From Alphaproteobacteria bacterium (GTDB taxonomy: Bacteria > Pseudomonadota > Alphaproteobacteria > RF32 > CAG-239): a DNA stretch of 64,000 bases. Positions 1 to 64,000 of the stretch are shown one piece after another. The translations under genes were made by a program, and so were the position numbers. Positions within the stretch are counted from its first letter, which is position 1, and each line of letters begins with the position of its first letter. Below the pieces are notes generated by a model. That model had not been told where the DNA came from, did not search any database, and was given only the letters and a program-made list of their open reading frames with translations. The stretch is taken from the NCBI GenBank assembly GCA_045613125.1, contig JAZLAM010000022.1, forward strand, positions 77,813-141,812. Reading direction: 5' to 3'.

Positions 1-381
1 AAGTTTCCTTTCAATTTCTGCTGCCAAACCAAAAGCAAAAGCCAAAACTTTGCTTTGTATATCATTACCCAAGCGATAATTTTCTTTTATAGTCCAGACT
101 TGGCACTCTTTATTAAGACACGTTTCTAAAATATGCATCACTTCAAGCAGAGAACGCCCTAGACGAGATATTTCACATGAAATTAAAATATCGCCACTTG
201 TTAATTCATCTAATAATTTTCCCAATTTTCTCATGCGCAACGATTTTCGAGATGAAATTTTTTCTTCCACCCATTTATTAATTTTCAACTTATTAAGTTT
301 AGCAAAACGTTCCAACTCATATTTTTGATGCTCTAATGTTTGTTTTGAAGAACTTACACGAATATAACCAATTACAGACAT
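1..381 (-). CDS. Serine recombinase (resolvase/invertase family), N-terminal catalytic domain; C-terminal HTH part runs off the window
   Basis: Reverse-strand translation from ATG at 379-381: MSVIGYIRVSSSKQTLEHQKYELERFAKLN...GDILISCEISRLGRSLLEVMHILETC. The YIRVSS.(K)Q catalytic-serine motif and RLGRS are typical of resolvase/invertase. An RBS-like AAAGGAT lies upstream. Not in the ORF track because it is truncated by the window edge. Confidence 0.7.
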   Translation of the reverse strand, partial: MSVIGYIRVSSSKQTLEHQKYELERFAKLNKLKINKWVEEKISSRKSLRMRKLGKLLDELTSGDILISCEISRLGRSLLEVMHILETCLNKECQVWTIKENYRLGNDIQSKVLAFAFGLAAEIERKL

Positions 382-484
382 TTTTTATCCTTTCTAATTT
401 TTTTAATTTAAACAGTGAAAATTGTTTATCAAATGCAAGTGTTAAAAATAGCGTTCAAAAAAGTAGAAAATTTTCAAAAATATG

Positions 485-511
485 AAATAAAATATTGACA
501 ATATTTTATTT
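485..511. promoter_or_regulatory. 27-bp perfect palindrome (AAATAAAATATTG a CAATATTTTATTT) centred on a TTGACA -35-like hexamer, in the divergent region between the recombinase and the operon
   Basis: Read directly: two 13-bp arms around a single central A. TTGACA at 495-500, then a 17-nt spacer and TAACAT at 518-523. Candidate operator or recombinase binding site. Confidence 0.35.
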
Positions 512-529
512 ATGAAATAACATACAGAT

Positions 530-644
530 GTTCGGGTGCTTGAGGGCAATAGGCACGAACAAACAGACTTGGCCAGTCATCGGTAGTAAAAAGAAGGGAT
601 AGTCCCTTTTTGATGAGTTGGCCTTTCGAAAGAGAGGTTTTTTT
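530..644 (+). promoter_or_regulatory. GC-enriched, structured 5' leader upstream of the six-gene operon (possible riboswitch or attenuator)
   Basis: About 115 nt, noticeably GC-richer than its surroundings. Nested complementarity ggccagtcatc...gatgagttggcc encloses agggatagtccct followed by a U-run. The RBS AGAGAGG at 631-637 lies 7 nt before the ATG at 645. Confidence 0.3.
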
Positions 645-1175
645 ATGTTTAAATATCAACATGGTTTTTGTATCATTCGCTGTCAGCCTTTTCATATCGG
701 TCATGACAGATTGATTAAGAAAATGATGGAAGAATGTGCATATGGCACTGTTGTAATCGGTTCTGCTCAAGAAAGCGGAACTGAAAAAAATCCGTTACCT
801 TATTTTGTTCGCAAAAAAATGATACAAAATGTTTGGCGAAACAATGAAGCTTATGCACGCTTAAGAATCGTCGGAATAAAAGACATAAATAACATACCTT
901 GGAATATACACGTATTAGAAACTATTAAAAAAGAGCAATCAGATAAACCTAAACCTGACATAATTTATGTTGGCGATGAAAGTGAATATTTATTTTTCAA
1001 AAATGATGTTCCAAATGTTGGTATTTGTTCTCGAACCACACAAAACTTTCCGTTTTTATCAGGAAATATGGTTCGTGATATGATTGCTTTAAAAGATATA
1101 AGATATAAAGAATTTGTTCATCCGGAAAATATCGAGCTTATTGAAAAAAGCTTTTATGAGGATGAAAAAAACTAG
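645..1175 (+). CDS. NadM-type (archaeal-like) NMN/nucleotide adenylyltransferase-like cytidylyltransferase-fold protein
   Basis: MFKYQHGFCIIRCQPFHIGHDRLIKKMM matches the (R/G)FQPFH.GH nucleotide-binding signature of NadM-type NMNATs. ATG at 645 has a good RBS; the track start at 618 is a TTG extension. Confidence 0.55.
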   Translation: MFKYQHGFCIIRCQPFHIGHDRLIKKMMEECAYGTVVIGSAQESGTEKNPLPYFVRKKMIQNVWRNNEAYARLRIVGIKDINNIPWNIHVLETIKKEQSDKPKPDIIYVGDESEYLFFKNDVPNVGICSRTTQNFPFLSGNMVRDMIALKDIRYKEFVHPENIELIEKSFYEDEKN

Positions 1176-1268
1176 AAGAAACAATGGTGTTTCTTACCAT
1201 GATTTGGGTCTTGTAGGGACAGTCGAGACAAATCATAATTTAACAACCTACTGTCGAGGAGAAAAAAT

Positions 1269-2462
1269 ATGAATAAAATTAATCAAAACATTCGTTATGT
1301 TGGCACATCTGCTTTTGGCATCAGAATGCCAATTATTCTTGAAGGTGATGACATTAGCAACATCATATCAAACACATTAATTGAAGCAACAAAAACATCG
1401 TATCAACCACTTATCATAAATAATGGTGATATTATCGGCATTACGGAATCTTTCTTAGCGCGCGCACAAGGAAACTATATCACTTTAGATGATATAGCTA
1501 AAGATGTAGCAAAAAAATTTCCGGAAGGTGACGTTGCCGTTGCTTTTCCAATTCTTTCACGCAACAGATTTGCAAAAATTTTGGAAGGTATAGCAAGAGG
1601 TGTAAAAAGAAAAGTATATGTATGTCTTTCTTATCCTGCCGATGAAGTCGGAAATGCCATAATGGATGAAGATGATTTATTTAATTCGGACATTAATCCT
1701 TATACCGATATAATAACCAAACAAGATTTTCTCAATAAATTTGGGGTTTTTCACCACCCTATTACAGGGTCAGACCATATCAAAATGTATGAAAATATAT
1801 CTGATAACATTGAAGTTGTATTGTTAAACAATCCTAAGGACATCTTAAAATTTACAAAACAAATTATAGTTTCGAGTATTCATATACGTCATCGTCAAAA
1901 ACAAATCTTAATCAAAGAAGGTGCAACGGCCTATACTTTAGATGAAATTTGCAACACTCCGTCACCGACAAGAGGTTGGAGCGAATATGGGGTGTTGGGT
2001 TCTAACTATTCTGATAAAGACAGACTTAAACTATTTCCCAGAAACTCTATGGAATTTTGCCATAATTTACAGCAATTATTAAAAGAAAAAACCGGAAAGC
2101 ATATTGAAGTTATGATATATGGTGACGGTGGTTTTAAGTGTCCTAAAACCAAAATTTGGGAATTTGCCGATCCGGTTGTATCTCCTGGATATACTAAAGG
2201 ATTAGAAGGTATGCCTAATGAAATTAAAATTAAAGCTGTGGCTGATAACAATAAAGATAATCCGGAAGAAGCAATAAAAAAAGCAATAAATGATAAAAAT
2301 AAGGCAAATGGTTTTTATTCTATCGGAACAACTCCAAGACAGATAACTGATTTGTTAGGCTCTCTTTGCGATTTAACAACAGGATCCGGCGAAAAAGGAA
2401 CACCTGTTGTTTACATCAAAGGCTATTTTGATAACTACTTAACCGAAGCTCCTAAAGACTAA
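1269..2462 (+). CDS. Hypothetical enzyme with a possible CofE-like (F420-0:gamma-glutamyl ligase family) fold
   Basis: IRMPIILEGDDISNIISNTLI...NNGDIIGITESFLARAQGNY resembles the CofE N-terminal pattern (GDDLaelI...DGDVvvVt.KivSKAEGR). Weak and from memory only. At 397 aa it is longer than canonical CofE. Confidence 0.3.
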   Translation: MNKINQNIRYVGTSAFGIRMPIILEGDDISNIISNTLIEATKTSYQPLIINNGDIIGITESFLARAQGNYITLDDIAKDVAKKFPEGDVAVAFPILSRNRFAKILEGIARGVKRKVYVCLSYPADEVGNAIMDEDDLFNSDINPYTDIITKQDFLNKFGVFHHPITGSDHIKMYENISDNIEVVLLNNPKDILKFTKQIIVSSIHIRHRQKQILIKEGATAYTLDEICNTPSPTRGWSEYGVLGSNYSDKDRLKLFPRNSMEFCHNLQQLLKEKTGKHIEVMIYGDGGFKCPKTKIWEFADPVVSPGYTKGLEGMPNEIKIKAVADNNKDNPEEAIKKAINDKNKANGFYSIGTTPRQITDLLGSLCDLTTGSGEKGTPVVYIKGYFDNYLTEAPKD

Positions 2463-2473
2463 GGAGACAGAAA

Positions 2474-2992
2474 ATGAGTTTAGATCTTAAAAAGAGATTT
2501 GCAAAAATCTCTTATACCATTCGTCACAAAAAGGCTTTTCTGAAAGTTGAAAAAAAGCTCAGAGGAAAAAACACTTGGAGGGGATATTTGCATGACATCG
2601 ATAAACCTTTTTTATATCTGTCTTTATGGATAAAATTTGAAGACATTCAAAAAATTCATAGAAAACATTGTAAACATCATGTCAGAAATAATCTTACAAA
2701 AACAAAAGATGATCTGATAGATACAATTATAGATTGGGAATGCGCTCACATTACAAAGCCTGATAAACCTCTTAATGCGTATGAAACTTTATTGAAATTT
2801 TACCCTGATAAAAAAGATGAGTTTTTACCGATTATAAGAGAACTTTTACCTGAGCAAATCAAAGAAGCTTGCCTTAAGGAAAAACGCCGAGTTATCACAG
2901 AATATTTACGTTTTCAGTCAAACTCTTTACAGTCTTCGTCACTTCCTAAGGCTTCTCTTATCAAAAGTTATACAACTAATATAGGGAGGTAA
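2474..2992 (+). CDS. Hypothetical protein, candidate HD-domain phosphohydrolase; paralog of the 26411..27310 gene
   Basis: YLHDIDKP resembles the LHDIGK HD motif, with further His/Asp downstream (HRKHCKHH, DTIIDWE). The block DWECAHITKPDKPLNAYETLLKFYP is shared with DWECAAITKPDKPLNAFETALHFYP in the paralog. Confidence 0.35.
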   Translation: MSLDLKKRFAKISYTIRHKKAFLKVEKKLRGKNTWRGYLHDIDKPFLYLSLWIKFEDIQKIHRKHCKHHVRNNLTKTKDDLIDTIIDWECAHITKPDKPLNAYETLLKFYPDKKDEFLPIIRELLPEQIKEACLKEKRRVITEYLRFQSNSLQSSSLPKASLIKSYTTNIGR

Positions 2993-2995
2993 ATT

Positions 2996-3553
2996 ATGAT
3001 AATATCAGAAATAGGAGCAACAGTCTGCGGATTGTTGCAAGGAACTCTTGTGCTTTTTAATAAGCGAAGCAACTGGATTTTCTACATCGCACAAATCATC
3101 TTTTTTCTTATATTTTCATTTACTAACAAGCTTTATGGAGATGTTTTAGGTAACAGTATTTATCTTCTGTTAGGAATAAGCGGATGGATTTTTTGGAAAG
3201 ATGAAAACAAATTCCGTATAAGTATATGTTCATCAAAAGAAAGATTAGTTTATATCTCTGTCATAGTTGCTGGATCAGTAATTCTGTTTTTATTGCTTAA
3301 CAGAACGCAAGATCCCTTACCTTTTATTGACTCCGTTACAACTGCTTCATCTTTTGTGGCAACATATTATATGGTGAAAAAAAAGTTAGACACATGGATA
3401 ATTTGGTTTGTAAACGACATTTGCTATATTGCTCAATACAGTCTTTTGGAAAATCAAGCATACTATCTTATAGGCTTAAACTCTATTTGGACCTTTATGG
3501 CAATTGCTTCATTTTTTAATTGGCTTAAAATCATGAAAGGATACACAAAATGA
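2996..3553 (+). CDS. PnuC-like nicotinamide-riboside/nucleoside transporter family membrane protein
   Basis: About 6 TM helices at 185 aa. NKLYGDVLGNSIYLLLGISGWIFW fits the PnuC W-rich conserved segment (..NIYGWY.W). Translationally coupled to its neighbours. Confidence 0.5.
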   Translation: MIISEIGATVCGLLQGTLVLFNKRSNWIFYIAQIIFFLIFSFTNKLYGDVLGNSIYLLLGISGWIFWKDENKFRISICSSKERLVYISVIVAGSVILFLLLNRTQDPLPFIDSVTTASSFVATYYMVKKKLDTWIIWFVNDICYIAQYSLLENQAYYLIGLNSIWTFMAIASFFNWLKIMKGYTK

Positions 3554-4062
3554 AAAAAATATATTTTGCCGGTAAGTTTAATAAAAAGAAAGCAAAAGAC
3601 ATTTCTTTGGAAGAAGCTTTAATCGATGATTTTCGCTCCAAACTTTTAGGTAGTCCAAAATTACTGACAACTTATCAGGATAATCTTATTATAAATAATA
3701 AGTTTCAATATTTAGGACCGTTTTACTGTGAACAAGCTTCTAACGGAAACTTCACATCAACAGATTGTAATGAAGTGTTAAATGCCGAATATGAGTTTGT
3801 TCAAAAAAGTGACATTTTTGTTGTAGTTTTCGGCGAAAGTTTTTCGGTAGGCTCTGTTGTGGAACTTGGTTGGGCTCTAAACTCGGATAAAAAAATTATA
3901 ATTTTATATCAAGAAGAAAATTCTTGTTACACCATAAAATCAGAATATTGGTTTGCAATTGCCGATGCCATCAAAAAAAGCCCCAATTTAACAATATGTA
4001 AATATAAAAATTATTCTGAAATATCACTCTTAATTCATCAAATTTTAGAAAAGGAAATTTAA
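3550..4062 (+). CDS. Nucleoside 2-deoxyribosyltransferase / Rcl (DNPH1)-like Rossmann-fold N-glycosidase-family protein
   Basis: N-terminal KKIYFAGKF and DIFVVVFGESFSVGSVVELGWALNSDKKIIILY match the NDT/Rcl family, with Glu in the position of the catalytic nucleophile. ATGA overlap with the upstream gene. Confidence 0.55.
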   Translation: MKKIYFAGKFNKKKAKDISLEEALIDDFRSKLLGSPKLLTTYQDNLIINNKFQYLGPFYCEQASNGNFTSTDCNEVLNAEYEFVQKSDIFVVVFGESFSVGSVVELGWALNSDKKIIILYQEENSCYTIKSEYWFAIADAIKKSPNLTICKYKNYSEISLLIHQILEKEI

Positions 4063-4063
4063 C

Positions 4064-4885
4064 ATGAAATACAAAGAATTTGAACTGATTTTATCATCAT
4101 TTAAATGTAATAAAAATTGTCCATATTGTACCGCTAAAATAACAAAGTGGCCACACGTTAATGATAAAATTGACAATCTTGAAGAAAAACTTCAATATTT
4201 AAAAGAAAAAGATATAAGCTTCAGATATTTTATATTTTGCGGTAATGGTGAACCATCTTTGCATAGTTTTGAAACCATAAATAAAATTGTTCAAGCTACT
4301 CGAAATGTAAATATTTTTGATGAAAAACGTTTCCAATCATCAGGAAATATTTTTCTTGAACAAGAAAAATTTAATTTAATTAAAGATGATTTTACCATTG
4401 AGATAACCAGAGTGGATTTTGACAGCCAAAAAGATATGAAAGTTTTAGGATATACCCAAGACTATATTAACTCTCCTTTATTTTCTCAAGCAAATGTACG
4501 TCTAAATTATGTCATGCTGAAAAATAAAAGTTTTGATGAATATTTAGTGGAAATAAAAAAATATATCGACACATATCCAAACATCAAAACCGTAAGCTTA
4601 AAAACCTTAAATTTAAATACACTTAATGGAAAAATTGATAATCCTTATTCTCGGTGGATTCTTGAACATGCCCTAACCAAAGATGATGCAAAAAATGTTA
4701 TAGATTTTATAAGCAATCATGCAAATGTGATTCATCAAGATGATAAATTTTTTGATAGAATTGAATGGAATTATAAGGGTGTACCAATTACATTTTATAT
4801 AAAAAAATTATCTTACGGCATATCTAACATAGTATATTATGGAGGCGAACTTGTAGACTATCATCTGAATAAATTAAAGATTTAG
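4064..4885 (+). CDS. Small radical SAM enzyme (CX3CX2C; viperin/MoaA-like core)
   Basis: CNKNCPYCTAK (Cys15/19/22), FCGNGEPSL (GGEP-type SAM motif) and a downstream SSGN motif. 273 aa. Starts 2 nt after the upstream gene. Confidence 0.7.
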   Translation: MKYKEFELILSSFKCNKNCPYCTAKITKWPHVNDKIDNLEEKLQYLKEKDISFRYFIFCGNGEPSLHSFETINKIVQATRNVNIFDEKRFQSSGNIFLEQEKFNLIKDDFTIEITRVDFDSQKDMKVLGYTQDYINSPLFSQANVRLNYVMLKNKSFDEYLVEIKKYIDTYPNIKTVSLKTLNLNTLNGKIDNPYSRWILEHALTKDDAKNVIDFISNHANVIHQDDKFFDRIEWNYKGVPITFYIKKLSYGISNIVYYGGELVDYHLNKLKI

Positions 4886-4970
4886 TTTGTAAGAGTTTCT
4901 CTTTATTAAAACACTTGATTTTTAGAATTCATTCATTAAAATAAGCGCTATAAACAGGAGAATAAAAATT

Positions 4971-5984
4971 ATGAAAAAAATCACATTTGTTTTGAGCATT
5001 ATGATGTTAACATCAAACATCGGATACGCTCAGTCAACTTTAGACTTAACCGAAGCCGATTTTTTAGCTCAAATAAATCAATCTGATTTAAAAGAAAAGT
5101 TTGAACTGCTTGATATCAATAGTGATAAAGCTGTTTCCATTACCGAAATTCAAGAACTGATTAATGGTTTAGACCTTATGACGGAGTTTGAAGGAAACAC
5201 AAAAGAAGAAACCGTAGAACAAATTATGCAAGTGTATCAAAATTCTGATACCAATCCAGATAATCTTCTTAAAGATGATGAGATAAATTTGTTTGTAAAC
5301 GATGTTAACATCATTTTTGCAAAGCAACAATTTAAAAAAATGGACCGTAACGGTGATGGCGTTTATGACTATAATGATGTTCCTCCTTTGGAAGAAAGCT
5401 TGGAAAAATTAAAAGAAGCGACAAAAAAATTACAAGAAGCATCTGATAATCTTAATGCTATAGATCAAGAAGTTTTTACTAATAATTTCGTCAAAGGGAT
5501 TAGCGGATCTGTTGCAAAAGAAGACTTCTATCAAATGGATAAAAATCATGATGGATGCGTTACCGTAGATGAGTATGCAGATTACAGAGTTTTGGCCCAA
5601 GACCGAATTGATGAATTTGATGATACTGATACGAATATTGTGCTTACAAGAGATAATTTTGTAGGCTTGTACGCTCATGAAAAGAAACAAAATCCAAATT
5701 GTTTAACTATAGAAGAATATATAAAAAATCAAAAGGCAATTTTTGATGATATAGATAACATGGATGATTTTGAAAATGAAGAAGAATTTGCCATAAAAAT
5801 ATATAAAGATATGGATACCAATCAAGATAATAAATTAACTCTTGAAGAGTATGTAAACTATAATATGATAACAAATGAAATGACAAAAGATGAGCATATC
5901 AATATGTTTAATTCTTATGAAGGGGCTTCAAAAGGTTGGCTAACTAAAGAAGAATTTATTGAATCTTTCATGATGGCTGATTAA
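4971..5984 (+). CDS. Secreted protein with four canonical EF-hand Ca2+-binding loops
   Basis: Signal peptide MKKITFVLSIMMLTSNIGYAQ. Loops DINSDKAVSITE, DRNGDGVYDYND, DKNHDGCVTVDE and DTNQDNKLTLEE fit D-x-[DN]-x-D-G-x-x-x-x-x-[ED]. Confidence 0.6.
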   Translation: MKKITFVLSIMMLTSNIGYAQSTLDLTEADFLAQINQSDLKEKFELLDINSDKAVSITEIQELINGLDLMTEFEGNTKEETVEQIMQVYQNSDTNPDNLLKDDEINLFVNDVNIIFAKQQFKKMDRNGDGVYDYNDVPPLEESLEKLKEATKKLQEASDNLNAIDQEVFTNNFVKGISGSVAKEDFYQMDKNHDGCVTVDEYADYRVLAQDRIDEFDDTDTNIVLTRDNFVGLYAHEKKQNPNCLTIEEYIKNQKAIFDDIDNMDDFENEEEFAIKIYKDMDTNQDNKLTLEEYVNYNMITNEMTKDEHINMFNSYEGASKGWLTKEEFIESFMMAD

Positions 5985-6002
5985 ATCTAAAAGGATATAT
6001 AA

Positions 6003-6506
6003 ATGAAACTATATCATTATGCTCCTAAAGAAAATACAGTTAAAAAAGATGGGCTATTATCTATTTCAAAGGTTGATAGAAATTTGAGCCCATATGCTCA
6101 TCGTGCCGGTTCGGAAAATAAAGAAGATATATTAAAATGGATGGATAGCACATTTTACGGACGTTCTAGGGCTATTTCTTGTTTAACCGAGCAGATAAAA
6201 TGGAAAGGTAATGACCCTGTGTTAAAAAAAATCGTTGAGGTCACAGTGTTATTTTCATTTGAACTTAATGATTTAATAAAAGATGGGTTGGTTGAATCTA
6301 TATGGTGTAAAAACGGTTCTGATGCAAATGGTCTAAATGAACACATTTATCAAGTTATGCCTAGAGAGATAGATTTATCACCTCTTACTTGGGAAAAAGT
6401 AGATACCTCGAAAGGTTTGCTTTATGCCGTAGTAAAACATTATATGGTCGTCTTAAAAGAAGGTTATATTCCACCTAAATATATAACGAAAGAAAATAAT
6501 ATATAA
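6003..6506 (+). CDS. Hypothetical protein
   Basis: 167-aa ORF with an RBS-like aaaggat upstream; no recognisable motif. Confidence 0.3.
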   Translation: MKLYHYAPKENTVKKDGLLSISKVDRNLSPYAHRAGSENKEDILKWMDSTFYGRSRAISCLTEQIKWKGNDPVLKKIVEVTVLFSFELNDLIKDGLVESIWCKNGSDANGLNEHIYQVMPREIDLSPLTWEKVDTSKGLLYAVVKHYMVVLKEGYIPPKYITKENNI

Positions 6507-6617
6507 TGCCATATTGAGAGCATTTAAATAATCATTGACAATTGCAAAATTGTAAATACAATATTTATAAATTTGATTATGCAGACATTATTAATAAAAA
6601 AATAAAATAATTTTCAT

Positions 6618-6878
6618 ATGAAGAAACAATATGTAAGAGGTCATAAAGTGTCCTCATCGACTGAAAAAGTCGAAAACATTAATGTTTTTCCTGACGGATG
6701 TATCGAAGTGATAACCGACCAAGGCTCCGGTTTTATATTATCACCTCAAGTGTTAAAAGTTATTCCTCAAAAGGAAGATTTTATCACTTTTTATACCATT
6801 TTGGTAACTAAAGTAGTCGGGATTGAACTAAACGGCAATCTGCTTTATTGGTTGTCTGATGATGAAGTTTTTAGCTAA
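6618..6878 (+). CDS. Hypothetical small protein
   Basis: 86-aa ORF; weak support. Confidence 0.2.
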   Translation: MKKQYVRGHKVSSSTEKVENINVFPDGCIEVITDQGSGFILSPQVLKVIPQKEDFITFYTILVTKVVGIELNGNLLYWLSDDEVFS

Positions 6879-6941
6879 GCTAATAAGTTTTCGCCTTCTG
6901 ATAAAGACAGAAGGCGTTTTTTATATGCTAAAACAGTTAAA

Positions 6942-7448
6942 TTACCAATTAGTATTATCTAAATATTTTAACATATCGCGTATCAAACTCTTTTCATCTA
7001 CTTTAGCAATTTTATGCAATAAAGGATCTATGATACAATACCCCGATGAACAATGTTGCATAATAAAACGCCCCATGGTATCAGTAAATTTAATGTCAAG
7101 ATAGCTTTGTAAAAATGGTCGATGCTCATAATATTTCTCAAGTTCAAATTCTTTCATCAGCATATTAATCAGATCATTCCGACGCTTACTTACCGGACAA
7201 TCAGCACCAAACCAAATCACTTTTTTATGTGAAGTCTCAAATAACTCTTTAAAATATCCTTTATTACTTGTTGCATATATCTCATCAGGAATAGTTATAA
7301 TTTTTTTCGGCATAATATACATAAATGTCAACACGAGCACCAATACAAACACTACAATTTTAAAATTTGTTTTAAAATTTGAAAATTTTTGTTCTATCGG
7401 GGCTTGAGCCCTTCTTTTCTGATTGATTTCTTGTATTGTAGGCATCAA
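6942..7448 (-). CDS. Hypothetical membrane-anchored protein
   Basis: 168 aa with one N-terminal TM (IVVFVLVLVLTFMYI). No recognised domain. Confidence 0.3.
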   Translation of the reverse strand: MMPTIQEINQKRRAQAPIEQKFSNFKTNFKIVVFVLVLVLTFMYIMPKKIITIPDEIYATSNKGYFKELFETSHKKVIWFGADCPVSKRRNDLINMLMKEFELEKYYEHRPFLQSYLDIKFTDTMGRFIMQHCSSGYCIIDPLLHKIAKVDEKSLIRDMLKYLDNTNW

Positions 7449-7599
7449 CTATCTCCTAGAATAATTTATTTAAATATACAAAATAGCACTTTAAAATCAA
7501 GCATTTTTTACCCTATTTTAAACTGATAATCAGCATTTTTAATAATTACCTCCATCGAAAATATTTTATAGTCCCTATTTTTTTTGTAAACAAGAATCG

Positions 7600-7898
7600 C
7601 TAAAAGTCCTTTATTTACAATACATTCAACGATTTTAAACTGCTCGTTTTAAACGTACGTTTAAATCAAGCAGTTTTTTTGATGTTTTTTACATTTTTTT
7701 ATTTCTTCTAACTGTTTGAAAAACAATAAAAGACAATTTTTAAATTTTACAATTTTCTCATTTTTGCACTGATTAATTTAAACGTACGTTTAAATTACAC
7801 TACTGTTGTGTTTGAAAAGCTTGAAACATAAGCCAAAGCGCTTGGCAAATGTGTTGCTTTTTTAACACTTGTAACGTTACATATAAGGAGACTTAATT
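7600..7898 (+). promoter_or_regulatory. Conserved ~290-bp 5' regulatory/leader region (copy A) with two perfect 18-bp palindromes TTTAAACGTACGTTTAAA
   Basis: Palindromes at 7648-7665 and 7777-7794. A CCAAAGCGCTTGG near-palindrome and the RBS AAGGAGA lie before the ATG at 7899. High identity to 44190-44477. Confidence 0.45.
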
Positions 7899-8504
7899 AT
7901 GAAAAAACATATTTTATTAACCACAACGGCAATGTTGTTATCTGCCATAACTCTAAAAGCAAATGCCGATTCAAACAGTGCTCATTTAAATATAGATGCT
8001 TTATTTGTAAAGCCAATGGAGTTGGTTACTGAAAACAACCTTAAATTTGGTATGATTTTAGCCGATGAAGGCGGAAAAACGGTGATTGTGACTCCTAACG
8101 GAGATTTAGGAGAAACATCTACCGCAACTATGATATCTAAAGCATCATATAAAAACAGCTACCAAGGATCTTTTAATGAAGCCCAAATTAGACTAAAAGG
8201 ATTTCTAAATGAAGATTATGATGGTGCTGATTTTTTCGAGCCTAATGAAGAAAATATGAATATGGTATATACAGCAACTTTTGACAACAATGAAGTTGAG
8301 CTAAAAAGCAACACTGAATCTATAACGTGTGGAACAGTTACAGATTTTACTATCAAATATACAGCTGAAGATGATGATGCAATCTTACATGTAGGAGGAA
8401 CCTTAACCACTGCAGATTTGAGAGGCCAAACTAGATCATTAATGTGCCACGGTTCAACCACAGTTACAATAGTTGTAAATGAGGAAACTATGAAAAGTTT
8501 ATAA
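7899..8504 (+). CDS. Secreted/surface protein, paralog A (related to the 44478..45008 gene)
   Basis: Signal peptide MKKHILLTTTAMLLSAITLKANA. Shares KANA, TCGTVT and overall Thr/Ser-rich beta-like composition with paralog B. Same conserved upstream leader. Confidence 0.5.
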   Translation: MKKHILLTTTAMLLSAITLKANADSNSAHLNIDALFVKPMELVTENNLKFGMILADEGGKTVIVTPNGDLGETSTATMISKASYKNSYQGSFNEAQIRLKGFLNEDYDGADFFEPNEENMNMVYTATFDNNEVELKSNTESITCGTVTDFTIKYTAEDDDAILHVGGTLTTADLRGQTRSLMCHGSTTVTIVVNEETMKSL

Positions 8505-8569
8505 TATGTAAACTGATATAACAACCAGATAGATCCCAATTTTAATGGGAAACTATTACAAAAAGAAAC

Positions 8570-8596
8570 CCCCACGTAAAACGTGGGGATTTTTAA
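8570..8596. terminator. Bidirectional rho-independent terminator hairpin (CCCCACGT-AAA-ACGTGGGG) flanked by A/T runs
   Basis: Perfect 8-bp GC-rich stem between convergent genes (7899..8504 plus strand and adk minus strand). Confidence 0.5.
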
Positions 8597-8653
8597 TACG
8601 ACTATATTTTAGCGGACATGAAAATATATCAAGCTAAAATATGTGTTCTTTGC

Positions 8654-9295
8654 TTATTGAAGCAAGATTTCAACAAATTCTGCAGCAAGATCTTTTGCGT
8701 CAACAGATCCGTCAACAACAAGAGCTGCTCTTGATATCCTTGCGATCTGATTCCAAAGAGGTTTTGTGTGAGCATCAAAAGCTGCAAGTCTGTCGTCTAT
8801 AACAGCATCATCTGCTCTTACCACTGAAGGACCGCCACACTTTGGACAAGCACCATCTTTAACACTGTGAGTTGTCTTACAGTGTGCGCACACGCGACGG
8901 TTAGATACACGCTCTTTAATCAGAGCCACATCTGTATCGCGGTGGATTGCGATAATTCTGTAACCCAGCTCTTCTTTAGCCCTGATAATGTCTTGCAATT
9001 GAACCTCTGTGCGAGGATAACCGTCAATAATTTTCAGGCTTTGAGGTTTTTGGAGGGCATTCATCACAAGTTCTGAAACAATCTGATCAGATACAAGACC
9101 GCCTGAATCTAACACTTGTTTGATTTCTTGTCCCAGAGGGGTGCCTGCTGCTTTTTCTGCTCGGAGTAAATCTCCGGTGGAAATGTAAAGAAAGTCAGTA
9201 AAACCTTGCTTTGTCATCTCTTCTGTGATGCACTCACAGACAAATCCTTTGCCGCTACCTGGACGACCAAAAGGAATCAAAATTGTCTTTTCCAT
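8654..9295 (-). CDS. adk: Adenylate kinase with Cys4 zinc-lid
   Basis: P-loop GRPGSGKG; motifs ISTGDLLRAE and IIDGYPRT; lid CAHCKTTHSVKDGACPKCGG; VRADD...RL. Coding GC is visibly higher than the flanks. Confidence 0.85.
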   Translation of the reverse strand: MEKTILIPFGRPGSGKGFVCECITEEMTKQGFTDFLYISTGDLLRAEKAAGTPLGQEIKQVLDSGGLVSDQIVSELVMNALQKPQSLKIIDGYPRTEVQLQDIIRAKEELGYRIIAIHRDTDVALIKERVSNRRVCAHCKTTHSVKDGACPKCGGPSVVRADDAVIDDRLAAFDAHTKPLWNQIARISRAALVVDGSVDAKDLAAEFVEILLQ

Positions 9296-9432
9296 AAAGA
9301 TAAATTTAATTTGATTAATAATTTTAAGTGATATAATAGAATTTATATACCTTTTATATAAAATATTTTTTTAATTTTGTCAATATAAAAAACACCTTAT
9401 TTCTAAGGCGTCGAAAAGTAAAAATAAGAAAA

Positions 9433-11460
9433 TTATGCTGAACCTGTTGTAAATAATTTATAATATTTATAAACTGAACCACCCTCAACGTTCCAACCAA
9501 AATCTTTTCTTAAGGCATTTTGCGTCATCACATTTAACTCTTCACGAAAGTTATAATAACAATTCAGGGCCTTTGATAAAGTATCAGCATATGCATTGGC
9601 ATTGTTTTTTAATTTTTGAGCCACTAAATTTGACCCGTAAACTCTGATTCCTTTAGCAAAAAAGACCTCGGTTCGAAAACCATCTACACCGTTTTTAATT
9701 GTATCAACCAAACCACCGGTAGAAGTTGCAATCGGTAAAGCTCCTTTTGCCATAGCTTCCATTTGAGTTAATCCACAAGGTTCAAAACGCGAAGGCATCA
9801 TATAAAAATCAGCAGCCAGTTGAACGGCATATGCAAACTCATCTCGATAACCTCTGAAAACAAAAATTCTTTTAGCAGCTTTTTTATCAATTTTTTTAAT
9901 CTCTTCTTTTAAATTCTGTAACTTTTTATAAAGTTCCAAATCACCGGCCCCGCCCATTACAAAAATTGGAGCTTCATAGCCTTTATCTACATTGTCTTGA
10001 ATGGTTTGAAGAATGGCTTTTGCGGCAATGTCATAACCTTTTTGTTCAACTAAACGACTTGTTGCACACAAAAAAGGAACTTTATCTGCTTTTTTAATTA
10101 ATGAAGAAATATCTTCAAAATCATGCAAATCGGTAAGAGGTAAAACTTTTTGTTTATAATCAGCATCTGTAGCTAATTTTGATAACAATCTAATGCACTC
10201 TTTTTTATTGTTTAATTTGTTTTTTAAGGAGTTTTCATCAAAAACTTTGAAATTAAAACCATCGAAATATTCATTTATATGATTAATTTTTTTCTCATTA
10301 GGAGAAATAAGATTCTTATCATAACCATTAACGATACCGAAAAATGTACGGTGATCTTTTCTTATTTTTAATACATCTCTAAAATCAAGCCCCAAACCCA
10401 ACTCTGTTGAAACTTCTTCACGATAGTTTTTGGAGACTGTAACCACCCTGTCAGCAAGATGAAAACTTGCTGAGGCCTGATTGTAACAGTCAAATACGAT
10501 AAGAGAATTTGTTGTTCTTTCATTGCTGTTTTTTATAGCTTTTGCATTCTTAAAAATAAGTTTTGTATTATCTTCATACAGAGAATTTAATAACCTTGCC
10601 GTATTCGGATAATCCCATCCTTGATAACCTAAGTGATGTGCAATGTGAATAATCGGAATATTTCTAATTTGTTCAGCAACCGATTCTTCAAGAGTTTTTC
10701 TGTAAGATTCAGCAATTGTAGAATATTTACAAAGTCCGGTTAATGCACCAATATGCCAGTCATTGGCAATTAATATATTTGGCATATTTAACAATCTGAT
10801 TTTATTTTGAGCACAGTCTTTCAACAAAACATACACGGCTTTTGAGAAAAAAGCAAAACGCTCAACTTCATTTACATTGTTTTCATTTTGGACATAACAA
10901 CCATCTTGTGTTGAAGGGTTTTCCGGATGTGGATTGATGGAAAAAAAGTAATCGTTCTTTATAAAAATATAATCTACACCGTTAAAATGTGCTGTATAAA
11001 CTTCGGCTTTATTATTAGAAAGCTCATCTTCAGACTTAAAAAACGGAACATTTATTGATGCGATATGTTTTACATCTACACAAATATTTTGCGAACCTTT
11101 GTACGTTTTGCCGTCAAATACGGAAGATTTTTTACCGGTGTTTCCAGTATACATTGGTGTAACTATTGATATTTTATGATTTTGATTTGCAAATGTTTTA
11201 TTAAAATTATCAGGCAACTCGGAAGCAACCATTCCCAGCCCCCCCCATTTCATAAAAGTGGCGGTTTCGGCAGAAAGCATCCAAGCATCTGTATTTTCAA
11301 TTTGAGGCCACTCATTTTTTCCCAAACACTGGTGTTTAGCCATATGCTGAATATCTACACAATGTTTTTCGTTAGTCTTTTGAAAAACATTATAATTTTT
11401 TTTACGATTAAAATCCGAGGATAAAAAACCTGTCGATAGCGATTTTTTAAGAGTGTCCAT
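9433..11460 (-). CDS. glgA: Glycogen/starch synthase-like GT5 glycosyltransferase (long form, 675 aa)
   Basis: KWGGLGMVASELP (KTGGLGDV-type), PSRFEPCGLTQMEAMAKG and STGGLVDTIKNG are GlgA hallmarks. Confidence 0.7.
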   Translation of the reverse strand: MDTLKKSLSTGFLSSDFNRKKNYNVFQKTNEKHCVDIQHMAKHQCLGKNEWPQIENTDAWMLSAETATFMKWGGLGMVASELPDNFNKTFANQNHKISIVTPMYTGNTGKKSSVFDGKTYKGSQNICVDVKHIASINVPFFKSEDELSNNKAEVYTAHFNGVDYIFIKNDYFFSINPHPENPSTQDGCYVQNENNVNEVERFAFFSKAVYVLLKDCAQNKIRLLNMPNILIANDWHIGALTGLCKYSTIAESYRKTLEESVAEQIRNIPIIHIAHHLGYQGWDYPNTARLLNSLYEDNTKLIFKNAKAIKNSNERTTNSLIVFDCYNQASASFHLADRVVTVSKNYREEVSTELGLGLDFRDVLKIRKDHRTFFGIVNGYDKNLISPNEKKINHINEYFDGFNFKVFDENSLKNKLNNKKECIRLLSKLATDADYKQKVLPLTDLHDFEDISSLIKKADKVPFLCATSRLVEQKGYDIAAKAILQTIQDNVDKGYEAPIFVMGGAGDLELYKKLQNLKEEIKKIDKKAAKRIFVFRGYRDEFAYAVQLAADFYMMPSRFEPCGLTQMEAMAKGALPIATSTGGLVDTIKNGVDGFRTEVFFAKGIRVYGSNLVAQKLKNNANAYADTLSKALNCYYNFREELNVMTQNALRKDFGWNVEGGSVYKYYKLFTTGSA

Positions 11461-11612
11461 TTTTGCTTCCTTAGTATAAATAATATAGCCCAGTATAGCA
11501 CTATATTTGTAAAAGACAATATAAAAAAGAATTTATCTTCTTGACTTGTGAATGTATAATCACTAAGTTTATAATATGTATTAAGCATGCTTCAATATTA
11601 AAGGGGTATTAA

Positions 11613-12149
11613 ATGAAAAAAGAAGACGATTTAAGTGAAAATATAACAGAAAACGAAGAAATAACCGAGCAAGAAACACTTGCTGATGATGTAGTGTTAA
11701 AACTTGCTGAAGAAAATCAAAAATTAAAAGATGAATTTTTAAGAGCTTTAGCAGAAAGTGAAAATGTTAAAAAACGCTGTGCTACAGAAATTGAAAAAAA
11801 TAACAAGTATGCAATTTCAACTTTTGCAAAAAATATATTAAGTGTCGCAGATAATCTAAGGCGAGCATTGAGTGCTGTCGAAAATGCTAAAAGTGAAGAT
11901 TGTGAAGGTTTGCGCAAAGGTGTAGAACTTACCCTTAATGAACTTAATAAAATTTTTGAAAAGTTTGGTGTTATTGAAATGAAAATTATGGATACGGTTT
12001 TTGATCCGAATTTTCATCAGGTGGTGCAAGAAGTTGAAGATAATACAAAACCTAATGGCACCATAATTGCCGAACTGCAAAAGGGTTATATGATAAATGA
12101 CAGAATTTTGCGCGAAGCAATGGTTGTCGTAACAAAGGGCGGAAAATAA
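11613..12149 (+). CDS. grpE: Nucleotide exchange factor GrpE
   Basis: LRALAESENVKKR, ADNLRRAL, and a C-terminal beta domain (...YMINDRILREAMVVV). Confidence 0.85.
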   Translation: MKKEDDLSENITENEEITEQETLADDVVLKLAEENQKLKDEFLRALAESENVKKRCATEIEKNNKYAISTFAKNILSVADNLRRALSAVENAKSEDCEGLRKGVELTLNELNKIFEKFGVIEMKIMDTVFDPNFHQVVQEVEDNTKPNGTIIAELQKGYMINDRILREAMVVVTKGGK

Positions 12150-12233
12150 TCAATTTTTTCAAAAATGCACAAAATTGTGAAGTAAAGTTAAAATATATTT
12201 CACTATTTTAATAATTTGTTTATAATTGCCCCT

Positions 12234-13361
12234 ATGAAAAAATTAAATTCATATATATTCCGTCAAATATGGGTCGGATTTTTCTTGGTTGCGTTTTCGC
12301 TTTTATCGATGCTATGGCTAACGCAATCGTTGAGGTTTATTGAAATGGTAACAAATAAGGGGTTACCATTGCGACTTTTTGTTGAACTTACATCGCTTCT
12401 TATGCCAAGATTGTTTTCTATACTTTCTCCTATTGCTGTTTTTGCATCGGTTATGTTTGTATACAATAGGATGTTGGCTGATAGAGAGCTTATTATTATG
12501 CAGGCAGCCGGTATAAGCCCGTGGAAAAATGCGAGAGCTTCTATCTATGTAGGAATAATTTTATCATTTTTTAGTATATATGTTCAAAATATTGGCATAC
12601 CTGCTGCTGAGAATTCATTTCGTAATTTAGAATGGGAAATAAAAAACAATGTTTCACACCTTATGTTTCGAGAGGGTGAGTTTAATACTATACAGGGCAA
12701 TATGACTGTTTTTATCTCCAATCATGAAGATGATGGTTCTGTTTCGGGAATTTTGGTTCATGATGAAAAAAATCCGGAAAAGAAAGTTACATTATCGGCA
12801 GAAAAAGGCAGAATAGTTTATACTCAAACAGGGCCAAAAATTTTGTTGATAAAGGGCGAGCGTCAGGAAATAAATAAAAATAATGGGCAATTTTCTTCAT
12901 TACAATTTGAACGTTATTCAGTAGATTTTGGAATCATGGGTGGTAAAAAAATAAAACAAGCATCTGTTCGTGAAAAAAATTTATGGCAATTGTTAAATGC
13001 TGATAAAGACACAAATTTAAGCGATGAGGATAAAAGAAAATATATCGTAGAAGGGCATAGAAGATTGATAACTCCTTGGTATAATCTGCTTTTCGCATTG
13101 CTTGCATGTACTGGCTTATTAATTGGTAATTTTAATCGTAGAGGACAAAGTAAAATTATATTTTTAAGCATCTCTTTCATGATTTTGATACAAGGCGGAG
13201 ATTTGATACTAACTAATTTAGCCGGGCGTTCATTACTCTTTTTACCGATGCTCTATATTAATTGTTTGTTTCCTTTGGGAATATGTGTTTATTTATTGCT
13301 GTTTTATAATCCGTTTTTTTGGGTTAGATATGGAAAGAGTAAGGTTTTTGATTATGTTTAG
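12234..13361 (+). CDS. LPS export permease LptF/LptG family (YjgP/YjgQ)
   Basis: MKKLNSYIFRQIWVGFFLVAF... with 6 TM helices and a periplasmic beta-jellyroll segment; adjacent to lptD. Confidence 0.7.
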   Translation: MKKLNSYIFRQIWVGFFLVAFSLLSMLWLTQSLRFIEMVTNKGLPLRLFVELTSLLMPRLFSILSPIAVFASVMFVYNRMLADRELIIMQAAGISPWKNARASIYVGIILSFFSIYVQNIGIPAAENSFRNLEWEIKNNVSHLMFREGEFNTIQGNMTVFISNHEDDGSVSGILVHDEKNPEKKVTLSAEKGRIVYTQTGPKILLIKGERQEINKNNGQFSSLQFERYSVDFGIMGGKKIKQASVREKNLWQLLNADKDTNLSDEDKRKYIVEGHRRLITPWYNLLFALLACTGLLIGNFNRRGQSKIIFLSISFMILIQGGDLILTNLAGRSLLFLPMLYINCLFPLGICVYLLLFYNPFFWVRYGKSKVFDYV

Positions 13362-15624
13362 TTGTTCAAATAAAATATTTTTTTCTGTATTGTTTATGAT
13401 TTTTTTGATTAGTCATGCATATGCAACATATCCTGTTGCCGGAGAGAAATTAAAAAAACAAGAAACAACTCCTTATTTTGAAGTTGAGCCTACGCGTAAT
13501 ATTACAGATATTGTACCTCCTGTAGAAAAAGGTGAGGCAGAACCTGATATTTATTTTGTGGCAGATGAACTTATAAGCAATGACAAAGATAAAATTTTGG
13601 AAGCTAAAGGTGATGTGATTATTCGTCGTTCAAATTTAACATTATACACAGATAGACTTGTATACGAACAAGAAACAGATAATATTATTGCTATCGGCAA
13701 CGTTAGATTAGAAGAACAAGACGGACATGTAGTTTACGCAGATAGGGTAAATTTGGCAAATAAGATGTCCAAAGTTGAAATGAATAAAATTAAGGTTATT
13801 TTAAGTGATGAAACCCAAATTTGGGCTGATCAGTTTAGAAAAAAAGAAAATGACAACAAAATTATGCGCAATGCATTGTATACTCCATGTGATTTTTGTG
13901 AAGATACAGAAAAACCATTATGGCAAATAAGAGCCAGAAAAGTTACCCATGATGCCCAAAGGAAAGATATAAATTATAATGATGCGTTTTTAGATATAAA
14001 AGGTGTACCTGTATTGTATACTCCGTTTTTATCACATCCTGATCCTACTGTTAGACGCCGTTCTGGTTTTTTAACCCCTAATATCGGAAGTAGTAATTAT
14101 TTAGGAGGAACTCTTCAATTAAACTACTTTTGGGATATAAATAATAATTCGGATTTATTACTTTCACCTATACTTACCACAGATAAAGATATAGTATGGG
14201 GGGGAAGATATAGGGGCTATTTTACCAATGGTTATCTTAATTTTGAAGGTACATATCTTAAAGATGATAACGAGCAAAGAGGAGATCATAGAGGAAACCT
14301 GTTTGCTAGGACGAGATATGAAATAAATGATTTTTGGGTAGCTGATGCTGATATAAATTATGCCTCTGATAGTTTATATTTAAAAGAACTTAATTTATCT
14401 GGTGAAGATAATGCTTGGCTAAACTCAAATGTAAAATTTCAACGTTTTGAAAATCGAAATTATGCTTTAGTTGAAGCTCTTTATTATAAACTTATAAGTT
14501 ACGATTTAAGAGAACACAATGTTTCGGAATATGCCAGAATGAAATATAACAAACCATTAGTTATTCCATTTGTAGAATATGAGTTTATGAGTGATATTAA
14601 TAAGATAGGTTCATACTGGAAAAATAACTTTAGTTGGGCTTCTGTATATCATGAAGGAGATAATTCATCCCATAGGTTTACAATGATAAATTCTTGGAAT
14701 CTTCCGTGGATCAGTCCTTTCGGAGAAAGATATAAAATTGTAGCTTCTTTGAAATCTGACGCATATTATGTTGATGGATATTCTGAAGTTGGTACTACAA
14801 AGAATTATTCCGGAGATGTTGTAAGAATTTTTCCTCAACTTGGGATTGAATGGAAGCTTCCATTAGTTAAAGCCACAGAAGATTCCAGACAAATTATTGA
14901 GCCTATTATCGTTGGTGTTTTAGCACCAAATGGTGGAAGTAAAACTGATAAAATCCCTAATGAGGACAGTGAAGATGTAGAACTTGATGATACTAACATT
15001 CTTGACTTGGATCGTTATTCCGGATACGATCGTAATGATAACGGTAGTCGTATAACTTATGGATTAAATTGGAGTTCTTATGGAGAAATGATGGGAAGAA
15101 CTTCTGCGTTTATTGCGCAAACATATCATTTTAACAAAAGCAACAGTTTTGCAAAAAGTATTGAAAATGAAGGATATTTTTCAGATTATGTAGGTAGAAT
15201 TTATGCTGCTCCTTCAGATAACTTAGATTTAAATTATCGTTTTCGTTTAGATAAAGATAGCTACAAATTACAATATAGCGAACTCGGAGCTAAAATGGGG
15301 AACGATTTGTTGAATATGTATATTTCATATATATATTTACAAAAAAATAAAAACGCCACAGAACTTTTCGATAAACGAAGAGAATTGTACACTTCTGTAA
15401 AAGCATCTTTAACAAGAGATTGGTCAGTAAGTGTATATAACAGGCAAGATTTATCCGGTTCCGGAAAATCCTTAGAACATGGTGGAAATTTAATATACGA
15501 AGACGAATGTTTTAAGTTTATAACTACTGTTAAAAAATATAATTCAAATGATCCTAGTTTGGATAATGATTATGAGTTTAATTTTACCTTTTATCTTAAA
15601 ACATTAGGTGGTGTCGGAGCATAA
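13330..15624 (+). CDS. lptD: LPS assembly outer-membrane protein LptD (OstA/Imp)
   Basis: About 765 aa with a signal peptide (MFSCSNKIFFSVLFMIFLISHAYA), an OstA N-terminal domain and a beta-barrel C-terminus. The exact start (13330 or 13354) is uncertain and overlaps the lptF/G stop. Confidence 0.8.
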   Translation: MERVRFLIMFSCSNKIFFSVLFMIFLISHAYATYPVAGEKLKKQETTPYFEVEPTRNITDIVPPVEKGEAEPDIYFVADELISNDKDKILEAKGDVIIRRSNLTLYTDRLVYEQETDNIIAIGNVRLEEQDGHVVYADRVNLANKMSKVEMNKIKVILSDETQIWADQFRKKENDNKIMRNALYTPCDFCEDTEKPLWQIRARKVTHDAQRKDINYNDAFLDIKGVPVLYTPFLSHPDPTVRRRSGFLTPNIGSSNYLGGTLQLNYFWDINNNSDLLLSPILTTDKDIVWGGRYRGYFTNGYLNFEGTYLKDDNEQRGDHRGNLFARTRYEINDFWVADADINYASDSLYLKELNLSGEDNAWLNSNVKFQRFENRNYALVEALYYKLISYDLREHNVSEYARMKYNKPLVIPFVEYEFMSDINKIGSYWKNNFSWASVYHEGDNSSHRFTMINSWNLPWISPFGERYKIVASLKSDAYYVDGYSEVGTTKNYSGDVVRIFPQLGIEWKLPLVKATEDSRQIIEPIIVGVLAPNGGSKTDKIPNEDSEDVELDDTNILDLDRYSGYDRNDNGSRITYGLNWSSYGEMMGRTSAFIAQTYHFNKSNSFAKSIENEGYFSDYVGRIYAAPSDNLDLNYRFRLDKDSYKLQYSELGAKMGNDLLNMYISYIYLQKNKNATELFDKRRELYTSVKASLTRDWSVSVYNRQDLSGSGKSLEHGGNLIYEDECFKFITTVKKYNSNDPSLDNDYEFNFTFYLKTLGGVGA

Positions 15625-15627
15625 ATT

Positions 15628-16818
15628 ATGGGAGAATATAAAATGTTAGGTTTTTTCAGTTTTTTAATAACTGTTTTAATATATACTTCTTCTTTTGCAC
15701 AAAGTTTTGATGCAAATATGGTAGATGCTATGGCTAGAAATTCAAAATCTGATTCTATTATGTTTCGTCATAAAAATCCTGCAGAACAGATGCAAAGAAG
15801 AGCTTATGAAGAGGAAATGAGTCGTCGTGCTGAATATGAAGAACAAATGCAAAGAAGAGCATATGAAGAAGAGATGCGCCGTCGTGCCGAATATGAAGAG
15901 CAGATGAGACAAGAAGAAATGCGCCGTAGGGAAGAAGCTTTAAAACCTGTAAATTTGTTTGGAAATAGTGTGAAAATTTTTGCAGAAGTTAATGGAGAAA
16001 TTATTACAAGCAGTGATATGCAAGACAGAATTAATGCTTTTGTAGTTACCACTCAAATACCTGTCAATGACCAAACAAAAAATATGATTATAGAAAAAGT
16101 TTTACAATCGGCCATCGATGAAAAACTAAAATTACAAGAAGCTCAGAATAATTCTATTAAAATTTCACCGGAAGAACTTAATGCAGGTATGGTTAACTTT
16201 GCCAAATCAAACAACATATCTGTTGATCAGCTGAGACAAGTGTTAAAAAAAGCTCAAGTAAACGAAGATGTGTTTCGCTCGCAAATGAAAGCTGAAATGG
16301 TTTGGTCTCGTTTGGTTCAGAAAAAAGCTGCTCAAAATGCCATCATATCCCGAAATGAAATTAAATCAGCTATGGAAACAATGGAAAAAGATATACAAAA
16401 ACATAAATTTTTAGTTTCAGAAATTGTAATTTCAAAAGATAAAGCGAACGGGATTGAGCATTTAGTTGACAACTTACGCAATGATCCTAGGTTTGAGTTG
16501 TATGCTATGCAGTTTTCTGAAGGTTTAAGTGCTAAAAACGGTGGTCACATTGGTTGGGTAAATAAAGGTCAACTAACTGAACAACTTGATAAAGCTCTTC
16601 TTAATATGAAAGAAGGGGAAATATCTGATCCGATATTGTTAGGAAAAAATTACTATATATTAAAGCTGGAAAAGGTTTATATTCCGGGATCTGATAAAGC
16701 ACCTGTTGTAGATGAGGCTCAAGTACGTAAGATGCTTGAAAACAAAAAAATTGAAGAAATTGCGGAAAAATATATTCGCGATTTAAGAAATAAGGCTATT
16801 ATAAATCGTAAGGCATAA
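15628..16818 (+). CDS. surA: Periplasmic chaperone/PPIase SurA with an internal charged tandem repeat
   Basis: Signal peptide. Parvulin motif GGHIGWVNKGQL plus a SurA N-domain. Contains the 19-aa repeat QMQRRAYEEEMSRRAEYEE x2.3. Confidence 0.8.
   Translation: MGEYKMLGFFSFLITVLIYTSSFAQSFDANMVDAMARNSKSDSIMFRHKNPAEQMQRRAYEEEMSRRAEYEEQMQRRAYEEEMRRRAEYEEQMRQEEMRRREEALKPVNLFGNSVKIFAEVNGEIITSSDMQDRINAFVVTTQIPVNDQTKNMIIEKVLQSAIDEKLKLQEAQNNSIKISPEELNAGMVNFAKSNNISVDQLRQVLKKAQVNEDVFRSQMKAEMVWSRLVQKKAAQNAIISRNEIKSAMETMEKDIQKHKFLVSEIVISKDKANGIEHLVDNLRNDPRFELYAMQFSEGLSAKNGGHIGWVNKGQLTEQLDKALLNMKEGEISDPILLGKNYYILKLEKVYIPGSDKAPVVDEAQVRKMLENKKIEEIAEKYIRDLRNKAIINRKA
15787..15936 (+). repeat. 57-bp in-frame tandem repeat (about 2.6 copies) inside surA
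   Basis: cagatgcaaagaagagcttatgaagaggaaatgagtcgtcgtgctgaatatgaagaa is repeated with a few substitutions, followed by a partial third unit. Confidence 0.6.
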
Positions 16819-16819
16819 T

Positions 16820-17650
16820 ATGGACTTTAAATTATCACTTAAGAATACGATTGAAAAATATGGCCTTATGGCAAAAAAATCATTAGGTCAGAATTTTTTG
16901 TTAAACCAAAATATTCCCGATAAAATTATCAGATGTTCTCTTGAAAAACAAAATTTAAAAGATTTTCAAGATAGTATTGTTTATGAAATTGGTCCCGGTC
17001 CGGGTGGCCTGACAAGAGCCATAATAAGCAACAACCCTAAAAAACTTACGGTTGTTGAAATGGATAATCGTTGTATACAAATTATGGAAGACTTAAAAGA
17101 AGAAACAAATGCAAACATGGATATAATAAATGCTGATGCCTTAAAAACAGATTTTTCAATTCTTGAGGGTCAAAATAAGCAGATAATCAGCAATTTACCT
17201 TATAATATATCAGTTCCCTTGCTTATCGGTTGGCTTAAAAAAATGCAACATTATCAGGGGTTGACTTTAATGTTTCAAAAAGAAGTTGCAGAGCGTATTT
17301 TATCTCCTATAAAAACTAAAAACTATGGCAGAATTTCTGTTTTGGCTCAATTATGCGCAAAAGTTGAAAAATTGTTTGATATTAGTCCTGAATGTTTTGT
17401 ACCTGCACCAAAAATTTGGTCAACTGTTTTATTGTTTCAACCCTCAGATGATATCAAAGATGCGCAAATTATGGAAAAAGTTGAACTTCTAACCGAAAAA
17501 GCATTCGGACAACGTCGTAAGATGATCAGACAGAGCTTAAAATCTATTGCAAATATTGATAAGGCATGTGAAGTTGCCGGAGTTAATATGACAATGAGAG
17601 CGGAAGAAATCAGCCCTGAGCAATATTACAAAATTGCAGAAAATATATAA
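16820..17650 (+). CDS. rsmA: 16S rRNA (adenine1518/1519-N6)-dimethyltransferase RsmA/KsgA
   Basis: KSLGQNFLLNQNIPDKII, EIGPGPGGLT, and conserved surA-ksgA synteny. Confidence 0.85.
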   Translation: MDFKLSLKNTIEKYGLMAKKSLGQNFLLNQNIPDKIIRCSLEKQNLKDFQDSIVYEIGPGPGGLTRAIISNNPKKLTVVEMDNRCIQIMEDLKEETNANMDIINADALKTDFSILEGQNKQIISNLPYNISVPLLIGWLKKMQHYQGLTLMFQKEVAERILSPIKTKNYGRISVLAQLCAKVEKLFDISPECFVPAPKIWSTVLLFQPSDDIKDAQIMEKVELLTEKAFGQRRKMIRQSLKSIANIDKACEVAGVNMTMRAEEISPEQYYKIAENI

Positions 17651-17656
17651 AAAAAA

Positions 17657-18478
17657 CTATAAACTCAAACTCTTAAGTAAAGCTATTTCTTCTTTCCAAC
17701 CGTTTAATTCATTAGGTGTTTCTAAAATAAAAGGCAAATGTTTTAATTTTGGATGATTGATAACATTTACAATTGCCTCAAGACCAATTGTTCCTTTACC
17801 GATTTGTTCATGCCTGTCTTTACGAGAGTTAAACGGCATTTTGCTGTCGTTAAGATGAATTGCTTTTAATTTGTTTAAGCCGATAATATTGTCAAATTGT
17901 TCTAAAACATTATCAAGCTTATTAACGATATCATAGCCGGCAGAATATATATGACATGTATCTAAACAAACACCAACTTTTTCTTTTAGGTGAACATTTT
18001 CCATAATTTGTTGAAGCTCTTCAAAAGTAGAACCTACTTCACTTCCTTTACCTGACATAGTTTCAAGTAAAATAGTGGTTGTTTGCATTGGTGTTATAAT
18101 TTTATTTAATAATGCAGATATTTTTTCAATGCCGATTTGAACACCTTGACCAACATGGCTACCCGGATGAAAATTGTAATAATTGTGAGGGATTAGTTCC
18201 ATACGTTTTAAATCATCAACAAAAACTAATTCGGCAAATTCGGCAGTATTGGGGTTATCTGAACAAGGGTTAAGAGTGTAAGGAGCGTGTGCTACAATTT
18301 TTTTATCAGGATAGATTTTCAAAAATTCTTTTATATCTTCCAAATCTAAATCTTTTGCTTTAGAGCCTTGCGGATTGCGTGTGAAAAACTGAAACGTATC
18401 AGCATCAATGGAAATGGCATTTTTTGCCATAGATACAAAACCTTTGGAAGAAGAAAGATGACAACCTAATTTAAGCAT
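17657..18478 (-). CDS. nfo: Endonuclease IV (AP endonuclease family 2)
   Basis: MLKLGCHLS...; motifs HAPYTLN, VCLDTCH and HLNDSK...RHEQIGKG. Confidence 0.85.
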
Positions 18479-18606
18479 AAAAACTCCTTTCTGATATTAT
18501 ATTAACAGTATAATGACATAAAATAAAACATCTATATTTTTTTGCGTTTTATTAAAAAAAGACTTGTTTTAAAAAAATATTGATGTATAAGCAATGAATA
18601 GTATAT

Positions 18607-18683
18607 CGGATTGTAGTTCAGCCTGGTAGAACGCTTCGTTCGGGTCGAAGAGGTCGCTAGTTCGAATCTAGTCAATCCGACCA
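18607..18683 (+). tRNA. tRNA-Pro (anticodon CGG)
   Basis: CGGATTG acceptor stem, anticodon loop TTCGGGT, T-arm GGTCGCTAGTTCGAATCTAGTC, encoded CCA. Confidence 0.8.
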
Positions 18684-18690
18684 AATAAAA

Positions 18691-18716
18691 CCACCCTTCA
18701 GGGTGGTTTTTTGTTT
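18691..18716 (+). terminator. Rho-independent terminator after tRNA-Pro (CCACCCTTCAGGGTGG + T-run)
   Basis: Perfect 6-bp stem, 4-nt loop, TTTTTTG. Confidence 0.6.
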
Positions 18717-18773
18717 ACTTAATTGATTTTTATTGTTAAAGTATAAATCGTTTTATCATCAAGCGAGTTTCAA

Positions 18774-20627
18774 GTGACTAAAAAATTTCTATCAGAAAAT
18801 ACAGAATTAATGAAAGAATGGGATTGGGAAGCAAATGAAGGCTTAAATCCCAATGAAATTACATGTGGTAGTCATAAAAAAGTTTGGTGGAAATGCTCAA
18901 AATGTGGATATAAGTGGTGTCAAGCTGTTGTTGATATTTCTAGAAATAAAATAGAATCATGTTGTCCTGCTTGCACTAATAGGGTTTTAATAAAAGGAAA
19001 AAATGATTTAGCGACGATGTATCCTGAAATTGCTAAAGAATGGGATTTTTATAAAAATAAGGACTTAACTCCAAATAATGTAACATTCAAATATTGTAAA
19101 AAAGTTTGGTGGCTATGCCCTAAAGGACATAGATATGAACAACGTATTGACAATAGAACCCTAAGACACACTAGTTGTCCGTACTGTTCAAATACGTGGG
19201 TTTTGAAAGGTTTTAATGATTTAGCTACAATAAATCCTAATTTAGCTAAAGAATGGCATCCATCTAAGAATGGATGTTTAACTCCTTATGATGTTACAGC
19301 AAATAGCACCAAAAAGGTTTGGTGGTTATGTCCTGTCGGGCACGAATATATAAGAAGCGTACATCAAAGACATGCTGCTTATACTAATTGTCCCACCTGT
19401 GATTCTCGTAAACGTACATCTTTTCCTGAACAAGCTGTCTATTTTTATCTTAAAAAGCTTTATCCTGATGCCATTTCAAGATATAAGATAAATGAAACAT
19501 CAAGTATGGAGCTAGATATATATATTCCTTCTATACAATTTGCGGTTGAATACGATGGAGCATCATGGCATAAAACAGAAGACTGCCATAACCGTGAGAT
19601 AAAAAAATATCAATTTTGTAAAAAATACGGAATAACATTAATAAGAATAAAAGAACAAAATGGTATATATTGGGATGATGTCTGTGATAACATTTATTAT
19701 ATAAAACCAGTAAAACGTAATGATTTATTTGAATTAGAAAAAATTATCAATTATGTTTTAAATTCAATATGTTCATCTATTGATGATTTGCTAGAAGCGA
19801 CTAGAAGCAATATTAACCCTTTGGATTATTCTAAAAGCATACAGCATATTCCATTACCAAAGCCTTTTAAACTTTTTCGCCATAAAATAGATGTAAACAT
19901 AGAAAGAGATAAAAATGAAATTCAAGGATATGTGTTCAAAATTGAAAACTCTTTGGCAGATTTACGACCTGATGTAGCAAAAAAATGGAATTATGATAAA
20001 AATGGAAATTTAACACCTGAAATGTTTAGTGTTGGCTCAGAAGAAATAGTATGGTGGAAATGTCCCAAATGTGGGCATGAATGGAAAATTTCTATAAACA
20101 GCATGACAGGAAAGAAAAGAGGAAATGGATGTGCTATATGTGCAAAAATAGAAAGAGCACAGAAAAGCGTTATAACAAAAATTAAAAATGGAAATTCTTT
20201 AGCTGAGAAAAACCCACAAAAAGCAGAATTGTGGCATCCATCTAAAAATGGAAATTTAACTCCTTATGATGTTACAGCATGTAGTTCTAAACAAATTTGG
20301 TGGTTATGTAAAAAATGTGGATACGAGTGGCAAATGAGCCCTCATAATAGAAAGAAAGGACAAGGTTGTCCCCATTGTGCTGGTAAAGTTCCTTTAGTAG
20401 GTGTTGACGACCTAGCATCAACACATCCAAAATTAACCAACGAATGGAATTATGACAAAAATATCAATATTGCACCTCAAAATGTTAAAGCAGGAAGTGA
20501 TAGAATTGTTTGGTGGAAATGTTCAAAATGTGGCTTTGAGTGGCAAGCTGTTGTTAGATTTAGAGTAAAAGGCTTAGGTAAATGTCCTCATTGTTCTAAA
20601 AAACAATTGGATTTAGGCCTAGAATAA
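18774..20627 (+). CDS. Zinc-ribbon-repeat protein: 3x treble-clef zinc-ribbon (PF14311/DUF4379-like) + DUF559/Vsr-like endonuclease-fold domain + 3x zinc-ribbon
   Basis: Six repeats of W.(W/P/H).SKNG.LTP.(D/N)VT..S.K.VWW.C.KCG(Y/H)EW....R....GCP.C. The central block FAVEYDGASWHKTEDCHNREIKKYQFCKKYGITLIRIKE resembles the DUF559/very-short-patch-repair restriction-endonuclease-like fold. GTG start. Confidence 0.6.
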   Translation: MTKKFLSENTELMKEWDWEANEGLNPNEITCGSHKKVWWKCSKCGYKWCQAVVDISRNKIESCCPACTNRVLIKGKNDLATMYPEIAKEWDFYKNKDLTPNNVTFKYCKKVWWLCPKGHRYEQRIDNRTLRHTSCPYCSNTWVLKGFNDLATINPNLAKEWHPSKNGCLTPYDVTANSTKKVWWLCPVGHEYIRSVHQRHAAYTNCPTCDSRKRTSFPEQAVYFYLKKLYPDAISRYKINETSSMELDIYIPSIQFAVEYDGASWHKTEDCHNREIKKYQFCKKYGITLIRIKEQNGIYWDDVCDNIYYIKPVKRNDLFELEKIINYVLNSICSSIDDLLEATRSNINPLDYSKSIQHIPLPKPFKLFRHKIDVNIERDKNEIQGYVFKIENSLADLRPDVAKKWNYDKNGNLTPEMFSVGSEEIVWWKCPKCGHEWKISINSMTGKKRGNGCAICAKIERAQKSVITKIKNGNSLAEKNPQKAELWHPSKNGNLTPYDVTACSSKQIWWLCKKCGYEWQMSPHNRKKGQGCPHCAGKVPLVGVDDLASTHPKLTNEWNYDKNINIAPQNVKAGSDRIVWWKCSKCGFEWQAVVRFRVKGLGKCPHCSKKQLDLGLE

Positions 20628-20634
20628 CAGGCTA

Positions 20635-20784
20635 CTATTCTTTAGGTTTATCATCTTCCTTTTGTTTGCAGGGATGATTTTTCTCCATCCGCTTTTCAAT
20701 AATCTCTCCGCTTTCGAGCATTTCTAAATAATTTAATAAATCAGGCAAGATAATTTTAATTAATTTTTCTGTTTCTTTTGACAT
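20635..20784 (-). CDS. Small hypothetical protein (49 aa) inside the tRNA-Pro islet
   Basis: Encodes MSKETEKLIKIILPDLLNYLEMLESGEIIEKRMEKNHPCKQKEDDKPKE with a strong RBS (AAAGGAGA). Convergent with the zinc-ribbon gene. Confidence 0.25.
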   Translation of the reverse strand: MSKETEKLIKIILPDLLNYLEMLESGEIIEKRMEKNHPCKQKEDDKPKE

Positions 20785-21032
20785 TGTATCTCCTTTTTTA
20801 ATAATCAGACTTATACCAATGCTTGGAAAAATAAAAAAGTCAAGTTATAACCTAGTGGTCAGTGTATTTCATTGAAAAACAACAAAAATTTTTTTTACAA
20901 AACAAGTGGGCAGTAAATTTAGTCAACCCCATCAGTATGGATGAGAAAGTTCGACCACACATTCATAACACTTTGAAAAAGAATAAAAAATTTATATTGT
21001 TTAAAATACGGTATTTTTTTATAATTTAGGGG

Positions 21033-21048
21033 TAGTTAATCCGACCAA
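21033..21048 (+). repeat. Direct repeat of the tRNA-Pro 3' end (TAGTtAATCCGACCAA; attR-like), followed by a terminator-like hairpin
   Basis: 15 of 16 positions identical to 18669-18684. Followed by GCCACCTGTATGGTGG plus a T-run, mimicking the tRNA's own terminator. Confidence 0.5.
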
Positions 21049-21383
21049 CACAAGAAAGCCACCTGTATGGTGGTTTTTTTGTGTTGAATGCATTTGCATT
21101 AGGTTCGAACTAGCGAGAAAGCTAGTTTGCACTTCAAGCGAAAGGCACACGGGGTGTACCGGTCGGCAAAGCCGATGAGCGCCGAGCATGTAGCGAAGCG
21201 AAATAATCTGCTTAATCCGGACTAAATTTTACAAAACGCCAAAATCACATTCTTTTATTATCAATTTATTGTTATAATTGCATAATTTATAAAAATCTTT
21301 TTCTACTGATTTTTAGATAATTTCCCTCAAATTATTTGACTTTTACTTAAAAAAGTTATATTCAAAAATACAAGGAGTGTAAT

Positions 21384-21890
21384 ATGAAATTAAAGAAAAT
21401 TAGCACTGAAAAAGATGTGGAAATTGTTAGAAGTTTTTTCTATGATATATTTTGGGAAGAAGTTGATTACGATTTAATCCATTTCAAAGATTCAATAACC
21501 AAAAATCATAATTTTCAGCGTCTGGAATATTATTTAGGGTATGAAAACAATAATGTTGTTGGCATATCTGGTATATACGCAAATAATGCAAATGAATGTT
21601 GGTTAGGGTGGTTTGGTATAATACCGGAATATCGTCGCAAAGGCTATGCCTCAGCAATGATTAACTTGCAGTTAGAAATGATGAAAAATTACGGATACAA
21701 GCTATGTCGTCTTTATACTAATGAAGTTATCAATAAGGTTGCTGTGCAGTTGTATACAAAAATAGGATTTCAAAAAGATTCTGATTATGAAAATCATATA
21801 ATAACAATGTTTAAACCACTGAATGATGATACATATATTTCAAAGTGGCAAGGGATACCCTTAGGTTTTGTTCCGGAAGTGCCGATATAG
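21384..21890 (+). CDS. GNAT family N-acetyltransferase
   Basis: Motif A region RRKGYASAMINLQLEMM...LCRLYTN...AVQLYTKIGFQ. Confidence 0.7.
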   Translation: MKLKKISTEKDVEIVRSFFYDIFWEEVDYDLIHFKDSITKNHNFQRLEYYLGYENNNVVGISGIYANNANECWLGWFGIIPEYRRKGYASAMINLQLEMMKNYGYKLCRLYTNEVINKVAVQLYTKIGFQKDSDYENHIITMFKPLNDDTYISKWQGIPLGFVPEVPI

Positions 21891-22009
21891 TTCACAGATT
21901 ACAAGATGCCACTGTTCGACAAGTAATATCAGGCAGACGGAAGCACGCCGGTGTCTTAAGGCAGATGTAACGAGACTATAATGAAAATATAGGGAAAAGA
22001 AAATAAATA

Positions 22010-22125
22010 ATATTAACATGTAACTATCTGTTGCTGATATGAGTTCTAATGTTCAACATATACAAAAAGTAATTAAAGGAAGAAAAAAACATTAGAAATT
22101 GATATATATGGTCAGAATATTTTGT
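22010..22125 (+). pseudogene. Truncated duplicate of the 5' end of the 23786..24130 gene (ELSVADMS..NV.HIQKVIKGRKK)
   Basis: About 115 bp at roughly 90% identity to 23801-23915. The reading frame is broken by a 1-nt difference in the A-run (aaaaaaacattag vs aaaaaaaccattag). Confidence 0.45.
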
Positions 22126-22218
22126 AGTTTAGTTTTCAATGAAATTTTTTAAATGCTTAAATAATTTTTTTACTTTCCAAAGATTATGATTTTTTTAGCC
22201 GACATAAAGGAAAAAAAG

Positions 22219-22995
22219 ATGAGAAAATTCGGATTTAAATTTTTCAGTACTAATTTTCAACAAGCACCAGAAACTATCGTAGAGTGTGCAGAGATTGCGT
22301 CATCAAAAGAAGATATTTTTATGGAATTTACGGCTGTTGCGGTTACAACAGATGAAGAATTCAAGAAAATAAAAGCAGCCATAGGTAATATTGAAGTTCG
22401 TATCCATGCTTCATATGACGGATTTGATGCCTCAAATAGTGAATTATTTCAACAAAATAACAAAATTTTAGCGTCCGCACAAAAAGCTGCTGATATATTT
22501 GATGCCAAAACCATTGTTGTTCATGCCGGCTATGGGCATAGCAAAAAACATTTAGAAGAAGCTGCCAGACAATTTAAATTGTTTAACGATGAACGTATTG
22601 TAGTAGAAAATTTGCCGTATTATGATAATAACGGCGATGAAATGCTTGGCAATATGGCTGATGAAATTGCTTATATAAGAAATGAGAGTAAATGCGGTTT
22701 TTGTTTTGATTTTTCGCATGCCATATGTTCGGCGATTGCTCAGAAGTTGGATGTTGATAAATACTTACAAAGCTTATTTTTATTGAAGCCAACAGTTTAT
22801 CACATGTGTGATGGCAACATACCTGAAATGAAAGATTTACATTTGCATTTTGGTGAAGGAAATTATCCGCTTAAACATTATTTAAATGATTATACGGATG
22901 AAAATGCTTATATAACAATGGAAACAGGAAACGGTTTCGAACAGAGTAATGATTTAAGGTTAAAAGATTATAACTATTTGAAAGCAATGTTGTAA
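22219..22995 (+). CDS. Xylose-isomerase-like TIM-barrel protein (sugar-phosphate isomerase/epimerase, AP_endonuc_2 fold)
   Basis: IVVHAGY, VVENLPY, CFDFSHA, HLHFGEG. ATG at 22219 has an AAGGAAA RBS. Confidence 0.55.
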   Translation: MRKFGFKFFSTNFQQAPETIVECAEIASSKEDIFMEFTAVAVTTDEEFKKIKAAIGNIEVRIHASYDGFDASNSELFQQNNKILASAQKAADIFDAKTIVVHAGYGHSKKHLEEAARQFKLFNDERIVVENLPYYDNNGDEMLGNMADEIAYIRNESKCGFCFDFSHAICSAIAQKLDVDKYLQSLFLLKPTVYHMCDGNIPEMKDLHLHFGEGNYPLKHYLNDYTDENAYITMETGNGFEQSNDLRLKDYNYLKAML

Positions 22996-23134
22996 ATTTA
23001 AGCCTTTATAATATTTTGTATACCAGATAGCATAAATTTTGTTTTTTATATAAAATGTCGTTTTAAAAACGACCAATTTGATAAAAATAAATAGTAAAAC
23101 TTTTTTGTAATATTTTTTTATAAAGGAATGAGAT

Positions 23135-23728
23135 ATGAAAAAAAGTTTATTATTGGCAAGTGTTGCCTTTTCTATATTTACTACAAATGTTAATGCTATA
23201 GAACTAAAACTTTATATCGGTTTTGATTATGTATATTCTAATGCTTCAACAAATGATGTGGTGGTCCAAGATGTTTTGGTTGGAAAAGATTTATATGAAA
23301 ATAACTTTCATTCTTTAGGTATCAATATTGGTACTTCTATAAATGATTATTTTGACATTGAAGCTTTTTACCAAAAATCAGCGGATGCTGAAGGGGATGT
23401 TGTAGCTTTAGTTGATGGCTCAAACGTATATACCGATAAAATAAAAACAAGTTTCTATGCTTATGGTGTTGATGCTATCGGACATTTGCCGTTAAGTGAA
23501 AAATTTACTGCGATTGGTTCTGTCGGTCTAGGTCAATATGAATTTGAAATGAACGGATTTGGAGTAACAGCAAATGAAAATGGTTTAGGTGTTCGTTTAG
23601 GAATTGGTGTACAATACAAGATTAATGAACATTTTGCTCTTCGAACGATAGCGCGTCAAACTCTGCTGGATATGGATTCTGTTGATAATATGACAGATTT
23701 TTCGGTTGGTTTTAGATATAGTTTTTAA
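23135..23728 (+). CDS. Outer-membrane beta-barrel protein (OmpA-N/OmpW-like small porin family)
   Basis: Signal peptide MKKSLLLASVAFSIFTTNVNA; alternating amphipathic strands; C-terminal ...FSVGFRYSF ending in Phe. Confidence 0.6.
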   Translation: MKKSLLLASVAFSIFTTNVNAIELKLYIGFDYVYSNASTNDVVVQDVLVGKDLYENNFHSLGINIGTSINDYFDIEAFYQKSADAEGDVVALVDGSNVYTDKIKTSFYAYGVDAIGHLPLSEKFTAIGSVGLGQYEFEMNGFGVTANENGLGVRLGIGVQYKINEHFALRTIARQTLLDMDSVDNMTDFSVGFRYSF

Positions 23729-23785
23729 TAACATTAAAATGCGAAGCTATAATGAAAAATTGTAGCTTCGCTATAGGAAAAGAAA

Positions 23786-24130
23786 ATGACTAATATTAAA
23801 ATGGAACTATCTGTTGCTGATATGAGTGCAAATGTTCATCATATACAAAAGGTAATTAAAGGAAGAAAAAAACCATTAGAAATTGAGATATATGGTCAGA
23901 AAGTTTTGTTTGTTTATGATAATATTGAAATGCCTATATCTATAAAAGATATTAATACAAGTAATAATATAATACTTGCCAAGTATGTATTAATCAATCC
24001 ATTATCGCTATTTAGCTTAATTACAAAATATAAAAAGTATGATTTTTTTAAAATATCATTTGAAGATATAGGTTTAAGGATAATGATAGATAATACTGTT
24101 TTTAGCTTTTGTGCTAAAAAAGTTATGTAA
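23786..24130 (+). CDS. Hypothetical protein (its 5' part is duplicated at 22010-22125)
   Basis: 114-aa ORF; no motif recognised. Confidence 0.35.
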   Translation: MTNIKMELSVADMSANVHHIQKVIKGRKKPLEIEIYGQKVLFVYDNIEMPISIKDINTSNNIILAKYVLINPLSLFSLITKYKKYDFFKISFEDIGLRIMIDNTVFSFCAKKVM

Positions 24131-24237
24131 AATGTATTGATATAAAAACAATCATACGTTAGCATGTTCAGATAATGTTTAAACAGACCTGTTAGTTATT
24201 CAGATAATAAATATGAGTAGGTGTTAAAGGGTTTTAG

Positions 24238-24777
24238 ATGATTAATTTAATTAGTTTTTTTAATAAATGCAAAGATGAGAAAAATGACAATATATCTATA
24301 TTGCACGATTTAGTATCCGAAGCAAAAGTGTATGTGAAAAAGAATTTTTGCCCTTGGAAAGATGATGATTATCCCGAGGTAACAGAATTTTATCAAATAT
24401 CGTACGATGGTATTTTAGAAGATGAAGATTTAGAGCCAAGCTTTTCACAAATGCTTTTTAAGTTTATAAAACAACAAGGAATATCTGAAACAGATTGTTA
24501 TAAAAATGCAAATATTGATAGAAAATTATTTTCGAAAATAAGAAGCGATGATGAGTATCAGCCTAAAAAAACAACAGTTTTTGCATTTATTATCGGTTTA
24601 AAATTAAATTTAGATGAAGCAAAAAAATTATTGGAGTGTGCCGGATATTCTTTATCCCACAGTAAAAAACAAGACATAATAATAGAATATGCAATCAAAA
24701 AACAAATTTATGATATAAACATGGTTAATGAAATTTTATATACTTTAGAATGTCAAACTTTAGGTAGTAAAGAGTAA
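24238..24777 (+). CDS. Putative helix-turn-helix (XRE-like) regulatory protein
   Basis: FSQMLFKFIKQQGISETDCYKNANIDRKLFSKIRSDD...TVFAFIIGLKLNLDEAKKLL resembles a Cro/C1-type HTH. Confidence 0.4.
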   Translation: MINLISFFNKCKDEKNDNISILHDLVSEAKVYVKKNFCPWKDDDYPEVTEFYQISYDGILEDEDLEPSFSQMLFKFIKQQGISETDCYKNANIDRKLFSKIRSDDEYQPKKTTVFAFIIGLKLNLDEAKKLLECAGYSLSHSKKQDIIIEYAIKKQIYDINMVNEILYTLECQTLGSKE

Positions 24778-24808
24778 AATTTTCCAATAAGAATAATGTA
24801 TTATAAAA

Positions 24809-24833
24809 ATCCCCCTCATATTAATGAGAGGGA
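24809..24833. terminator. Bidirectional terminator hairpin ATCCCCCTCAT-ATTA-ATGAGAGGGAT + T-run
   Basis: Lies between the convergent HTH gene and thrS. A related hairpin occurs at 26382-26404. Confidence 0.45.
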
Positions 24834-24841
24834 TTTTTGTT

Positions 24842-26119
24842 TTATAAATCTAAGCTTCTGTTTCTTATTTTTTCAGACACTCGTTCCATAAAATCGGCAA
24901 GAGAAACATTGTTTATTTGCTTAGAGTTTCTTAATCGAACGGAGATATTGTTATTTTCCACTTCTTTATCGCCTACAATAACAATATATGGAATTTTTTT
25001 CTTAACAGCATCTCTAATTTGATAAGAAATCGTATTACCGGAAATATCAGCTTCTGCACGTATATCATTTTCTGACAATTGCTGTTGAATCTGAAGAGCT
25101 ACACTTTGGTGCCTGTCAGATATTGGCAAAATTTTAACCTGAACAGGTGATAACCAAACCGGTAATTTACCTTCGCATTGTTCCAGATAAACACCTATAA
25201 AGCGTTCGATAGAACCTAAAATTGCACGATGTAACATAATCGGCACATGCTTTTGTCCGTCTTCACCGATGTAGAACATTCCCCACTTTTCCGGTAAATT
25301 TAAATCAAGTTGTATCGTCATACATTGCCATTCTTTACCGTTTTTATCGATTGCTTTAACATCTATGGCCGGTCCGTAAAATTTTGCACCGCCGATATCT
25401 ATGTCATATGGAATGTTTTTATCTTTTAACACTTGTTCGACTGATTGTTCTGCCATCTGCCAAATTGGTTCATTATCAATATATTTATCTTTTTTGCTTT
25501 GCAAATCTCTGATAGAAAAATAAACTTTGAATTTATCATAACCAAAAACTTTATTGATGGCAAAACCGAAATCAAACACTTTTGAAAGTTCTTCCATAAA
25601 TTGATCTTGGCGACAGATGATATGTGCATCATCTTGCGTAATTGATCGAACACGTAACAATCCTTGCAAACCGCCGGATGCTTCATAACGATAAACATTT
25701 CCCAATTCGCAATATTTAATCGGCAACTCTTTATACGAGTGTATAGAAGAATTATAAATTGCCACATGAAAAGGACAGCTCATCGGTTTCACATAATAAG
25801 CGCCCTGCTCTTCTTTGTCTTTTAACGACATATCCATTAGCGGATACATACAATCGGCAAAATGTTCCAAATGGCCGGATTTTTCCCATAACTGTTTTAA
25901 TCCCACAACTGGAGAATATACATATTTATATCCGGCTTTTTGATGTTCTTTTTTCCAAAAAGATTCAATTTCGTTTCGTATAATTGCACCATTCGGATGC
26001 CATAAAGCCAGTCCGGAACCTATATAATCGTTGAAAGAAAATAAATCTAATTCTTTACCGATACGACGATGGTCGCATTCGGACACACTTTGTTTTTCAT
26101 CTATATTAATGTTATTCAT
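24842..26119 (-). CDS. thrS: Threonyl-tRNA synthetase-like, catalytic core + anticodon-binding domain only (lacks N-terminal TGS/editing domains)
   Basis: HRRIGKELDLF, LWEKSGHLEHF, KPMSCPFHVAIY, RVRSITQDDAHIIC (class II motifs of ThrRS). 425 aa versus about 640 for canonical bacterial ThrRS. AT-rich non-coding sequence lies upstream. Confidence 0.75.
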   Translation of the reverse strand: MNNINIDEKQSVSECDHRRIGKELDLFSFNDYIGSGLALWHPNGAIIRNEIESFWKKEHQKAGYKYVYSPVVGLKQLWEKSGHLEHFADCMYPLMDMSLKDKEEQGAYYVKPMSCPFHVAIYNSSIHSYKELPIKYCELGNVYRYEASGGLQGLLRVRSITQDDAHIICRQDQFMEELSKVFDFGFAINKVFGYDKFKVYFSIRDLQSKKDKYIDNEPIWQMAEQSVEQVLKDKNIPYDIDIGGAKFYGPAIDVKAIDKNGKEWQCMTIQLDLNLPEKWGMFYIGEDGQKHVPIMLHRAILGSIERFIGVYLEQCEGKLPVWLSPVQVKILPISDRHQSVALQIQQQLSENDIRAEADISGNTISYQIRDAVKKKIPYIVIVGDKEVENNNISVRLRNSKQINNVSLADFMERVSEKIRNRSLDL

Positions 26120-26410
26120 CTTTTTAACCTTTACTAAAATTGCTAAACTTTAAATATTAAATTGCTTGTACGGATATGAAATCCGGAAAATAAGAAATAT
26201 CACCGCTGTTTAAGCGGTGGTGGTGGTTGTGGTCAAGGTTAAAAACATACAAAAAGACGCAGAACTTTCATTCAAGTTCTGTTGAAAAGATTGTAAAAAA
26301 ATGTCTCTTTCGTTTAACATGGGTTCATACTTAACATAATTTTGAACTTTTGTCAATTTATTTTTATAAAAACAATAATTGTCCCCTCATATCATTGAGA
26401 GGGAGTTTCT

Positions 26411-27310
26411 TTATTTACAATAAATTGAGGCTTTAACTCCACTAAAATCAGTGATAGCACCTGATATTCCCGAATGGGTAAAATGAGTATATTTATTCAT
26501 ATCAGAATAAACATTCTCAACCACGTTATTTACCTTTGCATAGTCAATCTCAAATTTTGTTTTTTTGCTATGCCATAATAAAATTAGCATAAAAATTTCC
26601 GCAGAAGTAAATTGAGTAATTTTTCTTACTTGTGCATACTCTTTTTCTAGCTCCCTAGCCCACTCATGGCTATAAGAAATTTTGCTCATTTGCTTTAATA
26701 TATCAACTGTTTGAGCAAAAATTTCTTCATTTTTTTCATCATTTTTTGCCAACTGATGCCAATGATGCAGCCATACATTTGATTTTATAGAATCGGAATT
26801 AAAAACCAAACACAACGGAATTACATATTTCAAATGTTCAGGATAAAAATGTAATGCCGTCTCAAAAGCATTGAGAGGCTTATCAGGTTTAGTAATCGCC
26901 GCACATTCCCAGTCAATGTATATATCCACTAAGTGAACAATTGAAGTAAACTTACCTGACTCAATATGATATGGGTTGTTTCTTTGATGAATGATTTGTA
27001 TTTCATCTTCTTTTAACCATGGACACATATACATCCAAGGTTTGTCCCAATCGTGAAGAAAACCACGTAAAGAATATCCGCCGGTAAAATGATACTCACA
27101 AGCCAAAAATGCTAACTTGTGTTCCAATGTATAACAAACAGAAGGTAAACGCCAGTTTTTTCTCGCGTTCCATTTATTACTTTCTTTGTTTAAGAATTTA
27201 CGTAACTTACTGTCTAACAGTTGATACGCTCTATTCACTTTTGTTATCATCTTCAGTATCAGGTTTTGCCAAATCTTGTGCAACTTTTGGATTACGTAAA
27301 AGTTTTTCAA
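26411..27310 (-). CDS. Hypothetical protein, candidate HD-domain phosphohydrolase; long paralog of the 2474..2992 gene
   Basis: FLHDWDKPWMYM and IDWECAAITKPDKPLNAFETALHFYPEH match the operon paralog. The 5' end overlaps the rbfA stop, so the true start is probably internal. Confidence 0.4.
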   Translation of the reverse strand: MKNFYVIQKLHKIWQNLILKMITKVNRAYQLLDSKLRKFLNKESNKWNARKNWRLPSVCYTLEHKLAFLACEYHFTGGYSLRGFLHDWDKPWMYMCPWLKEDEIQIIHQRNNPYHIESGKFTSIVHLVDIYIDWECAAITKPDKPLNAFETALHFYPEHLKYVIPLCLVFNSDSIKSNVWLHHWHQLAKNDEKNEEIFAQTVDILKQMSKISYSHEWARELEKEYAQVRKITQFTSAEIFMLILLWHSKKTKFEIDYAKVNNVVENVYSDMNKYTHFTHSGISGAITDFSGVKASIYCK

Positions 27311-27638
27311 TCCGATCTACTTCGGTAAATGTATCATCAACTCTAAAGTTAATGTCCGGAGTATATCTGAGTTGAAGTTTTGCTCCAATTTGTTTTTTGA
27401 AAATCCAAGCTTCTTCATTTAACATTTCAAGAACTAAACCTAAGTTTTTGCCATTTAATGTCATAATATAAGCTGTGGCATATTTCAAGTCGGGAGAAAC
27501 TCTGACTTCCGTAACCGTGATTAAAGCATCTCTTACTTCTTTGCTTCTTAAATCGCCACGTTCAATAACAGATGTGATGATTTTCTTTATTTCTTGTCCG
27601 ACACGTAATTGTCGTTGAGAAGGTTCTTTTACCGCCAT
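27231..27638 (-). CDS. rbfA: Ribosome-binding factor A
   Basis: RQLRVGQEIKKIITSVIERGDLRS...TVTEVRVSPDLKYATAYI; downstream of infB as usual. Confidence 0.85.
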   Translation of the reverse strand: MAVKEPSQRQLRVGQEIKKIITSVIERGDLRSKEVRDALITVTEVRVSPDLKYATAYIMTLNGKNLGLVLEMLNEEAWIFKKQIGAKLQLRYTPDINFRVDDTFTEVDRIEKLLRNPKVAQDLAKPDTEDDNKSE

Positions 27639-27649
27639 CTGTTTTCTCC

Positions 27650-30157
27650 TTACAATTTTGCAGCAATTGTTTCAAGTTCATAACACTCGATAAAATCGCC
27701 GACTTGAATATCATTATAGTTTTCAAAACTCATACCGCATTCATAACCTTCACGTACTTCTTTCACATCTTCTTTAAATCTCTTAAGTTGTGCAAGTGAG
27801 CCGTCATGAATGACCACATTATCGCGAAGTAAGCGAACTTTGGCACCACGTTTAACAATACCTTCCGTTACCATACAGCCACCGACTTTACCGACACCTG
27901 TAATGTTGAATACGTTACGAATTTCAGCATATCCTAAGAGTTTTTCTCTTATTTCAGGTGAAAGCAAGCCCTCTAAACCTTTCTTAACATCATCGGCAAC
28001 ATCATAAATGATTGAATAATAACGGATATCAATACCGTCACGACGTGCCATATCTCGAGCTTGAGGAATTGCACGAACATTAAACCCGATAATAAAGGCA
28101 TTTGATGCTTTCGCAAGTGTTACATCTGATTCTGAAATTGGTCCGACTGCAGAGTGTAAAACTTGAACGGAAACTTCATCATTAGAAAGTTTATTGATTG
28201 TTCCTTCAATTGCTTCAATAGAACCTTGAACATCAGCTTTGATGATAACAGCCAAGTGTTTAGATTCGCCTGATTTAATTTTATCAAGCATTTGTTCCAT
28301 AGCAGATTTTGCGCTTTTAACTAACTTAGCATCACGTTCTTTTCTGATACGATAGTTGGTAACTTCTTTAGCCTGAGTTTCATCTTTTACGGCAACAAAG
28401 TTATCACCTGCAGATGGAGTTCCTTGCAAACCTAAAACCTCAACCGGTGTTGCAGGACCAGCTTCAAGTAGCTTTTTACCATGTTCATTAAACATAGCTC
28501 TAACGTGTCCCCATTCTTTACCTGCAATGAATACTTCGCCAACTTTTAAAGTTCCGGTTTGAACCAAAATTGTAGCAACACTACCACGTCCTTTTTCCAT
28601 TTTGGCTTCAATAACCGTTCCTTCAGCTTTACGATTTGGGTTTGCTTTTAAATCTAAAATTTCAGCCTGCAATAAAATTGCTTCCAATAAACCATCAATG
28701 TTGATACGTTTTTTCGCTGAAACTTCAGCACATAAACATTCTCCACCCATTTCTTCAACAGCGATACCATGTTGTAAAAGCTCTGTTTTAACACGCATCG
28801 GATCAGCTGCCGGTAAGTCAATTTTATTAATAGCAACCACAATCGGAACTTCAGCTGCTTGCGCATGTCTGATAGCTTCAACCGTTTGTGGCATAATACC
28901 ATCATTGGCGGCAACAACCAATACTACAATATCGGTAACTTTTGCACCACGAGCACGCATTTCTGAAAACGCTTCGTGACCAGGTGTATCAATAAATGTA
29001 ATTTTTTGACCATTTTGAACCTCAATTTGGTAAGCACCGATATGTTGAGTGATACCACCGGCTTCTTTTGATACCACATTTGTCTCTCTTAAAGCATCCA
29101 ATAAAGATGTTTTACCATGATCAACGTGTCCCATAACTGTTACGACAGGTGCTCTTGGCAATAAATCATCGACACTGTCTTCAGGACCTGTTAAACCTTC
29201 CTCAACATCGCTATCTGCAACACGTTTGAATTTGTGTCCCATCTCTTCAACTACAATTTGTGCCGTATCAGCATCAATTGGTTGGTTTATGGTTGCCATA
29301 ACGCCTAAAGCCATCAACTTTTTGATAACTTCGGCACTTTTTTCTGCCATACGGTTTGCCAGCTCTTGAACTGTAATCACTTCAGGGATAATAACCTCTT
29401 TGATAATTTTTTCTTGCGAAGCAACTTGAACAACAGGTTTGGGTTGCTTTTTCTTAAATCTGCGACGAGGTGCTCCATAGCCATAGTCATCATCATCGTC
29501 ATCATTATTCATATAAGCGTTAAGGCTTACTTTGTTGTTACGACGAGGAGATTCAAAACTACGCTTTTGAATCTTTTTACGCTCTTGTTCAAATGTTTCG
29601 GCTTTGCTTAATGGCTTTGATGAAGAATTTAAATATTTTTTATCTTTTTTATAACCGTCATCATCGTCATCATCGTCATAATCGCGAGATTTTTTATTGC
29701 GATTGTACCCCTTATCTTCATCGGAAGACTTGTGTGCATTCTGAACCTTAGCTTCTTCTTTTATTTTTCTTTCTTTTTCTTCCTGTTCTTCTTTTAAACG
29801 AAGTTGCTCTTGCTCAAGTCGAGCTTTTTCTTCTTGCTCTTTTTGTTCTTGCAAGCGTTTTTCTTCCATTTCTTCACGTTGTTTTTTTCTGACGGCATCT
29901 TTTTCTTCTTGCTCTTTTTGACGTTTAGCTTCATGCTCTTTTGCTTCGGCAATTAAACGAAGTTTTTGAGCTGTTGCTTCATCAATTTCAACCTTCGGAG
30001 TTTGAATTTCTCCGTTTGCAGGAATTGTGCGTTTTTTACGCACTTCAACCTGAACCATTTTTTTACCATCAGTTGATCCGATTTTTGCCGGATTTTTCAG
30101 CGTTAAAGTTGACTTTGCGGATAATGTTAATTTACCTTTTGCATTATCATCTGTCAT
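27650..30157 (-). CDS. infB: Translation initiation factor IF-2
   Basis: G-domain [29 protein letters not shown]; K/E-rich N-terminal region with an acidic DDDDDDD tract. ATG at 30157 has a GGAG RBS; the track's 30184 start is TTG. Confidence 0.9.
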
Positions 30158-30176
30158 ATGTCTTTTTCTCCATATC

Positions 30177-30743
30177 TTAATCAAGAAAAGTTTGATATCT
30201 TTTCAAATTTTCATAAACTATTTTGGCTATGTCGCTTTTTAAAATTGCAACATGCACCGTGTTAACCTTATCAAGCGCAATATCTAAATCTTCGACATTG
30301 TATATTTTAACAATTTCTAAGTTTTTAGCTACTGAGCGGATTTTTTCGGAGCCGTCTTGACCAGCATCTGTTGCTTCAACCAAAAAGGCTACTTTGTTTT
30401 TTAAAATGCTTTCCTTCACTTTTTCAAAACCGGTCACAAGTGCACCTGCCTTGCGTGCCAGATTTATAAATTCCAAACCTCTCTTATATAACAATTGTTC
30501 TACCATCTCTAAAAAATTGTCTTCAATTTTTAAATGGAGATGAATAGATTTTATAAATAAATTTTTATCTAATGCAGTTTTTAAAGCTTTTTTGGAAATA
30601 GAGACATACAGACCGCGACCGTCAAATTTTTTGTTAAAATCCGGCACCAAACGACTATCGGGTGTTTTAACAAACCTCAACAGTTCATCTTTGGGTTTTA
30701 TAACCCCGGTTGCTATACATTTTCTGTTTGTCTCTTTTTCCAT
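30177..30743 (-). CDS. YlxR (DUF448)-like RNA-binding protein fused to an L7Ae-like domain
   Basis: [19 protein letters not shown]...DGRGLYV (YlxR signature) with an L7Ae-like C-terminus; conserved position between nusA and infB. Confidence 0.6.
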
Positions 30744-30754
30744 AACTTTATCTC

Positions 30755-32287
30755 TTATTGTTCATCAGCAAACCAGTGTTCACGAGCAGCCATAATAACA
30801 CGATTTGCTTCAACTTGAGTAACTGCATTTTCGCCTAAGATTTCAATTAATTCATCAGCAGCTAAATCAGCTAAATCATCTAGCGTTTTAATGTTGTTTT
30901 CAGCCAATTTAATAATCATATCCTGATCTAAACCATCAATTGTTTTTAAATCTTCATCGATACCTAAATCTTTACTTTTCTTAGCAAAGTCTTTGTTGCG
31001 TTTTTCAACAAATTCTTTAGCACGACGTTGTAATTCGGTTGCAACATCTTCATCAAAGCCTTCAATTTCAGCAAGTTCTTTTAAGTTTACAAAAGCAACT
31101 TCATCGATAGTTGAAAAACCTTCGGCAATAAGAAGATGAGCTATCATATCATCAACATCCAAAGCCTCCATAAAGCGCTCTAAACGAACTTTATTTTCAT
31201 TGGCTCTGCGTTCTTGCTCTTGTTCTTCTGTTAAAACATCAATATCAGCACCTAAAAGTTGAGATGCAAGTTTAACATTTTGACCACGTCTGCCAATTGC
31301 AATCGAAAATTGTTCTTGTGGCACAACAGCTTCCATACGTGAATTCTCTTCATCAATAACCACTTTTGTAACTTCTGCTGGAGCAAGAGCAGCTACCAAA
31401 TATTGAGCTTTATCTTCAGAATATGGAACAATATCTATTTTTTCACCTTGCAATTCGGTTACAATTGCTTGAACTCTAATACCGCGTAAACCGACACAAG
31501 CACCAACAGGATCAACCGTTACATCATTGGCTTTAACTGCAATTTTTGCTTTTGATCCCGGATCACGAGCAACGCCCATAATTTGAACTATCCCATCATA
31601 AATTTCCGGAACTTCAGATGTGAAAAGTTTTGCCATAAATTCAGGACATGTTCTTGATAAGAAAATTTGCGGACCTCTATTTTCACGACGAACATCTAAT
31701 ACATATGCACGAACTCTATCACCGTTTTTGAATTTTTCTCTCGGAATCATCTCATCACGACGCAAAACAGCCTCAGTTTTACCAATGTCTAATACAATAT
31801 TGCCAAACTCTGAACGTTTCACTGTTCCGTTAACAATGGTACCGATTTTTTCTTTATACTCTTCATATTGACGATTACGTTCTGCATCACGAACTTTTTG
31901 AACAATAACCTGTTTTGCAGTTTGTGCAGCAATACGACCAAAATCAATCGGAGGTAAAGGATCTATAATAAACTCACCTATTTCGATACCTTTATCATAG
32001 CATTTAGCATCTTTTAAACGCAATTGTGCAGCTTCATTTTCCACTTCTGCATCATCTGCTACAACTTCACGATAACGCGCTAAGCTGATTGCACCTGTTT
32101 TGCGATCAATATTCGCTCTGATATCGTGTTCAAAACCATAACGAGAGCGTCCTGCTTTTTGAATAGCTATTTCCATTGCAACAAAAACATCTTCTTTATC
32201 AATGTTCTTTTCACGAGCAACAGTATCTGCTACCAATACAATTTCCGGTCTGGGCATATTTTCAAGATTTTCCATTTTATTCCTCAT
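30755..32287 (-). CDS. nusA: Transcription termination/antitermination factor NusA
   Basis: S1 and KH domains (GDRVRAYVLDV..., IGRRGQNVKLASQLLG) and C-terminal acidic repeats. Confidence 0.9.
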   Translation of the reverse strand: MRNKMENLENMPRPEIVLVADTVAREKNIDKEDVFVAMEIAIQKAGRSRYGFEHDIRANIDRKTGAISLARYREVVADDAEVENEAAQLRLKDAKCYDKGIEIGEFIIDPLPPIDFGRIAAQTAKQVIVQKVRDAERNRQYEEYKEKIGTIVNGTVKRSEFGNIVLDIGKTEAVLRRDEMIPREKFKNGDRVRAYVLDVRRENRGPQIFLSRTCPEFMAKLFTSEVPEIYDGIVQIMGVARDPGSKAKIAVKANDVTVDPVGACVGLRGIRVQAIVTELQGEKIDIVPYSEDKAQYLVAALAPAEVTKVVIDEENSRMEAVVPQEQFSIAIGRRGQNVKLASQLLGADIDVLTEEQEQERRANENKVRLERFMEALDVDDMIAHLLIAEGFSTIDEVAFVNLKELAEIEGFDEDVATELQRRAKEFVEKRNKDFAKKSKDLGIDEDLKTIDGLDQDMIIKLAENNIKTLDDLADLAADELIEILGENAVTQVEANRVIMAAREHWFADEQ

Positions 32288-32298
32288 TTAATAAAAAA

Positions 32299-32802
32299 TT
32301 AAAGTTCAATAGCTTCGTGTTCAGATTGATATTTTTCCCAAAGCTCATCTGTTATCACAATTTTAGCTTTTGAGATATTATCAAACGCAATCACATATTC
32401 TTTACCGTCCATATCAACACGGACTTCATTATTTTCATTAAGGCCTAAATTTATGCCTTTAATTCTTTTACGTTTTTCAACTTCATTTATTGTTTCAACT
32501 TTTATAACATAATCTTTGAAACGAACAAAGTGTTCCGGCTTTGTCAGAGGTCTGTCAAGACCTGGAGAACTTACTTCTAGTGAATATTTATCTTTTATCG
32601 GATCTTTCTCATCTAATGTAGCTGACAGCGCTCTACTTACCTTAGCACAATCTTCTACATTTATTTCACGAGAGTAATCCTTAACATCAATCATCACCTG
32701 TAATGTAGGATTTACTTGTCCTATGGTTAATATCCGAATGGTTTCATATCCTAAAGCTTCAATAACCGGTTCTAACATATCTTGTAAACTGTGTTTTTGC
32801 AT
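32299..32802 (-). CDS. rimP: Ribosome maturation factor RimP
   Basis: LEVSSPGLDRPL motif. Start taken at the internal ATG (MQKHSL...); the 44-aa hydrophobic extension in the track ORF is unlikely to be real. Confidence 0.8.
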   Translation of the reverse strand: MQKHSLQDMLEPVIEALGYETIRILTIGQVNPTLQVMIDVKDYSREINVEDCAKVSRALSATLDEKDPIKDKYSLEVSSPGLDRPLTKPEHFVRFKDYVIKVETINEVEKRKRIKGINLGLNENNEVRVDMDGKEYVIAFDNISKAKIVITDELWEKYQSEHEAIEL

Positions 32803-32914
32803 TTTTTCTTCTTTTCTAAAAAAAGAAGCGGGGTTGTTACCCCACTTCCAAATTAATACTATTATGAAAGATAATACGTATATACCATAAAAAAAACAAA
32901 AAGCAAGATTTTTT

Positions 32915-33628
32915 TTATAGTTTTTTATAAGCATGTCCTATACCTATTACACAATTCGAAGCATCTTTGCAAACACTACATGCTTTATCTATATTGTTCA
33001 TTGTTGTATCTTTCAAATAAAAGGCCAGAGTTTTGCCAGCTTCAATTTCTCCCAAATGCCTTGAGAACTGCTGTAATGTATTATTTTCCATTCTACGATT
33101 AATACTTATAAATGATATATCTTTATACTTTTCTTTTGCAATAGTATAAAGATTACGACAAATATCCACTGCAAATTTTTTATCATTAATATAAAGACCT
33201 ATAAATAAGCCCATATTATCATCTACAGTGCGATGGTTTTCAACAGAAATAAACGTATCAAAAACATCATAAATATAAGTTTGATCGTGAGGCTTCATCA
33301 TATCATTTGGCACAGCTTTTAGCTTTCTTAATATGGGTAATAATTGATACTCAGAATATGTCGATAAATTCATATTTGATGTATAATTTAAAGTAAGATA
33401 ATCTAAAACTGCTGCAATTTGTGTGGTTTGCTTACTAATTTTATATTTTAACATAGCTTTTGTATAAGCTGTAACCGAAGTTATAGTTAATACACCAAAA
33501 ATAAATAAAGCTATAAGCAATTCCACCATAACTCTTCTGGTTTCCGGACGAGCAAGATCTGGTTTGTTACCATTATTTTTTTTCTTTCGTGGAAATAAGT
33601 GCATAAAAACCTCCAACACATACGACAT
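32915..33628 (-). CDS. Hypothetical membrane-anchored protein (pseudopilin-like N-terminal hydrophobic segment?)
   Basis: RRVMVELLIALFIFGVLTITSV TM, then a soluble domain with a C-terminal Cys cluster (CSVCKDASNC). Confidence 0.3.
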   Translation of the reverse strand: MSYVLEVFMHLFPRKKKNNGNKPDLARPETRRVMVELLIALFIFGVLTITSVTAYTKAMLKYKISKQTTQIAAVLDYLTLNYTSNMNLSTYSEYQLLPILRKLKAVPNDMMKPHDQTYIYDVFDTFISVENHRTVDDNMGLFIGLYINDKKFAVDICRNLYTIAKEKYKDISFISINRRMENNTLQQFSRHLGEIEAGKTLAFYLKDTTMNNIDKACSVCKDASNCVIGIGHAYKKL

Positions 33629-33705
33629 TTAGACATTTTAAGTTGTTTTTTTTTTTTTGCAAGTCAAATTAAAATTTATATACACATCTTACAATTTTTG
33701 TAAAT

Positions 33706-33736
33706 AAAGAAAACGGCTCTGAAAGAGCCGTTTTTT
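33706..33736. terminator. Bidirectional terminator AACGGCTCTGAAAGAGCCGTT + T-run
   Basis: Perfect 9-bp stem downstream of adhE (minus strand). Confidence 0.5.
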
Positions 33737-33757
33737 AATTGATTTTATAACTAACAA

Positions 33758-36373
33758 TTACATGTTAAAGTTATAATCACCTTCATACGCATACCAATAA
33801 AGTTTTTCAATTTCTTCGATTAAAGGATAGCGTGGGTTTGATCCGGTGCACTGGTCGTCAAATGCAAGAGTCGGAAGTTCTTCCATAGCTTTTGCAAAGT
33901 CTTCTTTGGAAACACCCCATTCCTTGATTGATGCCGGAATGTTAACCGCTTTCTTAAGGTCCTCAACAGCCTTAATTAAGTTATCAACTTTTTCATCGTC
34001 TGTTTTACCTTTTATACCAAGTCCTTCGGCAAATGCAGCATAGGCAGCTTTTGCATTCGGATAACGATATTGTGGGAATACAGCTTGTTTTGCTGGGCAA
34101 TCGGTTGCATTGTAACGAATTACTTGAGAAATAAGTAAAGCGTTTGCAACACCGTGCGGGATATGGAACGCTGCACCTAATTTGTGAGCCATAGAGTGGC
34201 ATACACCCAAGAAAGCGTTAGCAAATGCCATACCGGCAATTGTTGCCGCATGGTGCATTCTTTGACGAGCGTTTGCGTTAGATGTGCTATAAGACTGAGG
34301 TAAGTATTTCATAACCAAATTAGCAGATTCTAATGACAAGCCTCTTGTATATTCAGTAGCCATTGAAGAAACGTAAGATTCAATAGCGTGTGTAAATACA
34401 TCAATACCCGATGCTGCGCACAAACCTTTAGGCATTGTTAAAACCAAATCAGCATCTACAATTGCCATTGAAGGCGTTAATACATAGTCTGCAATGGCGT
34501 ATTTAATTCCGGTTGAATCATCTGTGATAATAGAAAACGGTGTAACTTCAGAACCGGTACCCGATGTTGTCGGAATTGCAACAAGCTCTGCTTTATTTCC
34601 AAGTGAAGGGAACTCAAAAATACGTTTTCTGATATCCATAAAGCGCATTGCCAAATCTTCAAATTTGAGTTCCGGATGTTCATACATAATCCACAAAATT
34701 TTAGAAGCATCTATTGGGGAACCACCACCTAAAGCAATAATCACGTCAGGTTGGAAAGTGTCAATCATAGATTTTGCTTTGTTAATTGTTGTTAAGTCAG
34801 GATCAGGTCTAACATCAGAGAAAATTTGATATTGAATACCAAGAGGCGCTAAAATATCAGTAATTTTTGCTGTGTAACCCAAATCAAACAAAGGTTTATC
34901 TGTGATAATAAAAGCTCTTTTTTTGCCAGCTAATTCTTTTAACGCAAGTCCTAAACAACCTGGCTTGAAATAAATTTTCGGTGGAACCTTAAACCACAAC
35001 ATATTTTCTTCTCTTTTTGCAACAGATTTAATATTCATAAGATGTTTTACTCCTACATTTTCACTAACAGAGTTTCCGCCCCAAGAACCACAACCTAAAG
35101 TCAATGATGGCTCAAGTCTAAAGTTATACACATCACCGATTGCACCTTGTGATGCAGGACAGTTGATTAATACACGACCTGTATGTAACAAATGGCCATA
35201 ATGTTTAACACGTTCGTCATTGTTTTGATCCGTGTATAATACTGAAGTATGTCCGTTACCACCAAAAGTGACCAAATCTTTAGCTAGTTTTGCTGCAGAT
35301 TCATAATTGTCAGCTTTATACATTGCTAAAACAGGTGATAACTTCTCAGCTGAAAAAGGTTCTTCCACACCTACTTTTGAGGCCTCAGCAATCAAAACTT
35401 TTGTTTCAGGAGCAACTTTTATATCTGCCATAGCTGCAATAGTTGCCGCTTTCTGACCAACAATTGCAGCATTTAATTTGCCGTCAATCATAATTACTTT
35501 CCCGAGTTTTTCTTTTTCGGAAGCGCTCAAAATGTAGGCACCACGTTTTAAGAATTCTGCTTTAACGGTATCGTAAATTTCTTTAACTGCAATTACGGAT
35601 TGTTCAGAAGCGCAAATCATACCACTATCAAAAGTTTTTGACATTAAAATTGAGCTAACAGCCATTTGAATATCTGCTGTTTCATCAATAACGGCAGGAG
35701 TATTACCGGCACCAACGCCTAAAGCAGGTTTTCCGGAAGAGTATGCTGATTTAACCATACCCGGACCACCGGTAGCTAAAATAATATCAACATTGTTATG
35801 CTGCATCAACTTTTGTGTTCTTAAAATACTCGGCTCATCAATCCAACCGATAATATTGTCAGGAGCTCCAGCAAGTACAGCTTCTTCAAGCATAATGCGA
35901 GCTGCTTCAACAGTACATTTTTTAGCTCTCGGGTGTGGTGAAAAGATAATACCGTTTCTTGTTTTTAATGCAATCAATGTCTTAAAAATTGCAGTAGATG
36001 TTGGGTTTGTTGTCGGAATAACTCCGGCTATAACACCTATTGGTTCTGCCATTTTTATCATTCCGTTATCTTTATCTTCTTCTAATATACCACAAGTTTT
36101 TGTATTTTTAAATTTATTATAGATATATTCAGAAGCAAAATGGTTTTTAATTACTTTATCTTCAACAACGCCCATGCCAGTTTCTTCAACTGCCATTTTA
36201 GCAAGAGGGATTCTTAAAGAACTCATTTTCAAAGCAACACGACGGAAAATATAATCCACTTGTTCTTGTGAATATTCAGCAAATTTTTTCTGTGCCGCAC
36301 TTACTTTTGCGACAAGATCATCTATGTATTGTTGTTCAGCTACATCATCAATATTTACATCGGTTTGAGCCAT
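33758..36373 (-). CDS. adhE: Bifunctional acetaldehyde-CoA/alcohol dehydrogenase AdhE
   Basis: 871 aa. N-terminal ALDH domain (catalytic Cys region GMICASEQS) and C-terminal Fe-ADH domain (GGGSPIDASK). Confidence 0.9.
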   Translation of the reverse strand: MAQTDVNIDDVAEQQYIDDLVAKVSAAQKKFAEYSQEQVDYIFRRVALKMSSLRIPLAKMAVEETGMGVVEDKVIKNHFASEYIYNKFKNTKTCGILEEDKDNGMIKMAEPIGVIAGVIPTTNPTSTAIFKTLIALKTRNGIIFSPHPRAKKCTVEAARIMLEEAVLAGAPDNIIGWIDEPSILRTQKLMQHNNVDIILATGGPGMVKSAYSSGKPALGVGAGNTPAVIDETADIQMAVSSILMSKTFDSGMICASEQSVIAVKEIYDTVKAEFLKRGAYILSASEKEKLGKVIMIDGKLNAAIVGQKAATIAAMADIKVAPETKVLIAEASKVGVEEPFSAEKLSPVLAMYKADNYESAAKLAKDLVTFGGNGHTSVLYTDQNNDERVKHYGHLLHTGRVLINCPASQGAIGDVYNFRLEPSLTLGCGSWGGNSVSENVGVKHLMNIKSVAKREENMLWFKVPPKIYFKPGCLGLALKELAGKKRAFIITDKPLFDLGYTAKITDILAPLGIQYQIFSDVRPDPDLTTINKAKSMIDTFQPDVIIALGGGSPIDASKILWIMYEHPELKFEDLAMRFMDIRKRIFEFPSLGNKAELVAIPTTSGTGSEVTPFSIITDDSTGIKYAIADYVLTPSMAIVDADLVLTMPKGLCAASGIDVFTHAIESYVSSMATEYTRGLSLESANLVMKYLPQSYSTSNANARQRMHHAATIAGMAFANAFLGVCHSMAHKLGAAFHIPHGVANALLISQVIRYNATDCPAKQAVFPQYRYPNAKAAYAAFAEGLGIKGKTDDEKVDNLIKAVEDLKKAVNIPASIKEWGVSKEDFAKAMEELPTLAFDDQCTGSNPRYPLIEEIEKLYWYAYEGDYNFNM

Positions 36374-36533
36374 AATTGTTTTTCTCCATAAAATAGTTTT
36401 TTTCGCGTGTATAATGACAGATAAAATTAATTTCTCAACCTATTTTATAGTCTAATCCAATCAACAATTATTACTAAATTGTTGTAATTGTTTTTAATAC
36501 ACAATATAACAAATTGTATTGATTTTAAGTATT

Positions 36534-39500
36534 TTATTTACGTTTTGTAATAGTTCCTTTTGAAACAATTTCAGCACCTGTTGATATTTTTAAGAAAGAT
36601 TCTGTTTTTTCCGTATTCTCAACAGTCTTATTTTTGTTTTGCGGAGACAATGGTTTGGTAATTATTCCACTTGTAGCCATTTTAGATTTGTATGCAACAG
36701 TATTATCTATTGCTTTTATAATTGGTTTTTGTTCAATTTGTTCCTCTATTTTGCTTTCTTTATTTTGTAGCAAAACAGATTCTTTTTTTGAATCTTCAGA
36801 TACGTGCAATACACCTGTTTTTTCTGTTTCAGAACTTAAATGTTCTTTTTTATAGGTAGTATTTTTGACATCTTCATTATTTTGTTGCGCAGCATCTTCT
36901 GTAATAAATGGTTTTCTAACAGATTGTTTTACTGTCTTTTCCGGTTGCTTTGACATATCTGTTTGAACATCATTAACTTTAATTAACAAAGGAGGTTCCG
37001 ATAATAGCGATGTTGTATTTTTCTCTGATACATTTACATCTTCTTTTACCTTTAGTTCATTATCAGTTTTTTGCCCTTCTTCAACAATCATAATTTTTGA
37101 TTTGATTTTTGAACTTTCTTCAATTACGGCAGATTTATCCGGTAACACACTTTTATCATCGGCTAAAGGTTCTCCTTCTTGTACAGCCTTAAGAGCCAAC
37201 TGTTTTTTCAGCGCTTCATCTTCTTCTAACCTTACTATATTTTTTGCATATTCAAACAAATTTTCCACTGAGGAATTAAGATTAATTATTTCTGAATTTG
37301 TTTTTTCTAAAATTTCTTTTATCATCTGATAATCAAGCTCTATTTCCTTAATTTTATTAGAATTATTAATCTCATTTATAAGACCTAGAGCTTTATTATG
37401 CAGATTTGCAATACTACGTAGAGATGTTTCTATCTTATTTTTATAATCTGTTGCTTGCGGTTCATTATCTAAAATTATTAAAGACTTTATCTCTATCAGA
37501 CGCTTAACATATACATCTAAAGTATCTTGATAGCTGATACCCTTTTTCAATGAATTGACATAAATATTGTTAATATTATCGTACATACCATTAGAAATAT
37601 TTTTAAGATCGGCAATATAGTTTTCATCTAATTCTCTATCTAAATCCGCCAATTGTGTATCAAAGATTTCAGTATTTGTATTTGTAACATCTATATCTCC
37701 TTCATCAAACTCTTGTTTAGCGCGTTGTTGTAATTCTTCTAACTGAAATTTCATATCTTGTGCAACAATATTTATACTCTTGTAGTTTGCTCTACTTATA
37801 GCATTACTACTTGTTTGAGAATATTTTTTAAATCGTGGAAAAATTTCCGTATCTATCAACTCTAGCAACTCTGAAACTTTTTCTTGCGCCACAGACATTC
37901 TTTTTTGCAAATCTTTCTGACGATTTTTTTCCGCAATTTCTTTTTCTATACGAACCTTTTCCCAATAACTGTCATATTTATTTTTTAAAGCTAAACTATT
38001 AATAACAACATTAGGATTATTTAGACTACCGGTCCATTGATATTCTATCGGAACAATTTTATCTTTCAGTTGATTAAATGTTAAAGTAAAATCAGAATTT
38101 ATGGTCCAATCAGATAAATTAACCATTCCAGAAGCTATTATTTTTGCTTGTTCGGTTTCTAATAAACTATTAACTATTGAAATATTACCATCTGTGATAT
38201 CAAAATCCGTTACTATCCTATAAAATAAACTTTCTCCGTTTTGCAAATTTGTTCTGAGCATATCATATAAATTATCTGAATGCGTACGATGTCTGACATC
38301 TTCTTCAATAGCCAATAAATTCCATCCTTTAAATTTTGTATCGGTAAAATCCATAGAAACAGAAGCGTTTAACCCTTTTATAAAGTTCATAGCAGATGAT
38401 ACGGGAGCTTCAAATTTTATATTAGAATTAACCTTACCTGATAAAAATTCATATCTCTTTCCACCTATTTTTGATACATCATAATCCTGAATTTCAAAAT
38501 TACCTTTAATTTTTGCGGCAGAATTAACATCAAGAGATACATTTGCCTTTATTGGAGCATCTTTAATTTGGGCTGTTATATTATCAATAGTAATCAAGCC
38601 TTTCTTAATTTCAATACCTGCAGAAACATTTTCGAAATCTTTATTTTTTATACTAAATATATCAGCACTGAATTTTCCCGCTAAATCAAATTTTTTATAA
38701 ATATCATAATTTATAGGTATTGTATCAAAAACCGGTTGTTCTAAAAAGTTCAATGAATTATCCACAGTCTTTGTCTTTTTAACTGATTTCACAGCTGAAT
38801 TTTCTGGATTATAAATAAAACGATCAAATTCAAATTTGTTTGCATGCATAGTCGCATTTATTTGTGGATAGCCATCATTTATCACAGATATATCACCTTT
38901 AAAATTATTTGATCCGACAAATGCGTCAATATCTTTTGCACTCCAATTTTGAGAATTGCCTTCTATATTGCCTTTAAATGTGAAAATATTAGCCGTGATA
39001 TATTGAGGTCTGTAGTTAAAACCGATACGATTTATAAAATCAACAAAATCCGCAGAACGAAACTCTAAACTTCCTTTATAATTTAGTTGATTGTTTTCGT
39101 TATACAAACGTCCGGAATACACCGAACTTAATTTATCTGATGTAGTAACAGCTTTAATATTTATGCCATTTATATCACCTGTTACAATACCCTTTGCATT
39201 AAGATTATCAGTTTCTCTTATAAATTGTAAAAAAGGCATATCTAATGGAACTTTTTTCAAAAAATTTGTCATTTTTGAAGTTTTGAAATTATACTTAACA
39301 TCTTTAAAATGTGGGATATCTGACATCTCTAAAATATCTCCGGACATATTAAATAAAGCATCGTTAATATTTTCAATATTCAGTTTTTCAATTTTTACAA
39401 CATCGTTATCTGATATAAAACTTAATGTGTTTTTTTCAAAACTTGAGTTATTATATATACCTAATCCAAGCTTGATATGTGCAGCTATGTCATAATCATT

Positions 39501-41156
39501 CAAAAATGATAATTTATTCAAAATAAGTTTTATTTTCTCATTTATCGGTAAAGCTTTCTCTTCCTCTGTAAAAGATGGTATATAGTTATCAAAATTTATA
39601 TTATCAATTTCTAAATTCAAGAATATACTTTTACGAGCATCTCTTACAAGACCTATACTGCCAAACATATTAGTTTTATCTACCGTAAAGCTAAAAGGTG
39701 TAATGTTTATTTTATTCAAATTACCGGACACAGCCAAATTAACAGAAGCGTTATGATAAGTAGATTGAGCATAAATTTGAGGTTTAATATTAATAAGTTC
39801 CAAAAATTTTAAAAAATCCTGACTCATTGCTTTAATGTTAAAATTGTAAGTCAATAGCTGTTCATTTTCAAAAACATCTCCATTAACACTCATATCCGTA
39901 TCTCCTGATAATAAACCGGAAAGTTTTTTAACAGTTAAGATATTATCAATAAAATCAACACTTAAATCAAAATTTCGTATAGGTTGACCATTAAAATTAG
40001 CCTTCACAGCCTTGATATCAGCAATCATATCAAAATCTGAGTATAGAGTATAAGGTTTTTGGTTGTTATCAAATTTTTTAATTTGTTCTTTTATTATTCC
40101 GATTATAGGCATTAAATCCAAATCTGTCATTTCAAAAGAAGCTTCTACTTTTCTTCTTTCTTCATTGGGATTCGGTTTTAACGGAATAATAATGTTTCCG
40201 GCTCCCGTCGTATTATCACCATATTTAATCACAAAATTAGATAAATCTATTTGTTGTTCATTTGTGATAAGCTCAATAGAACAAGCCAACGGATAATTAA
40301 ATTCCTCCGGTAAAATAAGTTGATTAGTCAATTCATTTATAAAATTTGAAAGTTTTTTTGATTCTAAAACAAAATTTCCTTTAATTTCCTTATTACTCGA
40401 CAACATTGATCCATCAAAACGTGCATAACTTTCAGTTGTAGGATGTGTGAGAACTAAATTTAAGGAAGTTGCAAAATTTTCCGATAATGTTCCCAAATTT
40501 AATGCAAAACCCGCCGGATTATTATCTTTTACAAAATTACCGTCAATGCGATACGGACCAAATAAACTTTCTGCCGTAATCTCAGCATTAAGTTCTTGCA
40601 AATTAACATCAATATTAAGTCCTTTGTTTAAAATATGAACAACAGAATCTTTCAACAAAACACTATTCAACGACACTTCAACCGTATCTAACTTATTTTT
40701 CTGAAAATCTGTTATCTCTGAATACCAATTTAATTTACCATTTTGTAAAAACTCAATCATGATATCAGATTTAATTAAAGACATATTGTTTATAACAAAG
40801 TTGCCCTGTATCAACGGAATAAGCGATAAATATGTAACCATCTCTTGAATAGATGCCAGTGGCTGATTAGTATTTTCACCGGTTTTATTATAAACTTTAA
40901 TATCCTTTGCTGATAAGTAAGGAACTGGAAAAAATGAAAGTGATACAGGCCCTTCAAATACAATTTTTTTACCGGAGATTTCTTCAAATTGCTTGGCAAT
41001 TTTGTTTTTATGCAGATTCCAGTCAATTGTCGAAACGTAAACCGACAATCCGCCAAAGGTAAGGACAACCAGAATAACCAAAATCAAGAATATTTTTTTG
41101 AACACTTTTAAAATCTCCTGTAATAAACGCCAAAAAATCTTTGCTAAATATAACAA
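36534..41156 (-). CDS. Giant AsmA/TamB-like inner-membrane-anchored outer-membrane biogenesis protein (1540 aa) with a long charged/coiled C-terminal extension
   Basis: N-terminal TM followed by the AsmA signature ...KIVFEGPVSLSFFPVPYLSAKDIKVYN; predicted beta-rich repeats; C-terminal K/E-rich low-complexity region. Confidence 0.55.
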   Translation of the reverse strand: MLYLAKIFWRLLQEILKVFKKIFLILVILVVLTFGGLSVYVSTIDWNLHKNKIAKQFEEISGKKIVFEGPVSLSFFPVPYLSAKDIKVYNKTGENTNQPLASIQEMVTYLSLIPLIQGNFVINNMSLIKSDIMIEFLQNGKLNWYSEITDFQKNKLDTVEVSLNSVLLKDSVVHILNKGLNIDVNLQELNAEITAESLFGPYRIDGNFVKDNNPAGFALNLGTLSENFATSLNLVLTHPTTESYARFDGSMLSSNKEIKGNFVLESKKLSNFINELTNQLILPEEFNYPLACSIELITNEQQIDLSNFVIKYGDNTTGAGNIIIPLKPNPNEERRKVEASFEMTDLDLMPIIGIIKEQIKKFDNNQKPYTLYSDFDMIADIKAVKANFNGQPIRNFDLSVDFIDNILTVKKLSGLLSGDTDMSVNGDVFENEQLLTYNFNIKAMSQDFLKFLELINIKPQIYAQSTYHNASVNLAVSGNLNKINITPFSFTVDKTNMFGSIGLVRDARKSIFLNLEIDNINFDNYIPSFTEEEKALPINEKIKLILNKLSFLNDYDIAAHIKLGLGIYNNSSFEKNTLSFISDNDVVKIEKLNIENINDALFNMSGDILEMSDIPHFKDVKYNFKTSKMTNFLKKVPLDMPFLQFIRETDNLNAKGIVTGDINGINIKAVTTSDKLSSVYSGRLYNENNQLNYKGSLEFRSADFVDFINRIGFNYRPQYITANIFTFKGNIEGNSQNWSAKDIDAFVGSNNFKGDISVINDGYPQINATMHANKFEFDRFIYNPENSAVKSVKKTKTVDNSLNFLEQPVFDTIPINYDIYKKFDLAGKFSADIFSIKNKDFENVSAGIEIKKGLITIDNITAQIKDAPIKANVSLDVNSAAKIKGNFEIQDYDVSKIGGKRYEFLSGKVNSNIKFEAPVSSAMNFIKGLNASVSMDFTDTKFKGWNLLAIEEDVRHRTHSDNLYDMLRTNLQNGESLFYRIVTDFDITDGNISIVNSLLETEQAKIIASGMVNLSDWTINSDFTLTFNQLKDKIVPIEYQWTGSLNNPNVVINSLALKNKYDSYWEKVRIEKEIAEKNRQKDLQKRMSVAQEKVSELLELIDTEIFPRFKKYSQTSSNAISRANYKSINIVAQDMKFQLEELQQRAKQEFDEGDIDVTNTNTEIFDTQLADLDRELDENYIADLKNISNGMYDNINNIYVNSLKKGISYQDTLDVYVKRLIEIKSLIILDNEPQATDYKNKIETSLRSIANLHNKALGLINEINNSNKIKEIELDYQMIKEILEKTNSEIINLNSSVENLFEYAKNIVRLEEDEALKKQLALKAVQEGEPLADDKSVLPDKSAVIEESSKIKSKIMIVEEGQKTDNELKVKEDVNVSEKNTTSLLSEPPLLIKVNDVQTDMSKQPEKTVKQSVRKPFITEDAAQQNNEDVKNTTYKKEHLSSETEKTGVLHVSEDSKKESVLLQNKESKIEEQIEQKPIIKAIDNTVAYKSKMATSGIITKPLSPQNKNKTVENTEKTESFLKISTGAEIVSKGTITKRK

Positions 41157-41211
41157 TACTGTATAGTATTATTAATATAAATCAACTAATTTTTGATTAA
41201 GGAGATAAAAA

Positions 41212-41613
41212 ATGTCAAAATTAGTTTCACTTTTTGAATTGGCATTAAAAGCCAGAGACAATGCTTATGCTCCATATTCGGGGTTTAAAGTAGGTGCAGC
41301 AATACTTTCATCAACTCTTAACACATATTTGGGGTGCAATGTGGAAAATGTTTCATATCCTTGCGGGACATGTGCTGAAGCCGGTGCTGTATCGGCAATG
41401 AATGTAAACGGAGACAAGCTGATAAAAGATATTGTTATCGTAGCCGATTCTCAAAATCTGATAACGCCATGTGGAGCATGTTTACAAAAAATATTTGAAT
41501 TTTCGGATAATAACACCAATATTCACTTAGCTGATTTAAGCGGAATTAAAAAAAGCTATAAGATATCTGAGCTTTTACCTTCAGCTTTTGATGAAAAGGA
41601 ATTAAAAAAATGA
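41212..41613 (+). CDS. cdd: Cytidine deaminase (homotetrameric type)
   Basis: Zinc motifs CGTCAE and PCGACLQ. Confidence 0.85.
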   Translation: MSKLVSLFELALKARDNAYAPYSGFKVGAAILSSTLNTYLGCNVENVSYPCGTCAEAGAVSAMNVNGDKLIKDIVIVADSQNLITPCGACLQKIFEFSDNNTNIHLADLSGIKKSYKISELLPSAFDEKELKK

Positions 41614-42410
41614 TTGATACATACGTACAAAACTTAAAAAAAGAACTGGGCAACAAAAAGCCTGACACACTGCTTATTTTAGGTTCAGGTCTTGGTTCTC
41701 TTGCCGATGAAATTAAAAACAAAGTTATTATTGAATATGAAAAAGTAGGTTTCCCTAAAAGTTCGGTTTCAGGACACGCCGGTCAATTAGTTGTCGGCAC
41801 ATTAGGTAAAACCGAGGTCATTTGTATGCAAGGTCGTTTTCATCTTTACGAAGGACATCATCCTGAGCTTATAAAAAATGTGATGTGTGCATTTAAGGCT
41901 ATCGGGGTTAAAAAGTTGATTGTTACAAATGCAGCCGGTTCATTAAATGCAGATATGCCGGCCGGCAGTTTAATGCTTATATCCGATCATATCAATTTTA
42001 GCGGTAAAAATCCGCTTTTAGGTGCAAATGACGAAAAATATGGCCCACGTTTTGTAGATTTGAGCAACGCTTATGATGTAGATTTGCGCAATAAAATTAA
42101 AAAAATTGCCGAACAATCAGATTTAAAACTATATGAAGGTGTATACCTTATGGTTTTGGGACCAAACTTTGAAACAGCAGCCGAAATTAGGGCTTTTAAG
42201 ACATTAGGCGCTGATGCTGTTGGTATGTCAACTGTTCCGGAGGTTCTATCTGCTATTTATACCGGCATGAAAGTTTTGGGCGTTTCGGTTATAACAAATT
42301 TAGGAACCGGATTAAAAACTTCCGTACAAAGCCATACAGAAACATTGGAACAAGCGCAAAAAGCAACTAAAAAATTGGCAAAATTGTTAAAAGAATATAT
42401 GGAGAAATAA
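41610..42410 (+). CDS. Purine nucleoside phosphorylase (trimeric PNP/XapA/PunA type)
   Basis: LILGSGLGSLADEI, SGHAGQLVVGTLGKTEVICMQGRFHLYEGH, GMSTVPE. Confidence 0.85.
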   Translation: MIDTYVQNLKKELGNKKPDTLLILGSGLGSLADEIKNKVIIEYEKVGFPKSSVSGHAGQLVVGTLGKTEVICMQGRFHLYEGHHPELIKNVMCAFKAIGVKKLIVTNAAGSLNADMPAGSLMLISDHINFSGKNPLLGANDEKYGPRFVDLSNAYDVDLRNKIKKIAEQSDLKLYEGVYLMVLGPNFETAAEIRAFKTLGADAVGMSTVPEVLSAIYTGMKVLGVSVITNLGTGLKTSVQSHTETLEQAQKATKKLAKLLKEYMEK

Positions 42411-42411
42411 G

Positions 42412-43716
42412 ATGTTTCCTCAAGAAATTATCCGCAAAAAAAGAGATGGTAAAACCTTAAGTTCCGAAGAAATAAGTTTCTTCGTAAAAGGTATAACGGA
42501 CGGTTCAATTGCAGATAGCCAAACAGCAGCTTTGACAATGGCAATTTTCCTAAACGGTTTTGATAAAAAAGAAACTGTTGATTTAACATTGTCTATGCGA
42601 GATTCCGGCGATGTCTTAAAATGGGATTTAAACGGTCCGGTTATTGATAAACATTCCAGCGGTGGTGTAGGAGATAAGGTTAGCCTGATGTTAGCTCCAA
42701 TTTTAGCATCGTGTGGCGGTTTTGTTCCGATGATTTCGGGTCGAGGCTTGGGACACACCGGCGGAACGCTTGACAAGTTTGACTCCATACAAGGCTATAA
42801 CACATTACCGACAAACGAATTGTTTGTTAAAACAGTTGAAGATGTGGGATGTGCCATAATCGGGCAAACCGGAAATTTGGCTCCGGCAGATAAAAAAATT
42901 TATGCAATCAGAGATGTATGCGCCACAGTCGAATCCATTAATTTAATCACAGCTTCAATTTTATCTAAAAAATTGGCCGCCGGATTAGACTATTTGGTTA
43001 TGGACCTAAAATGCGGTAACGGTGCTTTTATGGATAATGTAAATGATGCATTGGTTCTTGCTCGTTCTATTGTAGATGTTGCAAACGGTGCAGGAACAAA
43101 AACAACCGCACTTATCACTAATATGAGCGAGGTTTTAGGCTATACGGTTGGTAATGCTTTAGAGGTTAAAGAAGCCGTTGATTATTTGAAAAATCAAAAT
43201 ATCAATAAGCGTTTAGATCTTGTCACAAAAGAACTATGTGCCGAACTTTTGGTTTCTTGCGGTTTATATAAAAACAAAGATGATGCTTTGGCAAAAGTTT
43301 GCAAAGTTTTAGCAAACGGTGAAGCTCTCGAAAAATTTGCTAAAATGGTTTCTATGCTTGGTGGTCCGGCAGATTTCACAGAAAATCCTGAAGCATATAT
43401 GCCAAAAGCACAAATTATCAGACCTGTGTTTGCTGATAAGAAAGGATATATTTCTGCTATGCAAACAAGAGATATCGGTATGTTAATCGTAGGTTTAAAA
43501 GGCGGACGTGTTCATCCTGATCAAAAGCTTGATTACGCAACCGGATTTAGCAGTTTTTGCCAAGTTGGAGATTATATTGATGAAAAAACTCCGCTTGCTT
43601 ATATCCATGCACAAAGCGAGGAAGAGTATCAAAAAACAGCTGACGAACTTAAAAAACTTGTCCAAATTGAAGACGAATATAAGCTTTCTCCGGTGATTAT
43701 TGATACGGTTAAATAA
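42412..43716 (+). CDS. deoA: Thymidine/pyrimidine-nucleoside phosphorylase
   Basis: IRKKRDGKTLS.EEI..FV.G...G...D.Q..A..MAI, SGRGLGHTGGTLDK, and a C-terminal domain. Confidence 0.8.
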   Translation: MFPQEIIRKKRDGKTLSSEEISFFVKGITDGSIADSQTAALTMAIFLNGFDKKETVDLTLSMRDSGDVLKWDLNGPVIDKHSSGGVGDKVSLMLAPILASCGGFVPMISGRGLGHTGGTLDKFDSIQGYNTLPTNELFVKTVEDVGCAIIGQTGNLAPADKKIYAIRDVCATVESINLITASILSKKLAAGLDYLVMDLKCGNGAFMDNVNDALVLARSIVDVANGAGTKTTALITNMSEVLGYTVGNALEVKEAVDYLKNQNINKRLDLVTKELCAELLVSCGLYKNKDDALAKVCKVLANGEALEKFAKMVSMLGGPADFTENPEAYMPKAQIIRPVFADKKGYISAMQTRDIGMLIVGLKGGRVHPDQKLDYATGFSSFCQVGDYIDEKTPLAYIHAQSEEEYQKTADELKKLVQIEDEYKLSPVIIDTVK

Positions 43717-43801
43717 GTTATATTAAAAAAGGACCATATGTCTGTTTTAACAAAGTGTTTTTTGAATTAGTTAAATCACTTTTACTGTCATCAACCCAGT
43801 T

Positions 43802-43859
43802 AAAAAATAATATTGTCACCGCTCCGAGCAAAAAAAATAATATTGTCACCGCTCCGAGC
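43802..43859. repeat. Tandem duplication of a 29-30-bp unit (AAAAAATAATATTGTCACCGCTCCGAGC)
   Basis: Two adjacent near-identical units read directly. Confidence 0.55.
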
Positions 43860-44016
43860 GGAGCGAGGTCAAGCGGTCTTCAAATTAATAAAAAAAACTC
43901 ATCGGGAGCGATGTAAAATAATTTTTAAAAGTGGAAGATGCCTTGACGATTCCTTGCGGAATCGAGGCATGACGGTATTATATTTTCGTTTCGGAGGCAT
44001 GACGTAAAAAACACTG

Positions 44017-44113
44017 TCATCGCTCGATTGCGATAAGCAATCGTTCAGCGGTCTTCAAATTAGTTAATCGGAAGGTCCCTTGACGTTTCTTGGCAGAAAC
44101 GAGGGAAGATAGG
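44017..44113. repeat. GC-rich structured repeat (MITE/RPE-like), copy 1; copy 2 at 45160-45256
   Basis: About 97 bp at roughly 95% identity between copies. Contains palindrome CGATTGCGATAAGCAATCG and hairpin TCCCTTGACGTTTCT...AGAAACGAGGGAAGA. Extra partial units (GGAAGATGCCTTGAC...GGAGGCATGAC) occur around 43930-44000 and 45110-45145. Confidence 0.55.
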
Positions 44114-44189
44114 TTTGTGTTTTTTTGCATTTTTATGGCATAAAATTGGGATTTTTTTCAGCAAATGAGAATCGGTGAAAACCATTTAT

Positions 44190-44477
44190 TTACAATGGTT
44201 TGAAGAATTTCAAACTGTTCATTTTAAACGTACGTTTAAATCAAGCAGTTTTTTTGATGTTTTTTTCGAACTTCTATTTCTTCTAAATCTTTGAAAAACA
44301 ATAAAATGCAAATTTTAAATTTTGCAAATTTCTCCTTTTTACACTGCGTCAAAAAAACGTACGTTTAAATTACACTACTTATGTGCTGAAAAAACTTGGA
44401 AATCTGCACCAAAGCGCTTGGTGTGGTTGTTCGTTTTTTTAGCCTATGTAACGTTATATAAATAGGAGATTTTTATT
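44190..44477 (+). promoter_or_regulatory. Conserved ~290-bp 5' regulatory/leader region (copy B), highly similar to 7600-7898
   Basis: TTTAAACGTACGTTTAAA at 44223-44240, half-site AAACGTACGTTTAAA at 44355-44369, CCAAAGCGCTTGG, and RBS AGGAGA before the ATG at 44478. Confidence 0.45.
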
Positions 44478-45008
44478 ATGAAAAAAACTTTATTACTTGC
44501 CACAACCGCAATCGTTTCTGCTTTCGCTTTTAATGTAAAAGCTAACGCCCCAACAGTTGAAATTCAAGCTAAAGCTAAGGTAGTATCACCAAGTGTGTTA
44601 GAATCTATACAAGAATTAGATTTTGGCACAGTTGCATATCATTCTGGAGCTCGTTACACTGTTTCTAAGGATGGGACAGCTGAAGCAAGCGGTGATTATG
44701 CACAAATGTTTGGAACTCCTTCTGTCGGAAAAATCAAATTGAGAACAGCCCTCAGAGGTGCTAGTGAGCATTATTCTTTGTTACTACCTCAGGAAATGGA
44801 ACTAAAATTTGGTCAAAACACTTGTGGAACAGTGTCCGCTTTTTCACAGGCAACACCAACTTTTGTAAACATAGTTGACGGTGTAACTGATTACGAAATA
44901 GCATTTGGTGGCACCTTTACTATGTCTGATACACTTGAAGCGAGCATTCATCATGATGGAGCAGTTTGCTCAGGTTCTGCGACAGCTACTTTAGTGTATA
45001 CAGAATAA
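44478..45008 (+). CDS. Secreted/surface protein, paralog B (related to the 7899..8504 gene)
   Basis: Signal peptide MKKTLLLATTAIVSAFAFNVKANA; shared TCGTVS and KANA motifs. Confidence 0.5.
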   Translation: MKKTLLLATTAIVSAFAFNVKANAPTVEIQAKAKVVSPSVLESIQELDFGTVAYHSGARYTVSKDGTAEASGDYAQMFGTPSVGKIKLRTALRGASEHYSLLLPQEMELKFGQNTCGTVSAFSQATPTFVNIVDGVTDYEIAFGGTFTMSDTLEASIHHDGAVCSGSATATLVYTE

Positions 45009-45159
45009 TACACAAATGTATGTTTTTTCATTTCGGGGTGTGGAGTTTTTGCTCTGCACCTCGATGTGGTTATAATATAGAGTGAATAAAAATTATACTT
45101 TGTTTTATTCGGAAGATGCCTTGACCTCACTTCATTCGGAGGCATGACTGTCTACAAAG

Positions 45160-45256
45160 TCATCGCTCGATTGCGATAAGCAATCGTCCAGCGATCTTCA
45201 AATTAGTTAATCGGAAGGTCCCTTGACGTTTCTTGGCAGAAACGAGGGAAGACAGG
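45160..45256. repeat. GC-rich structured repeat (MITE/RPE-like), copy 2
   Basis: See the feature at 44017-44113. Confidence 0.55.
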
Positions 45257-45437
45257 GGGAATTTTTCTTAACGTTTTGGAGGCATGACTTTTTTTATTTT
45301 TTGCAGTTCGGAATCATAACATGGTTTATCTAAACAAGGTATAATTTTTTATAGTTTCAGACAGATTAAAATAAGAACTAAACCTTAATTTTAAGCATTA
45401 TAAAAACTTAAAATTATGAACAACAGGAGAAAAACTT

Positions 45438-46436
45438 ATGCCACAAGTTAGCGTAATTATCCCGACGTATAATGTGGAAAAATATATAGACATCTGCTTA
45501 GGCGCCCTACTCATCCAAAGTTTTAACGACTTTGAGGTTTTGTGCATAGACGATTGTTCCACCGACAACACAGTGCAAATCATCAAGCAATATGCAAAAC
45601 TTGATGAACGTGTAAAAATCATTCCGAACACCATCAAAGGCGGTCCTGATGTGTTGCGTGGTATCGGTATACAAAATGCTCAAAGTCCATATTGTGTTTT
45701 TGTTGATGCTGATGACTTTTTCTCTCCGTTTATGCTCGAAAAATATGTTAAAAACATTGAAGATAATGATAGCGATTTTATGTGTGGCGCAAGTTTGAGT
45801 TATAGCGATAAAACTCATGACACAACCGAGCATACAATGTTACCGCAAGAAACTTTTTTACATTATGTCAGAGATAACACTTTTAATGCATCTTCCACAC
45901 CAGACTTTTTTCCGTTTATGATGAACACCGAATTTTGGGGTAAAATTTTCAAAACCGAATTTATCAAAGAATTTACCTTTACACCAAATTCTGTGATACA
46001 AGACATTTCTTTTTGTTTTAAGTGTTTTTTCAAAGCTAAAAAAATTTCTTACCTTCTAGAACCTCTTTATGTTTATAACTATCGGCGTGAGGGTTCGCTC
46101 ACTGCCAGTTTTAATGAAAAATGGCTCGGAATTTTTTCTTCACTCGATGAAATTAAACAAACAATTCTAAACGCCGGTATGTTTGAAAAATATAAAAACA
46201 CTTATATCAATTTCAAATTATCTCGCATTTGGTTTTATCTTTTAGGTGCAAAAGCAAATTGCCAACAGGCTTTTTTTGAACACACTCAAAAAACTTTTGC
46301 AGAAGAAAACTTTTCTGATTATGACTTTAATATTTTACGCAAAAATAAGTTTTATTTTCCGACACTCGATTTATTAAACTCAAATTTTGAAGAATTTCAC
46401 GCTTGTTATGTTGACGGAGGCGATGATGATAAATAA
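45438..46436 (+). CDS. Family 2 glycosyltransferase
   Basis: VSVIIPTYNVEKYIDICLGALLIQSFNDFEVLCIDDCSTDNT; DAD motif (VFVDADDFF). Confidence 0.7.
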   Translation: MPQVSVIIPTYNVEKYIDICLGALLIQSFNDFEVLCIDDCSTDNTVQIIKQYAKLDERVKIIPNTIKGGPDVLRGIGIQNAQSPYCVFVDADDFFSPFMLEKYVKNIEDNDSDFMCGASLSYSDKTHDTTEHTMLPQETFLHYVRDNTFNASSTPDFFPFMMNTEFWGKIFKTEFIKEFTFTPNSVIQDISFCFKCFFKAKKISYLLEPLYVYNYRREGSLTASFNEKWLGIFSSLDEIKQTILNAGMFEKYKNTYINFKLSRIWFYLLGAKANCQQAFFEHTQKTFAEENFSDYDFNILRKNKFYFPTLDLLNSNFEEFHACYVDGGDDDK

Positions 46437-47400
46437 ATATGAACCAAAAATTTCGGTTATTGTGCCGGTTTATAATGTGGCTAAATATTTGCCTCAATGC
46501 TTGGACTCTTTAATTTTGCAGACATATCATAATTTGGAGATTATTTGCGTTAATGACGGCTCAAAAGATAATTCTCTCGAAATTTTAGAAGCTTATGCCC
46601 TAAAAGATAACCGGATAAAAATTGTCAATCAAGAAAACAAAGGCTTAAGTGCCACACGCAATCGTGGAGTTGAAGAAGCAACCGGAGAATGGATTTCTTT
46701 TATTGATTCTGACGATTGGGTATCGCTTTCGCTTTATCAAAAGTTTGTTGATGATATAAAAAACTGCAACCAAACAATTGATATGTATATGTTTAACGGC
46801 TTCCACTTTGGAGCAATTGAGGGAAAACAATTTAACTGTGTGATGCAGTTTTGGGATATGCGCTATTGGAACAATTTTCAAAGAACACCTCCTGTTTTTT
46901 CTTTTAGCGATTGTATCAATCCGTTTAAAGGAATTATTGCTTCTTATTTGAAAATATATCGTGCCGATTGGTATAAAGAAAATAATTTCAAATTTGCCGA
47001 AGGTATCATTTTTGAAGATATATTGTTTAATATCCAAACCGGTCTTAAAGCTAAAAACTTATATCTTAATAATGACTGGTTATACTATTATCGTGAAAAT
47101 ATGTTTTCTATCTTGCGCACATTACATCGCAATGTGTTTGATATCTTCAAAATTTTGGAGTTGGTTAAACAAGAATTTTTGCAAAACGGTCTTTATGAGC
47201 AAAAAAAATATTTGCTCTTTGCCGAACAATATTTCCAATTGTCCGAAAAACTGAAAAGTTGCCCACCTGAGCTTAAAAAAGAATTTGTGCTAAAAGCCAG
47301 AGATATGCTAAATGAAACCGTGGCTGATTTAGATGAAAAGGTTTATCGAACATTTGCTGATATACAAAGATTTGACTATCTGATGAATCTGACTGTATAA
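46423..47400 (+). CDS. Family 2 glycosyltransferase (second, tandem)
   Basis: ISVIVPVYNVAKYLPQCLDSLILQTYHNLEIICVNDGSKDNS; DSDD. Start taken at MMINKYEPK, giving a 14-bp overlap with the upstream gene. Confidence 0.7.
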   Translation: MMINKYEPKISVIVPVYNVAKYLPQCLDSLILQTYHNLEIICVNDGSKDNSLEILEAYALKDNRIKIVNQENKGLSATRNRGVEEATGEWISFIDSDDWVSLSLYQKFVDDIKNCNQTIDMYMFNGFHFGAIEGKQFNCVMQFWDMRYWNNFQRTPPVFSFSDCINPFKGIIASYLKIYRADWYKENNFKFAEGIIFEDILFNIQTGLKAKNLYLNNDWLYYYRENMFSILRTLHRNVFDIFKILELVKQEFLQNGLYEQKKYLLFAEQYFQLSEKLKSCPPELKKEFVLKARDMLNETVADLDEKVYRTFADIQRFDYLMNLTV

Positions 47401-47428
47401 TAATGACAAGAGGTATATAACAAAACCA

Positions 47429-47456
47429 ATGCCGGAATTTATAACTCCGGCATTAG
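47429..47456. terminator. Bidirectional terminator AATGCCGGAATTTATAACTCCGGCATT + T-run
   Basis: 9-bp stem between the convergent GT2 and aminotransferase genes. Confidence 0.5.
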
Positions 47457-47475
47457 TTTTATTAAATTTTACGGT

Positions 47476-48645
47476 TTAACAAAATTCTTTTAAGCGTTTG
47501 ACAGCTTCTTTTATGTTTTCTTCCGAACAAGCATAGCTTAGCCTGATATAATCAGGTGCGCCGAAAGATGCACACGGAATTACGGCCAAAAGTTTTTCTT
47601 CCAAAATCTTTTTAGCAAATTCATCAGATGTCATGCCTGTTTTTGAAATGTTACACATTACATAAAATGCACCCTTAGGCTCTACGATTGTCAAATTGTT
47701 TACATCTTTTAACAATTCGCAAATCAGTTTTTTGCGTTTGGCAAAAGCTTCAACCATCATATCAACTTGTTCGTCGGCTTTTCCTTGTAAAGCAACGACA
47801 CCTGCATATTGCACAAAAGATGTTGCATTACTGGTGGAATGGCTTTGCAAAGCACTTATACGTTTGGTAAGCCAAAGTGGAGCTGTTAAATAGCCCAAAC
47901 GCCAACCTGTCATGGCATATGCTTTAGAAAAACCGTTGACCGTGATGGTAAGCTCTGCAATTTTATCATTAAGACTTGCAATACTGATATGTTTATCTTC
48001 AGGATTATATATCAGCTTTTCATAAATTTCATCCGATAAAACCATAATGTTGTTTTTAACCGCAACATCTGCAATCATCTCCAAAGTGTTGCGAGAATAT
48101 ACCGCACCGGTCGGATTGTTTGGAGAATTACAAATAATCAGCTTTGTTTTAGATGTTATGGCTTTTTCCAAATCGGCTCTGACAGGTTCAAAGTTGTTTT
48201 CGGCTGCAGTGTTTACAACAACAACTTTTGCTCCGCTTGCGCTTATCATCTCAGGATAAGAAAGCCAATATGGAGCAAACAAAACGACCTCATCGTCTTT
48301 TCCGCACAAAGCCGCAATTGCTTGAAACAAAGCAAACTTGGCTCCGGTTGAAATTACAATGTTTGCAACATCTGTTTTTATACCGTTACCGGCAAACTTT
48401 TTTACAATTTCTTTTTTTAATTCAGGCAAACCTGACGCTGCCAAATAGCGAACTTTACCGTCATTAATTGCCTTAATACATTCTTCTTTTATGGCTTTAG
48501 GTGTATCAAAATCAGGCTCACCTGCTGTCATGGAACAAATATCTGCACCACTTGCTTTTAGTTCTTTAGCTTTAGCCGAAATAGCAAGTGTCGCAGAAGG
48601 TTGCATTGCTCCCAACGGACTAAAATTTTCTTGTAAATTTTGCAT
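47476..48645 (-). CDS. aspC: Aspartate/aromatic aminotransferase (class I PLP-dependent)
   Basis: SFSKAYAMTGWRLGY (PLP-lysine motif), NPTG, and overall AAT layout. Confidence 0.8.
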   Translation of the reverse strand: MQNLQENFSPLGAMQPSATLAISAKAKELKASGADICSMTAGEPDFDTPKAIKEECIKAINDGKVRYLAASGLPELKKEIVKKFAGNGIKTDVANIVISTGAKFALFQAIAALCGKDDEVVLFAPYWLSYPEMISASGAKVVVVNTAAENNFEPVRADLEKAITSKTKLIICNSPNNPTGAVYSRNTLEMIADVAVKNNIMVLSDEIYEKLIYNPEDKHISIASLNDKIAELTITVNGFSKAYAMTGWRLGYLTAPLWLTKRISALQSHSTSNATSFVQYAGVVALQGKADEQVDMMVEAFAKRKKLICELLKDVNNLTIVEPKGAFYVMCNISKTGMTSDEFAKKILEEKLLAVIPCASFGAPDYIRLSYACSEENIKEAVKRLKEFC

Positions 48646-49476
48646 TTAGTTTACTCCTTGGGCGTCAACTTTATATGGTCTGCTGGTTGCAGCTTCTGCT
48701 TTAGCATCAGGTAAAGCCACGCTCAAAACAGAACCTTTATTTTTAAGCAAAGCTTCCGATATTACACATACGCTTGTACCTATACCATAATTTGTGCGTC
48801 CTTTTCCGGAGATGATGGTCATACCATATTTTTTTACAACTTCAGCAATTTCTTCTTTATCGGCAGGTGTAAACGGAATGTTTTTTGATGCACAATAATC
48901 TTCAATGGATAAACCTGAGATTTTTACACTATCCCAATCTACAACTTGCGAATCGCCATGTTCTCCGATAACAAACCCTTTGATGTTGGCAACCGGTTCA
49001 TTAAACCTATCTGCCAAAACACTTATAAGTCTTGATGTATCTAGTGCACAACCGCTACCATAAATTCCTTTTACCGGAGCTGTTATCATTTTTGCCAGTT
49101 CATTGGTCAAAACATCAACCGGATTAGAAACCACTAAAACAAAAGCTTTGGTATCTGTCTGATTTATCTGCTCAGCAATTGATTCCATAATTTTTATATT
49201 TTTATTTAATAAATCAAGTCTGCTTTCGCCCACTTTACGGCCCAAACCTGCCGTGATAACAATCAAATCGCTATCTTTACAATCGGCATAAGTGCCGGAT
49301 TTAAGTCGTGTTTTACTAAGTCCTTCAAAACCTTGATTTATATCGGCAACTTCTGCAGCAACTAAATCTGCATTGATATCTATCAAAGCTATTTCATCAG
49401 CCACTTCTTTTAGCATCAATGCATATGCACTGGTCGAACCGACAAAACCGGCCCCGATAATCGAAATCTTACTCAT
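48646..49476 (-). CDS. L-lactate/malate dehydrogenase family protein (shortish, 276 aa)
   Basis: IIGAGFVGSTSAYAL, IGEHGDSQV, NPVDVLT. About 25-30 aa shorter at the C-terminus than typical LDH-like MDH; the stop abuts the aspC start. Confidence 0.7.
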   Translation of the reverse strand: MSKISIIGAGFVGSTSAYALMLKEVADEIALIDINADLVAAEVADINQGFEGLSKTRLKSGTYADCKDSDLIVITAGLGRKVGESRLDLLNKNIKIMESIAEQINQTDTKAFVLVVSNPVDVLTNELAKMITAPVKGIYGSGCALDTSRLISVLADRFNEPVANIKGFVIGEHGDSQVVDWDSVKISGLSIEDYCASKNIPFTPADKEEIAEVVKKYGMTIISGKGRTNYGIGTSVCVISEALLKNKGSVLSVALPDAKAEAATSRPYKVDAQGVN

Positions 49477-49491
49477 ACAAAACTCCTCAAA

Positions 49492-50289
49492 CTAATCTGA
49501 TGTCATAACTTTACGACGACCTTTTAATGACTCATCAATAAATTCAACTTGTTCCATAACCATAGCATTATCTTTGAATTTTTCATGAGCTTGAGCCAAA
49601 CGAGTTTCAAAATTGTCTGTTTTACCTTTAAATAAGAACATAAATGCTCTGGTGATAGACTTAACAACGCCTTCTTCAAAACCGCTTCTTTTCAAACCGA
49701 TAACATTTAAACCACGTAGTTTACCTCTATCGCTTGCTACAATACCAAACGGAATAACATCACGGTCAACCGCAGTCATACCTCCTATCATAGCTTTGCG
49801 ACCAATACGGCAAAACTGGTGAACTGCGCTGTTTCCACCAATAATAGCACCATCGCCAACACGAACGTGTCCGCCAATTACGGCATTATTGGTCATAATA
49901 ACATTGTTACCTACAATACAGTCATGCGCAACGTGAGAGTTTACCATAAACATACAATCATCACCTACAACTGTTGTAAACTGTTCCTTAGGGGTACCGG
50001 CATGCATGGTAACATTTTCTCTAATGATATTATTTTTACCAATGATAAGTTTTGCTTCCTCTTTAAATTCATTTCCATGATCTTGAGGTCCTGAACCCAA
50101 ACAAGCTCCGGGGAAAACTATTGTTCCTTCACCGATTGTTGTATCTCCCATAACATTTACACGAGCCAACAGCTTAACATTTTCGCCGATTTTTGCACGA
50201 GAACTAACCCAGCAAAAAGGTCCTATTTCAGCAGTTTGAGCAATTTGAGCGCCGTCTTCTACAACAGCAGATGGATGAATTTTAGCCAT
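49492..50289 (-). CDS. lpxA: UDP-N-acetylglucosamine O-acyltransferase LpxA (hexapeptide repeat)
   Basis: MAKIHPSAVVEDGAQI..., left-handed beta-helix hexapeptide repeats, GLNVIGLKRSGF, about 262 aa. Confidence 0.75.
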   Translation of the reverse strand: MAKIHPSAVVEDGAQIAQTAEIGPFCWVSSRAKIGENVKLLARVNVMGDTTIGEGTIVFPGACLGSGPQDHGNEFKEEAKLIIGKNNIIRENVTMHAGTPKEQFTTVVGDDCMFMVNSHVAHDCIVGNNVIMTNNAVIGGHVRVGDGAIIGGNSAVHQFCRIGRKAMIGGMTAVDRDVIPFGIVASDRGKLRGLNVIGLKRSGFEEGVVKSITRAFMFLFKGKTDNFETRLAQAHEKFKDNAMVMEQVEFIDESLKGRRKVMTSD

Positions 50290-50478
50290 ATGTTTATCCT
50301 TTTTATAAAAAATTATTCCAAATTATGGCGTCATTTTACTTAATGCTTTTTTTAATGTCCAAACACGATAAATTACGAATTATTACATTATAAAGCATAT
50401 GCAACCAACTATTTGTAAATAAACATAAAACTACCGCAAAAAACAAAAAAAAGCCGGAGAATAAACTCCGGTTAACTT

Positions 50479-50564
50479 TGGTAGGGGTGATGAGACTTGA
50501 ACTCATACTCGCTGAGCGAACAAGATTTTGAGTCTAGCGCGTCTACCAATTCCGCCACACCCCC
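50479..50564 (-). tRNA. tRNA-Leu (anticodon CAA), type II with long variable arm
   Basis: Reverse complement reads GGGGGTGTGGCGGAATTGGTAGACGCGCTAGACTCAAAATCTAG..GAGTTCAAGTCTCATCACCCCTACCA, with CCA encoded. Confidence 0.8.
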
Positions 50565-50701
50565 ATCTGATTGTTAAGGGATACATATACCATTTATTTT
50601 ATACAGTCAACACTTTTTTACGTTTTTTTATATTTTTTATGTTTCTTTTTTATAAGAAATGGTGTATAATCTTGCCAGTTTGTTAAAATCGGGAGCCAAG
50701 A

Positions 50702-52228
50702 TTGAGTAACTTAGAACAAAAAGCTGCTGTTTTATATAATGAAAAAAAATATCCTGAAGCTTTGGATATTTATCTGTCATTGCACCAAAAAAATCCTAAA
50801 ACCGAAAAATATTCAATTTTTTGCGGAAGTTGTTTTGATGCTTTAGGAGAATCGGAAAAAGCAATATCATATTACAAAAAAGCGACAAAACTCAATCCAA
50901 TATCTGAAACATCTCTTATTGCCCTTGCTAATATATACTATAACAAATCAGATTATGAAAATGCAGAAAAATTTGCAAAGAGATTATTAAGAAAAAATCC
51001 AAACAATACATCAGCGTTGTTATGCTTGGGAAACATTGCATATTGTAAATATGATTTCGAAACAGCTTTACACTATTATGAAACGGTTTATAAAAGCAAT
51101 CATGCCAGCTACATTGCTATAATCAATATGGCAAATACATATTTTGATTTAGGACGTCATGTTAAAGCTGTTGATTTTGCAAAAAAAGCCCTTAAACTCT
51201 ATCCGTCAAGCGTTGATGCTTATATAATTCTCGGTAATGCGTTTATAGAACTTGAAAAACACGAAAAAGCCGAAAAAAGTTTGTTAAGAGCTCTTGAGTT
51301 TAAAGATGATAATCCCTGGATATATAATGCATTAAGCCGTTTATATCAAAAAATGGAGAAATGGGAATCTGCTCTTGCAACCGGTTGGAACGCCGTTATT
51401 TGTAATGAAGACACGCATCAAGATCAACATATAAATTTTGGCTATTTATTATATGAATGTGTAGATGAAAAAGGAAAAGAACTTGCTGAAGAATATGCCC
51501 AAAAATGGCTCAGTAAATTTCCAAAAGAAAAAATGGTTTATTATATGGCAACGGCTATTCTAAATGATAAATCAATTAAAAAAGCAGATACTGACTATAT
51601 TAAAAACATATTTGATGCTTTTGCCGGAGATTTTGACTCCACGTTATCCGGACTGGAATATCAGGTTCCTGAACATATTGCTAAATGTATAAAAGAAAAT
51701 TATCACAAACCTTTTTACAAACCCATAAGATATCTTGATTTAGGCTGTGGAACCGGTTTATGTGGCAAAGCCGTAAAATCTGTAATAGGATGGAGCCATG
51801 TTACCGGTGTTGATTTATCGGAAAATATGTTGTTGCAGGCAAAACACAAATATGTGTATGATCGCCTCGTAATAGATGAAATTGTTAATTTCTTGAAAAC
51901 AGAAGATAAAAAATACCACTTAATTACAGCCGGAGATGTGTTTACGTATTTTGGCGACATACAAAATCTTATAAGAGAAATATCACAATCATTGGTTGAT
52001 AATGGGCAGATTGTATTTACTATATCCGATAATACTATTAATTCTGATGACTATTATCTGACACCATCCGGACGTTTTGTTCACAACAGTGATTATGTAT
52101 TAAAAGTTTTGAAAAAATCCGGATTAAATAAACTCAGTATTGAGCATAAAGCCTTAAGAAACGAAGGAGATAGAGTGATATATGGGTATATTATTGCAGC
52201 AGAAAAACTTATTACCATAAAAAACTAA
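50702..52228 (+). CDS. TPR-repeat protein fused to a class I SAM-dependent methyltransferase domain
   Basis: N-terminal TPRs (AAVLYNEKKYPEALDIY..., AIINMANTYFDLGRHVKAV). C-terminal motif I YLDLGCGTGLCG and motif II/III. Apparent TTG start. Confidence 0.6.
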   Translation: MSNLEQKAAVLYNEKKYPEALDIYLSLHQKNPKTEKYSIFCGSCFDALGESEKAISYYKKATKLNPISETSLIALANIYYNKSDYENAEKFAKRLLRKNPNNTSALLCLGNIAYCKYDFETALHYYETVYKSNHASYIAIINMANTYFDLGRHVKAVDFAKKALKLYPSSVDAYIILGNAFIELEKHEKAEKSLLRALEFKDDNPWIYNALSRLYQKMEKWESALATGWNAVICNEDTHQDQHINFGYLLYECVDEKGKELAEEYAQKWLSKFPKEKMVYYMATAILNDKSIKKADTDYIKNIFDAFAGDFDSTLSGLEYQVPEHIAKCIKENYHKPFYKPIRYLDLGCGTGLCGKAVKSVIGWSHVTGVDLSENMLLQAKHKYVYDRLVIDEIVNFLKTEDKKYHLITAGDVFTYFGDIQNLIREISQSLVDNGQIVFTISDNTINSDDYYLTPSGRFVHNSDYVLKVLKKSGLNKLSIEHKALRNEGDRVIYGYIIAAEKLITIKN

Positions 52229-52238
52229 TCATAAAAAA

Positions 52239-52257
52239 ATCTCCCTCAAAGGGAGAT
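52239..52257. terminator. Bidirectional terminator ATCTCCCTC-AAA-GGGAGAT + T-run
   Basis: Between the convergent TPR-MTase and DUF192 genes. Confidence 0.5.
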
Positions 52258-52278
52258 TTTGTTATATTTATACATCGG

Positions 52279-52728
52279 CTATTTTTGGATTAGCTCATGC
52301 TTAACTAAATCGCCAACCATAATACCGTTCTTTTTAACCTCACCTGCATTTATTTCAACAACTGCTGATAATAGCTCATCTGTCTGAGGTTTTATTAAAC
52401 GAGTAGATAAAGGTTCAGCATTTTCATAAATCCATACAATTTTACCATCTTGATTTACAAATAACATATCCAAAGCGATATATGTATCTTTCATCCACAT
52501 AGAAATACCTTTGGTTCCATTAAGATTAAAAATCATCCCAGAATCAGCTCTCAACTCTTTACGATCCATCAAACCTTGAGACATCTCTTCTTCTGTAACC
52601 GCACTTTCAACTTTGTAGACAACAGGTCCTTTATCTGTTTCTACAATCAATTCAGATAGATCTTTATCTTTTGGTCCACAACCAACTAAAAGAAGTATTA
52701 CCATACATATTTTCAATAACTTTAACAT
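52279..52728 (-). CDS. DUF192 (COG1430)-family lipoprotein
   Basis: Lipobox LLLVGC|G; DMLFVNQDGKIVWIYENAEPLS matches the DUF192 conserved core. Confidence 0.5.
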   Translation of the reverse strand: MLKLLKICMVILLLVGCGPKDKDLSELIVETDKGPVVYKVESAVTEEEMSQGLMDRKELRADSGMIFNLNGTKGISMWMKDTYIALDMLFVNQDGKIVWIYENAEPLSTRLIKPQTDELLSAVVEINAGEVKKNGIMVGDLVKHELIQK

Positions 52729-52892
52729 ATTCGCTATCTCCTTAATTAATTACAGTGTAGATTTTAATGCTTTTTTCTAAATTTTGCAATATAAATATTG
52801 AGTTGATGAATAAAGTTTTATACTTGTCACTATGATTTTAAAGTTGTAGTCTTTCTTTTGTGTAACTTATAAATTGAAAAATAGTATAATGA

Positions 52893-54656
52893 ATGGCTAA
52901 TTATAAAAATAAAAAATCATTAAACGGAAATTTGTGGGATGTTTTATCAGCAGATGAAAGATTATCCCAAGCTCTGATGCAACAAAAAAATCTTCCTTAT
53001 ATTGTTGCAAATATACTTACTGTCAGAGGCGTAAATACAGAAAATGCTGATCTGTTTCTGAACCCCAAATTACAAACTTTATTACCTAATCCATCATGCT
53101 TAAAAGATATGGATAAAGCTGCAAAACGTATAGCAGAAGCCATCGTAAAGAAAGAAAAAATAGGTATAATTGGTGATTATGACGTAGATGGAGCAACTTC
53201 AAGTGCAGTAATGTGTAAATTCTTAAATTTTTTCGGACTTACGCCTAATGTACGTATTCCGGACAGAGAAGAAGGTTATGGCCCTTGTGAAAGTATGTTT
53301 ATTGATTTTGATAATAATGGCATAAAGTTAGTTATAACTACCGACTGTGGCACCAGTGCCTTTGAAGTGCTAGATAAAGCAGCATATGACGGTTTTGATA
53401 TAGTGGTTTTAGACCATCATGAAGCAGAAATTAAACTACCTAAAGTTTTTGCTGTGGTGAATCCCAAAAGATTAGATGAAAACAATGATTATCCTTATTT
53501 AAAATATCTGGCAGCTGTTGGGGTTGTTTTCATGACGATAGTCGCTGTTAATCGTGAACTTAAAAATATGGGGTACTATACAACTAATAAAGCTCCAGAT
53601 CTATTAAGTTTTCTCGATTTGGTTGCCTTAGGAACAGTTTGCGATGTTGTCCCCCTTTTAGGTCTTAACAGAGCTTATGTAAAGCAAGGACTTAAAATTA
53701 TATCTTTACGACAAAACTTAGGTATAAGAGCTTTAAGCGATATTGCTCAAATAGGAGAAACCTTAAGTGCATACCATTTAGGTTTTGTTTTAGGTCCAAG
53801 AATTAATGCAGGAGGTAGGGTTGGTGACCCATCAATAGGAAATAAACTGCTTTGCACCACAAATGAAATTGAAGCTAAGAATCTGGCTGAGAAATTAAAT
53901 AATTTCAACATTGAAAGAAAAGAAATAGAATCGTACGTTTTACTGCAGGCTATTGAAGTTTTAGAAGGTACAGCTCAAGAATATCCGATGGCTTTTGTTT
54001 ATGGCTCAGACTGGCATCAAGGTGTTATAGGTATTGTTGCAGGAAAACTTAAAGAACGATATAATGTCCCTGCTTTTGTTATGTCTGTTGAACAAGATGA
54101 AGTTAAAGGATCAGCACGTTCAATTGCCGGAATTGATTTAGGAGCATTGATTATCGCGGCAAAGGAAAAAGGCCTTTTAACCAAAGGCGGCGGACACACT
54201 ATGGCTGCCGGATTTTCTTTAAATGAAGATAAAATAGATGAATTTAAAAAATTTGTCGGAGAATATATAAAATCTAAATTAGGTGAAGAAAAAATAACTC
54301 CGATAATAAGCATAGATGGAACAGTTTCATTATCCGGAGCTAATGAAAAACTTGCTGAAGCGATTGAACTGCTTGAACCTTTCGGCGCTTCAAATCCGGA
54401 ACCTAAAATCATAATTGAAAACGTTTACTTTGCCAATCAATCTATTATAGGAAGTGGTCATGTAAGATGTTTCTTAACTGATGAGTTCGGTCAAAAATTA
54501 AAATCAATTGCTTTTAGAGCGGCAGACACTCAAGTCGGAAAAGAAATTTTGGCTTCGAGAGGTGAACGCTTTGATGTAGCGGGAACTTTAAGAAAAGATA
54601 CCTGGCAAGGTAGAACATCCTTACAATTTATCATCGAAGATATCATGAGGGTATAA
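52893..54656 (+). CDS. recJ: Single-stranded-DNA-specific exonuclease RecJ
   Basis: DHH motifs (GDYDVDGATS, VVLDHHE), a DHHA1 domain (GGGHTMAAG) and a C-terminal OB domain. Confidence 0.85.
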   Translation: MANYKNKKSLNGNLWDVLSADERLSQALMQQKNLPYIVANILTVRGVNTENADLFLNPKLQTLLPNPSCLKDMDKAAKRIAEAIVKKEKIGIIGDYDVDGATSSAVMCKFLNFFGLTPNVRIPDREEGYGPCESMFIDFDNNGIKLVITTDCGTSAFEVLDKAAYDGFDIVVLDHHEAEIKLPKVFAVVNPKRLDENNDYPYLKYLAAVGVVFMTIVAVNRELKNMGYYTTNKAPDLLSFLDLVALGTVCDVVPLLGLNRAYVKQGLKIISLRQNLGIRALSDIAQIGETLSAYHLGFVLGPRINAGGRVGDPSIGNKLLCTTNEIEAKNLAEKLNNFNIERKEIESYVLLQAIEVLEGTAQEYPMAFVYGSDWHQGVIGIVAGKLKERYNVPAFVMSVEQDEVKGSARSIAGIDLGALIIAAKEKGLLTKGGGHTMAAGFSLNEDKIDEFKKFVGEYIKSKLGEEKITPIISIDGTVSLSGANEKLAEAIELLEPFGASNPEPKIIIENVYFANQSIIGSGHVRCFLTDEFGQKLKSIAFRAADTQVGKEILASRGERFDVAGTLRKDTWQGRTSLQFIIEDIMRV

Positions 54657-54659
54657 TAA

Positions 54660-55347
54660 ATGGAAAATAAGAAGAAGCACCATAATACAAAAACTCTTAA
54701 AAAGCAAAGTTTATCATCTCGAGTATTAAGCAAACTAAAAGCTTATTTATTCACGGGCATATTAGTTACAGCTCCAGTCACCATTACTTTTTATATGGCA
54801 TATAAGCTGATTTTATTTATTGATACATCAATTGGTTCTTTGCTTGCGCCAAGTATTAAACCTAAAACTATATTTTCCGTTTAACATTCCCGGTATCGGA
54901 CTAATTGTTTTAATTGGATCTCTTATTTTAATCGGAATGTTTACTACAGGATATTTTGGGCGTTTTTTTATTCGTTTAGGTGAACTGATTGTTTCAAAAA
55001 TGCCGTTTATATCCAGTATATATTCATTGTTAAAACAAGTTTTTGAAACTTTCTTTTCTGATAAAAAGCAATCTTTTAATCAGGTAGTATTACTGGAATA
55101 TCCTCGTAAAAATTTATGGGTTTTGGGTTTTGTAAGTGCCAAAACCCAAGGAGAAACAGCTAAAAAATTTACAGAGTCTATGCTAAACGTGTTTGTTCCG
55201 ACCACTCCAAATCCGACATCAGGATTTTTGCTCTTTGTACCTGAAAAAGATGTTATAAAGATGGATATGACAGTTGAAGAAGGATTAAAATTTGTCGTTT
55301 CTTGTGGTATAGTTACACCTGATATGGTAAATAATAAGAAGAAATAA
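54660..55347 (+). pseudogene. DUF502-family membrane protein gene interrupted by a +1 frameshift (two ORFs, 54660-54884 and 54820-55347)
   Basis: ORF1 (TGILVTAPVTITFYMAYKL...) and ORF2 (FNIPGIGLIVLIGSLILIGMF...RFFIRLGELIVSKMPFISSIYSLLKQV...VVLLEYPRKN) together match DUF502 end-to-end. The frames switch near a T-run at about 54870-54890. Confidence 0.5.
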
Positions 55348-55494
55348 ACTCTATCCTCTTATTGGTGCACCAAAGTTGACGAATTGTTGAACTCTATTGT
55401 TATAAATACCACCGCAATTAATGAAAAATATTAACTTGCGGAGATTACAACAAAAAACAGCTCAGATCTGAAATCTGAACTGTTTTCGTGTAGT

Positions 55495-55893
55495 TTAGTT
55501 ATTCTTTCTAACTATCTCAAACCATCGTTTTACAATGTGTCGTCTATAGTCCAAAAGATTGGGATATGAAACCTCAAAAGAATCTTTTAAAAGACCAATG
55601 TAGGCAAAAAGTATTTGTTTTACACCCCTAGGACAACTTGGTGAGTTATAATACTCTTCATAAAAAACGATAGCGTTTGCGTATCCACATGCATATAACA
55701 ATAGGGTATCTTTGCTATTATCAGGATATGGAGATTTAACTCTTGTGTTAATCAAGTTATAAACTTTGTCTTTCTTTATGACGTTATTTATATACTCAAT
55801 ATCCTCTTCAGTAACTCTAATCTTAAAATAGGTTACCATATTTGCAAATGGAGGACCTAACCTATGCCACGTTTCTTTATCTAAAAAATCCAT
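55495..55893 (-). CDS. Hypothetical protein
   Basis: 132-aa ORF; no motif recognised. Confidence 0.3.
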   Translation of the reverse strand: MDFLDKETWHRLGPPFANMVTYFKIRVTEEDIEYINNVIKKDKVYNLINTRVKSPYPDNSKDTLLLYACGYANAIVFYEEYYNSPSCPRGVKQILFAYIGLLKDSFEVSYPNLLDYRRHIVKRWFEIVRKNN

Positions 55894-56002
55894 AATTATA
55901 AAATTTAAAAGTTAAACATACTAATTAATTTTGTGCCTCTACCATTACCACAGTTTTCAATTTTTTGCAATAAAAAAATCCCCGCATTTGCGGGGATGAG
56001 AA

Positions 56003-56018
56003 ACTTGGTGCTCTGAAA
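56003..56018 (-). repeat. 16-bp duplicate of the tRNA-Leu(CAG) 3' end (TTGGTGCTCTGAAAAG) with its own terminator hairpin
   Basis: Identical to 56181-56196. Adjacent hairpin CCCCGCATTTGCGGGG with an A/T run. Confidence 0.5.
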
Positions 56019-56181
56019 AGAAACGCTAAGTAAAAAAGCAAGCAACCTTGCTTTTTTATCTGCAAGTTCTTTGTAACATCTTAATGAGCAAGGGAGTTTT
56101 AACGACCACAGCGAATTTAGATGCCTAAGCCATAGTCCTTTTAGGTTACAAAAAAAAATCTCCCCGAAGGGAGTTTTTTAT

Positions 56182-56268
56182 TGGTGCTCTGAAAAGGACT
56201 TGAACCTTCACGAGAATTCTCTCACAAGTACCTGAAACTTGCGCGTCTACCAATTCCGCCACCAGAGC
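56182..56268 (-). tRNA. tRNA-Leu (anticodon CAG), type II
   Basis: Reverse complement reads GCTCTGGTGGCGGAATTGGTAGACGCGCAAGTTTCAGGTACTTG...GGTTCAAGTCCTTTTCAGAGCACCA. Followed on its strand by terminator CTCCCTTCGGGGAG plus a T-run. Confidence 0.8.
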
Positions 56269-56321
56269 ACTAAAACACCTGTTTAAATAGGCGTTTTTTT
56301 AATTGCTGTCAATCAATTTTT

Positions 56322-57131
56322 TTAAAAAATTCCATTAGAGTACAAAATTAGCACGCCACCCAAAATCACCCTATAAATCACAAATGGTAAAAAGGTAAAT
56401 TTTTGAAGCCACTTCATCATAGCAAAAATAACCATCATAGAAAAAATAAACGAAAATCCTATTGCATCAATTACATTTCCAATTTCTGTTATATTTGAAC
56501 TTTTATACAATCTGTACAATTCTAAAGCACCTGCAGCAGCAATTGTAGGAATAGAAAGCAACATTGAAAATTTTGCGGCATCGCTTCGGTTTACGCCTAA
56601 AAACCTTGCCATCGTTATAGTAACTCCTGATCGGCTTGTTCCCGGTATTAAAGCCAAACATTGCGCCAAACCGATAAATAAAGCGTCTTTAAAACTTATA
56701 TCTGATGTATTTTTAGAGCTTTGTCCTTTTTTATCTGCCACATATAAAATTAGTCCGTAAATCAATATTGTCCAACCTATTATTTTAGGATTTCTAAAAT
56801 ATTCCATCCCAAAATTTCTCAAACAAAAACCCATAATCAATGCGGGTATAGATGCCAAAACTATTTGATATGCAAGACGATTTCCCTGATTTGAAAAATC
56901 AGGGAAAAAACATTTAGATACCACCCCTTTGATTATCTCTATAATATCTTTATAAAAATATATAATTACCGCAACAATTGATCCTATATGCAGAGCAATA
57001 TCAACTGCCAAACCTTGATCTTCAAAAGGTGTAAATTCGGCAAACAATATCAAATGTCCGGAAGAGCTAATCGGTAAAAATTCGGTAATACCTTGAACAA
57101 TAGACAACCAAACAGTTTGCAATATAGACAT
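56322..57131 (-). CDS. uppP: Undecaprenyl-diphosphate phosphatase
   Basis: GITEFLPISSSGHL; PGTSRSG; 8 TM helices. Confidence 0.85.
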   Translation of the reverse strand: MSILQTVWLSIVQGITEFLPISSSGHLILFAEFTPFEDQGLAVDIALHIGSIVAVIIYFYKDIIEIIKGVVSKCFFPDFSNQGNRLAYQIVLASIPALIMGFCLRNFGMEYFRNPKIIGWTILIYGLILYVADKKGQSSKNTSDISFKDALFIGLAQCLALIPGTSRSGVTITMARFLGVNRSDAAKFSMLLSIPTIAAAGALELYRLYKSSNITEIGNVIDAIGFSFIFSMMVIFAMMKWLQKFTFLPFVIYRVILGGVLILYSNGIF

Positions 57132-57134
57132 TAT

Positions 57135-57980
57135 TTAATCCTTAGCTATGAATACTTTACAATTTTCTTTATTATTTTCTAACAATGAATGAGGTCTAAA
57201 TCTTATATCATTAAGTGTTACCCCCCAGTGTAAATGAGGTCCGGTTGCTCTACCGGTAGCGCCGACAAGTCCTATAACATCGCCTTTTTTAACATTTTGA
57301 TCTTCATTGACTAAAACCTTACTAAGATGCGCATAAATCGTCTTTAAGCCTTGTCCATGATCAATAATTACCATATTTCCGGAATAAAAATAGTTTCCTC
57401 CGGCAAGTAAAACCTTTCCATCTCCTGAAGCTCTTATTTTTGTTCCTTCCGGTGCTGCTATATCCACACCGGTATGAGGACTTTTAGGAACATTATTGAA
57501 TATACGTTGATTACCAAAATATCCGCTTATTCTACCATCAAGCGGTAAGATAAAACCTTTTTTCCAATGTTGCGAATCTGTACCACTCTTATTTAGAGCA
57601 TTTTTCACATCCGTTCTTTCTCTTAAAATTTCACTTTCATCGTTAGCAGAAGGCGTAACCTTATTTTGCGCTACCCCTTTAATACTTTGAACATTCCAAT
57701 TATGTTTTTTTACTTTTACATCATATTGTTTAGATATATTATCATTATAAATAACTTCTAAGACCTTATTTGGGCTTTCATCGCGTGATAGCGCAATTAA
57801 AAATTCGCCTTCATCATTTACATCATACTCTTTACCGGAAAATTTTATTTTTTTAGCACCTTGCGCTATACCATATAAAAGCTCACCTTGTTCCACATTA
57901 CCGCAAAGTTCCACTTCTTTAGCAAACGTTTCGTAGCAAAATAAAAAGCTACAAATCAAACAAATCAAACTGTTCCGCAT
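57135..57980 (-). CDS. M23 family metallopeptidase (secreted)
   Basis: Signal peptide; HTGVDIAAPEGTKI, GNMVIIDHGQGLKTIYAHLS, GATGRATGPHLHWGV. Confidence 0.8.
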   Translation of the reverse strand: MRNSLICLICSFLFCYETFAKEVELCGNVEQGELLYGIAQGAKKIKFSGKEYDVNDEGEFLIALSRDESPNKVLEVIYNDNISKQYDVKVKKHNWNVQSIKGVAQNKVTPSANDESEILRERTDVKNALNKSGTDSQHWKKGFILPLDGRISGYFGNQRIFNNVPKSPHTGVDIAAPEGTKIRASGDGKVLLAGGNYFYSGNMVIIDHGQGLKTIYAHLSKVLVNEDQNVKKGDVIGLVGATGRATGPHLHWGVTLNDIRFRPHSLLENNKENCKVFIAKD

Positions 57981-59259
57981 CTCTATTCTCCACGACCTTT
58001 GTTTTTACTATACCATCAACAAAACGTATGTTTAATTCTCCACTTTTTTTTGCATGTGAAGCATCATAAAGCGTTTTAAAATGCCTATCTGTCACCCAAG
58101 CAAAGCCTCGTTTTAATACGCTATCTATAGAAACACTTTCCATTCTTGAAGACAAAGAACCTAACATTGTTTTTTGTTTCTCAACTATATTATTTATCAA
58201 ATACGGTTTTAATCCGACCAAACCTACGTTTTGCTGTTTTATTCCCATATAATTAGATATTACCATTTTAATCCGCTCGGATATATCATCAAGTTTTTGT
58301 TGATTTTCCAATATAATTTGTTCTAAATTAGGAATTCCTCTCTCTAGACCTTCAATTTTTTGTTCATATTCTTTAAGTAAACGATACATTGCATTTAAGA
58401 TTCTTCCTTGATACGAAGATAAAGCAAACATCAAATCTGATTTAACAGGAACGGCAAATTCGGCCGCACCCGTAGGCGTAGGCGCTCTAACATCTGCAAC
58501 ATAATCAATCAACATAGTATCTGTTTCATGCCCTACTGCAGAAATAATCGGTATCTGGCTGTTATAAACTGCTCTTATGACCACTTCTTCATTGAAAGGC
58601 CATAAATCTTCCAAACTTCCACCTCCTCGAGCCACTATTATAACATCGGGTCTGGGGATATTAATTATCGGAAGCTTATTAAAGCCATCTATAGCTGTTG
58701 CTATTTTATCCGCCGCCCCCTCACCTTGTACTGGTGTAGGCCAAACAATGACATGCGTCGGAAAACGGTCACTCACACGATGGATAATATCTCTAATAAC
58801 TGCCCCTGAAGGACTGGTAACCACACCTATAACTTTCGGCAAAAATGGAATTTTTTGTTTATGTGCTACATCGAACAAACCTTCTTGCAAAAATTTTTGC
58901 TTTCTTTCTTCCAAAAGCTTTAATAAAGCACCTGTTCCTGCAATTTCTAAACGCTCTATTACCAATTGATATGATGACTTTCCGGCAAAAGTAGTTATTT
59001 TTCCGGTTGCAATCACTTCCAAACCATCTTCTATTTTAACATTAAGAGCTGAAGCGACACCCTTCCAGCAAACAGCTGATAATACAGCATTAGCATCTTT
59101 TAGAGATAAATACCAATGTCCGGAATCAGCTTTTTTCGCACCAAAAATTTCACCTCTAACCCTAACCTGATTAAAAGTTGTTTCCACACATTTTTTTATG
59201 GCAAAAGAAATTTCGCTTACACTATATTCTACCAATTGCAACATACTATCCTCTATCAT
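57949..59259 (-). CDS. xseA: Exodeoxyribonuclease VII large subunit
   Basis: OB-fold N-terminus (VRVRGEIFGAKK..GHWYLSLKD) and RGGGSLEDLWPFNEE hallmark. Confidence 0.85.
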   Translation of the reverse strand: MIEDSMLQLVEYSVSEISFAIKKCVETTFNQVRVRGEIFGAKKADSGHWYLSLKDANAVLSAVCWKGVASALNVKIEDGLEVIATGKITTFAGKSSYQLVIERLEIAGTGALLKLLEERKQKFLQEGLFDVAHKQKIPFLPKVIGVVTSPSGAVIRDIIHRVSDRFPTHVIVWPTPVQGEGAADKIATAIDGFNKLPIINIPRPDVIIVARGGGSLEDLWPFNEEVVIRAVYNSQIPIISAVGHETDTMLIDYVADVRAPTPTGAAEFAVPVKSDLMFALSSYQGRILNAMYRLLKEYEQKIEGLERGIPNLEQIILENQQKLDDISERIKMVISNYMGIKQQNVGLVGLKPYLINNIVEKQKTMLGSLSSRMESVSIDSVLKRGFAWVTDRHFKTLYDASHAKKSGELNIRFVDGIVKTKVVENRDAEQFDLFDL

Positions 59260-59383
59260 ACTTTATATTTTAATAGTATATCTAACAGATGCAATAATTA
59301 AAAGTATTTACAAACAAAAAAGATATTGCATTTCACGTTTTAAAAAATTATTATGGAAGAAATTAATTTTATGGGAGATTCTT

Positions 59384-59557
59384 ATGTCTAAAATTCCTTT
59401 AGTAAAACCATTAAGCAAAGTTGCCGTAGGAAGACGCCTAACCGGAATATTTAGTATATTTCAAGCATTAAGCTTTGCCTTAGCGTCTGCTTTTGTATCT
59501 GTTATTTCTAATGCAAAAGACGGGATTACCAATCAAAACGATAAAGGTAGAGAATAG
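59384..59557 (+). CDS. Small hypothetical protein (57 aa)
   Basis: ATG at 59384 with GGAGA RBS. Encodes MSKIPLVKPLSKVAVGRRLTGIFSIFQALSFALASAFVSVISNAKDG... The longer track ORF (59198) overlaps the xseA start. Confidence 0.25.
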   Translation: MSKIPLVKPLSKVAVGRRLTGIFSIFQALSFALASAFVSVISNAKDGITNQNDKGRE

Positions 59558-59565
59558 GATACGTT

Positions 59566-59979
59566 ATGGAAAAGTTTGAGATAATTCCTGCAGAATTTTA
59601 CTTTGATAAAATTGGTGTTATTGTAAAAGTAGAATTAAACGAAGACCATGTTTTTAGAGGTGAACTGGTGTATGATGGTCGCAATCAAATCATATTCAAT
59701 CGTAATGATAAGAAATTTTTTCTTCTTACCCAGATAGCACCTAATATTCGTAAACGTATATTAAAGAGCAAATATGTCACAATTGCAGAATATTTTAACG
59801 ATGAAATTATGCAGGCATATGACATAAGTGTGCGCTTGACAGATGAAATTCCAGGTGAAGATAACTACATGGAAGAAATGCAAAAATATATTGAAAAACT
59901 TAAATCAGATTTAGGTAATGAGAAGTTTAACGAATTAAAAAGACAAGCCATACATTCGTTTGACCAATTAATGCAATAG
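59566..59979 (+). CDS. Hypothetical protein
   Basis: 137-aa ORF 8 nt after the previous stop; no motif recognised. Confidence 0.3.
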   Translation: MEKFEIIPAEFYFDKIGVIVKVELNEDHVFRGELVYDGRNQIIFNRNDKKFFLLTQIAPNIRKRILKSKYVTIAEYFNDEIMQAYDISVRLTDEIPGEDNYMEEMQKYIEKLKSDLGNEKFNELKRQAIHSFDQLMQ

Positions 59980-59991
59980 AAAGTAAAATTA

Positions 59992-60171
59992 ATGATGGAA
60001 TATTTGAAAAGAAAACTTTGCAAAATTAAATCTTCTGACTTTGATAAAATCAGATTTCCACGATACTATGAGGAAAACGGTTCTTTAATCAAAGAATATG
60101 AAAATGGTGAAATGTGGGAAGTTGCTTTAGATGAAAGCCATCATGAAGTTTTATTAAAGAGGTTAAAATGA
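59992..60171 (+). CDS. Small protein (59 aa), candidate antitoxin; overlaps the downstream kinase start by ATGA
   Basis: Encodes MMEYLKRKLCKIKSSDFDKIRFPRYYEENGSLIKEYENGEMWEVALDESHHEVLLKRLK. The 4-nt stop/start overlap is typical of TA pairs. Confidence 0.3.
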   Translation: MMEYLKRKLCKIKSSDFDKIRFPRYYEENGSLIKEYENGEMWEVALDESHHEVLLKRLK

Positions 60172-60866
60172 GCAAACAAAGTTGGATGGTTATAATTGCA
60201 GGTCCTAATGGTGCCGGTAAATCTACTTTTTATCACCAGATCTTAAAAAGTGATCCTTTATTTAAAAATGCCCCTTTTGTTAATTTGGATAATTATGCTA
60301 AAGAAATGGTTACCCAAAAGGGGGGAACTACTGAGGATTATTTTATTCAGGCCGGCCGTAAAGTTCGGCAAAATATTGATAACTATTTCAAAAAAAAGAA
60401 AAGCTTTATTTATGAAACTACAGCATCTGGCATTACCCATCTTAAAACAATGGAAAATGCTCGTAATAGAGGCTACAAGGTAGCAACAATTTTTATCGGA
60501 CTTTCAAAGGTAGAACTATCTCATCTTCGTGTACAGCAGAGGGTGAATGAAGGTGGTCACAACGTATCATCAGAAGATATCGAACGCCGTTTTCCAAAAG
60601 TAATTAAAAATTTCCCCGATATGTTAGCTCGTAGCGACATTGCTGCAGTTTTTGACAACTCTGGTAAAGATCCCTACAAACTCATATTTTTGATGGATAA
60701 GTATCATTTTCGTGTGTTCTATTCATATCCTCGTTGGGTTAAGGAAGCAACCAAGGGAAGAAACACCAATAAAAACTTTATTTTTGTTAATGCAAATGAT
60801 ATTAAAGGGAACAAAAAAGATTTCTTTACTAAAATTGCCAAGCGACTATTTTTAAATACAAAATAA
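60168..60866 (+). CDS. Zeta-toxin-like P-loop kinase (COG4185/AAA_33-type)
   Basis: Walker A IIAGPNGAGKST; FIYETTASG; RVQQRVNEGGHNVSSEDIERRFPK matches the zeta/PezT-family RV.QRV..GGH.VPE..I.RRY signature. Confidence 0.55.
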   Translation: MSKQSWMVIIAGPNGAGKSTFYHQILKSDPLFKNAPFVNLDNYAKEMVTQKGGTTEDYFIQAGRKVRQNIDNYFKKKKSFIYETTASGITHLKTMENARNRGYKVATIFIGLSKVELSHLRVQQRVNEGGHNVSSEDIERRFPKVIKNFPDMLARSDIAAVFDNSGKDPYKLIFLMDKYHFRVFYSYPRWVKEATKGRNTNKNFIFVNANDIKGNKKDFFTKIAKRLFLNTK

Positions 60867-60884
60867 AAATTAAATTACCTGATT

Positions 60885-62669
60885 TTAATTTTTATTATTT
60901 TCCTGCATCAACATATCTCTTTCAGCTTTTAAATTAAGATAGTTTTGATAATCGGTATCATCAGCCATATTTTTTTCAAGCTTAATTTTATATTCATTGA
61001 TATCTCTGTTCAATTCTTTTATTTGGACTGCTATCATTAAACAATCTATTTGGCGCTTGATATCATTAATACGCGGATTTTGAGATTTTAACATCCCTAT
61101 TTCCCACAAAGAATCAATCTTATCTTCAAAACCGAATAACTTTAACTGTCTCAACAATTCTGTAGATAAAATTTCCGGATTTTCATGAAAAATATCAATT
61201 ACACGTTGCATCATATCGTACAAATTAAATTTTGAGATATCAAACATTAAAATTTTTTCTTCAAAATCTCCTATCAATTCAGGAAATTGTATCATACTTG
61301 CTAAAATAAAACGAATATCAATATCAGCCAATACCGGTTTAATGGTATTAGACTTTCTCTTATAAATATTTTGTTTTACAGCATATGTTTTTAACGCACC
61401 TTTTCCGAAAGTTTCATATATCCGTTTTTTCATCTCCTGCACATAATAGCTTCTAACTTTTTCATCACCTATTTTCGACACTTCTTCCATTAGCGTTTTT
61501 TCTATTAGTGCTTTTTGCTCTGGGGTAGATGATGGCTTATCTTTAATATTTTTATCCCATAAAAGTTGCATCAGTGGAGTAGTATGTTGCATCAATGATA
61601 AAAATTCATCCTTACCTTTGAGTTTTAGGAATTCATCCGGATCAAGCTTCTCAGGTAAAAACATAAATTTTAAAGAATGACCGGCTTTTAATATGGGCAA
61701 AGCTCTTTCAACTGAACGTAGCGCAGCCTTCTGACCTGCATTATCGCCATCAAAACAAAGAATCGGTTCTGGCACAATTTTCCATGCTAGCTTAATTTGT
61801 TCTTCAGTTAAAGCTGTTCCCATAGGAGCAGCGGCATAACCAAAACCAAATTTATCCAGTGCTATAACATCCATATAACCTTCACATATAAGAAAATTTC
61901 TTGCCTTATATCCTTCATCTTTAGCATAATTGATATTATAAAGAGCTCTTCTTTTATTAAAAATAGGTGTTTCAGGAGAATTTAAATATTTAGGTTGCCC
62001 ATCACCCATAATACGGCCACCAAAGGCCACCACTCTAGACTTACTATCAAGTATCGGAATAATAACTCGGTCTCTAAAAAAATCATGAGCCAATCGATTT
62101 TGGGTGTCAGGAGTGACTATCAATCCTAATTCAGACATATCATGTTCACTTACACCTTTGGCAGCAAGATATGCTTTAAGACCATTATTGTTAGGGGCAT
62201 AACCTAAACGAAATTTTTTAATCAATTCGTCATCTATTCCGCGTCCATAAAAATATTCTAAACCATGAGCACCAACCGGCATATACAAATTTTTTTCATA
62301 ATATGCCGTTGCCAGTTCCATAATATCATACAACGACTGTTGCTTTTCTTGTTCTGCTGTTTTTTCTTTTGAAAACTTAGGCATAGGTAAACCAGCTTTT
62401 CGGGATAATTTTTCTAAAGCATCTATAAACGGAAGATTATTTGCCTCCATTTCAAACTTGACGATATCACCGTGAGCTCCACACCCGAAACAATGATAAA
62501 AACCTTTAACCTCATTTACAGTAAAAGATGGTGTTTTTTCGTTATGGAAGGGACAAAGTCCTAAATATTCACGACCTTTGCGGGTAAGCTTTACCTTTTC
62601 AGACACAACATCTGCAATAGAAACCTTATCCCTTAACTCTTCTATAAATTTTTGTAAATTATTTTCCAT
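60885..62669 (-). CDS. dnaG: DNA primase
   Basis: Zinc finger CPFHNEKTPSFTVNEVKGFYHCFGCGAHGD, TOPRIM domain (ICEGYMDVIAL, FDGDNAGQKAA) and a C-terminal helicase-interaction region. Confidence 0.9.
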   Translation of the reverse strand: MENNLQKFIEELRDKVSIADVVSEKVKLTRKGREYLGLCPFHNEKTPSFTVNEVKGFYHCFGCGAHGDIVKFEMEANNLPFIDALEKLSRKAGLPMPKFSKEKTAEQEKQQSLYDIMELATAYYEKNLYMPVGAHGLEYFYGRGIDDELIKKFRLGYAPNNNGLKAYLAAKGVSEHDMSELGLIVTPDTQNRLAHDFFRDRVIIPILDSKSRVVAFGGRIMGDGQPKYLNSPETPIFNKRRALYNINYAKDEGYKARNFLICEGYMDVIALDKFGFGYAAAPMGTALTEEQIKLAWKIVPEPILCFDGDNAGQKAALRSVERALPILKAGHSLKFMFLPEKLDPDEFLKLKGKDEFLSLMQHTTPLMQLLWDKNIKDKPSSTPEQKALIEKTLMEEVSKIGDEKVRSYYVQEMKKRIYETFGKGALKTYAVKQNIYKRKSNTIKPVLADIDIRFILASMIQFPELIGDFEEKILMFDISKFNLYDMMQRVIDIFHENPEILSTELLRQLKLFGFEDKIDSLWEIGMLKSQNPRINDIKRQIDCLMIAVQIKELNRDINEYKIKLEKNMADDTDYQNYLNLKAERDMLMQENNKN

Positions 62670-62685
62670 AACACCAACACTATGT

Positions 62686-63138
62686 CTAAGACAACAAAGA
62701 TTTGATTATACCTGAAGCTTTACCAAAATCCATCTGTCCGGCATATTCGTTTTTTAACGCTGCCATAACTTTCCCCATATCTTTTATAGATTGAGCGCCA
62801 ATATTAGCAATTACAGATTGTATAACCTTGTTTACTTCATCATCGCTTAGTTGTTTTGGCAAAAAGCGTTCAATAACCTCAATTTCTGCTTTTTCTTTTT
62901 CTGCTAACTCCGGTCTGTTTCCCTCTATATAAATTTTAACAGATTCATTTCTTTGTTTAATCATTGTTTGCATCATTGCTAAAAGTTCTATGTCTTCAGC
63001 TTTTTCTTTTCCTTTTCCTCTTGCTTCCACATCTTTTTCTTTTAAGCCCGCAATAATTAAACGAACAGCACCAACAACAGCCATATTTTTTTCTTTCATT
63101 GCTTCTTTTAAGGCATTTTGCAAATCTTCTCTTAACAT
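62686..63138 (-). CDS. GatB/YqeY domain protein
   Basis: MLREDLQNALKEAMKEKN...VRLIIAGLKEKDV...KQLSDDEV. ATG at 63138 has an AAGGAGA RBS; the track's longer N-terminus is unlikely. Confidence 0.7.
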   Translation of the reverse strand: MLREDLQNALKEAMKEKNMAVVGAVRLIIAGLKEKDVEARGKGKEKAEDIELLAMMQTMIKQRNESVKIYIEGNRPELAEKEKAEIEVIERFLPKQLSDDEVNKVIQSVIANIGAQSIKDMGKVMAALKNEYAGQMDFGKASGIIKSLLS

Positions 63139-63148
63139 AAATTTCTCC

Positions 63149-63862
63149 TTATCTCTTTTGATTATTAGTATCTTTAAAAGTAACATAAACTGATTTTGCA
63201 TATGGAGTAGGATTGGTTACGACAACCTTAAACAGTACTTGATAGCCGGCTTCCAAACGAGGTAGCGATAATTGTTCTTCCATATTCAACAATAAATTTC
63301 CCTCTTTATCCAAAATCTCAATTTTAACTGGGGGAAGTTCAACAACATATTTGCTCAAATTAACAACTGTTCCACTAATTTCAATCTGTGAAATATTGTG
63401 TTCTGTATATTCTTTAGTCGTTATATTTTTTAGTTCTAAATGCATTCCGTAATGAATACTTGGTATATTTATTTTAGAATAGAAGTTTTCCGCTTGAGGG
63501 AATAAACGCACTATATCGTAACGAAAAGCATAAAGTAGTATTATAGTTGCTAACATAGAGAGTATAATTGCTATAATACTTGCTACATTACTTTTTTTAT
63601 AAGTTCCTCTCTTTCTTACCTTTTCAACCACACTCAAAGCATGATTCTTTTCGTCAACAAATAAATCATTGGTCTCTTTAGAAAGATGCTGAAACATTTT
63701 CTGTATATTTTTGGGAGTTGTATTTATTTTTTTAAGAGCATCTTCCGGATATCCCACCCATATTTCAGAACATTCACAACAACGCATTTTCAACCCTGCA
63801 TCTGAAATTAAATCATCGGGTAAATCATAAACTGAACGACATTTCGGGCACTTTATTAACAT
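63149..63862 (-). CDS. MJ0042-type zinc-ribbon membrane protein (DUF3426-like)
   Basis: N-terminal MLIKCPKCRSVYDLPDD...RCCECSEIW double CxxC, a central TM and a C-terminal beta-rich domain. Confidence 0.5.
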   Translation of the reverse strand: MLIKCPKCRSVYDLPDDLISDAGLKMRCCECSEIWVGYPEDALKKINTTPKNIQKMFQHLSKETNDLFVDEKNHALSVVEKVRKRGTYKKSNVASIIAIILSMLATIILLYAFRYDIVRLFPQAENFYSKINIPSIHYGMHLELKNITTKEYTEHNISQIEISGTVVNLSKYVVELPPVKIEILDKEGNLLLNMEEQLSLPRLEAGYQVLFKVVVTNPTPYAKSVYVTFKDTNNQKR

Positions 63863-64000
63863 ATTTCCTCTAGCTAAAAATCATCTTACATGCTTACTTA
63901 TTGTGTATTATGCACAAAAAAGCTTAAAATCCAAGAAAAAAGTGTTTTATTAAACATATAATTGTTATATCCTACACGCAATGTGGTAAATTTAGCCTAG

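Follow-up and report, generated by a model that had tools for sequence, protein, structure and literature searches.

A conserved six-gene operon of gut Alphaproteobacteria with a riboswitch-like leader and a possible place in the NAD regulon

Several described systems resemble parts of the locus reported here. The NAD+-II riboswitch is the pnuC motif of Streptococcus, and NAD+-I is the nadA motif (PMC7749635). Like them, the candidate RNA that we describe is a cis-encoded 5′ leader before NAD salvage and transport genes (pnuC lies in its operon), its Shine-Dalgarno (SD) sequence takes part in an alternative pairing, and the genes that it accompanies suggest an NAD-family ligand (PMC7749635). 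However, neither Rfam model matches the candidate leader, which is about 100 to 125 nt long rather than about 50 to 65 nt, joins a two-part P1 (GG bulge and AGGGC loop) to a further hairpin and to a long-range helix set against a terminator, and has gut Alphaproteobacteria as its hosts. NAD salvage is also controlled by NrtR, an ADP-ribose-responsive, Nudix-related repressor. Its regulon holds operons of the same kind (nadM, pncA, pncB, nadE, and pnuC), but NrtR is a DNA-binding protein, whereas the putative regulator here is an RNA structure. In the PnuC-NadR systems of the Haemophilus/Salmonella type, a PnuC importer is coupled to an NMN adenylyltransferase, as at this locus. In contrast, the present locus lacks a ribosylnicotinamide kinase domain, its adenylyltransferase is of the archaeal NadM type and not NadR, and it encodes four additional enzymes (CofE-like, HD-like, nucleoside 2-deoxyribosyltransferase [NDT]-like, and radical SAM). 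The missing kinase domain upholds the view of an earlier note on this DNA that the genes are not a PnuC-NadR salvage system, and its separation of them from F420, queuosine, and dpd clusters is also supported. Queuosine salvage in Clostridioides uses a transporter, the nucleoside hydrolase QueK, and the radical SAM queuine lyase QueL (the lyase is structure 6p78). The likeness lies in the overall design, in which an importer and an N-glycosidase work with a radical SAM enzyme to cut a salvaged nucleoside or base down to a precursor that the cell can use.

The window, which is the whole 64,000-nucleotide stretch of DNA that we analyzed, carries six close-packed, co-directional genes (g1 to g6) on the plus strand at 645-4885. 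In order, they encode a NadM-type protein, a long CofE-like protein, a small HD-like protein, PnuC, an NDT/CMP-glycosidase-like protein, and a 273-amino-acid radical SAM protein. This order is retained across about 26 species-level gut alphaproteobacterial genomes, and nearly every species of the lineage has the operon, whose distribution is not patchy. The six genes are a genuine conserved operon of uncultured gut Alphaproteobacteria. Gene models and conservation bear out what the earlier note had proposed, namely, a co-directional cluster of nucleotide-handling enzymes in one operon, and its statement that this is no named pathway also stands, as none matches the six-gene set.

Directly ahead of g1 is a structured 5′ leader of about 125 nt (type A; 524-650, plus strand). 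Covariance model R1 scores 127.7 bits there and 101 to 135 bits in 26 related loci, and a type-A leader precedes the operon in every case. An Rfam search with the leader returned zero matching families, and the leader is a previously unreported, riboswitch-like element. In the type-A alignment (A3), 98% of cells are paired, compensatory changes occur at 7 pairs, and the covariation score was matched by 0 of 500 shuffles. The stem of the P1 hairpin (529-561) has two parts, GG is bulged on its 5′ side, and its loop, AGGGCAA, is conserved; covariation is seen at 6 of the 12 pairs in type A and at 7 of the 12 in a sister form, type B. The local hairpin P2′ (566-578; GACU-UGGCC-AGUC) has a loop and 3′ side that make up the switching strand, and its stem varies to GAAC/GUUC in locus L089 and AAAC/GUUU in type B. 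In an alternative long-range helix (570-623), UUGGCCAGUCAUC (570-582) pairs with GAUGAGUUGGCC (612-623) and encloses a variable hairpin (593-610). This helix is part of both the minimum-free-energy fold and the RNAalifold consensus, with cross-type compensation (GGCC:GGCC, UGGCCGG:CUGGUCA, and GAGCCR:YGGCUC). A terminator-like, SD-sequestering hairpin (620-644) is formed by GGCCUUUC-GAAA-GAGAGGUU plus a U7 run; the SD sequence GAGAGG (632-637) lies inside its 3′ arm, the AUG follows at 645, and the type-B counterpart is 100% paired.

The P2′ loop is able to pair with the 5′ arm of the terminator-like hairpin, and fold prediction and covariation indicate that two mutually exclusive folds are possible. 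In the first, strand UUGGCC is held in the long-range helix, the terminator is weakened, and the SD sequence is free; the helix shares 2 to 4 nt with the 5′ arm of the terminator-like hairpin and, in our model, would be the anti-terminator conformation. The second combines the local hairpin with the full terminator/SD-sequestering hairpin. We suggest that the leader may be a riboswitch that senses NAD+ or a closely related metabolite, the candidate ligands being NAD+, NMN, NaMN, NR, nicotinamide/nicotinate, and ADP-ribose. The default fold would be ON, and ligand bound at the P1/P2′ part would free the terminator arm and turn the operon OFF, or the polarity may be the reverse. It is unlikely, in our estimate, that the leader is instead an attenuator that depends on a protein or acts by kinetics alone, such as one for NadM-like autoregulation or for another RNA-binding regulator. 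Such an attenuator would suit the NadM-like gene found directly downstream of every leader of both types and the leaderless third NadM-like copy in L081 (4916-5446), but the size, the invariant unpaired loop and bulge nucleotides, and the covarying stems follow the classical riboswitch layout, an alternative helix that overlaps the terminator/SD hairpin is a classical riboswitch trait, and NMNATs are not known to bind RNA.

The type-B leader provides the link to NAD. Within the same lineage, it precedes Preiss-Handler operons (nadM paralogue-pncA-pncB-nadE): nadM2-pncA-pncB-nadE or nadM2-nadE follows it in L026, L081 to L088, and L092, and such operons follow it in 70 of 80 metagenome loci (of the other 10, 6 are truncated and 4 are false matches inside cysK). 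In L024, a leaderless pncA-nadM-pncB-nadE operon is adjoined by a bona fide NrtR (NUDIX plus NrtR_WHD), which stands where relatives carry the type-B leader, and the type-A leader is kept in the same locus. Because the sister form of its leader precedes the classical NAD salvage operon, the six-gene operon most likely serves vitamin B3/NAD metabolism; we give a probability of roughly 55% to its being an NAD-regulon unit that takes up a pyridine nucleoside and processes it. That the six genes form one transcription unit within the NAD (vitamin B3) regulon has, in our view, somewhat better than even odds. Among the functions listed in the earlier note, salvage of an NAD-type cofactor is the one that the evidence favors.

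The operon reads as two joined modules, NadM-CofE-HD plus PnuC-NDT-radical SAM. By its motifs and profiles, g1 (645-1175) is a probable paralogue of the archaeal-type (NadM-type) NMN/NaMN adenylyltransferases: HxGH (QPFHIGH), GSAQ...NP, and DIN-NIPW align with MJ0541, and identity to the NadM copy of pncA-pncB-nadE operons is 47 to 49%. The product of g2 (1269-2462; 397 amino acids) is a long CofE-like member of the F420_ligase family and putative GTP-dependent amide ligase that matches PF01996 (2.9e-49), with the 218-position profile stretched across residues 17 to 385. The small HD-like g3 (2474-2992), related to DUF5662, is a putative metal-dependent phosphohydrolase and is optional in relatives. 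The strong PF01996 match of g2 could be accommodated by a pathway to a flavin, deazaflavin, or F420-like cofactor with PnuX-type import of riboflavin or FO, tailoring by RibL-like and CofE-like enzymes, and a radical SAM enzyme in place of CofG/H, as could the riboflavin transporters of the PnuC family and the archaeal FAD synthetase that belongs to the nucleotidyltransferase superfamily of g1. We find such a pathway barely credible, since g2 reaches only 36 to 44 bits against the NCBIfam CofE equivalogs (cutoffs, 181 to 274), cofC, cofD, and FO synthase genes are absent from the approximately 30 loci examined, the best solved relatives of g1 are all NMNATs, the leader is common to pncA-pncB-nadE, and the Rfam search found no FMN riboswitch. 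Moreover, g2 orthologues of about 50% identity stand alone in Firmicutes, where we found no conserved or NAD-related neighbors and no riboswitches, which also points against the NAD reading.

PnuC-NDT-radical SAM is a separate module; in gut Firmicutes, the triad is collinear at 57, 57, and 70 to 72% identity. A PnuC-family nucleoside transporter, of the nicotinamide-riboside type by model, is encoded by g4 (2996-3553), which matches PF04973 (9.2e-36) and scores 70.6 bits against the NR-transporter equivalog TIGR01528, whose low cutoff (42.45) may let in other PnuC subfamilies. Profile and structure matches suggest that g5 (3550-4062) is a nucleoside 2-deoxyribosyltransferase or nucleotide N-glycosidase-like enzyme, with the CMP/hydroxymethyl-CMP N-glycosidases 4jen (2e-6), BlsM, and MilB as its best solved relatives. 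The radical SAM enzyme g6 (4064-4885) belongs to a small distinct family and groups structurally with MoaA/viperin-type cores, as the earlier note had supposed. Its family includes fusions with NDT in either order (P0325, P0336, and P0338) and, in some members, with cytidylate kinase.

A radical SAM core of the MoaA/viperin/BlsE type together with a nucleotide N-glycosidase-fold protein recalls both viperin/pVip with its nucleotide kinases and the BlsM/MilB plus BlsE pathways to peptidyl-nucleoside antibiotics, and the kinase fusions add to the likeness with viperin/pVip. This locus differs from the antibiotic pathways in having no glycosyltransferase and no antibiotic cluster, and from both in its importer and NAD-type regulation. 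An antiviral or toxic-nucleotide system, in which a kinase-less pVip-like enzyme would make a chain-terminating nucleotide and the remaining genes would provide it or render it harmless, had been offered as an option earlier and is highly improbable. Viperin sequence models fail on g6 (NCBIfam viperin, 20 bits against a cutoff of 180), the pVip HMM match is weak and partial (8.7e-6, residues 14 to 84), and MoaA, SuiB, and Tes score equal to or above viperin. A defense-model search of the operon genes gave no significant match, no other operon gene matching, and the importer, the porin found in relatives, and the NAD-type leader point to nutrition. The presence of the operon in nearly every species and the lack of a conserved recombinase beside it also argue against defense.

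The cytidylate kinase fusions and the CMP-glycosidase relatives of g5 point to pyrimidine, not pyridine, nucleotides. They would fit salvage of a deoxynucleoside or modified pyrimidine nucleoside from RNA/DNA turnover, with PnuN-like import, NDT-like base exchange or removal, and remodeling of the nucleotide by the radical SAM enzyme; the NAD link would then arise solely from a module appended to a nadM operon. A Tmk-like P-loop protein follows some Firmicutes triads, and in lactobacilli a PnuC-like protein and NDT are a predicted deoxynucleoside salvage pair (PMC7749635, which cites PnuN). However, the triad is co-transcribed behind the leader class of pncA-pncB-nadE, g4 clears the NR-transporter model, and the Firmicutes triad is adjoined by PncC (TIGR00199; 90.8 bits, cutoff 68.9) or by an NrtR-type wHTH protein (PF21906; 1.8e-14), the latter coming after the triad in Clostridia. 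No Nudix domain is detectable in this NrtR-like neighbor, and NrtR-family regulators govern non-NAD pathways too. On balance, we consider non-pyridine salvage doubtful.

If the operon is an NAD-regulon unit, module 1 (NadM-type, CofE-like, and sometimes HD-like) would convert a pyridine mononucleotide to a dinucleotide and would add one amide-forming and one dephosphorylating step. Module 2, often followed by an OprB porin, would import and process a pyridine (nicotinamide-type) riboside. Judging by the NDT-radical SAM fusions, the glycosidase-like and radical enzymes may work one after the other on a single nucleoside or nucleotide, yielding a base or nucleotide that would feed NAD synthesis. 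Known NAD salvage offers no precedent for the radical step, and none of the known NAD pathways calls for an enzyme of the radical SAM, CofE-like ligase, or NDT-like kind. The operon encodes no nicotinamide-riboside kinase, so the NR-to-NMN-to-NAD route is incomplete as encoded.

Upstream, a promoter predicted by consensus match (TTGACA-17-TAACAT; 495-523, plus strand) would start transcription immediately upstream of the leader, and a TTGACA box is also visible at the same distance upstream of the leader in related loci. Its −35 box is overlapped by a perfect 13+13 palindrome, AAATAAAATATTG c CAATATTTTATTT (485-511), which neither the 97%-identical relative L001 nor the other loci compared contain; the palindrome is specific to this genome and outside the conserved system. 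The earlier note had read the locus as a recombinase-adjacent, acquired island. The serine recombinase (resolvase N-terminal domain; 1-381, minus strand, cut by the window edge) adjoins the operon elsewhere only in the near-identical L001, which lacks the palindrome, the flanks differ in almost every genome, and the GC comparison that the note suggested found the operon ordinary, all of which speaks against an island. The secreted EF-hand protein downstream (4971-5984, plus strand) is not conserved with the operon; in relatives, its place is taken by an OprB-family porin, which follows the operon in 11 loci. This porin, the leader RNA at 524-650, and the two-module build are additions to the features given in the earlier note.

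Six co-directional open reading frames lie at 645-4885 of the window on the plus strand, with gaps of 93, 11, and 3 nt, a 4-nt overlap, and then a 1-nt gap between them. In order, they encode a NadM-type adenylyltransferase (g1), a CofE-like protein (g2), an HD-like protein (g3), PnuC (g4), a nucleoside deoxyribosyltransferase-like protein (NDT-like, g5), and a radical SAM protein (rSAM, g6). An earlier note made from the sequence alone had placed the six frames at exactly the coordinates found here, and profile searches reproduced every one of its family calls for these genes. Using g2 as a query against species-representative genomes, we recovered 29 gut MAGs named "Alphaproteobacteria bacterium", from human, ruminant, and rabbit hosts, and 51 mostly Firmicutes genomes. 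The order g1-g2-g3-g4-g5-g6 is retained in about 26 alphaproteobacterial loci at 53 to 97% identity. Among the variants, L015 and L018 have g1-g2-g3 only, L024 and L028 have the operon as far as g4, L008 and L016 are without g6, L007, L089, and L090 are without g3, and L011 to L013 have g2 alone, adjoining adk.

The earlier note had also described a recombinase-adjacent island and proposed a comparison of GC content. The window has a GC content of about 33% and carries the housekeeping genes lptD, infB, adhE, recJ, dnaG, and that for glycogen synthase; run against it, the operon showed no difference (0.31 versus 0.33). Genes flanking the operon vary in nearly all of the genomes compared, and among relatives a resolvase adjoins it in L001 only, the resolvase of L018 to L021 lying upstream at varying distances on the same strand. 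These comparisons do not support the island description. Because gene order is kept across so many loci while the flanks vary and the GC content is ordinary, the operon is genuine, and it is old in the alphaproteobacterial lineage. In 11 relatives (L002 to L004, L008, L010, L016, L017, L022, L023, L026, and L029), an OprB-family porin of about 366 amino acids (PF04966 at 3.4e-22) directly follows the rSAM or NDT gene; that position is filled by a secreted EF-hand protein in the window (4971-5984) and in L001. A perfect palindrome of 13+13 nt at 485-511 extends over the operon promoter's -35 box and might serve as an operator or as a site for a recombinase. Since it is present neither in L001, which is 97% identical, nor in other loci, it is strain specific and lies outside the conserved system.

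When the 200 nt upstream of g1 were aligned, the promoter-proximal DNA was variable, and the last 120 nt or so up to the g1 start codon formed a block of near-invariant and covarying stretches. This block is a structured leader RNA, here called type A (524-650), preceded by a promoter-like TTGACA-17-TAACAT (495-523). It consists of a two-part hairpin, P1 (529-561), in which GG is bulged on the 5' side and the loop reads AGGGCAA, a local hairpin, P2', GACU-UGGCC-AGUC (566-578), a variable hairpin closed by CAUC/GAUG, and a terminator/Shine-Dalgarno (SD) hairpin, GGCCUUUC-GAAA-GAGAGGUU (620-639), which has the Shine-Dalgarno sequence as its 3' arm and after which come U7 and the AUG at 645. In the minimum-free-energy fold, UUGGCCAGUCAUC (570-582) pairs with GAUGAGUUGGCC (612-623) and the terminator is cut to a 4-bp remnant; the long-range pairing and the full terminator/SD hairpin are mutually exclusive conformations. 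We also considered a start at TTG 618 (MAFRKRGFF, 618-644). What is conserved there is the terminator hairpin, whose translation yields this apparent extension, and because the frame is broken in several relatives, the real g1 start is ATG 645.

A covariance model of the leader (R1) found a single copy in the window at 127.7 bits (next best, 14 bits) and, in 26 loci, one copy apiece ahead of g1. These 26 genomes make up the type A survey; the metagenome scan covered only the type B leader described below, since a DNA pattern for both types was not specific enough. The type A alignment (A3) has 98% of its cells paired, with compensatory changes in 7 pairs, 6 of them in P1. Its covariation score was reached by 0 of 500 shuffles, and slid controls were 32 to 49% paired. 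The leader matched nothing in Rfam; on the isolated 201-nt region, E values up to 10 still returned no riboswitch family, NAD+-I and NAD+-II included. Kissing between the P1 and P2' loops, for which 5 bp could form in some type B and four type A sequences but only 3 bp in most, is no more than speculation.

In the relative L026, R1 gave a second, lower-scoring match upstream of a paralogous NadM-like gene, nadM2. This sister leader, type B, always precedes nadM2-pncA-pncB-nadE or nadM2-nadE, with NadM2 paralogues 46 to 53% identical to g1, and the isochorismatase, NAPRTase, and NAD synthase domains of these operons were confirmed. An exact type B pattern matched 97 stretches of metagenome contigs, from which 80 loci were taken in; 70 of them have a NadM2-led operon, 6 are truncated where the contig stops, and 4 are chance matches in cysK. 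The chance matches to this 39-bit DNA pattern (L109, L142, L171, and L132) fall in a coding stretch reading …EKGLI…IIEPTSGNTG…, so pattern matches need a covariance-model or context filter. Among 17 distinct type B sequences, covariation is seen in 7 of the 12 pairs of P1, pairing in the terminator is 100%, and the long-range GAGCCR:YGGCUC contains one covarying pair (GC in 12, AU in 2, and GU in 2). Type B loci had no Rfam match at gathering score.

The two types were analyzed separately because a joint MAFFT alignment (A4) shifted P1 by one column. Between types, the stem of the local hairpin is compensated from GACU/AGUC through GAAC/GUUC to AAAC/GUUU, and the long-range pairing from GGCC:GGCC through UGGCCGG:CUGGUCA to GAGCCR:YGGCUC. 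In both, the 5' arm of the terminator/SD hairpin shares 2 to 4 nt with the 3' strand of the long-range pairing; in L089 and L090, these elements are adjacent and do not overlap. The leader is thus conserved and covarying with two exclusive folds, and the same leader class sits on a canonical nicotinamide/nicotinate salvage operon. In a human-gut variant of type B, found in L098 and some 25 further loci (L100, L102, and L106 among them), about 150 nt are inserted ahead of the GGCUCC arm of the terminator, after the second hairpin, and the long-range pairing would then span about 200 nt. In L081, nadE is followed, after a terminator-like hairpin of its own, by a third NadM-like gene (4916-5446, 176 amino acids) that has no leader.

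The generic features of a riboswitch are present: a conserved 5' leader, covarying helices, conserved unpaired nucleotides, and an expression platform in which the terminator/SD hairpin competes with an aptamer-linked helix. From these features and the genes it precedes, we infer a candidate riboswitch for a NAD-family metabolite, and the operon would belong to a NAD regulon. The leader may instead work by a protein-dependent mechanism. One relative has NrtR as an alternative: in L024, a pncA-nadM-pncB-nadE operon without a leader lies divergently to a bona fide NrtR gene (NUDIX plus NrtR_WHD), and the type A leader is still found before g1 at the same locus. The only NAD riboswitches described in the literature searched are NAD+-I (nadA) and NAD+-II (the pnuC motif of about 50 to 65 nt in Streptococcus) (PMC7749635); looking there for additional candidates brought up no relevant report.

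We then asked what the six proteins resemble. The g1 protein belongs to the cytidylyltransferase-like superfamily, and its top NCBIfam matches are NMN adenylyltransferases, at scores far below the cutoffs (55.1 versus 127 bits for NF002243 and 53 versus 181 for TIGR01527). All 10 of its PDB matches are archaeal-type NMNATs or NadM-Nudix proteins (1f9a at 1.4e-7, 1ej2, and 2qjo among them). Its (H/T)xGH motif near the N terminus, QPFHIGH (residues 14 to 20), aligns with GRFQPFHKGH of MJ0541, and the segments HxGH, GSAQ..NP, and DIxxNxxW align with solved NMNATs, including the Asn and Trp of DIN-NIPW, which we take to have a role in nicotinamide binding. Judged by sequence, g1 is a divergent NadM paralogue.

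The F420_ligase domain of g2 (PF01996 at 2.9e-49) covers residues 17 to 385 of a 397-amino-acid protein with large insertions, compared with about 250 amino acids for a typical CofE. It scored below the CofE equivalog cutoffs (44.4 versus 274 and 36.3 versus 181 bits), and cofC, cofD, and FO synthase genes were found in none of about 30 loci searched; a role in the F420 pathway is therefore poorly supported. In Firmicutes and in one methanogen, the long CofE-like protein, about 50% identical to g2, is encoded by a gene that stands alone. Comparison of its Firmicutes neighborhoods revealed no conserved neighbors, and no Rfam riboswitch lies upstream of it in 8 diverse loci. L024 has two CofE-like genes, one upstream of the leader (817-2001) and one at the usual place after g1 (2818-4050). 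In g3, the HD-type metal motif H...HD...D is represented by H18, H40-D41, H62, H68-H69, and D87, invariant in 24 homologues; a fold search gave only weak matches. Searches of the PDB with g2, g3, and g6 found nothing useful.

The g4 protein is of the PnuC family (PF04973 at 9.2e-36) and passes TIGR01528 (70.6 bits against a cutoff of 42.45). It is a candidate nicotinamide-riboside transporter, a reading indirectly supported by its regulation in common with pncA-pncB-nadE. For g5, scores were below the family gathering values (26.3 versus 30 and 24.0 versus 28.8 bits), and a Firmicutes orthologue clears PF05014 (32.7 versus 28.8); its closest solved relatives are CMP N-glycosidase (4jen at 2e-6), BlsM, and MilB. 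With its CX3CX2C cluster motif and partial TIM-barrel fold, g6 belongs to the radical SAM superfamily, in a small family, for which 1.84 billion representatives gave 103 clusters at E values up to 1e-3. Its closest relative by structure or sequence is not queuine lyase (QueL), and queuosine salvage was rejected on that ground. No viperin-specific profile matched over the full length of g6, and a PADLOC scan gave only weak partial pVip matches, which leaves the antiviral option raised by the earlier note poorly supported. A phage origin was likewise rejected, the PHROGs matches being to generic cytidylyltransferase, PnuC, and NDT families only. Literature searches for PnuC with CofE and radical SAM, for radical SAM with deoxyribosyltransferase and PnuC, and for DUF5662 found nothing relevant.

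Many close g6 homologues (277 amino acids, 70 to 72% identity) occur in gut Firmicutes, where collinear PnuC-NDT-rSAM triads are 57%, 57%, and 70 to 72% identical to g4, g5, and g6. In one context, the triad lies downstream of L7Ae-rpsL-rpsG-fusA-tuf and is followed by an NrtR-type winged-helix protein (PF21906, 1.8e-14) and Ham1. In another, PncC (TIGR00199, 90.8 versus 68.9 bits) precedes it, and a protein of 298 to 303 amino acids (L196, 7836-8732; L194, 7836-8747) follows, translationally coupled to the rSAM gene. This protein matched nothing in Pfam or NCBIfam; inspected by eye, its N-terminal half (EERKF...LVEV) resembles CYTH proteins and its P-loop, IIEGTDGVGKTT, resembles that of thymidylate kinase. 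The kinase that the module lacks may be this protein, which is present neither in the window nor in the alphaproteobacterial loci. Within the rSAM family, NDT-like and radical SAM domains are fused in either order, and other members join a cytidylate kinase to the radical SAM domain. PnuC-NDT-rSAM is thus a cross-phylum module with Rosetta-stone fusions and NAD-related neighbors.

We propose that a pyridine riboside would enter via the porin and PnuC and be directed towards NAD via the NadM-type enzyme. The NDT-like and rSAM enzymes would act one after the other on the imported nucleoside or nucleotide, with the CofE-like ligase supplying an amide-forming step and the HD-like hydrolase a dephosphorylating one. 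In its full form, this reading makes the 524-650 leader and type B a third, structurally unrelated class of NAD-pathway riboswitch, the triad the agent of a radical-mediated step in anaerobic pyridine-riboside salvage, with chemistry absent from described NAD pathways, and the CofE-like protein a new enzyme that forms an amide on a nicotinate-type nucleotide; we regard it as tentative, with a probability of about 0.3. However, no kinase profile was found in any of the six operon proteins, the ribosylnicotinamide kinase of PnuC-NadR included, as anticipated by the earlier statement that this is not canonical PnuC-NadR salvage. Together with the CMP-type relatives of g5 and the CMP-kinase-rSAM fusions, this absence weakens the pyridine-specific reading and keeps alive the alternative that the triad salvages another nucleoside.

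The finding itself is real; the leader adds interest beyond its original framing, and the loss of the island and of defense subtracts from it. NAD supply is a central dependency of small-genome gut bacteria and an exchange point with the host. If the leader binds a NAD-family metabolite, it is a new riboswitch class; the clear covariation and the more than 60 distinct sequences already in hand make it ready for biochemical work. Should the triad process a pyridine nucleoside, it would define rSAM and NDT-fold chemistry that is missing from current NAD pathway maps and would be shared across phyla in human and ruminant guts. The operon also gives a first functional handle on two orphan families, the long CofE-like proteins, widespread in Firmicutes without F420, and the DUF5662-like HD proteins.

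Elsewhere in the window, a pyrimidine-nucleoside phosphorylase gene (42412-43716) may be relevant to the organism's nucleoside salvage capacity. At 18607-20627, tRNA-Pro(CGG) is followed by a 617-amino-acid protein that consists of six treble-clef zinc-finger repeats of the DUF4379 type (2e-102). The cumulative GC skew peaks near 24 kb, where gene orientation changes from plus to minus (about 24000-26000), which could mark a replication-related strand switch. Finally, a 1,540-amino-acid protein on the minus strand (36534-41156), with an AsmA-family match at its N terminus only, is probably a large protein of the envelope or of lipid transport.

Follow-up and report, generated by a model that had tools for sequence, protein, structure and literature searches.

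The DNA at positions 529-644 of the window (the whole stretch of 64,000 nucleotides analysed here) holds a complete riboswitch-like leader, which, together with a second copy of the motif at 1199-1268, on balance appears to represent a new class of OFF riboswitch for NAD+ or a related pyridine nucleotide. The element is very probably a structured cis-regulatory RNA, and its sequence and context indicate that it is most likely a new riboswitch class, outside the described RNA families. An initial annotation of this DNA had proposed a ligand-sensing leader and had named two nested stems in it. The proposal of a ligand-sensing leader gains support from the riboswitch layout, the covariation and the presence of NAD-salvage genes; the named stems are not the sensing structure and belong to a variable expression platform, whereas the conserved part is the hairpin at 529-561 with its proposed loop-loop pseudoknot. 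This conserved 5' hairpin with a pseudoknot and the second copy of the motif (1199-1255) go beyond what had been described before.

NAD+ is among the most abundant coenzymes. Only two classes of NAD+ riboswitches are known, both of which are rare and taxonomically narrow, and those who described the second predicted the existence of additional rare ones (PMC7749635). The candidate presented here is supported by covariation; it counts more than 120 distinct sequences, uses three expression platforms and has clear links to NAD-salvage genes. If confirmed, it would provide a new ligand-binding RNA fold and an account of NAD homeostasis in a widespread uncultured gut lineage; it would also tie an uncharacterised set of CofE-like, DUF5662, N-glycosidase-like, radical SAM and hisG/hisA/hisIE/purC-like proteins to one regulatory ligand.

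Genomic setting and architecture of the two copies

An AT-rich spacer separates a divergent recombinase gene from the first gene of a six-gene operon, and the leader had been noted as conspicuously GC-richer than this context, which is the case: in the window, GC content is 0.39-0.41 over 501-650 versus 0.19-0.26 over 401-550. The divergent gene (1-381, minus strand) encodes a serine recombinase/resolvase-like protein and lies directly upstream of the leader promoter; a link between this gene and the leader RNA is not evident. All other features described below are located on the plus strand unless stated otherwise. Gene 1 of the operon (645-1175) encodes an NMN/NaMN adenylyltransferase (NMNAT)-like protein, a HxGH nucleotidyltransferase that is matched by the Pfam model CTP_transf_like and, below threshold, by the NCBIfam NMNAT models; its nearest solved structures are archaeal NMNATs. 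Gene 2 (1269-2462) encodes a CofE-like, F420_ligase-domain protein of 397 amino acids and is followed by genes for a DUF5662-like protein (2474-2992), PnuC (2996-3553), a nucleoside 2-deoxyribosyltransferase-like/CMP N-glycosidase-like protein (3550-4062) and a small radical SAM protein (4064-4885). In particular, PnuC passes the curated cutoff of the nicotinamide-riboside transporter model (TIGR01528: 70.6 versus 42.45 bits). The combination of CofE-like, DUF5662-like, PnuC, CMP N-glycosidase-like and radical SAM proteins at 1269-4885 is an unusual operon content. A structure search found no sequence relatives of the CofE-like and radical SAM proteins among solved structures, and megablast of window positions 1-5000 against phage and plasmid collections returned no match.

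Three types of the motif are distinguished by their platforms: type A carries a terminator, and types B and C carry a pseudoknot adjoining the ribosome site. Copy 1 in the window belongs to type A. It is preceded by a predicted sigma-70-like promoter (TTGACA-17-TAACAT, 495-523; 10 of 12 consensus matches), and a TTGACA/TAnnAT pair is found at equal distance from helix P1 in homologous leaders. Judging from the position of this promoter, transcription would start at approximately 529-531, i.e., at the 5' strand of P1. The putative aptamer hairpin (529-561), which is delineated by a hairpin-only covariance model (model R2), RNAalifold and covariation, consists of P1 (529-533 with 557-561), a GG bulge (534-535), P2 (536-541 with 551-556) and the conserved loop L2, GAGGGCAAU (542-550). 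Model R2 matches this copy at 527-563 with 26 bits (E 4.6e-4).

The aptamer hairpin of copy 1 is followed by a small hairpin, P3 (566-578), composed of a three-base-pair stem (566-568 with 576-578) and the loop UUGGCCA (569-575). Positions 570-574 of the P3 loop can pair with positions 545-549 of L2 in a kissing or pseudoknot interaction. The pairing is weak in this copy, where an A.G mismatch accompanies three G-C pairs and a single A-U pair. The type A pseudoknot is proposed by analogy with types B and C and from the pairing of GGACUA with UAGUC in locus L041 and a change from U.G to A-U between groups. The stem of P3 varies across leaders (GAC/GUC, AAC/GUU, AACC/GGUU, GAAC/GUUC and AACU/AGUU).

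Two mutually exclusive structures lie downstream of the aptamer hairpin. The first is an antiterminator (571-623), present in the minimum-free-energy fold, in which the loop and 3' strand of P3 pair with the GGCC of the terminator 5' arm (571-582 with 612-623) and enclose a variable hairpin (593-609). It contains the nested complementarity that had been reported earlier, namely the pairing of ggccagtcatc (571-581) with gatgagttggcc (612-623) around the hairpin AGGGA-UAG-UCCCU (595-607), and the stems named at that time are indeed those of the minimum-free-energy fold. The second is a predicted terminator and Shine-Dalgarno-sequestering hairpin (620-644), composed of GGCCUUUC (620-627), a GAAA loop, GAGAGGUU (632-639) and a run of seven U residues (638-644). 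A G+C-containing hairpin of eight pairs with a loop of four nucleotides (620-639) is thus followed by a U run, as in intrinsic terminators, and has a predicted folding energy of -9.4 kcal/mol when folded alone. Its 3' arm is the Shine-Dalgarno sequence of gene 1 (GAGAGG, 632-637). The U-tract and the ribosome binding site AGAGAGG, which the initial annotation had placed in front of the operon, are confirmed as lying immediately 5' of the ATG at 645. The minimum-free-energy fold (-35.8 kcal/mol) is modestly unusual, with a z-score of -2.05 and 8 of 200 shuffled sequences equally stable; because the folding energy alone is only mildly unusual, the case for the element rests on related sequences.

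The spacer that separates genes 1 and 2 holds a divergent copy of the motif, assigned to type C, so the operon contains two putative sensors in tandem. Model R2 matches the hairpin of copy 2 (1199-1236) with 32.9 bits (E 3.2e-6). P1 is formed by AUGAUUU and AAAUCAU (1199-1205 with 1230-1236) and P2 by GUCUUG and CGAGAC (1208-1213 with 1224-1229); the GG bulge is located at 1206-1207 and the loop, UAGGGACAGU, at 1214-1223. The platform of this copy (1250-1268) begins with the pseudoknot partner ACUGUC (1250-1255), which pairs at six of six positions with GACAGU of the loop (1218-1223) and abuts the Shine-Dalgarno sequence GAGGAG (1256-1261) of gene 2, the ATG of which is at 1269. A further hairpin, AGAAGAAAC...GUUUCUU (1179-1198), is found directly 3' of the stop codon of gene 1, and homologs carry a hairpin of other sequence at this position. 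Since the U-rich 5' strand of P1 of copy 2 comes next, this hairpin may act as a leaky terminator, or else have a role in processing or stability.

Distribution and covariation of the motif

Approximately 80 relatives of the gene 1 protein were found in the protein collection, mostly in gut and rumen metagenome-assembled genomes (MAGs) labelled Alphaproteobacteria. Scanning of one genome per species yielded 80 loci, in 79 of which the motif is located upstream of the gene 1 homolog, down to 46% protein identity. Two groups of loci are recognised: group 1, which includes both window copies, and group 2, whose proteins are 46-54% identical to gene 1 and whose leader architecture is near-identical. 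The conserved part of the leader is the 5' hairpin, i.e., P1, the 2-nt 5' bulge, P2 and the loop, which has the general form N(N)AGGG.... In type A homologs, this hairpin is followed by P3 with the loop UGGCC or GAGCC, a variable hairpin, a terminator that uses the Shine-Dalgarno sequence as its 3' arm and, finally, U7 and the start codon; the terminator arrangement is kept in type A leaders, and its group 2 equivalent reads GGCUCCU...AGGAG-U7-AUG. The type A loop is GAGGGC(A/U)AU in group 1 versus G(A/C)AGGGCUUAU in group 2. Some type A leaders (L038, L040, L044-L050, L052-L055, L058, L059, L062 and L066) carry an insertion of 40-140 nt with shared sequence (...TTTATTTGCACACGCTATCTAAATTTATCAGTTTCTAAAATGAAAT...) between P3 and the terminator. 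This insertion may derive from a small mobile element or a repeat; alternatively, it may add structure to the platform.

Each type of the motif has its own gene context: type A precedes the NMN-adenylyltransferase-like gene, type B precedes pncA-pncB-nadE and type C precedes the CofE-like/PnuC operon. Type B was found with a covariance model built from group 2 leaders (model R1), which detected another, weaker copy immediately 3' of gene 1 in approximately 35 group 2 loci. The loop of this copy, GGGCUUAU, is complementary to AUAAGCC(U), located 0-3 nt upstream of the Shine-Dalgarno sequence of the next gene, and that gene starts an operon of pncA (isochorismatase/nicotinamidase-like), pncB and nadE. 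Type C follows gene 1 in every group 1 locus, and the gene order downstream of copy 2 (1269-4885 in the window) is kept across these loci. A compensatory type C variant, in which GGCAGU pairs with ACUGCC, occurs in L024, L032, L033 and L035.

Model R2 gave approximately 150 significant matches in the oriented loci. Every one of them is in sense orientation to the gene that follows and falls within a 5' leader or an intergenic spacer; in the 64-kb window, the model found no further copy beyond the two described above. A match of model R1 at 48166-48228 (minus strand, E 0.24) was not reproduced by model R2 and was treated as noise. In distant homologs of gene 1 from other lineages (28-42% identity, L081-L085), no motif was detected (best score 11 bits), and the RNA thus appears to be confined to one clade. 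Three loci of the set with gene 1 78-90% identical (L004, L009 and L016) are labelled Gastranaerophilales/Gastranaerophilaceae or Lachnospiraceae, and L041, with gene 1 54% identical, is labelled Lactobacillales; these off-clade labels are probably binning or taxonomy errors and not a real spread of the motif. A metagenome pattern scan for type B returned 80 loci, approximately 30 of which are real, the rest being chance matches. The real loci (human gut, rumen) all contain the tandem pair of copies, 670-800 nt apart, and no new gene context was seen among them. Too few positions are invariant across types for a type-independent search pattern.

To evaluate the structure, 124 instances from types A1, A2, B and C were aligned, with padding so that MAFFT left the alignment ungapped. 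In this alignment, which was hand-built from the same sequences that it was used to test, two-sided changes are found in all 13 hairpin pairs and in five of the seven pseudoknot pairs. Paired cells amount to 89.9% compared with 64.3% in shuffled alignments, none of 500 of which reached the observed value, and the covariation score is 0.768 versus 0.13-0.18 for slid controls. The pseudoknot alone is 83% paired, versus 24-44% when slid. Moreover, RNAalifold applied to an ordinary MAFFT alignment independently recovers P1 and P2 with the bulge between them, 11 of the 13 pairs being compensated, so the comparative folding of homologous leaders that had been recommended earlier gave a positive result. 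The second G of the bulge and AGG(G) in L2 are invariant or nearly so in the structural alignment. Co-changing pseudoknot pairs include GGCUUAU with AUAAGCC (type B) and GACAGU with ACUGUC (type C); further co-changes are GGCAGU with ACUGCC, GGCCUA with UAGGCC, GGACUA with UAGUC and the between-group replacement of U.G by A-U. The pseudoknot covariation perhaps amounts to five or six independent events, mostly differences between types. A covariation-supported structure is therefore present in the 5' leaders of functionally related genes, as is expected of a riboswitch.

Predicted switching and candidate ligands

Both mutually exclusive helices and the use of one aptamer on different platforms are found in the motif; to combine a single sensor with several platforms is a typical riboswitch trait. 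The binding of a small molecule, the OFF direction of the response to it and its likely identity are inferred. Pairing between the GCC of the P3 loop and the GGC of the terminator is part of the best fold in approximately 43 of 59 distinct type A leaders; in the remaining leaders, the best fold has the terminator instead. For the window copy, the ON (antiterminated) fold has a predicted energy of -34.9 kcal/mol versus -29.4 kcal/mol for the combination of aptamer hairpin, P3 and terminator, a figure that excludes any pseudoknot or ligand energy.

The simplest model for copy 1 is an OFF switch. When the pseudoknot and P3 are not kept in place, the P3 segment that serves as pseudoknot partner would pair with the 5' arm of the terminator and act as an antiterminator, which would allow read-through and leave the Shine-Dalgarno sequence free. 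A ligand would stabilise the loop-loop pseudoknot and thereby release the terminator 5' arm, so that the terminator could form. Because the terminator 3' arm is the Shine-Dalgarno sequence itself, the ribosome site would be hidden too, and the NMN-adenylyltransferase-like gene would be turned off. In copy 2 (type C) and in type B, the pseudoknot partner abuts the Shine-Dalgarno sequence, and formation of the pseudoknot would block translation initiation. Since the pseudoknot of these types ends at the Shine-Dalgarno sequence, it should hinder ribosome binding; repression is suggested here by a Shine-Dalgarno sequence that adjoins the pseudoknot and does not lie inside it. It is probable that the element binds a metabolite directly.

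The gene contexts (NMNAT-like, pncA, pncB, nadE and pnuC) point to NAD, and distant homologs of gene 1 in other lineages also sit in pncA/nadE/pncB operons. The candidate ligands are NAD+ or a close relative (NMN, NaMN or NaAD), and control by any of them would amount to end-product repression of NAD salvage. An OFF switch is consistent with repression by NAD+ or a precursor close to it. The assignment of the ligand to NAD+ or a pyridine-nucleotide precursor is regarded as evenly balanced. Some type C contexts lead away from known NAD metabolism. In particular, bona fide hisG, hisA-like and hisIE genes (hisG, 138.8 bits versus a cutoff of 75.75; hisIE, 262 versus 187) lie downstream of type C in L025 and of an additional type C copy in L041; they are followed by two purC-like genes, an FmdA/AmdA-like amidase fusion, a P-loop kinase and DUF5662 (L025, 6546-12443; L041, 7837-11931). 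To our knowledge, the hisG/hisA/hisIE/purC-like subset has no NAD link, and we know of no NAD role for the CofE-like and radical SAM genes of the window.

It is rather unlikely that the same fold and switching logic serve a non-pyridine ligand, at least in the group 1 variants, including both window copies. The compounds to be considered are a product or intermediate of the module formed by the CofE-like/PnuC/N-glycosidase-like/radical SAM and hisG-hisA-hisIE/purC-like genes (e.g., imidazole-carboxamide ribotide or an adenylylated form), PRPP and ATP. Such a ligand would suit the position of type C in front of hisG, hisIE, hisA-like, two purC-like and FmdA-like amidase genes. Moreover, single MAGs contain both group 1 and group 2 operons (L025/L070, L031/L080 and L024/L077, in one case on a single contig), and their paralogous NMNAT-like proteins are approximately 50% identical, each with its own RNA variant. 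L2 is 9-10 nt long in group 1 types versus 11 nt in group 2 types. Because both kinds of operon occur in one genome and the loops differ in length, the ligand of group 1 might differ. However, the invariant core (the bulged G and the loop AGGG) is common to all types, the group 1 operon contains an NMNAT-like gene and a PnuC that scores above the transporter cutoff, and the group 2 contexts plainly belong to the NAD Preiss-Handler pathway.

For the group 1 variants, both window copies among them, the compound sensed may thus be NAD+ or a related nucleotide that the CofE-like/his-pur-like module produces. It is tentatively proposed, at slightly less than even confidence, that the motif is a third, structurally distinct class of NAD+-family riboswitch with an H-type/kissing-loop pseudoknot and an invariant loop AGGG and bulged G, that it comes in three or more platform variants and can occur in tandem within one operon of gut Alphaproteobacteria, and that its type C variant places the hisG-hisA-hisIE/purC-like/amidase and CofE-like/N-glycosidase-like/radical SAM module under the same control. 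If true, this would point either to a so far unrecognised pathway linked to NAD or to a sister class of riboswitch whose ligand is an NAD-like nucleotide.

Other explanations and relation to known RNA classes

It is quite improbable that a regulatory RNA-binding protein, and not a metabolite, binds the pseudoknotted hairpin, chooses between antiterminator and terminator and masks the ribosome site. Sequence analysis cannot separate a protein-bound from a metabolite-bound leader, and the element is small (approximately 50 nt) and limited to one clade, which counts in favour of this reading. However, no regulator gene is consistently adjacent in the homologous loci, and the invariant unpaired purines of the bulge and loop lie beside a covarying pseudoknot. 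Furthermore, the core appears on two kinds of platform and in tandem copies within one operon, as is typical of riboswitches.

A plain intrinsic terminator or a leader-peptide attenuator, acting without a dedicated sensor RNA, is very improbable. A terminator-like hairpin with U7 is present, and an open reading frame of 24 codons can be read from the AUG at 528; this AUG is nevertheless absent from homologs (e.g., L008 and L013, with CCGUUC and UCGUUC), and the length differences among linkers do not preserve the frame. Leader-peptide attenuation was rejected because neither the AUG nor the reading frame is conserved. Both versions also leave the conserved 5' hairpin, the covariation of the pseudoknot and the terminator-less types B and C unexplained.

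The preferred reading of the motif as a metabolite-binding RNA was compared with described families. Across the whole window, cmscan with Rfam 15 at the gathering score found three tRNAs only. A permissive search (E<=10) of window positions 380-1300 and of L057 positions 5820-6680 gave only chance-level matches on other stretches, so the Rfam check recommended in the initial annotation left the leader without a family match. A full-text literature search returned no description of a third class of NAD+ riboswitch, nor of any motif associated with pncA, pncB, nadE or nadM; likewise, the main text of the paper on 224 motifs contains no such motif.

In NAD+-I, the ADP moiety is recognised by two bulged stem-loop domains arranged in tandem, and NAD+-II is defined by binding of the NMN moiety of NAD+. 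In NAD+-II, helices P1 and P1a are joined by a large conserved internal loop, P1a ends in a variable terminal loop, and an invariant pseudoknot of 3 bp connects the internal loop with the Shine-Dalgarno sequence (PMC7749635, PMC9841397). The element resembles this class as a cis-acting 5' leader of NAD-salvage and transport genes, in its order of hairpin, A-rich linker and pseudoknot near the Shine-Dalgarno sequence, and as a proposed OFF switch (PMC7749635, PMC9841397). In contrast to NAD+-II, its covarying pseudoknot of 5-8 bp arises from the terminal loop, which is the most conserved part, its internal feature is a 2-nt 5' bulge, and its Shine-Dalgarno sequence lies beside the pseudoknot or inside a terminator arm. 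With NAD+-I, the element shares the association with NAD biosynthesis genes and a plausible end-product control; it differs in its hosts, which are MAGs labelled Alphaproteobacteria. The initial annotation had raised the possibility of an NAD-class riboswitch. Membership in the nadA (NAD+-I) or pnuC (NAD+-II) motif, as a divergent form, would agree with the presence of NAD genes, including pnuC, and with the outline shared with NAD+-II (PMC9841397), but it is extremely improbable given the lack of a covariance-model match to either class at E<=10 in the window or L057, the different pseudoknot architecture and the reported restriction of NAD+-I to Acidobacteria and of NAD+-II to Streptococcus (PMC7749635).

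Types B and C appear to work in the manner of H-type pseudoknot riboswitches. In small aptamers of this kind, such as SAM-II and preQ1-II, a hairpin loop pairs with a 3' segment at the ribosome binding site; binding of the ligand stabilises this pairing and so blocks translation. The motif differs from these RNAs in that it shows no similarity to them in sequence or model, its Shine-Dalgarno sequence is located immediately 3' of the pseudoknot and not within it, and its gene contexts are unrelated. Type A is predicted to resemble guanidine-IV (mepA motif), as a loop-loop contact with a second hairpin would decide whether a terminator forms. The two RNAs are unrelated in sequence, the present element has no Rfam match, and the outcome predicted for it is opposite: the kissing contact of guanidine-IV prevents termination, which makes it an ON switch, whereas the type A contact would free the 5' arm of the terminator and turn expression off.

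Follow-up and report, generated by a model that had tools for sequence, protein, structure and literature searches.

What does a noncoding leader do when it stands before two secreted-protein genes and is better conserved than the genes themselves? The question is raised by a 64,000-nucleotide stretch of an alphaproteobacterial contig (the window), in which the following two genes each lie behind a copy of such a leader:

7899..8504, + strand: gene A, encoding a 201-aa secreted DUF4402 protein, a probable pilus subunit (Pfam match, 26 bits)
44478..45008, + strand: gene B, encoding a 176-aa secreted DUF4402 protein of a second subfamily of the probable pilins (Pfam match, 35.8 bits)

The leaders of A (from about 7592 to the ATG) and B (from 44167 to the ATG) are 79.2% identical (247/312 columns), and the 129 bp between the centers of the two palindromic sites within each are 83.7% identical. 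In contrast, the mature coding DNA of the two genes is 53.9% identical, which is at background; the DNA further upstream is at 52.1%. An earlier note on this DNA, made from the sequence alone, had described the leaders as nearly identical over ∼290 bp. The leader is indeed better conserved than the coding DNA, but 79% over ∼310 bp makes "nearly identical" an overstatement, and leader A is only 70 to 86% identical to the leaders of its relatives. The values also speak against a segmental duplication carrying leader and coding DNA at equal identity, the alternative that the note itself had raised, and its view of the conserved block as a regulatory module common to a family of secreted surface proteins was right in outline. 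The proteins are, as it had said, distantly related (25% identical, E = 6e-8; both match Pfam DUF4402). Across 36 homologs, the signal peptide is nearly invariant and the mature parts are divergent.

Within each leader lies a pair of short palindromic sites, designated IRL (left) and IRR (right). The perfect 18-bp palindrome previously noticed at two positions upstream of gene A was confirmed, with both copies exact:

7648..7665, no strand: IRL of putative switch A, a perfect 18-bp palindrome and candidate left crossover site, centered at 7656/7657
7777..7794, no strand: IRR of putative switch A, a perfect 18-bp palindrome and candidate right crossover site, centered at 7785/7786
44223..44240, no strand: IRL of putative switch B, a perfect 18-bp palindrome, centered at 44231/44232
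44352..44369, no strand: IRR of putative switch B, AAAAAACGTACGTTTAAA, in which the 15-bp core AAACGTACGTTTAAA is exact; TACACT follows at 44371-44376

The palindrome TTTAAACGTACGTTTAAA is thus exact at 7648-7665, 7777-7794, and 44223-44240 and carries 3 mismatches at 44352-44369. With up to 3 mismatches allowed, it was matched five times versus 0.18 expected, and five matches were reached in 0/100 shuffles. All sites (4/4) contain the exact 12-bp core AAACGTACGTTT; the core of the site reads AAACG-TA-CGTTTAA and is widened to the 18-bp palindrome in locus A. In locus A, the arms (7648-7674 and 7768-7794) each span 27 nt, with 93% complementarity and a gap of 93 nt between them, and those of locus B (44223-44249 and 44343-44369) have the same inverted-repeat architecture. 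The center-to-center spacing is 129 bp in A, B, and the related loci L024, L041, L003, and L001, and 128 bp in L028, and it is kept despite the divergence between leader A and the leaders of its relatives. Near-matches to the repeat core at 53929, 58022, and 58220, which lie inside recJ-like and xseA-like genes and have no extended repeats, were rejected as chance occurrences.

The palindromes are most likely recombination sites, with the DNA between them inverting, as judged from their sequence. In L001 and L028, the left site reads AAACC-AA-CGTTT and the right site AAACG-TT-GGTTT. Neither is palindromic, yet the two are exact reverse complements of each other with an asymmetric AA/TT center; in most copies, the central dinucleotide is a symmetric TA. 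We read the palindromes as crossover sites because palindromy is lost here while the complementarity of the pair is kept, because the distance is fixed at 129 bp, and because the sites match the repeats of the Mpi invertase. PMC8375218 gives the Bacteroides fragilis Mpi repeats as ARACGTTCGTN; set against the repeats quoted there, the site AAACGTACGTTTAA differs at the central base alone. Aligned in the same way, AAACGTACGTT fits 10/11 positions with the mismatch at the center, and the L001-type site AAACGTTGGTT has the central T.

The earlier note had instead suggested looping by a dimeric regulator. A dimer very probably does bind each palindrome, and the two sites would be joined, but as recombinase sites rather than as the operators of a repressor or activator. 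A model in which a dimeric transcription factor (a TetR-family protein being the candidate) binds the palindromes cooperatively as operators and loops the DNA strikes us as very unlikely. Perfect or near-perfect palindromes of typical operator size would suit such a factor, as would the position of IRR, which would overlap the promoter spacer, where repressors commonly bind. However, the model does not predict the site pairs of L001 and L028, and it is further opposed by the inverted state of the intervening DNA in some contigs and by the match to a known recombinase target. In L001 and L003, a gene on the downstream side of the pilus operon codes for a TetR_N protein, but no TetR gene lies near either locus in the window. 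When nine L003 proteins, including the 198-aa TetR-family protein, were compared with the window by tblastn, only the pilin and a 200-aa protein were matched, and there was no serine-recombinase match.

The DNA expected to invert between the crossover sites is as follows:

7657..7785, no strand: putative invertible segment of switch A, 129 bp center to center, 80% A+T, with the invariant AAATCAAGCAGTTTTTT adjoining IRL
44232..44360, no strand: putative invertible segment of switch B, 129 bp, in the same orientation as A

Two related contigs, L037 and L038, carry the segment in the flipped orientation in front of the gene for P0039, the ortholog of protein B at 84% identity. On the upstream side of IRR, both read CATCAAAAAAACTGCTTGATTT followed directly by AAACGTACGTTTAAATTACACT, which is the reverse complement of the window sequence after IRL. 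Positions 1-204 of L037 are 99% identical to, and colinear with, leader B flipped in silico, and against the window orientation the alignment splits into two pieces on opposite strands; positions 17-210 of L038 are 99.5% identical to the flipped leader. Phase regulation, which the earlier note had guessed at, fits both the inverted repeats and these flipped segments. The flipped arrangement is known from metagenome contigs of other samples and not from reads of this genome. L037 and L038 end 38 to 44 nt into the segment, so that they cover the IRR-side junction and not the IRL-side one. Their inner segment parts differ, one being B-like and the other L034-like, which could reflect independent strains, exchange between loci, or misassembly. 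The contigs may also have arisen by a large inversion involving two distinct leader copies or by chimeric assembly at the repeat.

There is accordingly a static account of the locus to weigh: no switching takes place today, the flipped contigs being assembly chimeras or one old inversion and the duplicated promoter region being kept similar by gene conversion. The orientation of the window is seen in nine other contigs or loci, and the flipped one in only 2 of ∼11 contigs, both truncated. Many contigs break inside the leader (L025, L026, L027, L029, L032, L033, L034, L037, and L038), and thus the repeat is troublesome for assemblers. Against chimeras, however, the same junction occurs in two assemblies from different samples, with differing sequence beyond the junction, and a contig name of the form k141_..., as far as the name tells, suggests assembly with 141-mers, which are longer than the ∼36-nt stretch shared between leaders. 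Selection on an active system is indicated by the spacing, constant at 129 bp, by the compensatory changes in the sites, and by the conservation of the Mpi-family gene, and we give the static account very little credence. Metagenome assemblies break at such switches, and reads that are already available allow the orientation of each to be scored.

We therefore consider it quite likely that each leader is a phase-variation switch (inverton) with a 129-bp segment, probably inverted by an Mpi-family invertase, that controls alternative DUF4402 probable pilin genes. The two switches in the window lie 36.6 kb apart, and one Mpi-family gene is present in the window, with no recombinase gene adjoining either switch:

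1..381, − strand: 5′ part of a gene for an Mpi-family serine site-specific recombinase, 127 codons, cut by the window start

Its translation begins MSVIGYIRVSSSKQ and includes the catalytic YxRVS motif. A tblastn search with Hin gave 28% identity over 130 aa (E = 7e-7), and the fragment matches Pfam Resolvase (E = 1.2e-26) and NCBIfam NF009949 (196.7 bits). The full-length protein P0045, encoded on the same 259-kb contig, matches NF009949 end to end at 267.7 bits versus a curated cutoff of 272, with the next NCBIfam family at 33 bits; P0158, a close homolog of the recombinase, scores 274.4 bits to the same model. Proteins ∼80% identical to the recombinase are encoded on many contigs, one of which is named from an Alphaproteobacteria MAG. 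The pilin loci that we fetched encode no serine recombinase detectable with a Hin-type query, which fits action in trans. From its sequence, the gene at 1..381 is the candidate trans-acting enzyme for both switches and would be the best one, at distances of 7 and 44 kb from switches A and B, respectively; we infer that it acts on these sites. In the mechanism that we propose, a dimer of the Mpi-family serine recombinase would bind each palindromic site, and two dimers would synapse, cut at the central dinucleotide, and swap strands, whereupon the AT-rich segment would invert.

How orientation might be read out can be predicted from the DNA on either side of the segment:

7592..7647, + strand: fixed left flank of switch A, with GAATCG and TTTATTTACAAT, blocks found in 6/6 leaders that include the left flank
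44167..44222, + strand: fixed left flank of switch B, sharing 73% identity with that of switch A
7796..7801, + strand: candidate fixed −10 element TACACT, used only if the flipped segment sets TTGATT 17 bp upstream

We infer that the window orientation is the OFF state, in which the block beside IRL would complete a hairpin followed by 6 to 7 U residues and no −35 element would face the gene. The predicted stability of this hairpin ranges from −7.8 to −14.7 kcal/mol, with U6-7 after it in 6/6 leaders, and the U-run is gone after the flip. Both copies in the window are predicted to be OFF because their orientation places the hairpin and U-run, and not the hybrid promoter, at the decisive positions. 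After a flip, the same block would lie beside IRR as AAAAAAACTGCTTGATT, bringing an A-tract and the −35 element TTGATT to 17 bp upstream of the fixed −10 element TACACT, which would be the ON state. Inversion in silico yields TTGATT-N17-TACACT or TTGATT-N17-TATACT in 7/7 leaders, and the window orientation does not contain it. Transcription in the ON state would begin at the base of a folded 5′ untranslated region (UTR) and continue into the pilin gene. Nowhere is the leader as invariant as in the 23-nt block ACGTTTAAATCAAGCAGTTTTTT, which has a part in both read-out roles (hairpin with U-run, and −35 element with A-tract). Phasing of A-tracts in the segment, considered as a help to looping, stands out in A and in L003 and L001 alone, where the spacing peaks at 10 to 11 bp; the peak lies at 12 bp in B, L024, and L041, as judged with a weak shuffle control.

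The predicted hybrid promoter agrees with the consensus at 8/12 positions, and a second sigma-70-like element, TTTACA-N16-TAAACT in the fixed left flank (7614-7641), agrees at 9/12. The latter is present in 6/7 leaders, with CAAACT as the −10 element in leader B, and could drive transcription in either orientation; the left flank of A may be a fixed promoter or, alternatively, an accessory site for recombination. A gene-facing promoter inside the segment in the window orientation was considered and rejected, as the candidate TTGAAA-N17-TTTAAA does not have the key −10 bases and a scan found nothing conserved.

Downstream of IRR, the leader is predicted to fold as RNA:

7806..7870, + strand: predicted folded 5′ UTR of A (RNAalifold, seven leaders)
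44407..44423, + strand: predicted apical hairpin of UTR B, CACCAAAGCGCTTGGTG (RNAalifold, covariation)
7870..7881, no strand: perfect 12-bp palindrome TGTAACGTTACA, just upstream of the Shine-Dalgarno sequence AAGGAG (7885-7890)

In the RNAalifold model, the outer stem joins TTGTGTT (7806-7812) and AACACTT (7864-7870), a run of A residues is paired with one of U residues, and GCCAAAGCGCTTGGC (7832-7846) forms the apical hairpin of UTR A. Across the seven leaders, 91% of cells are paired versus 35 to 57% for slid controls, and four pairs change on both sides, which was matched by 12/500 shuffles. The pair that closes the apex is G-C in A but G-U in both L024 and L034, whereas B and L003 have A-U. 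The second near-palindrome pointed out in the note, CCAAAGCGCTTGG, is present at 7833-7845 and 44409-44421 but is better read as this apical RNA hairpin than as a protein site. The palindrome TGTAACGTTACA is nearly invariant across all leaders, and L035, a distant relative without the switch, has the similar TTTAACGTTAAA in its place. We also considered and rejected a sigma-54 promoter with the palindromes as enhancer sites. The pattern TGGCAC-N5-TTGCW is fitted by TGGCAAATGTGTTGCT in A (7842-7857) and also in L041, but the −12 GC is missing in B, L003, L024, and L034, and the bases at that position covary as an RNA hairpin.

These structures could also be taken to mean that the leader acts as RNA throughout, as a long 5′ UTR transcribed from the left-flank promoter in which the site 1 hairpin and U-run form an attenuator and sites 1 and 2 pair alternatively. 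The hairpin and U6-7 at IRL in every leader accord with this, as do 5′-arm changes that give G-U pairs and no mismatches (AAATTGCT in L003 and AAACTGTT in B), the TTTACA-N16-TAAACT promoter upstream, and the covariation downstream of IRR. However, the −10 element predicted for this promoter shares bases with the hairpin's 5′ arm; thus, the terminator would not be fully transcribed from that promoter. DNA repeats would show the same complementarity between sites 1 and 2, and a purely RNA-based mechanism leaves both the physically inverted segment in contigs and the Mpi-repeat match unexplained. Rfam covariance models gave no family match for the leader, the best E value being 0.47, far below the gathering score. 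On balance, an RNA-only leader seems to us highly improbable. Within the recombinational switch, RNA structure may nevertheless be part of the read-out by analogy with cwpV of Clostridioides difficile. In that system, the tyrosine recombinase RecV inverts a switch that controls a cell wall protein, the promoter lies wholly outside the switch, and orientation is read out partly via an intrinsic terminator formed in one orientation only. The IRL hairpin and U-run in the window orientation resemble this terminator read-out.

Invertible promoters upstream of pilus genes have precedents. The fimS element of Escherichia coli (FimB/FimE) and mrp of Proteus mirabilis each place an invertible promoter before the gene for the major chaperone-usher subunit, giving ON/OFF phase variation; their tyrosine recombinases are encoded beside the switch, the repeats are short and nonpalindromic, the elements span ∼250 to 314 bp, and there is one switch per operon. 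The putative switches described here likewise place an invertible promoter element directly upstream of a probable pilus subunit gene, but they do so without a tyrosine recombinase and with the same switch copied before several pilin paralogs. With Hin/hix and Gin/gix, the present system shares the YxRVS catalytic motif, the 28% identity to Hin, and sites in which two half-sites, inverted relative to each other, flank a central dinucleotide. The segments inverted by Hin-type systems are kilobases long and carry the invertase gene together with a Fis-dependent enhancer, and these systems act on one locus, whereas the present segment measures 129 bp, the recombinase gene is remote, and there is no known enhancer.

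The closest likeness is to Mpi. In both cases, the enzyme is a ∼200-aa serine recombinase with NF009949 as its best NCBIfam model (here just under the family cutoff); its gene lies apart from the targets, and one enzyme would act at several scattered loci (Mpi is reported to invert 13 regions; PMC4747536); and the segments are short, promoter bearing, and placed before surface-structure genes. The inverted-repeat core is also shared, being ARACGTTCGTN or GTTCGTTTAA in Bacteroides, according to PMC8375218, and AAACGTACGTTTAA here. The GTTCGTTTAA repeats belong to the capsule invertons of Bacteroides intestinalis, which are 183 to 186 bp long (PMC8375218), versus 129 bp here. Further differences are the host (an alphaproteobacterium), the targets (DUF4402 pilin genes and not capsule operons), the symmetric TA center in most copies, and a promoter that is predicted to be split, with a moving −35 and a fixed −10 element of sigma-70 rather than Bacteroides type; no accessory factor was identified here.

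More tentatively, and with rather less confidence than we place in the switches themselves, we suggest that an Mpi-type invertase with its cognate repeat module might work in uncultured, probably gut-associated Alphaproteobacteria, with nearly unchanged site specificity, on 129-bp split-promoter switches before alternative pilin genes. If so, a whole phase-variation system would have been transferred between phyla or conserved since very old times; finding one repeat core in two phyla prompts the question whether the recombinase was transferred horizontally together with its sites. Switches of the Mpi type are already known, and what would be new is the phylum, beyond Bacteroidales, and the pilin target. 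An anonymous conserved leader would become a switch that can be tested, in which the crossover points are defined, an enzyme is proposed, and the ON state is predicted. A scan of JGI metagenomes with the inner conserved block CTAANNNTTTGAAAAACAATAAAA returned 20 matches, all due to chance, with the rest of the leader missing, and viral contigs scanned for the leader held no copy. With the pilin profile, a scan of species-representative genomes found one related locus only, L003, from an Alphaproteobacteria MAG; the genome to which the window belongs is therefore absent from that set.

The regulated genes themselves probably encode pilus subunits, as judged from gene order and a structural model. 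We take the DUF4402 proteins to be pilins because, in relatives, their genes come first in operons that also encode a PapD-like chaperone and a protein the size of an usher. Relatives of gene A are followed by genes for a 316-aa DUF4402 protein, a PapD_N chaperone, and a ∼900-aa protein. In L001, L003, and L035, the PapD_N match has an E value of 5.5e-8 and precedes a protein of 900 to 1,200 aa, which matches CarboxypepD_reg only and no usher family in Pfam. Chaperone or usher genes were not found in the 64-kb window by tblastn with the nine L003 proteins. The AlphaFold2 model of protein A has a pLDDT of 83.6, and its top Foldseek matches in the PDB are Caf1, CfaB, PapK, FaeG, and FimA, all weak (E of at least 0.03, TM score of ∼0.3); a PDB sequence search gave no match to the DUF4402 protein. 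No mention of DUF4402 was found in the literature searched, and phase-variable, fast-diverging subunits of a chaperone-usher-like pilus would, if confirmed, be a first functional handle on this family.

A third paralog on the same contig, P0026, has the same leader end, and the genome appears to carry at least three such switches, each before a different, diverged DUF4402 pilin gene. With a single invertase, the choice of subunit could therefore be varied independently at each, and pilus subunits would then be varied combinatorially. Downstream of gene A lies a bidirectional terminator hairpin (8566-8592). Gene B is followed by two GT2 glycosyltransferase genes (45438-47400; Pfam GT2 matches), and in L035 the order is likewise pilin-GT2-GT2, followed by DUF4402, chaperone, and usher-sized genes.

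The palindrome described in the earlier note is real and recurs in the leaders (the conserved non-coding DNA) upstream of both secreted-protein genes of the window, A (7899..8504) and B (44478..45008):

7648-7665, left site of locus A: 18-mer TTTAAACGTACGTTTAAA, exact
7777-7794, right site of locus A: the same 18-mer, exact
44223-44240, left site of locus B: the same 18-mer, exact
44352-44369, right site of locus B: copy with three mismatches to TTTAAACGTACGTTTAAA

At up to three mismatches, five matches to TTTAAACGTACGTTTAAA were found versus 0.18 expected, and no shuffle reached five. All four sites match the 12-bp core AAACGTACGTTT exactly. The upstream regions of A and B can be aligned from ∼7592 and ∼44167, respectively, up to the start codons, with 79% identity overall and 84% over the 129 bp between site centers. 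Identity is at background level both in the mature coding DNA (54%) and in the DNA beyond the leaders (52%). Thus, the leader is clearly better conserved than the genes, as had been proposed, although 79% falls short of the "nearly identical" first claimed. The two proteins, each with a Pfam DUF4402 match, are indeed only distantly related (25% identity). At locus A, the 18-mers lie within longer inverted-repeat arms (7648-7674 and 7768-7794; 27 nt, 93% complementary, 93 nt apart), and locus B has the same layout. Two one-mismatch copies of AAACGTACGTTT in the exonuclease VII large-subunit gene (58022-58033 and 58220-58231, 198 bp apart) have no extended repeats and were dismissed as chance.

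Among contigs and loci of relatives, the leader is present 5′ of homologs in L001, L003, L024, L028, L034, and L041. In L001 and L028, the left site reads AAACC-AA-CGTTT and the right site AAACG-TT-GGTTT; neither is still palindromic, and the two are exact reverse complements of one another. Judged from these sequences, what is conserved there is the mutual inverted-repeat relation with an asymmetric AA/TT center, not operator-type dyad symmetry. Two further contigs, L037 and L038, carry an ortholog of protein B (84% identical) and have, directly 5′ of the right site, CATCAAAAAAACTGCTTGATTT, the reverse complement of the window sequence after the left site. Positions 1-204 of L037 are 99% identical to, and colinear with, leader B after in silico inversion of 44232-44360; against the window orientation, they align as two pieces on opposite strands. 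L037 and L038 come from different source samples and differ in inner sequence. Site centers are 129 bp apart in 6/7 leaders and 128 bp apart in the remaining one, despite leader A being only 70 to 86% identical to leaders of relatives. The earlier note took the palindromes for cooperative or looping operator sites, but a transcription factor operator explains neither the compensatory site changes nor the inverted contigs and should be replaced by site-specific inversion. A purely RNA-based leader likewise does not account for physical inversion, and no Rfam family was matched. The accompanying guess of a phase-regulated surface protein family was right.

A tblastn search with Hin retrieved a candidate enzyme at the window edge:

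381-1, minus strand: serine recombinase gene, cut by the window edge

Its product matches Pfam Resolvase (E = 1.2e-26) and NCBIfam NF009949 ("master DNA invertase Mpi family"). The full-length recombinase (203 aa), from the same contig, gives an end-to-end NF009949 alignment of 267.7 bits, 4 bits under the curated cutoff, and the next NCBIfam family scores 33 bits. Many contigs carry homologs with ∼80% identity, of which one is attributed by its source to an Alphaproteobacteria MAG. No serine recombinase was found by tblastn with Hin in any of the pilin loci searched, consistent with action in trans. In B. fragilis, 13 regions are inverted by the serine recombinase Mpi, among them seven capsule promoters (PMC4747536). 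The Mpi repeats are quoted as ARACGTTCGTN, and B. intestinalis capsule switches (183 to 186 bp) are flanked by GTTCGTTTAA (PMC8375218). The site found here, AAACGTACGTTTAA, differs from the Bacteroides repeats only in the central base, and L001-type sites have the Bacteroides central T. An assembly artifact is conceivable on assembled contigs because the flipped contigs end within the segment, but it is unlikely given the two samples, constant spacing, conserved Mpi-family gene, and site match taken together. We conclude that the system is most likely an Mpi-type multilocus inverton, noteworthy for its host phylum, its probable pilin targets, and a switch that is very short and whose promoter appears to be split. 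In our literature search, no such system was described for Alphaproteobacteria, and DUF4402 was not mentioned.

The most invariant leader block, ACGTTTAAATCAAGCAGTTTTTT, borders the left repeat on the inside. It would pair, in the window orientation, with the fixed flank (AAACTGCT...) to form a hairpin; the predicted hairpin (−7.8 to −14.7 kcal/mol) is followed by 6 to 7 U in 6/6 leaders tested, and the U-run is absent after in silico flipping. Flipping would place the block beside the right repeat as AAAAAAACTGCTTGATT. The in silico flipped state contains TTGATT-N17-TACACT (or TATACT), completed by the fixed hexamer 7796-7801, in 7/7 leaders; a leader promoter scan found no comparable promoter in the window orientation. 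The predicted transcription start would lie at the base of a 5′ UTR fold (7806-7870), whose apical hairpin is CCAAAGCGCTTGG, a sequence already flagged as a near-palindrome. In this fold, 91% of cells are paired versus 35 to 57% in slid controls, and four pairs are altered on both sides. Our inference, at somewhat better than even odds, is that the switches are OFF in both window copies and ON in L037/L038. A sigma-54 promoter is compatible with A and L041 and fails on the other leaders. The left flank has a fixed TTTACA-N16-TAAACT that lies outside the proposed readout. Every leader also has a 12-bp palindrome just 5′ of the Shine-Dalgarno sequence (TGTAACGTTACA in A, 7870-7881; TGTAACGTTATA in B, 44453-44464), with a similar one, TTTAACGTTAAA, at 7963-7974 of L035, a distant locus without the switch; the palindrome may be a regulator site in its own right.

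Proteins A and B are probable pilus subunits, based on gene context in relatives and on fold matches. In L001 and L028 (ENA contigs) and L003 (an Alphaproteobacteria MAG locus), the A-type gene is followed 3′ by genes for a 316-aa DUF4402 protein, a PapD_N chaperone, and a ∼900-aa protein. L035 is more distant; there, the B-type gene is succeeded by genes for a GIY-YIG protein and two GT2 glycosyltransferases and then by a similar DUF4402, chaperone, and large-protein set. The AlphaFold model of A (pLDDT, 83.6) gave the chaperone-usher pilins Caf1, CfaB, and PapK as best PDB fold matches, which were not significant. A and B are orphans in the window, which contains no chaperone or usher gene. 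Among 36 homologs of protein A, the signal peptide is almost invariant (MKKHILLTTTAMLLSA...) and the mature parts are divergent. One homolog, P0026, is encoded beyond the window on the same 259-kb contig; its annotated N-terminal extension is translated from the last part of the same leader, giving the genome at least three leader copies. The GT2 pair 3′ of the B-type gene (window 45438-47400; L035 9475-11440) points, tentatively, to glycosylation of the pilin or to what is left of a larger pilus locus. Some relatives have tandem A-type genes ∼20 nt apart (L030 2-1248, L031 1-1241, and L032 15-1260), which may have one leader in common; none of these contigs shows a leader in full.

Metagenome contigs L025, L026, L027, L029, L032, L033, L034, L037, L038, and L040 start inside the leader or at a repeat, as would be expected from the effect of a multicopy, orientation-variable element on the assembler. 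Locus B, switch and gene, lies between short palindromic repeat arrays (43790-44135 and 45105-45290) with units such as GATGCCTTGAC...GAGGCATGAC and GTCATCGCTCGATTGCGATAAGCAATCG, including a 103-nt direct repeat (44011-44113 and 45154-45256; 95% identical, 1143 bp apart). Such units also occur just 5′ of the leader in L024, L041, L003, and L028; the arrays could represent REP- or MITE-like elements or, alternatively, a hot spot of recombination that mobilizes the pilin cassette. Upstream of the B-type gene in L035 (6970-7230), a tRNA-like gene is followed ∼170 bp on by a second copy of the tRNA 3′ end (CTCAGCGCCCACCAAT), resembling a scar left by an integrated element. Elsewhere in the window, 18774-20627 encodes a 617-aa protein with six DUF4379 treble-clef zinc finger repeats and a weak restriction-endonuclease-like match, the internal DNA repeats of its gene being mostly at 213- and 246-bp spacing. 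A 98-nt direct repeat (21993-22090 and 23776-23873; 92% identical, 1783 bp apart) extends, in its second copy, over the start of ORF 23786-24130.

Follow-up and report, generated by a model that had tools for sequence, protein, structure and literature searches.

A tRNA-Pro gene in a 64 000 nt stretch of DNA from an alphaproteobacterium (the whole stretch is referred to here as the window) is followed downstream by a second copy of its own 3′ end, and the DNA between the two copies encodes a large zinc-ribbon protein. The locus raises the question of whether this DNA was inserted as a unit, how such a unit could move and what its cargo does. Our preferred reading, to which a probability of roughly 0.72 was assigned, is that positions 18685–21048 represent one cassette, devoid of a recombinase, within an additive island that was seeded by the tRNA-Pro gene, in which a nuclease is the cargo and the backbone is portable.

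The attachment site and the direct repeat

The intact tRNA-Pro(CGG) gene (18607–18683, + strand) was located with ARAGORN and Rfam (RF00005, 62.3 bits) and provides the attachment site at which the array is seeded. Its final 16 nt, TAGTCAATCCGACCAA (attL core, 18669–18684, + strand), recur as TAGTtAATCCGACCAA (attR core, 21033–21048, + strand) with agreement at 15 of 16 nt. This was the sole such pair at up to three mismatches on either strand of the whole 64 kb window; the chance expectation for the repeat at ≤1 mismatch is 5e-5 per 5 kb and a match was obtained in none of 300 Markov-simulated 64 kb sequences, so that the 16 bp direct repeat reported in the earlier note is confirmed. Rfam searches at the gathering cutoff and at E ≤ 10 returned only the tRNA, with no match to the right-end module or the GC-rich unit described below. 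The enclosed DNA has a GC content of 0.25–0.36, the same as its flanks, and holds only two credible genes, encoding proteins of 617 and 49 residues.

A terminator scan identified a hairpin and T-run at the left end of the cassette (18687–18716, + strand), consisting of a 10 bp stem (18687–18710) followed by the T-run. This hairpin acts as the new tRNA-Pro terminator and is 95% identical to positions 9462–9415 and 7387–7344 of the related locus L005, where it opens two cassettes. The second repeat is followed by a bidirectional hairpin (21046–21086; inverted repeat I23), an 18 nt inverted repeat (21046–21063 and 21069–21086) ending in T7; the same sequence lies directly 3′ of the tRNA in locus L006, which identifies the hairpin as the displaced original tRNA-Pro terminator. 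Both of the similar hairpins previously described after the repeat copies are therefore present, and the two regions are 76% alike.

Comparison with related loci

The tRNA-Pro(CGG) gene is identical at 77 of 77 positions in loci L004–L007. In L006 its 3′ end directly adjoins the sequence that follows the second repeat in the window (88% identity over 192 bp); a three-way alignment showed this junction to equal the attL-left plus attR-right sequences of the window and delimited the inserted cassette to 2364 bp (~2.36 kb; 18685–21048). The exact boundary may slide inside the repeated core. In the sister genome L004, the Nfo protein of which is 96% identical to that of the window, homology ends at 18688 and restarts at 21047; the intervening 3.3 kb consist of unrelated genes and include an internal copy of the module, core and terminator. 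Site-specific insertion at the tRNA, as claimed from the window alone, is supported by the empty junction of L006 and the alternative genes of L004. The uninterrupted tRNA-Pro site that the earlier note suggested looking for was thus found, and an ancestral position of the gene is not upheld.

These two loci also bear on a repeat that arose by chance or local duplication around a gene ancestral at its position, which the mere 16 nt of the core and the unchanged GC content of the islet would suit. This explanation is refuted by the repeat statistics, the empty junction and the alternative content, and the same backbone was moreover found at three tRNA-Pro isoacceptor genes; we consider it to be next to impossible.

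Further cassettes were found in other arrays. In L007 the left end of the cassette is 94% identical over its first 230 bp (230 bp being available) and accompanies the gene for the 617-residue protein; this copy lies ~1.7 kb distal to the tRNA, while identity in the neighbouring core DNA drops to 88.5%. At a tRNA-Pro(UGG) gene, L092 carries the 49-residue ORF, module, core and terminator at 85% identity in a cassette of 2548 bp that encodes an HTH protein and an MT-A70 methylase besides a MunI-type restriction endonuclease (9e-53). L084 has the same APH cassette as L004, at another tRNA-Pro(UGG) gene, and the L093 group is located at tRNA-Pro(GGG). Tandem arrays are present in L004, L005, L007 and L093, with exact core repeats at +154, +331 and +2402 in L005. 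The att identity common to the isoacceptors falls to CCGACCA (7 bp) in L092. Such a stretch is short for the core of a tyrosine integrase and counts against our main reading.

The right-end backbone

The 49-residue ORF (orf49; 20635–20784, − strand), which had been noted as convergent to the large gene, was confirmed. It is preceded by an AGGAGA ribosome-binding site, follows the right-end module as the first gene and encodes a helical micro-protein that was modelled by AlphaFold (AF2) as two helices. In 136 homologues the N-terminal 36 residues are nearly invariant, and most differences relative to L093 are synonymous or fall on third codon positions. These patterns indicate that the core of orf49 is under purifying selection and, as an addition to the earlier note, that orf49 is a real, conserved gene.

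The right-end module (20785–21032; conserved from 20827, ~220 bp) contains conserved blocks, among them a AGTGGnCnGTGnA motif present twice and a −35-like box, TTGACT, directed at orf49, the promoter assignments being consensus matches. Its copies in other loci always adjoin the att core and are 78–87% identical in L004, L005, L084 and L092 and ~69% identical in L093–L100 (alignment A5). We propose that the module acts as an attP arm and promoter. A strong promoter-like site on the + strand (20778–20805), considered as the start of a `module RNA', was rejected as it is not kept in the other modules. Judged from these alignments, orf49, the module and the att core form a portable right-end backbone that is found with other cargo at tRNA-Pro genes of the CGG, UGG and GGG types, and the islet is one member of a larger array of such cassettes; both points are likewise new relative to the earlier note.

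The module and core have been retained in at least six independent cassettes that differ in cargo; orf49 is also present in four of these, and all six lack an integrase. This conservation was set against the possibility that the islet is the decayed stump of an autonomous prophage, ICE or IME that has lost its integrase by deletion. Direct repeats of a tRNA 3′ end are the classic scar of integrase-bearing elements, tRNA-seeded islands accumulate degenerate remnants and partial tRNAs (bioRxiv 10.1101/2020.12.28.424599), and two features of the window, a third copy of the core (21213–21227) and a GC-core fragment (21914–21978), are decayed. The repeated survival of one ~220 bp module and core is however unexpected under random decay, as is the purifying selection on the core of orf49, and we regard a decayed stump as unlikely.

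Cargo-free units downstream of the cassette

A GC-rich, structured unit of ~130 nt without cargo was identified at 21093–21227 (+ strand) from alignments A1 and A3 (nhmmer E 4e-34). Units of this type consist of a shared GC-rich core within a copy of the last 28 nt of the host tRNA. The unit in the window ends in the third tRNA 3′-end copy, CTGCTTAATCCGGAC, at 21213–21227, which has decayed, while its relatives close the same unit with an exact AATCTAGTCAATCCGACCA; the GC-core fragment at 21914–21978 is clearly decayed. When such a unit folds, its inverted copy base-pairs to the att core, re-creating the duplex of the tRNA 3′ end. Covariation in hairpin 1 was rejected as evidence for an RNA because it tracks the T-stem sequence of the host tRNA and is therefore not independent.

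Search for a recombinase and proposed route of insertion

Neither of the two proteins of the islet matched a recombinase in Pfam; lacking an integrase of its own, the islet does not qualify as an autonomous integrative element. A Pfam scan of 20 window ORFs recovered a single recombinase, a truncated serine-recombinase N-terminus that runs off the window start (1–381, − strand; Resolvase, 1e-26), which agrees with the earlier note, and none was found in the flanks of L004, L005, L092 and L093. The whole window and loci L001–L100 were then covered by tblastn with one tyrosine integrase, one large serine recombinase and two small serine recombinases as queries; only the truncated resolvase at 1–381 and one in L029 were recovered. 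These results fit the previous suggestion that the islet lacks an integrase and is either decayed or mobilized in trans. For a helper element, the module pattern gave zero matches in viral contigs and one in JGI metagenomes (L084), the 19-mer of the tRNA 3′ end gave zero matches in viral contigs and none of 50 697 phage genomes matched the module region in blastn. A module 16-mer matched viral contigs 41 times, and all of these matches were shown by BLAST to be due to chance. Neither an excised circle nor an attP junction was seen.

The recombination route that we infer for the cassette is as follows. A circular form ordered as module, core and hairpin would recombine with the tRNA-Pro 3′ end inside the ...AATCCGACCA core, using a recombinase supplied in trans. 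Insertion would rebuild the tRNA and bring a new terminator, and the original terminator together with older units would be pushed downstream. The predicted circle junction is …TTTAGGGG-TAGTyAATCCGACCA-AATAAAACCACCC… and the predicted restored empty site is tRNA-ACACAAGAAAGCCACC…. Each cassette would be built from a backbone (att core, ~220 bp module and 36-residue micro-protein core) and a swappable cargo slot toward the tRNA; the backbone of the L093 group, beside another tRNA-Pro array, is ~69% identical.

Alternatively, the tRNA-Pro 3′ ends of these gut alphaproteobacteria could be home to an integron-like system that lacks a resident integrase, made up of the folded cargo-free units and of cassettes with a conserved 36-residue micro-protein and an attP-type module of ~250 bp that includes a promoter. 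Cassettes would then shuttle nuclease, restriction–modification and other cargo among three tRNA-Pro isoacceptor genes, and the folded units would provide an attC- or CTX-phage-like single-strand substrate, which would imply recombination by a host or otherwise unrecognized recombinase. Integron cassettes are similarly small, mostly of one gene, recombinase-less, arranged head to tail at one site and swappable in cargo, and the cargo-free units loosely resemble a folded attC. On the other hand, an intI/attI/Pc platform is absent beside the array (the neighbours are nfo, rsmA, surA and lptD), the repeat core is AATCCGACCA with no R′′/L′′/L′/R′ GTTRRRY sites, each cassette brings a promoter-like module of its own and attachment is at a tRNA 3′ end. 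We hold this alternative to be improbable.

The 617-residue protein

The cargo gene (18774–20627, + strand) starts with GTG, an ATG at 18810 also being possible, and encodes three DUF4379 ribbons, a Vsr/EDxHD-like nuclease, a helical linker and three further DUF4379 ribbons. The three zinc-ribbon modules described earlier on each side of a central domain were recovered by Pfam as six stretches of PF14311/DUF4379 (335.8 bits, E 2e-102; gathering cutoff 24.5 bits), and their ligand columns (CxxC/CxxxH...CxxC) are all invariant or nearly so among homologues. In NCBIfam the sole match above cutoff was a generic FmdB zinc-ribbon domain. The six treble-clef ribbons would act as modular nucleic-acid-reading heads.

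The central domain had been described as DUF559/Vsr-like. The fold was borne out, the AF2 model (pLDDT 83) matching a Vsr-type α/β nuclease with the DNA nucleases 3hrl, 1cw0 and 3r3p as closest folds, while the family was not: Pfam DUF559 (PF04480) gave no match at E ≤ 1, and the best Pfam matches, MTES_1575 REase (4e-4, 20.8 bits; cutoff 38.2) and DUF2726 (5e-3, 17.1 bits; cutoff 24.7), fell short of threshold. A sequence profile against the PDB found DUF4379 mitoribosomal proteins only and no nuclease, so that a fold search was required to reveal it.

The nuclease core (residues ~213–311; 19410–19706, + strand) has the order α-β-β-β-α-β, and 50 homologues show no variation at its candidate catalytic residues E219, D248, E259/D261, H266 and E275. 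Their spacings of 29, 13, 5 and 9, compared with 26, 12, 5 and 9 in I-Bth0305I, were matched as spacings and not by residue-level superposition; the active-site residues of the latter are E170, D196, N208, H213 and D222 (PMC3239194), and the last candidate acid is Glu (E275) rather than D222. On the strength of the model, the central domain is assigned to the Vsr/EDxHD branch of the PD-(D/E)xK fold and the cargo is probably an Mg-dependent DNA endonuclease.

Exact-sequence look-ups of the protein (with both starts) and of Nfo returned no record. The protein family has >8000 members, and the nearest relatives are from similar gut/rumen metagenome contigs; the remark that the architecture is unusual in a reduced genome is thus without support.

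Role of the cargo

The cargo most likely cuts a specific DNA sequence, as either a free-standing homing-type selfish nuclease or a defence nuclease. Solved DUF4379 domains belong to RNA-associated mitoribosomal proteins, so that an RNA target can be envisaged, with the protein acting for example as a toxin against tRNA or rRNA or by binding RNA. Against this stand the complete invariant set of acidic residues and histidine, typical of DNA-cutting Vsr/EDxHD enzymes, the closest folds, which are those of DNA nucleases (3hrl, 1cw0 and 3r3p), and a genomic company of restriction–modification systems and mobile elements; an RNA target is accordingly rated as very unlikely.

Between the two DNA-directed roles, it is conceivable, if somewhat doubtful, that the nuclease is a free-standing homing-endonuclease gene (HEG) that invaded a pre-existing orf49 cassette by cut-and-repair and moves apart from the att repeats of the cassette. 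DNA homology to five other contexts (L003/L085, 84%; L087; L086; L001) spans the ORF alone, from the start codon to a point ~13 nt short of the stop, and the flanks are unrelated; L092 and L093 hold cassettes of the same backbone without the nuclease gene. Relatives of the protein are present in lytic Listeria P100-like phages, which are HEG-rich. Tandem CapR/DUF4379-like domains joined to an EDxHD/Vsr-like nuclease are also found inside group I and II introns of phages, and such proteins have been described as a large unrecognized homing-endonuclease outgroup (PMC12350094). The present gene is free-standing, outside any intron or intein.

Other observations run against invasion by a HEG. Neither a target site nor an allele of this particular cassette without the nuclease gene was found, and the gene travels with the left end of the cassette in L007. 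The neighbours at other loci resemble defence islands: a Type III-like restriction–modification system and DarTG in L001, a Schlafen-like helicase in L088 and RhuM in L090 were counted for defence, as was the restriction–modification system in the same cargo slot of L092. In PADLOC-DB 2.0 no family was matched at E ≤ 0.01 by the 617-residue protein, orf49 or P0009. The 212-residue proteins upstream of the L001 and L003 homologues were considered as the mark of a shared element and discarded, being unrelated to each other.

Relation to known systems and significance

CIMEs and the integrase-less satellites of ICEs and IMEs are flanked by att sites, lack recombination genes and lie in tandem at the 3′ end of a tRNA or other gene, their recombinase being presumed to act in trans. 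The cassettes described here share the att sites on both sides, the absence of mobility genes and the tandem accretion; they differ from CIMEs in being far smaller and in having a conserved promoter-bearing end and a micro-protein. The window ORFs scanned and the flanks of the loci yielded no cognate ICE, IME or integrase. The tycheposon islands of Prochlorococcus grow from the 3′ end of a full-length tRNA, including tRNA-Pro(UGG) (bioRxiv 10.1101/2020.12.28.424599), and the present array is like them in that partial tRNA copies separate the elements, newcomers push older ones distally and the cargo serves defence or a niche. Tycheposons however encode a tyrosine (or small serine) recombinase of their own as well as replication functions, whereas the units here are recombinase-less, measure 0.15–2.5 kb and have a specific module and micro-ORF backbone in common.

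The nuclease resembles I-Bth0305I (PDB entry 3r3p) and the outgroup of PMC12350094 in its Vsr-type fold, the spacing of its candidate catalytic residues, tandem DNA-binding modules and phage or mobile contexts. In contrast to EDxHD homing endonucleases, the nuclease is central and not C-terminal, with three zinc ribbons per side; the DNA-binding modules are treble-clef zinc ribbons in place of NUMOD/HTH, the last acid is Glu and the gene is not part of an intron or intein. Proteins of the DUF559/MTES_1575/DUF2726 group (such as NGO0050, PDB entry 3hrl) are usually single-domain or helicase-type fusions, whereas here the domain lies inside a six-fold zinc-ribbon array and no Pfam family of the group reaches threshold.

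If our preferred reading is right, the locus is a compact, well bounded example of nuclease-type gene exchange in uncultured gut alphaproteobacteria, with one attachment core (CCGACCA end), one backbone and interchangeable cargo that ranges from the zinc-ribbon/Vsr nuclease of the window to a MunI-type restriction–modification system (L092) and a kinase-family APH gene (L004 and L084). The DUF4379-plus-Vsr-like family has been put forward as a new homing-endonuclease lineage in a proposal without biochemistry (PMC12350094), and the 617-residue protein is a clean full-length representative of this large uncharacterized family for which predicted catalytic residues are now given. Where the locus could yield something new is in its missing recombinase and in the cargo-free units that mimic a tRNA.

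Insertion at tRNA-Pro

The stretch 18685–21048 (2,364 bp) is an insertion at an intact tRNA-Pro(CGG) gene (18607–18683; ARAGORN and Rfam). The last 16 nt of the tRNA, TAGTCAATCCGACCAA (18669–18684), are repeated with one mismatch at 21033–21048, and these copies form the sole such pair (three or fewer mismatches, both strands, whole window), with a chance expectation of 5e-5 per 5 kb and a match in none of 300 simulated windows. A hairpin followed by a T-run lies after each core copy (18687–18710 and, as an inverted repeat, 21046–21086), as the earlier note had described for the repeats bounding the islet. The 617-aa ORF (18774–20627, + strand) and a convergent 49-aa ORF, orf49 (20635–20784, − strand), are situated between the core copies. 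Housekeeping genes flank the islet on the left (lptD, surA, rsmA, nfo) and on the right (GNAT, a TIM-barrel protein, an outer-membrane protein and a class II aaRS), and its GC content is not distinct from that of the flanks.

With Nfo as the query, the GTDB species genomes that matched were MAGs of uncultured Alphaproteobacteria from gut and rumen. In the sister genome (L004; Nfo 96% identical, synteny with the window on both sides) homology extends up to 18688 and starts again from 21047; between those breakpoints L004 contains 3.3 kb of other genes, namely an APH-family kinase and two ORFans. In a relative with an uninterrupted junction (L006) the tRNA 3′ end is directly joined to ACACAAGAAAGCCACC...TTTTTTTGTGTTGAATGCATTTGCATTAGGTTCGAAC, the sequence found 3′ of the second repeat in the window. 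The three-way alignment is a textbook case of attB = attL-left + attR-right, and the reading of the islet as an insertion is thereby confirmed. Since the lone core mismatch is at position 5 of 16, exchange would fall within AATCCGACCA.

Cross-matches to L004 (about 90%) additionally revealed a duplicated segment of ∼140 nt in the window (21988–22125 and 23742–23931); from the sequence, the second copy looks like the 5′ part of an ORF at about 23796–24130 and the first like a truncated pseudo-copy. A 337-aa ORF at 4971–5984 gave multiple EF-hand matches (EF-hand_7, 9e-14; EF-hand_6, 1e-10), which is probably uncommon for an alphaproteobacterial chromosome.

Array organization and shared backbone

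The islet is one unit among several in an array. The L004 island is divided into two cassettes by an internal core copy, and exact copies of TAGTCAATCCGACCA are located at +154, +331 and +2402 past the tRNA in L005 and at +147 in L007. The left end of the window cassette, comprising core, hairpin, promoter region and the gene's first 130 nt, is present in L007 at 94% identity, ∼1.7 kb distal to the tRNA and separated from it by a membrane-protein cassette and two units without cargo. In the window the cassette is followed by a cargo-free unit (21093–21227) that has a third, decayed core copy at its end. The GNAT acetyltransferase gene (21384–21890) lies between this GC-rich unit and, to its right, a fragment of the same GC-rich core (21914–21978), as is also seen in L004; the gene could represent a fixed, older cassette of this island. 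In L005, paralogous 97-aa genes (9052–9345 and 6984–7277; function not assigned, weak T4_baseplate similarity at 4e-4) each start one of two successive cassettes on the tRNA-proximal side, which suggests that a cassette was duplicated or that the backbone has another recurrent gene.

A module of ∼220 bp 5′ of the second repeat (kept from 20827) recurs beside an att core in other loci: L004, L084 and L092 have it, L005 has one and a half copies of it, and L093–L100 have more distant copies. It invariably faces a gene directed back to the tRNA and carries a conserved TTGACT box at the end nearest that gene. This first gene is a member of the orf49 family in the window, in L092 and in the L093 group. 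A spurious origin of orf49 was ruled out by its homologues (n = 136; first 36 residues near-invariant, tails variable) and by mostly synonymous differences (11 synonymous and 6 non-synonymous codons between window and L093, where third positions account for 13 of the 21 changes). Two helices are predicted by AF2.

Such a backbone is present in L092 (GCA_045632845.1, JAZQXL010000011.1, 5700–8361), where a 2,548 bp cassette at tRNA-Pro(UGG) shares orf49, module, core and terminator with the window (85% identical over 436 bp) and carries a complete R-M system, consisting of a MunI-type REase (9e-53), an MT-A70 methylase and a controller-like HTH protein. L084 has the L004 APH cassette at another tRNA-Pro(UGG), and the L093 group is located at tRNA-Pro(GGG). 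The identity common to all isoacceptors is only CCGACCA, i.e. the last three acceptor-stem bases, the discriminator base and CCA. Because cassettes lacking the nuclease have the same ends, the nuclease is not required to explain the att repeats.

Prochlorococcus tycheposons are tRNA-seeded additive islands with tRNA-Pro among their targets (bioRxiv 10.1101/2020.12.28.424599). The array resembles them in its partial tRNA separators and in older units being pushed distally by newer ones, and resembles CIME-type satellites in being att-flanked; it differs from both in the very small units, the backbone of conserved module and micro-ORF and the lack of any recombinase in view. The array is not an integron, having neither an intI/attI/Pc platform nor attC motifs.

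Cassette cargo

The 617-aa protein contains six DUF4379 repeats (Pfam, E 2e-102). Its centre gave sub-threshold Pfam matches to the Vsr-clan REase families MTES_1575 and DUF2726 and was unmatched by the DUF559 HMM. An AlphaFold model (50 homologues as input, mean pLDDT 83) comprises three zinc ribbons, a core (aa 217–310; alpha-beta-beta-beta-alpha-beta), a long helix, a disordered linker (343–366) and three further ribbons. The protein is assigned to DUF4379 by Pfam and, by its modelled structure, to the Vsr/EDxHD fold; of what the earlier note expected, the six PF14311/DUF4379 repeats and the Vsr-type fold were recovered and the DUF559 match was not. Invariance, complete or nearly complete, extends to E219, D248, E259, D261, H266 and E275 and to all zinc ligands. 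The spacings of E219, D248, D261, H266 and E275 (29, 13, 5, 9) parallel those computed for the active-site residues E170, D196, N208, H213 and D222 of I-Bth0305I (26, 12, 5, 9; PMC3239194), a putative correspondence drawn from spacing and not from superposition. The family has >8000 matches, the nearest named one being from an Alphaproteobacteria MAG; the protein matched no PADLOC family, and its sole NCBIfam match above the cut-off was to a generic FmdB zinc-ribbon domain.

Tandem CapR/DUF4379-like domains with an EDxHD/Vsr-like nuclease occur in phage group I and II introns, where they have been termed a large unrecognised outgroup of homing endonucleases (PMC12350094), and marseilleviruses encode 4×DUF4379 plus a restriction-endonuclease domain (PMC5513546). 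A selfish, single-gene, homing-type unit is consistent with nucleotide homology to the closest relatives (69–84% protein identity) stopping at the ORF limits wherever it was seen (at least five unrelated contexts), and with one-ribbon versions in lytic Listeria P100-like phages; the name homing endonuclease is not warranted without a defined target. A defence nuclease carries roughly equal weight: the same cassette slot holds the R-M system in L092, and homologues adjoin Type III-like R-M, DarTG, an HNH protein, a Schlafen-like helicase (group-3-like, with the homologue immediately upstream) and RhuM. One homologue lies in a tRNA-Asn-adjacent island (L001 1–14000) that also encodes a Type III-like methylase together with a ResIII helicase, the HNH protein, DarT with a DarG-like Macro-domain protein, a Type ISP enzyme and a tyrosine integrase; two adjoin large serine recombinases on unrelated contigs (L086 3975–8936 and L087 3–2695), and the one beside the Schlafen-like helicase is in L088 527–4965. 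The observation and core interpretation of the earlier note stand; for the cassette cargo we claim no more than a sequence-reading array of zinc ribbons that would deliver a predicted Vsr-type DNA nuclease.

Search for a recombinase

The earlier note had seen no integrase in the islet; Pfam likewise revealed no recombinase in the cassette or in 20 window ORFs scanned, and the genes called in L092 and L093 include none. Using one tyrosine, one large serine and two small serine recombinases as tblastn queries, none was found in any array locus. Viral contigs and phage genomes gave no genuine match to core or module. The sole recombinase nearby is a small serine recombinase cut by the window start (1–381, − strand; N-terminal 127 aa; Pfam Resolvase, 1e-26); it is 47% identical to one in the L001 island and 61% to one in L029, and no link between it and the tRNA-Pro att site was found. 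The L001 island contains both this resolvase relative and the 617-aa protein homologue.

Cargo-free GC-rich units

Copies of a ∼130-nt GC-rich unit are located in the window (21093–21227), L005 (9444–9756), L006 (134–312), L007 (1581–1913), L093 (9409–9749), L084 (112–232) and L047 (181–310). Located after the tRNA terminator, the unit has at its end the last 19 nt of the host tRNA, copied exactly (decayed in the window copy). Within it, a ∼70-nt core (AAGCGAAAGGC, a hairpin and a GGTCGGC-AAA-GCCGA hairpin) splits the 3′ 28 nt of the tRNA at the T-loop; an inverted copy of the T-arm, joined in some units by one of the CCGACCA end, comes before it. The core is constant and the flanks vary with the host tRNA (Pro-CGG, Pro-GGG, Leu-CAG). 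Intact units fold with a closing helix (z about −3.1), compensatory changes occur in two inner hairpins, and Rfam gave no match to the unit.

A second att-like arrangement (56006–56268, − strand) was observed at tRNA-Leu(CAG) (56182–56268), the 3′ end of which, CTTTTCAGAGCACCA, is exactly repeated 161 nt downstream at 56006–56021 with a terminator hairpin after each copy; the unit between is AT-rich and has no GC core. No such 3′-end repeat was found for tRNA-Leu(CAA) (50479–50564).

The cargo-free, tRNA-mimicking GC-rich unit may be an RNA, a folded-DNA recombination site or a miniature element.
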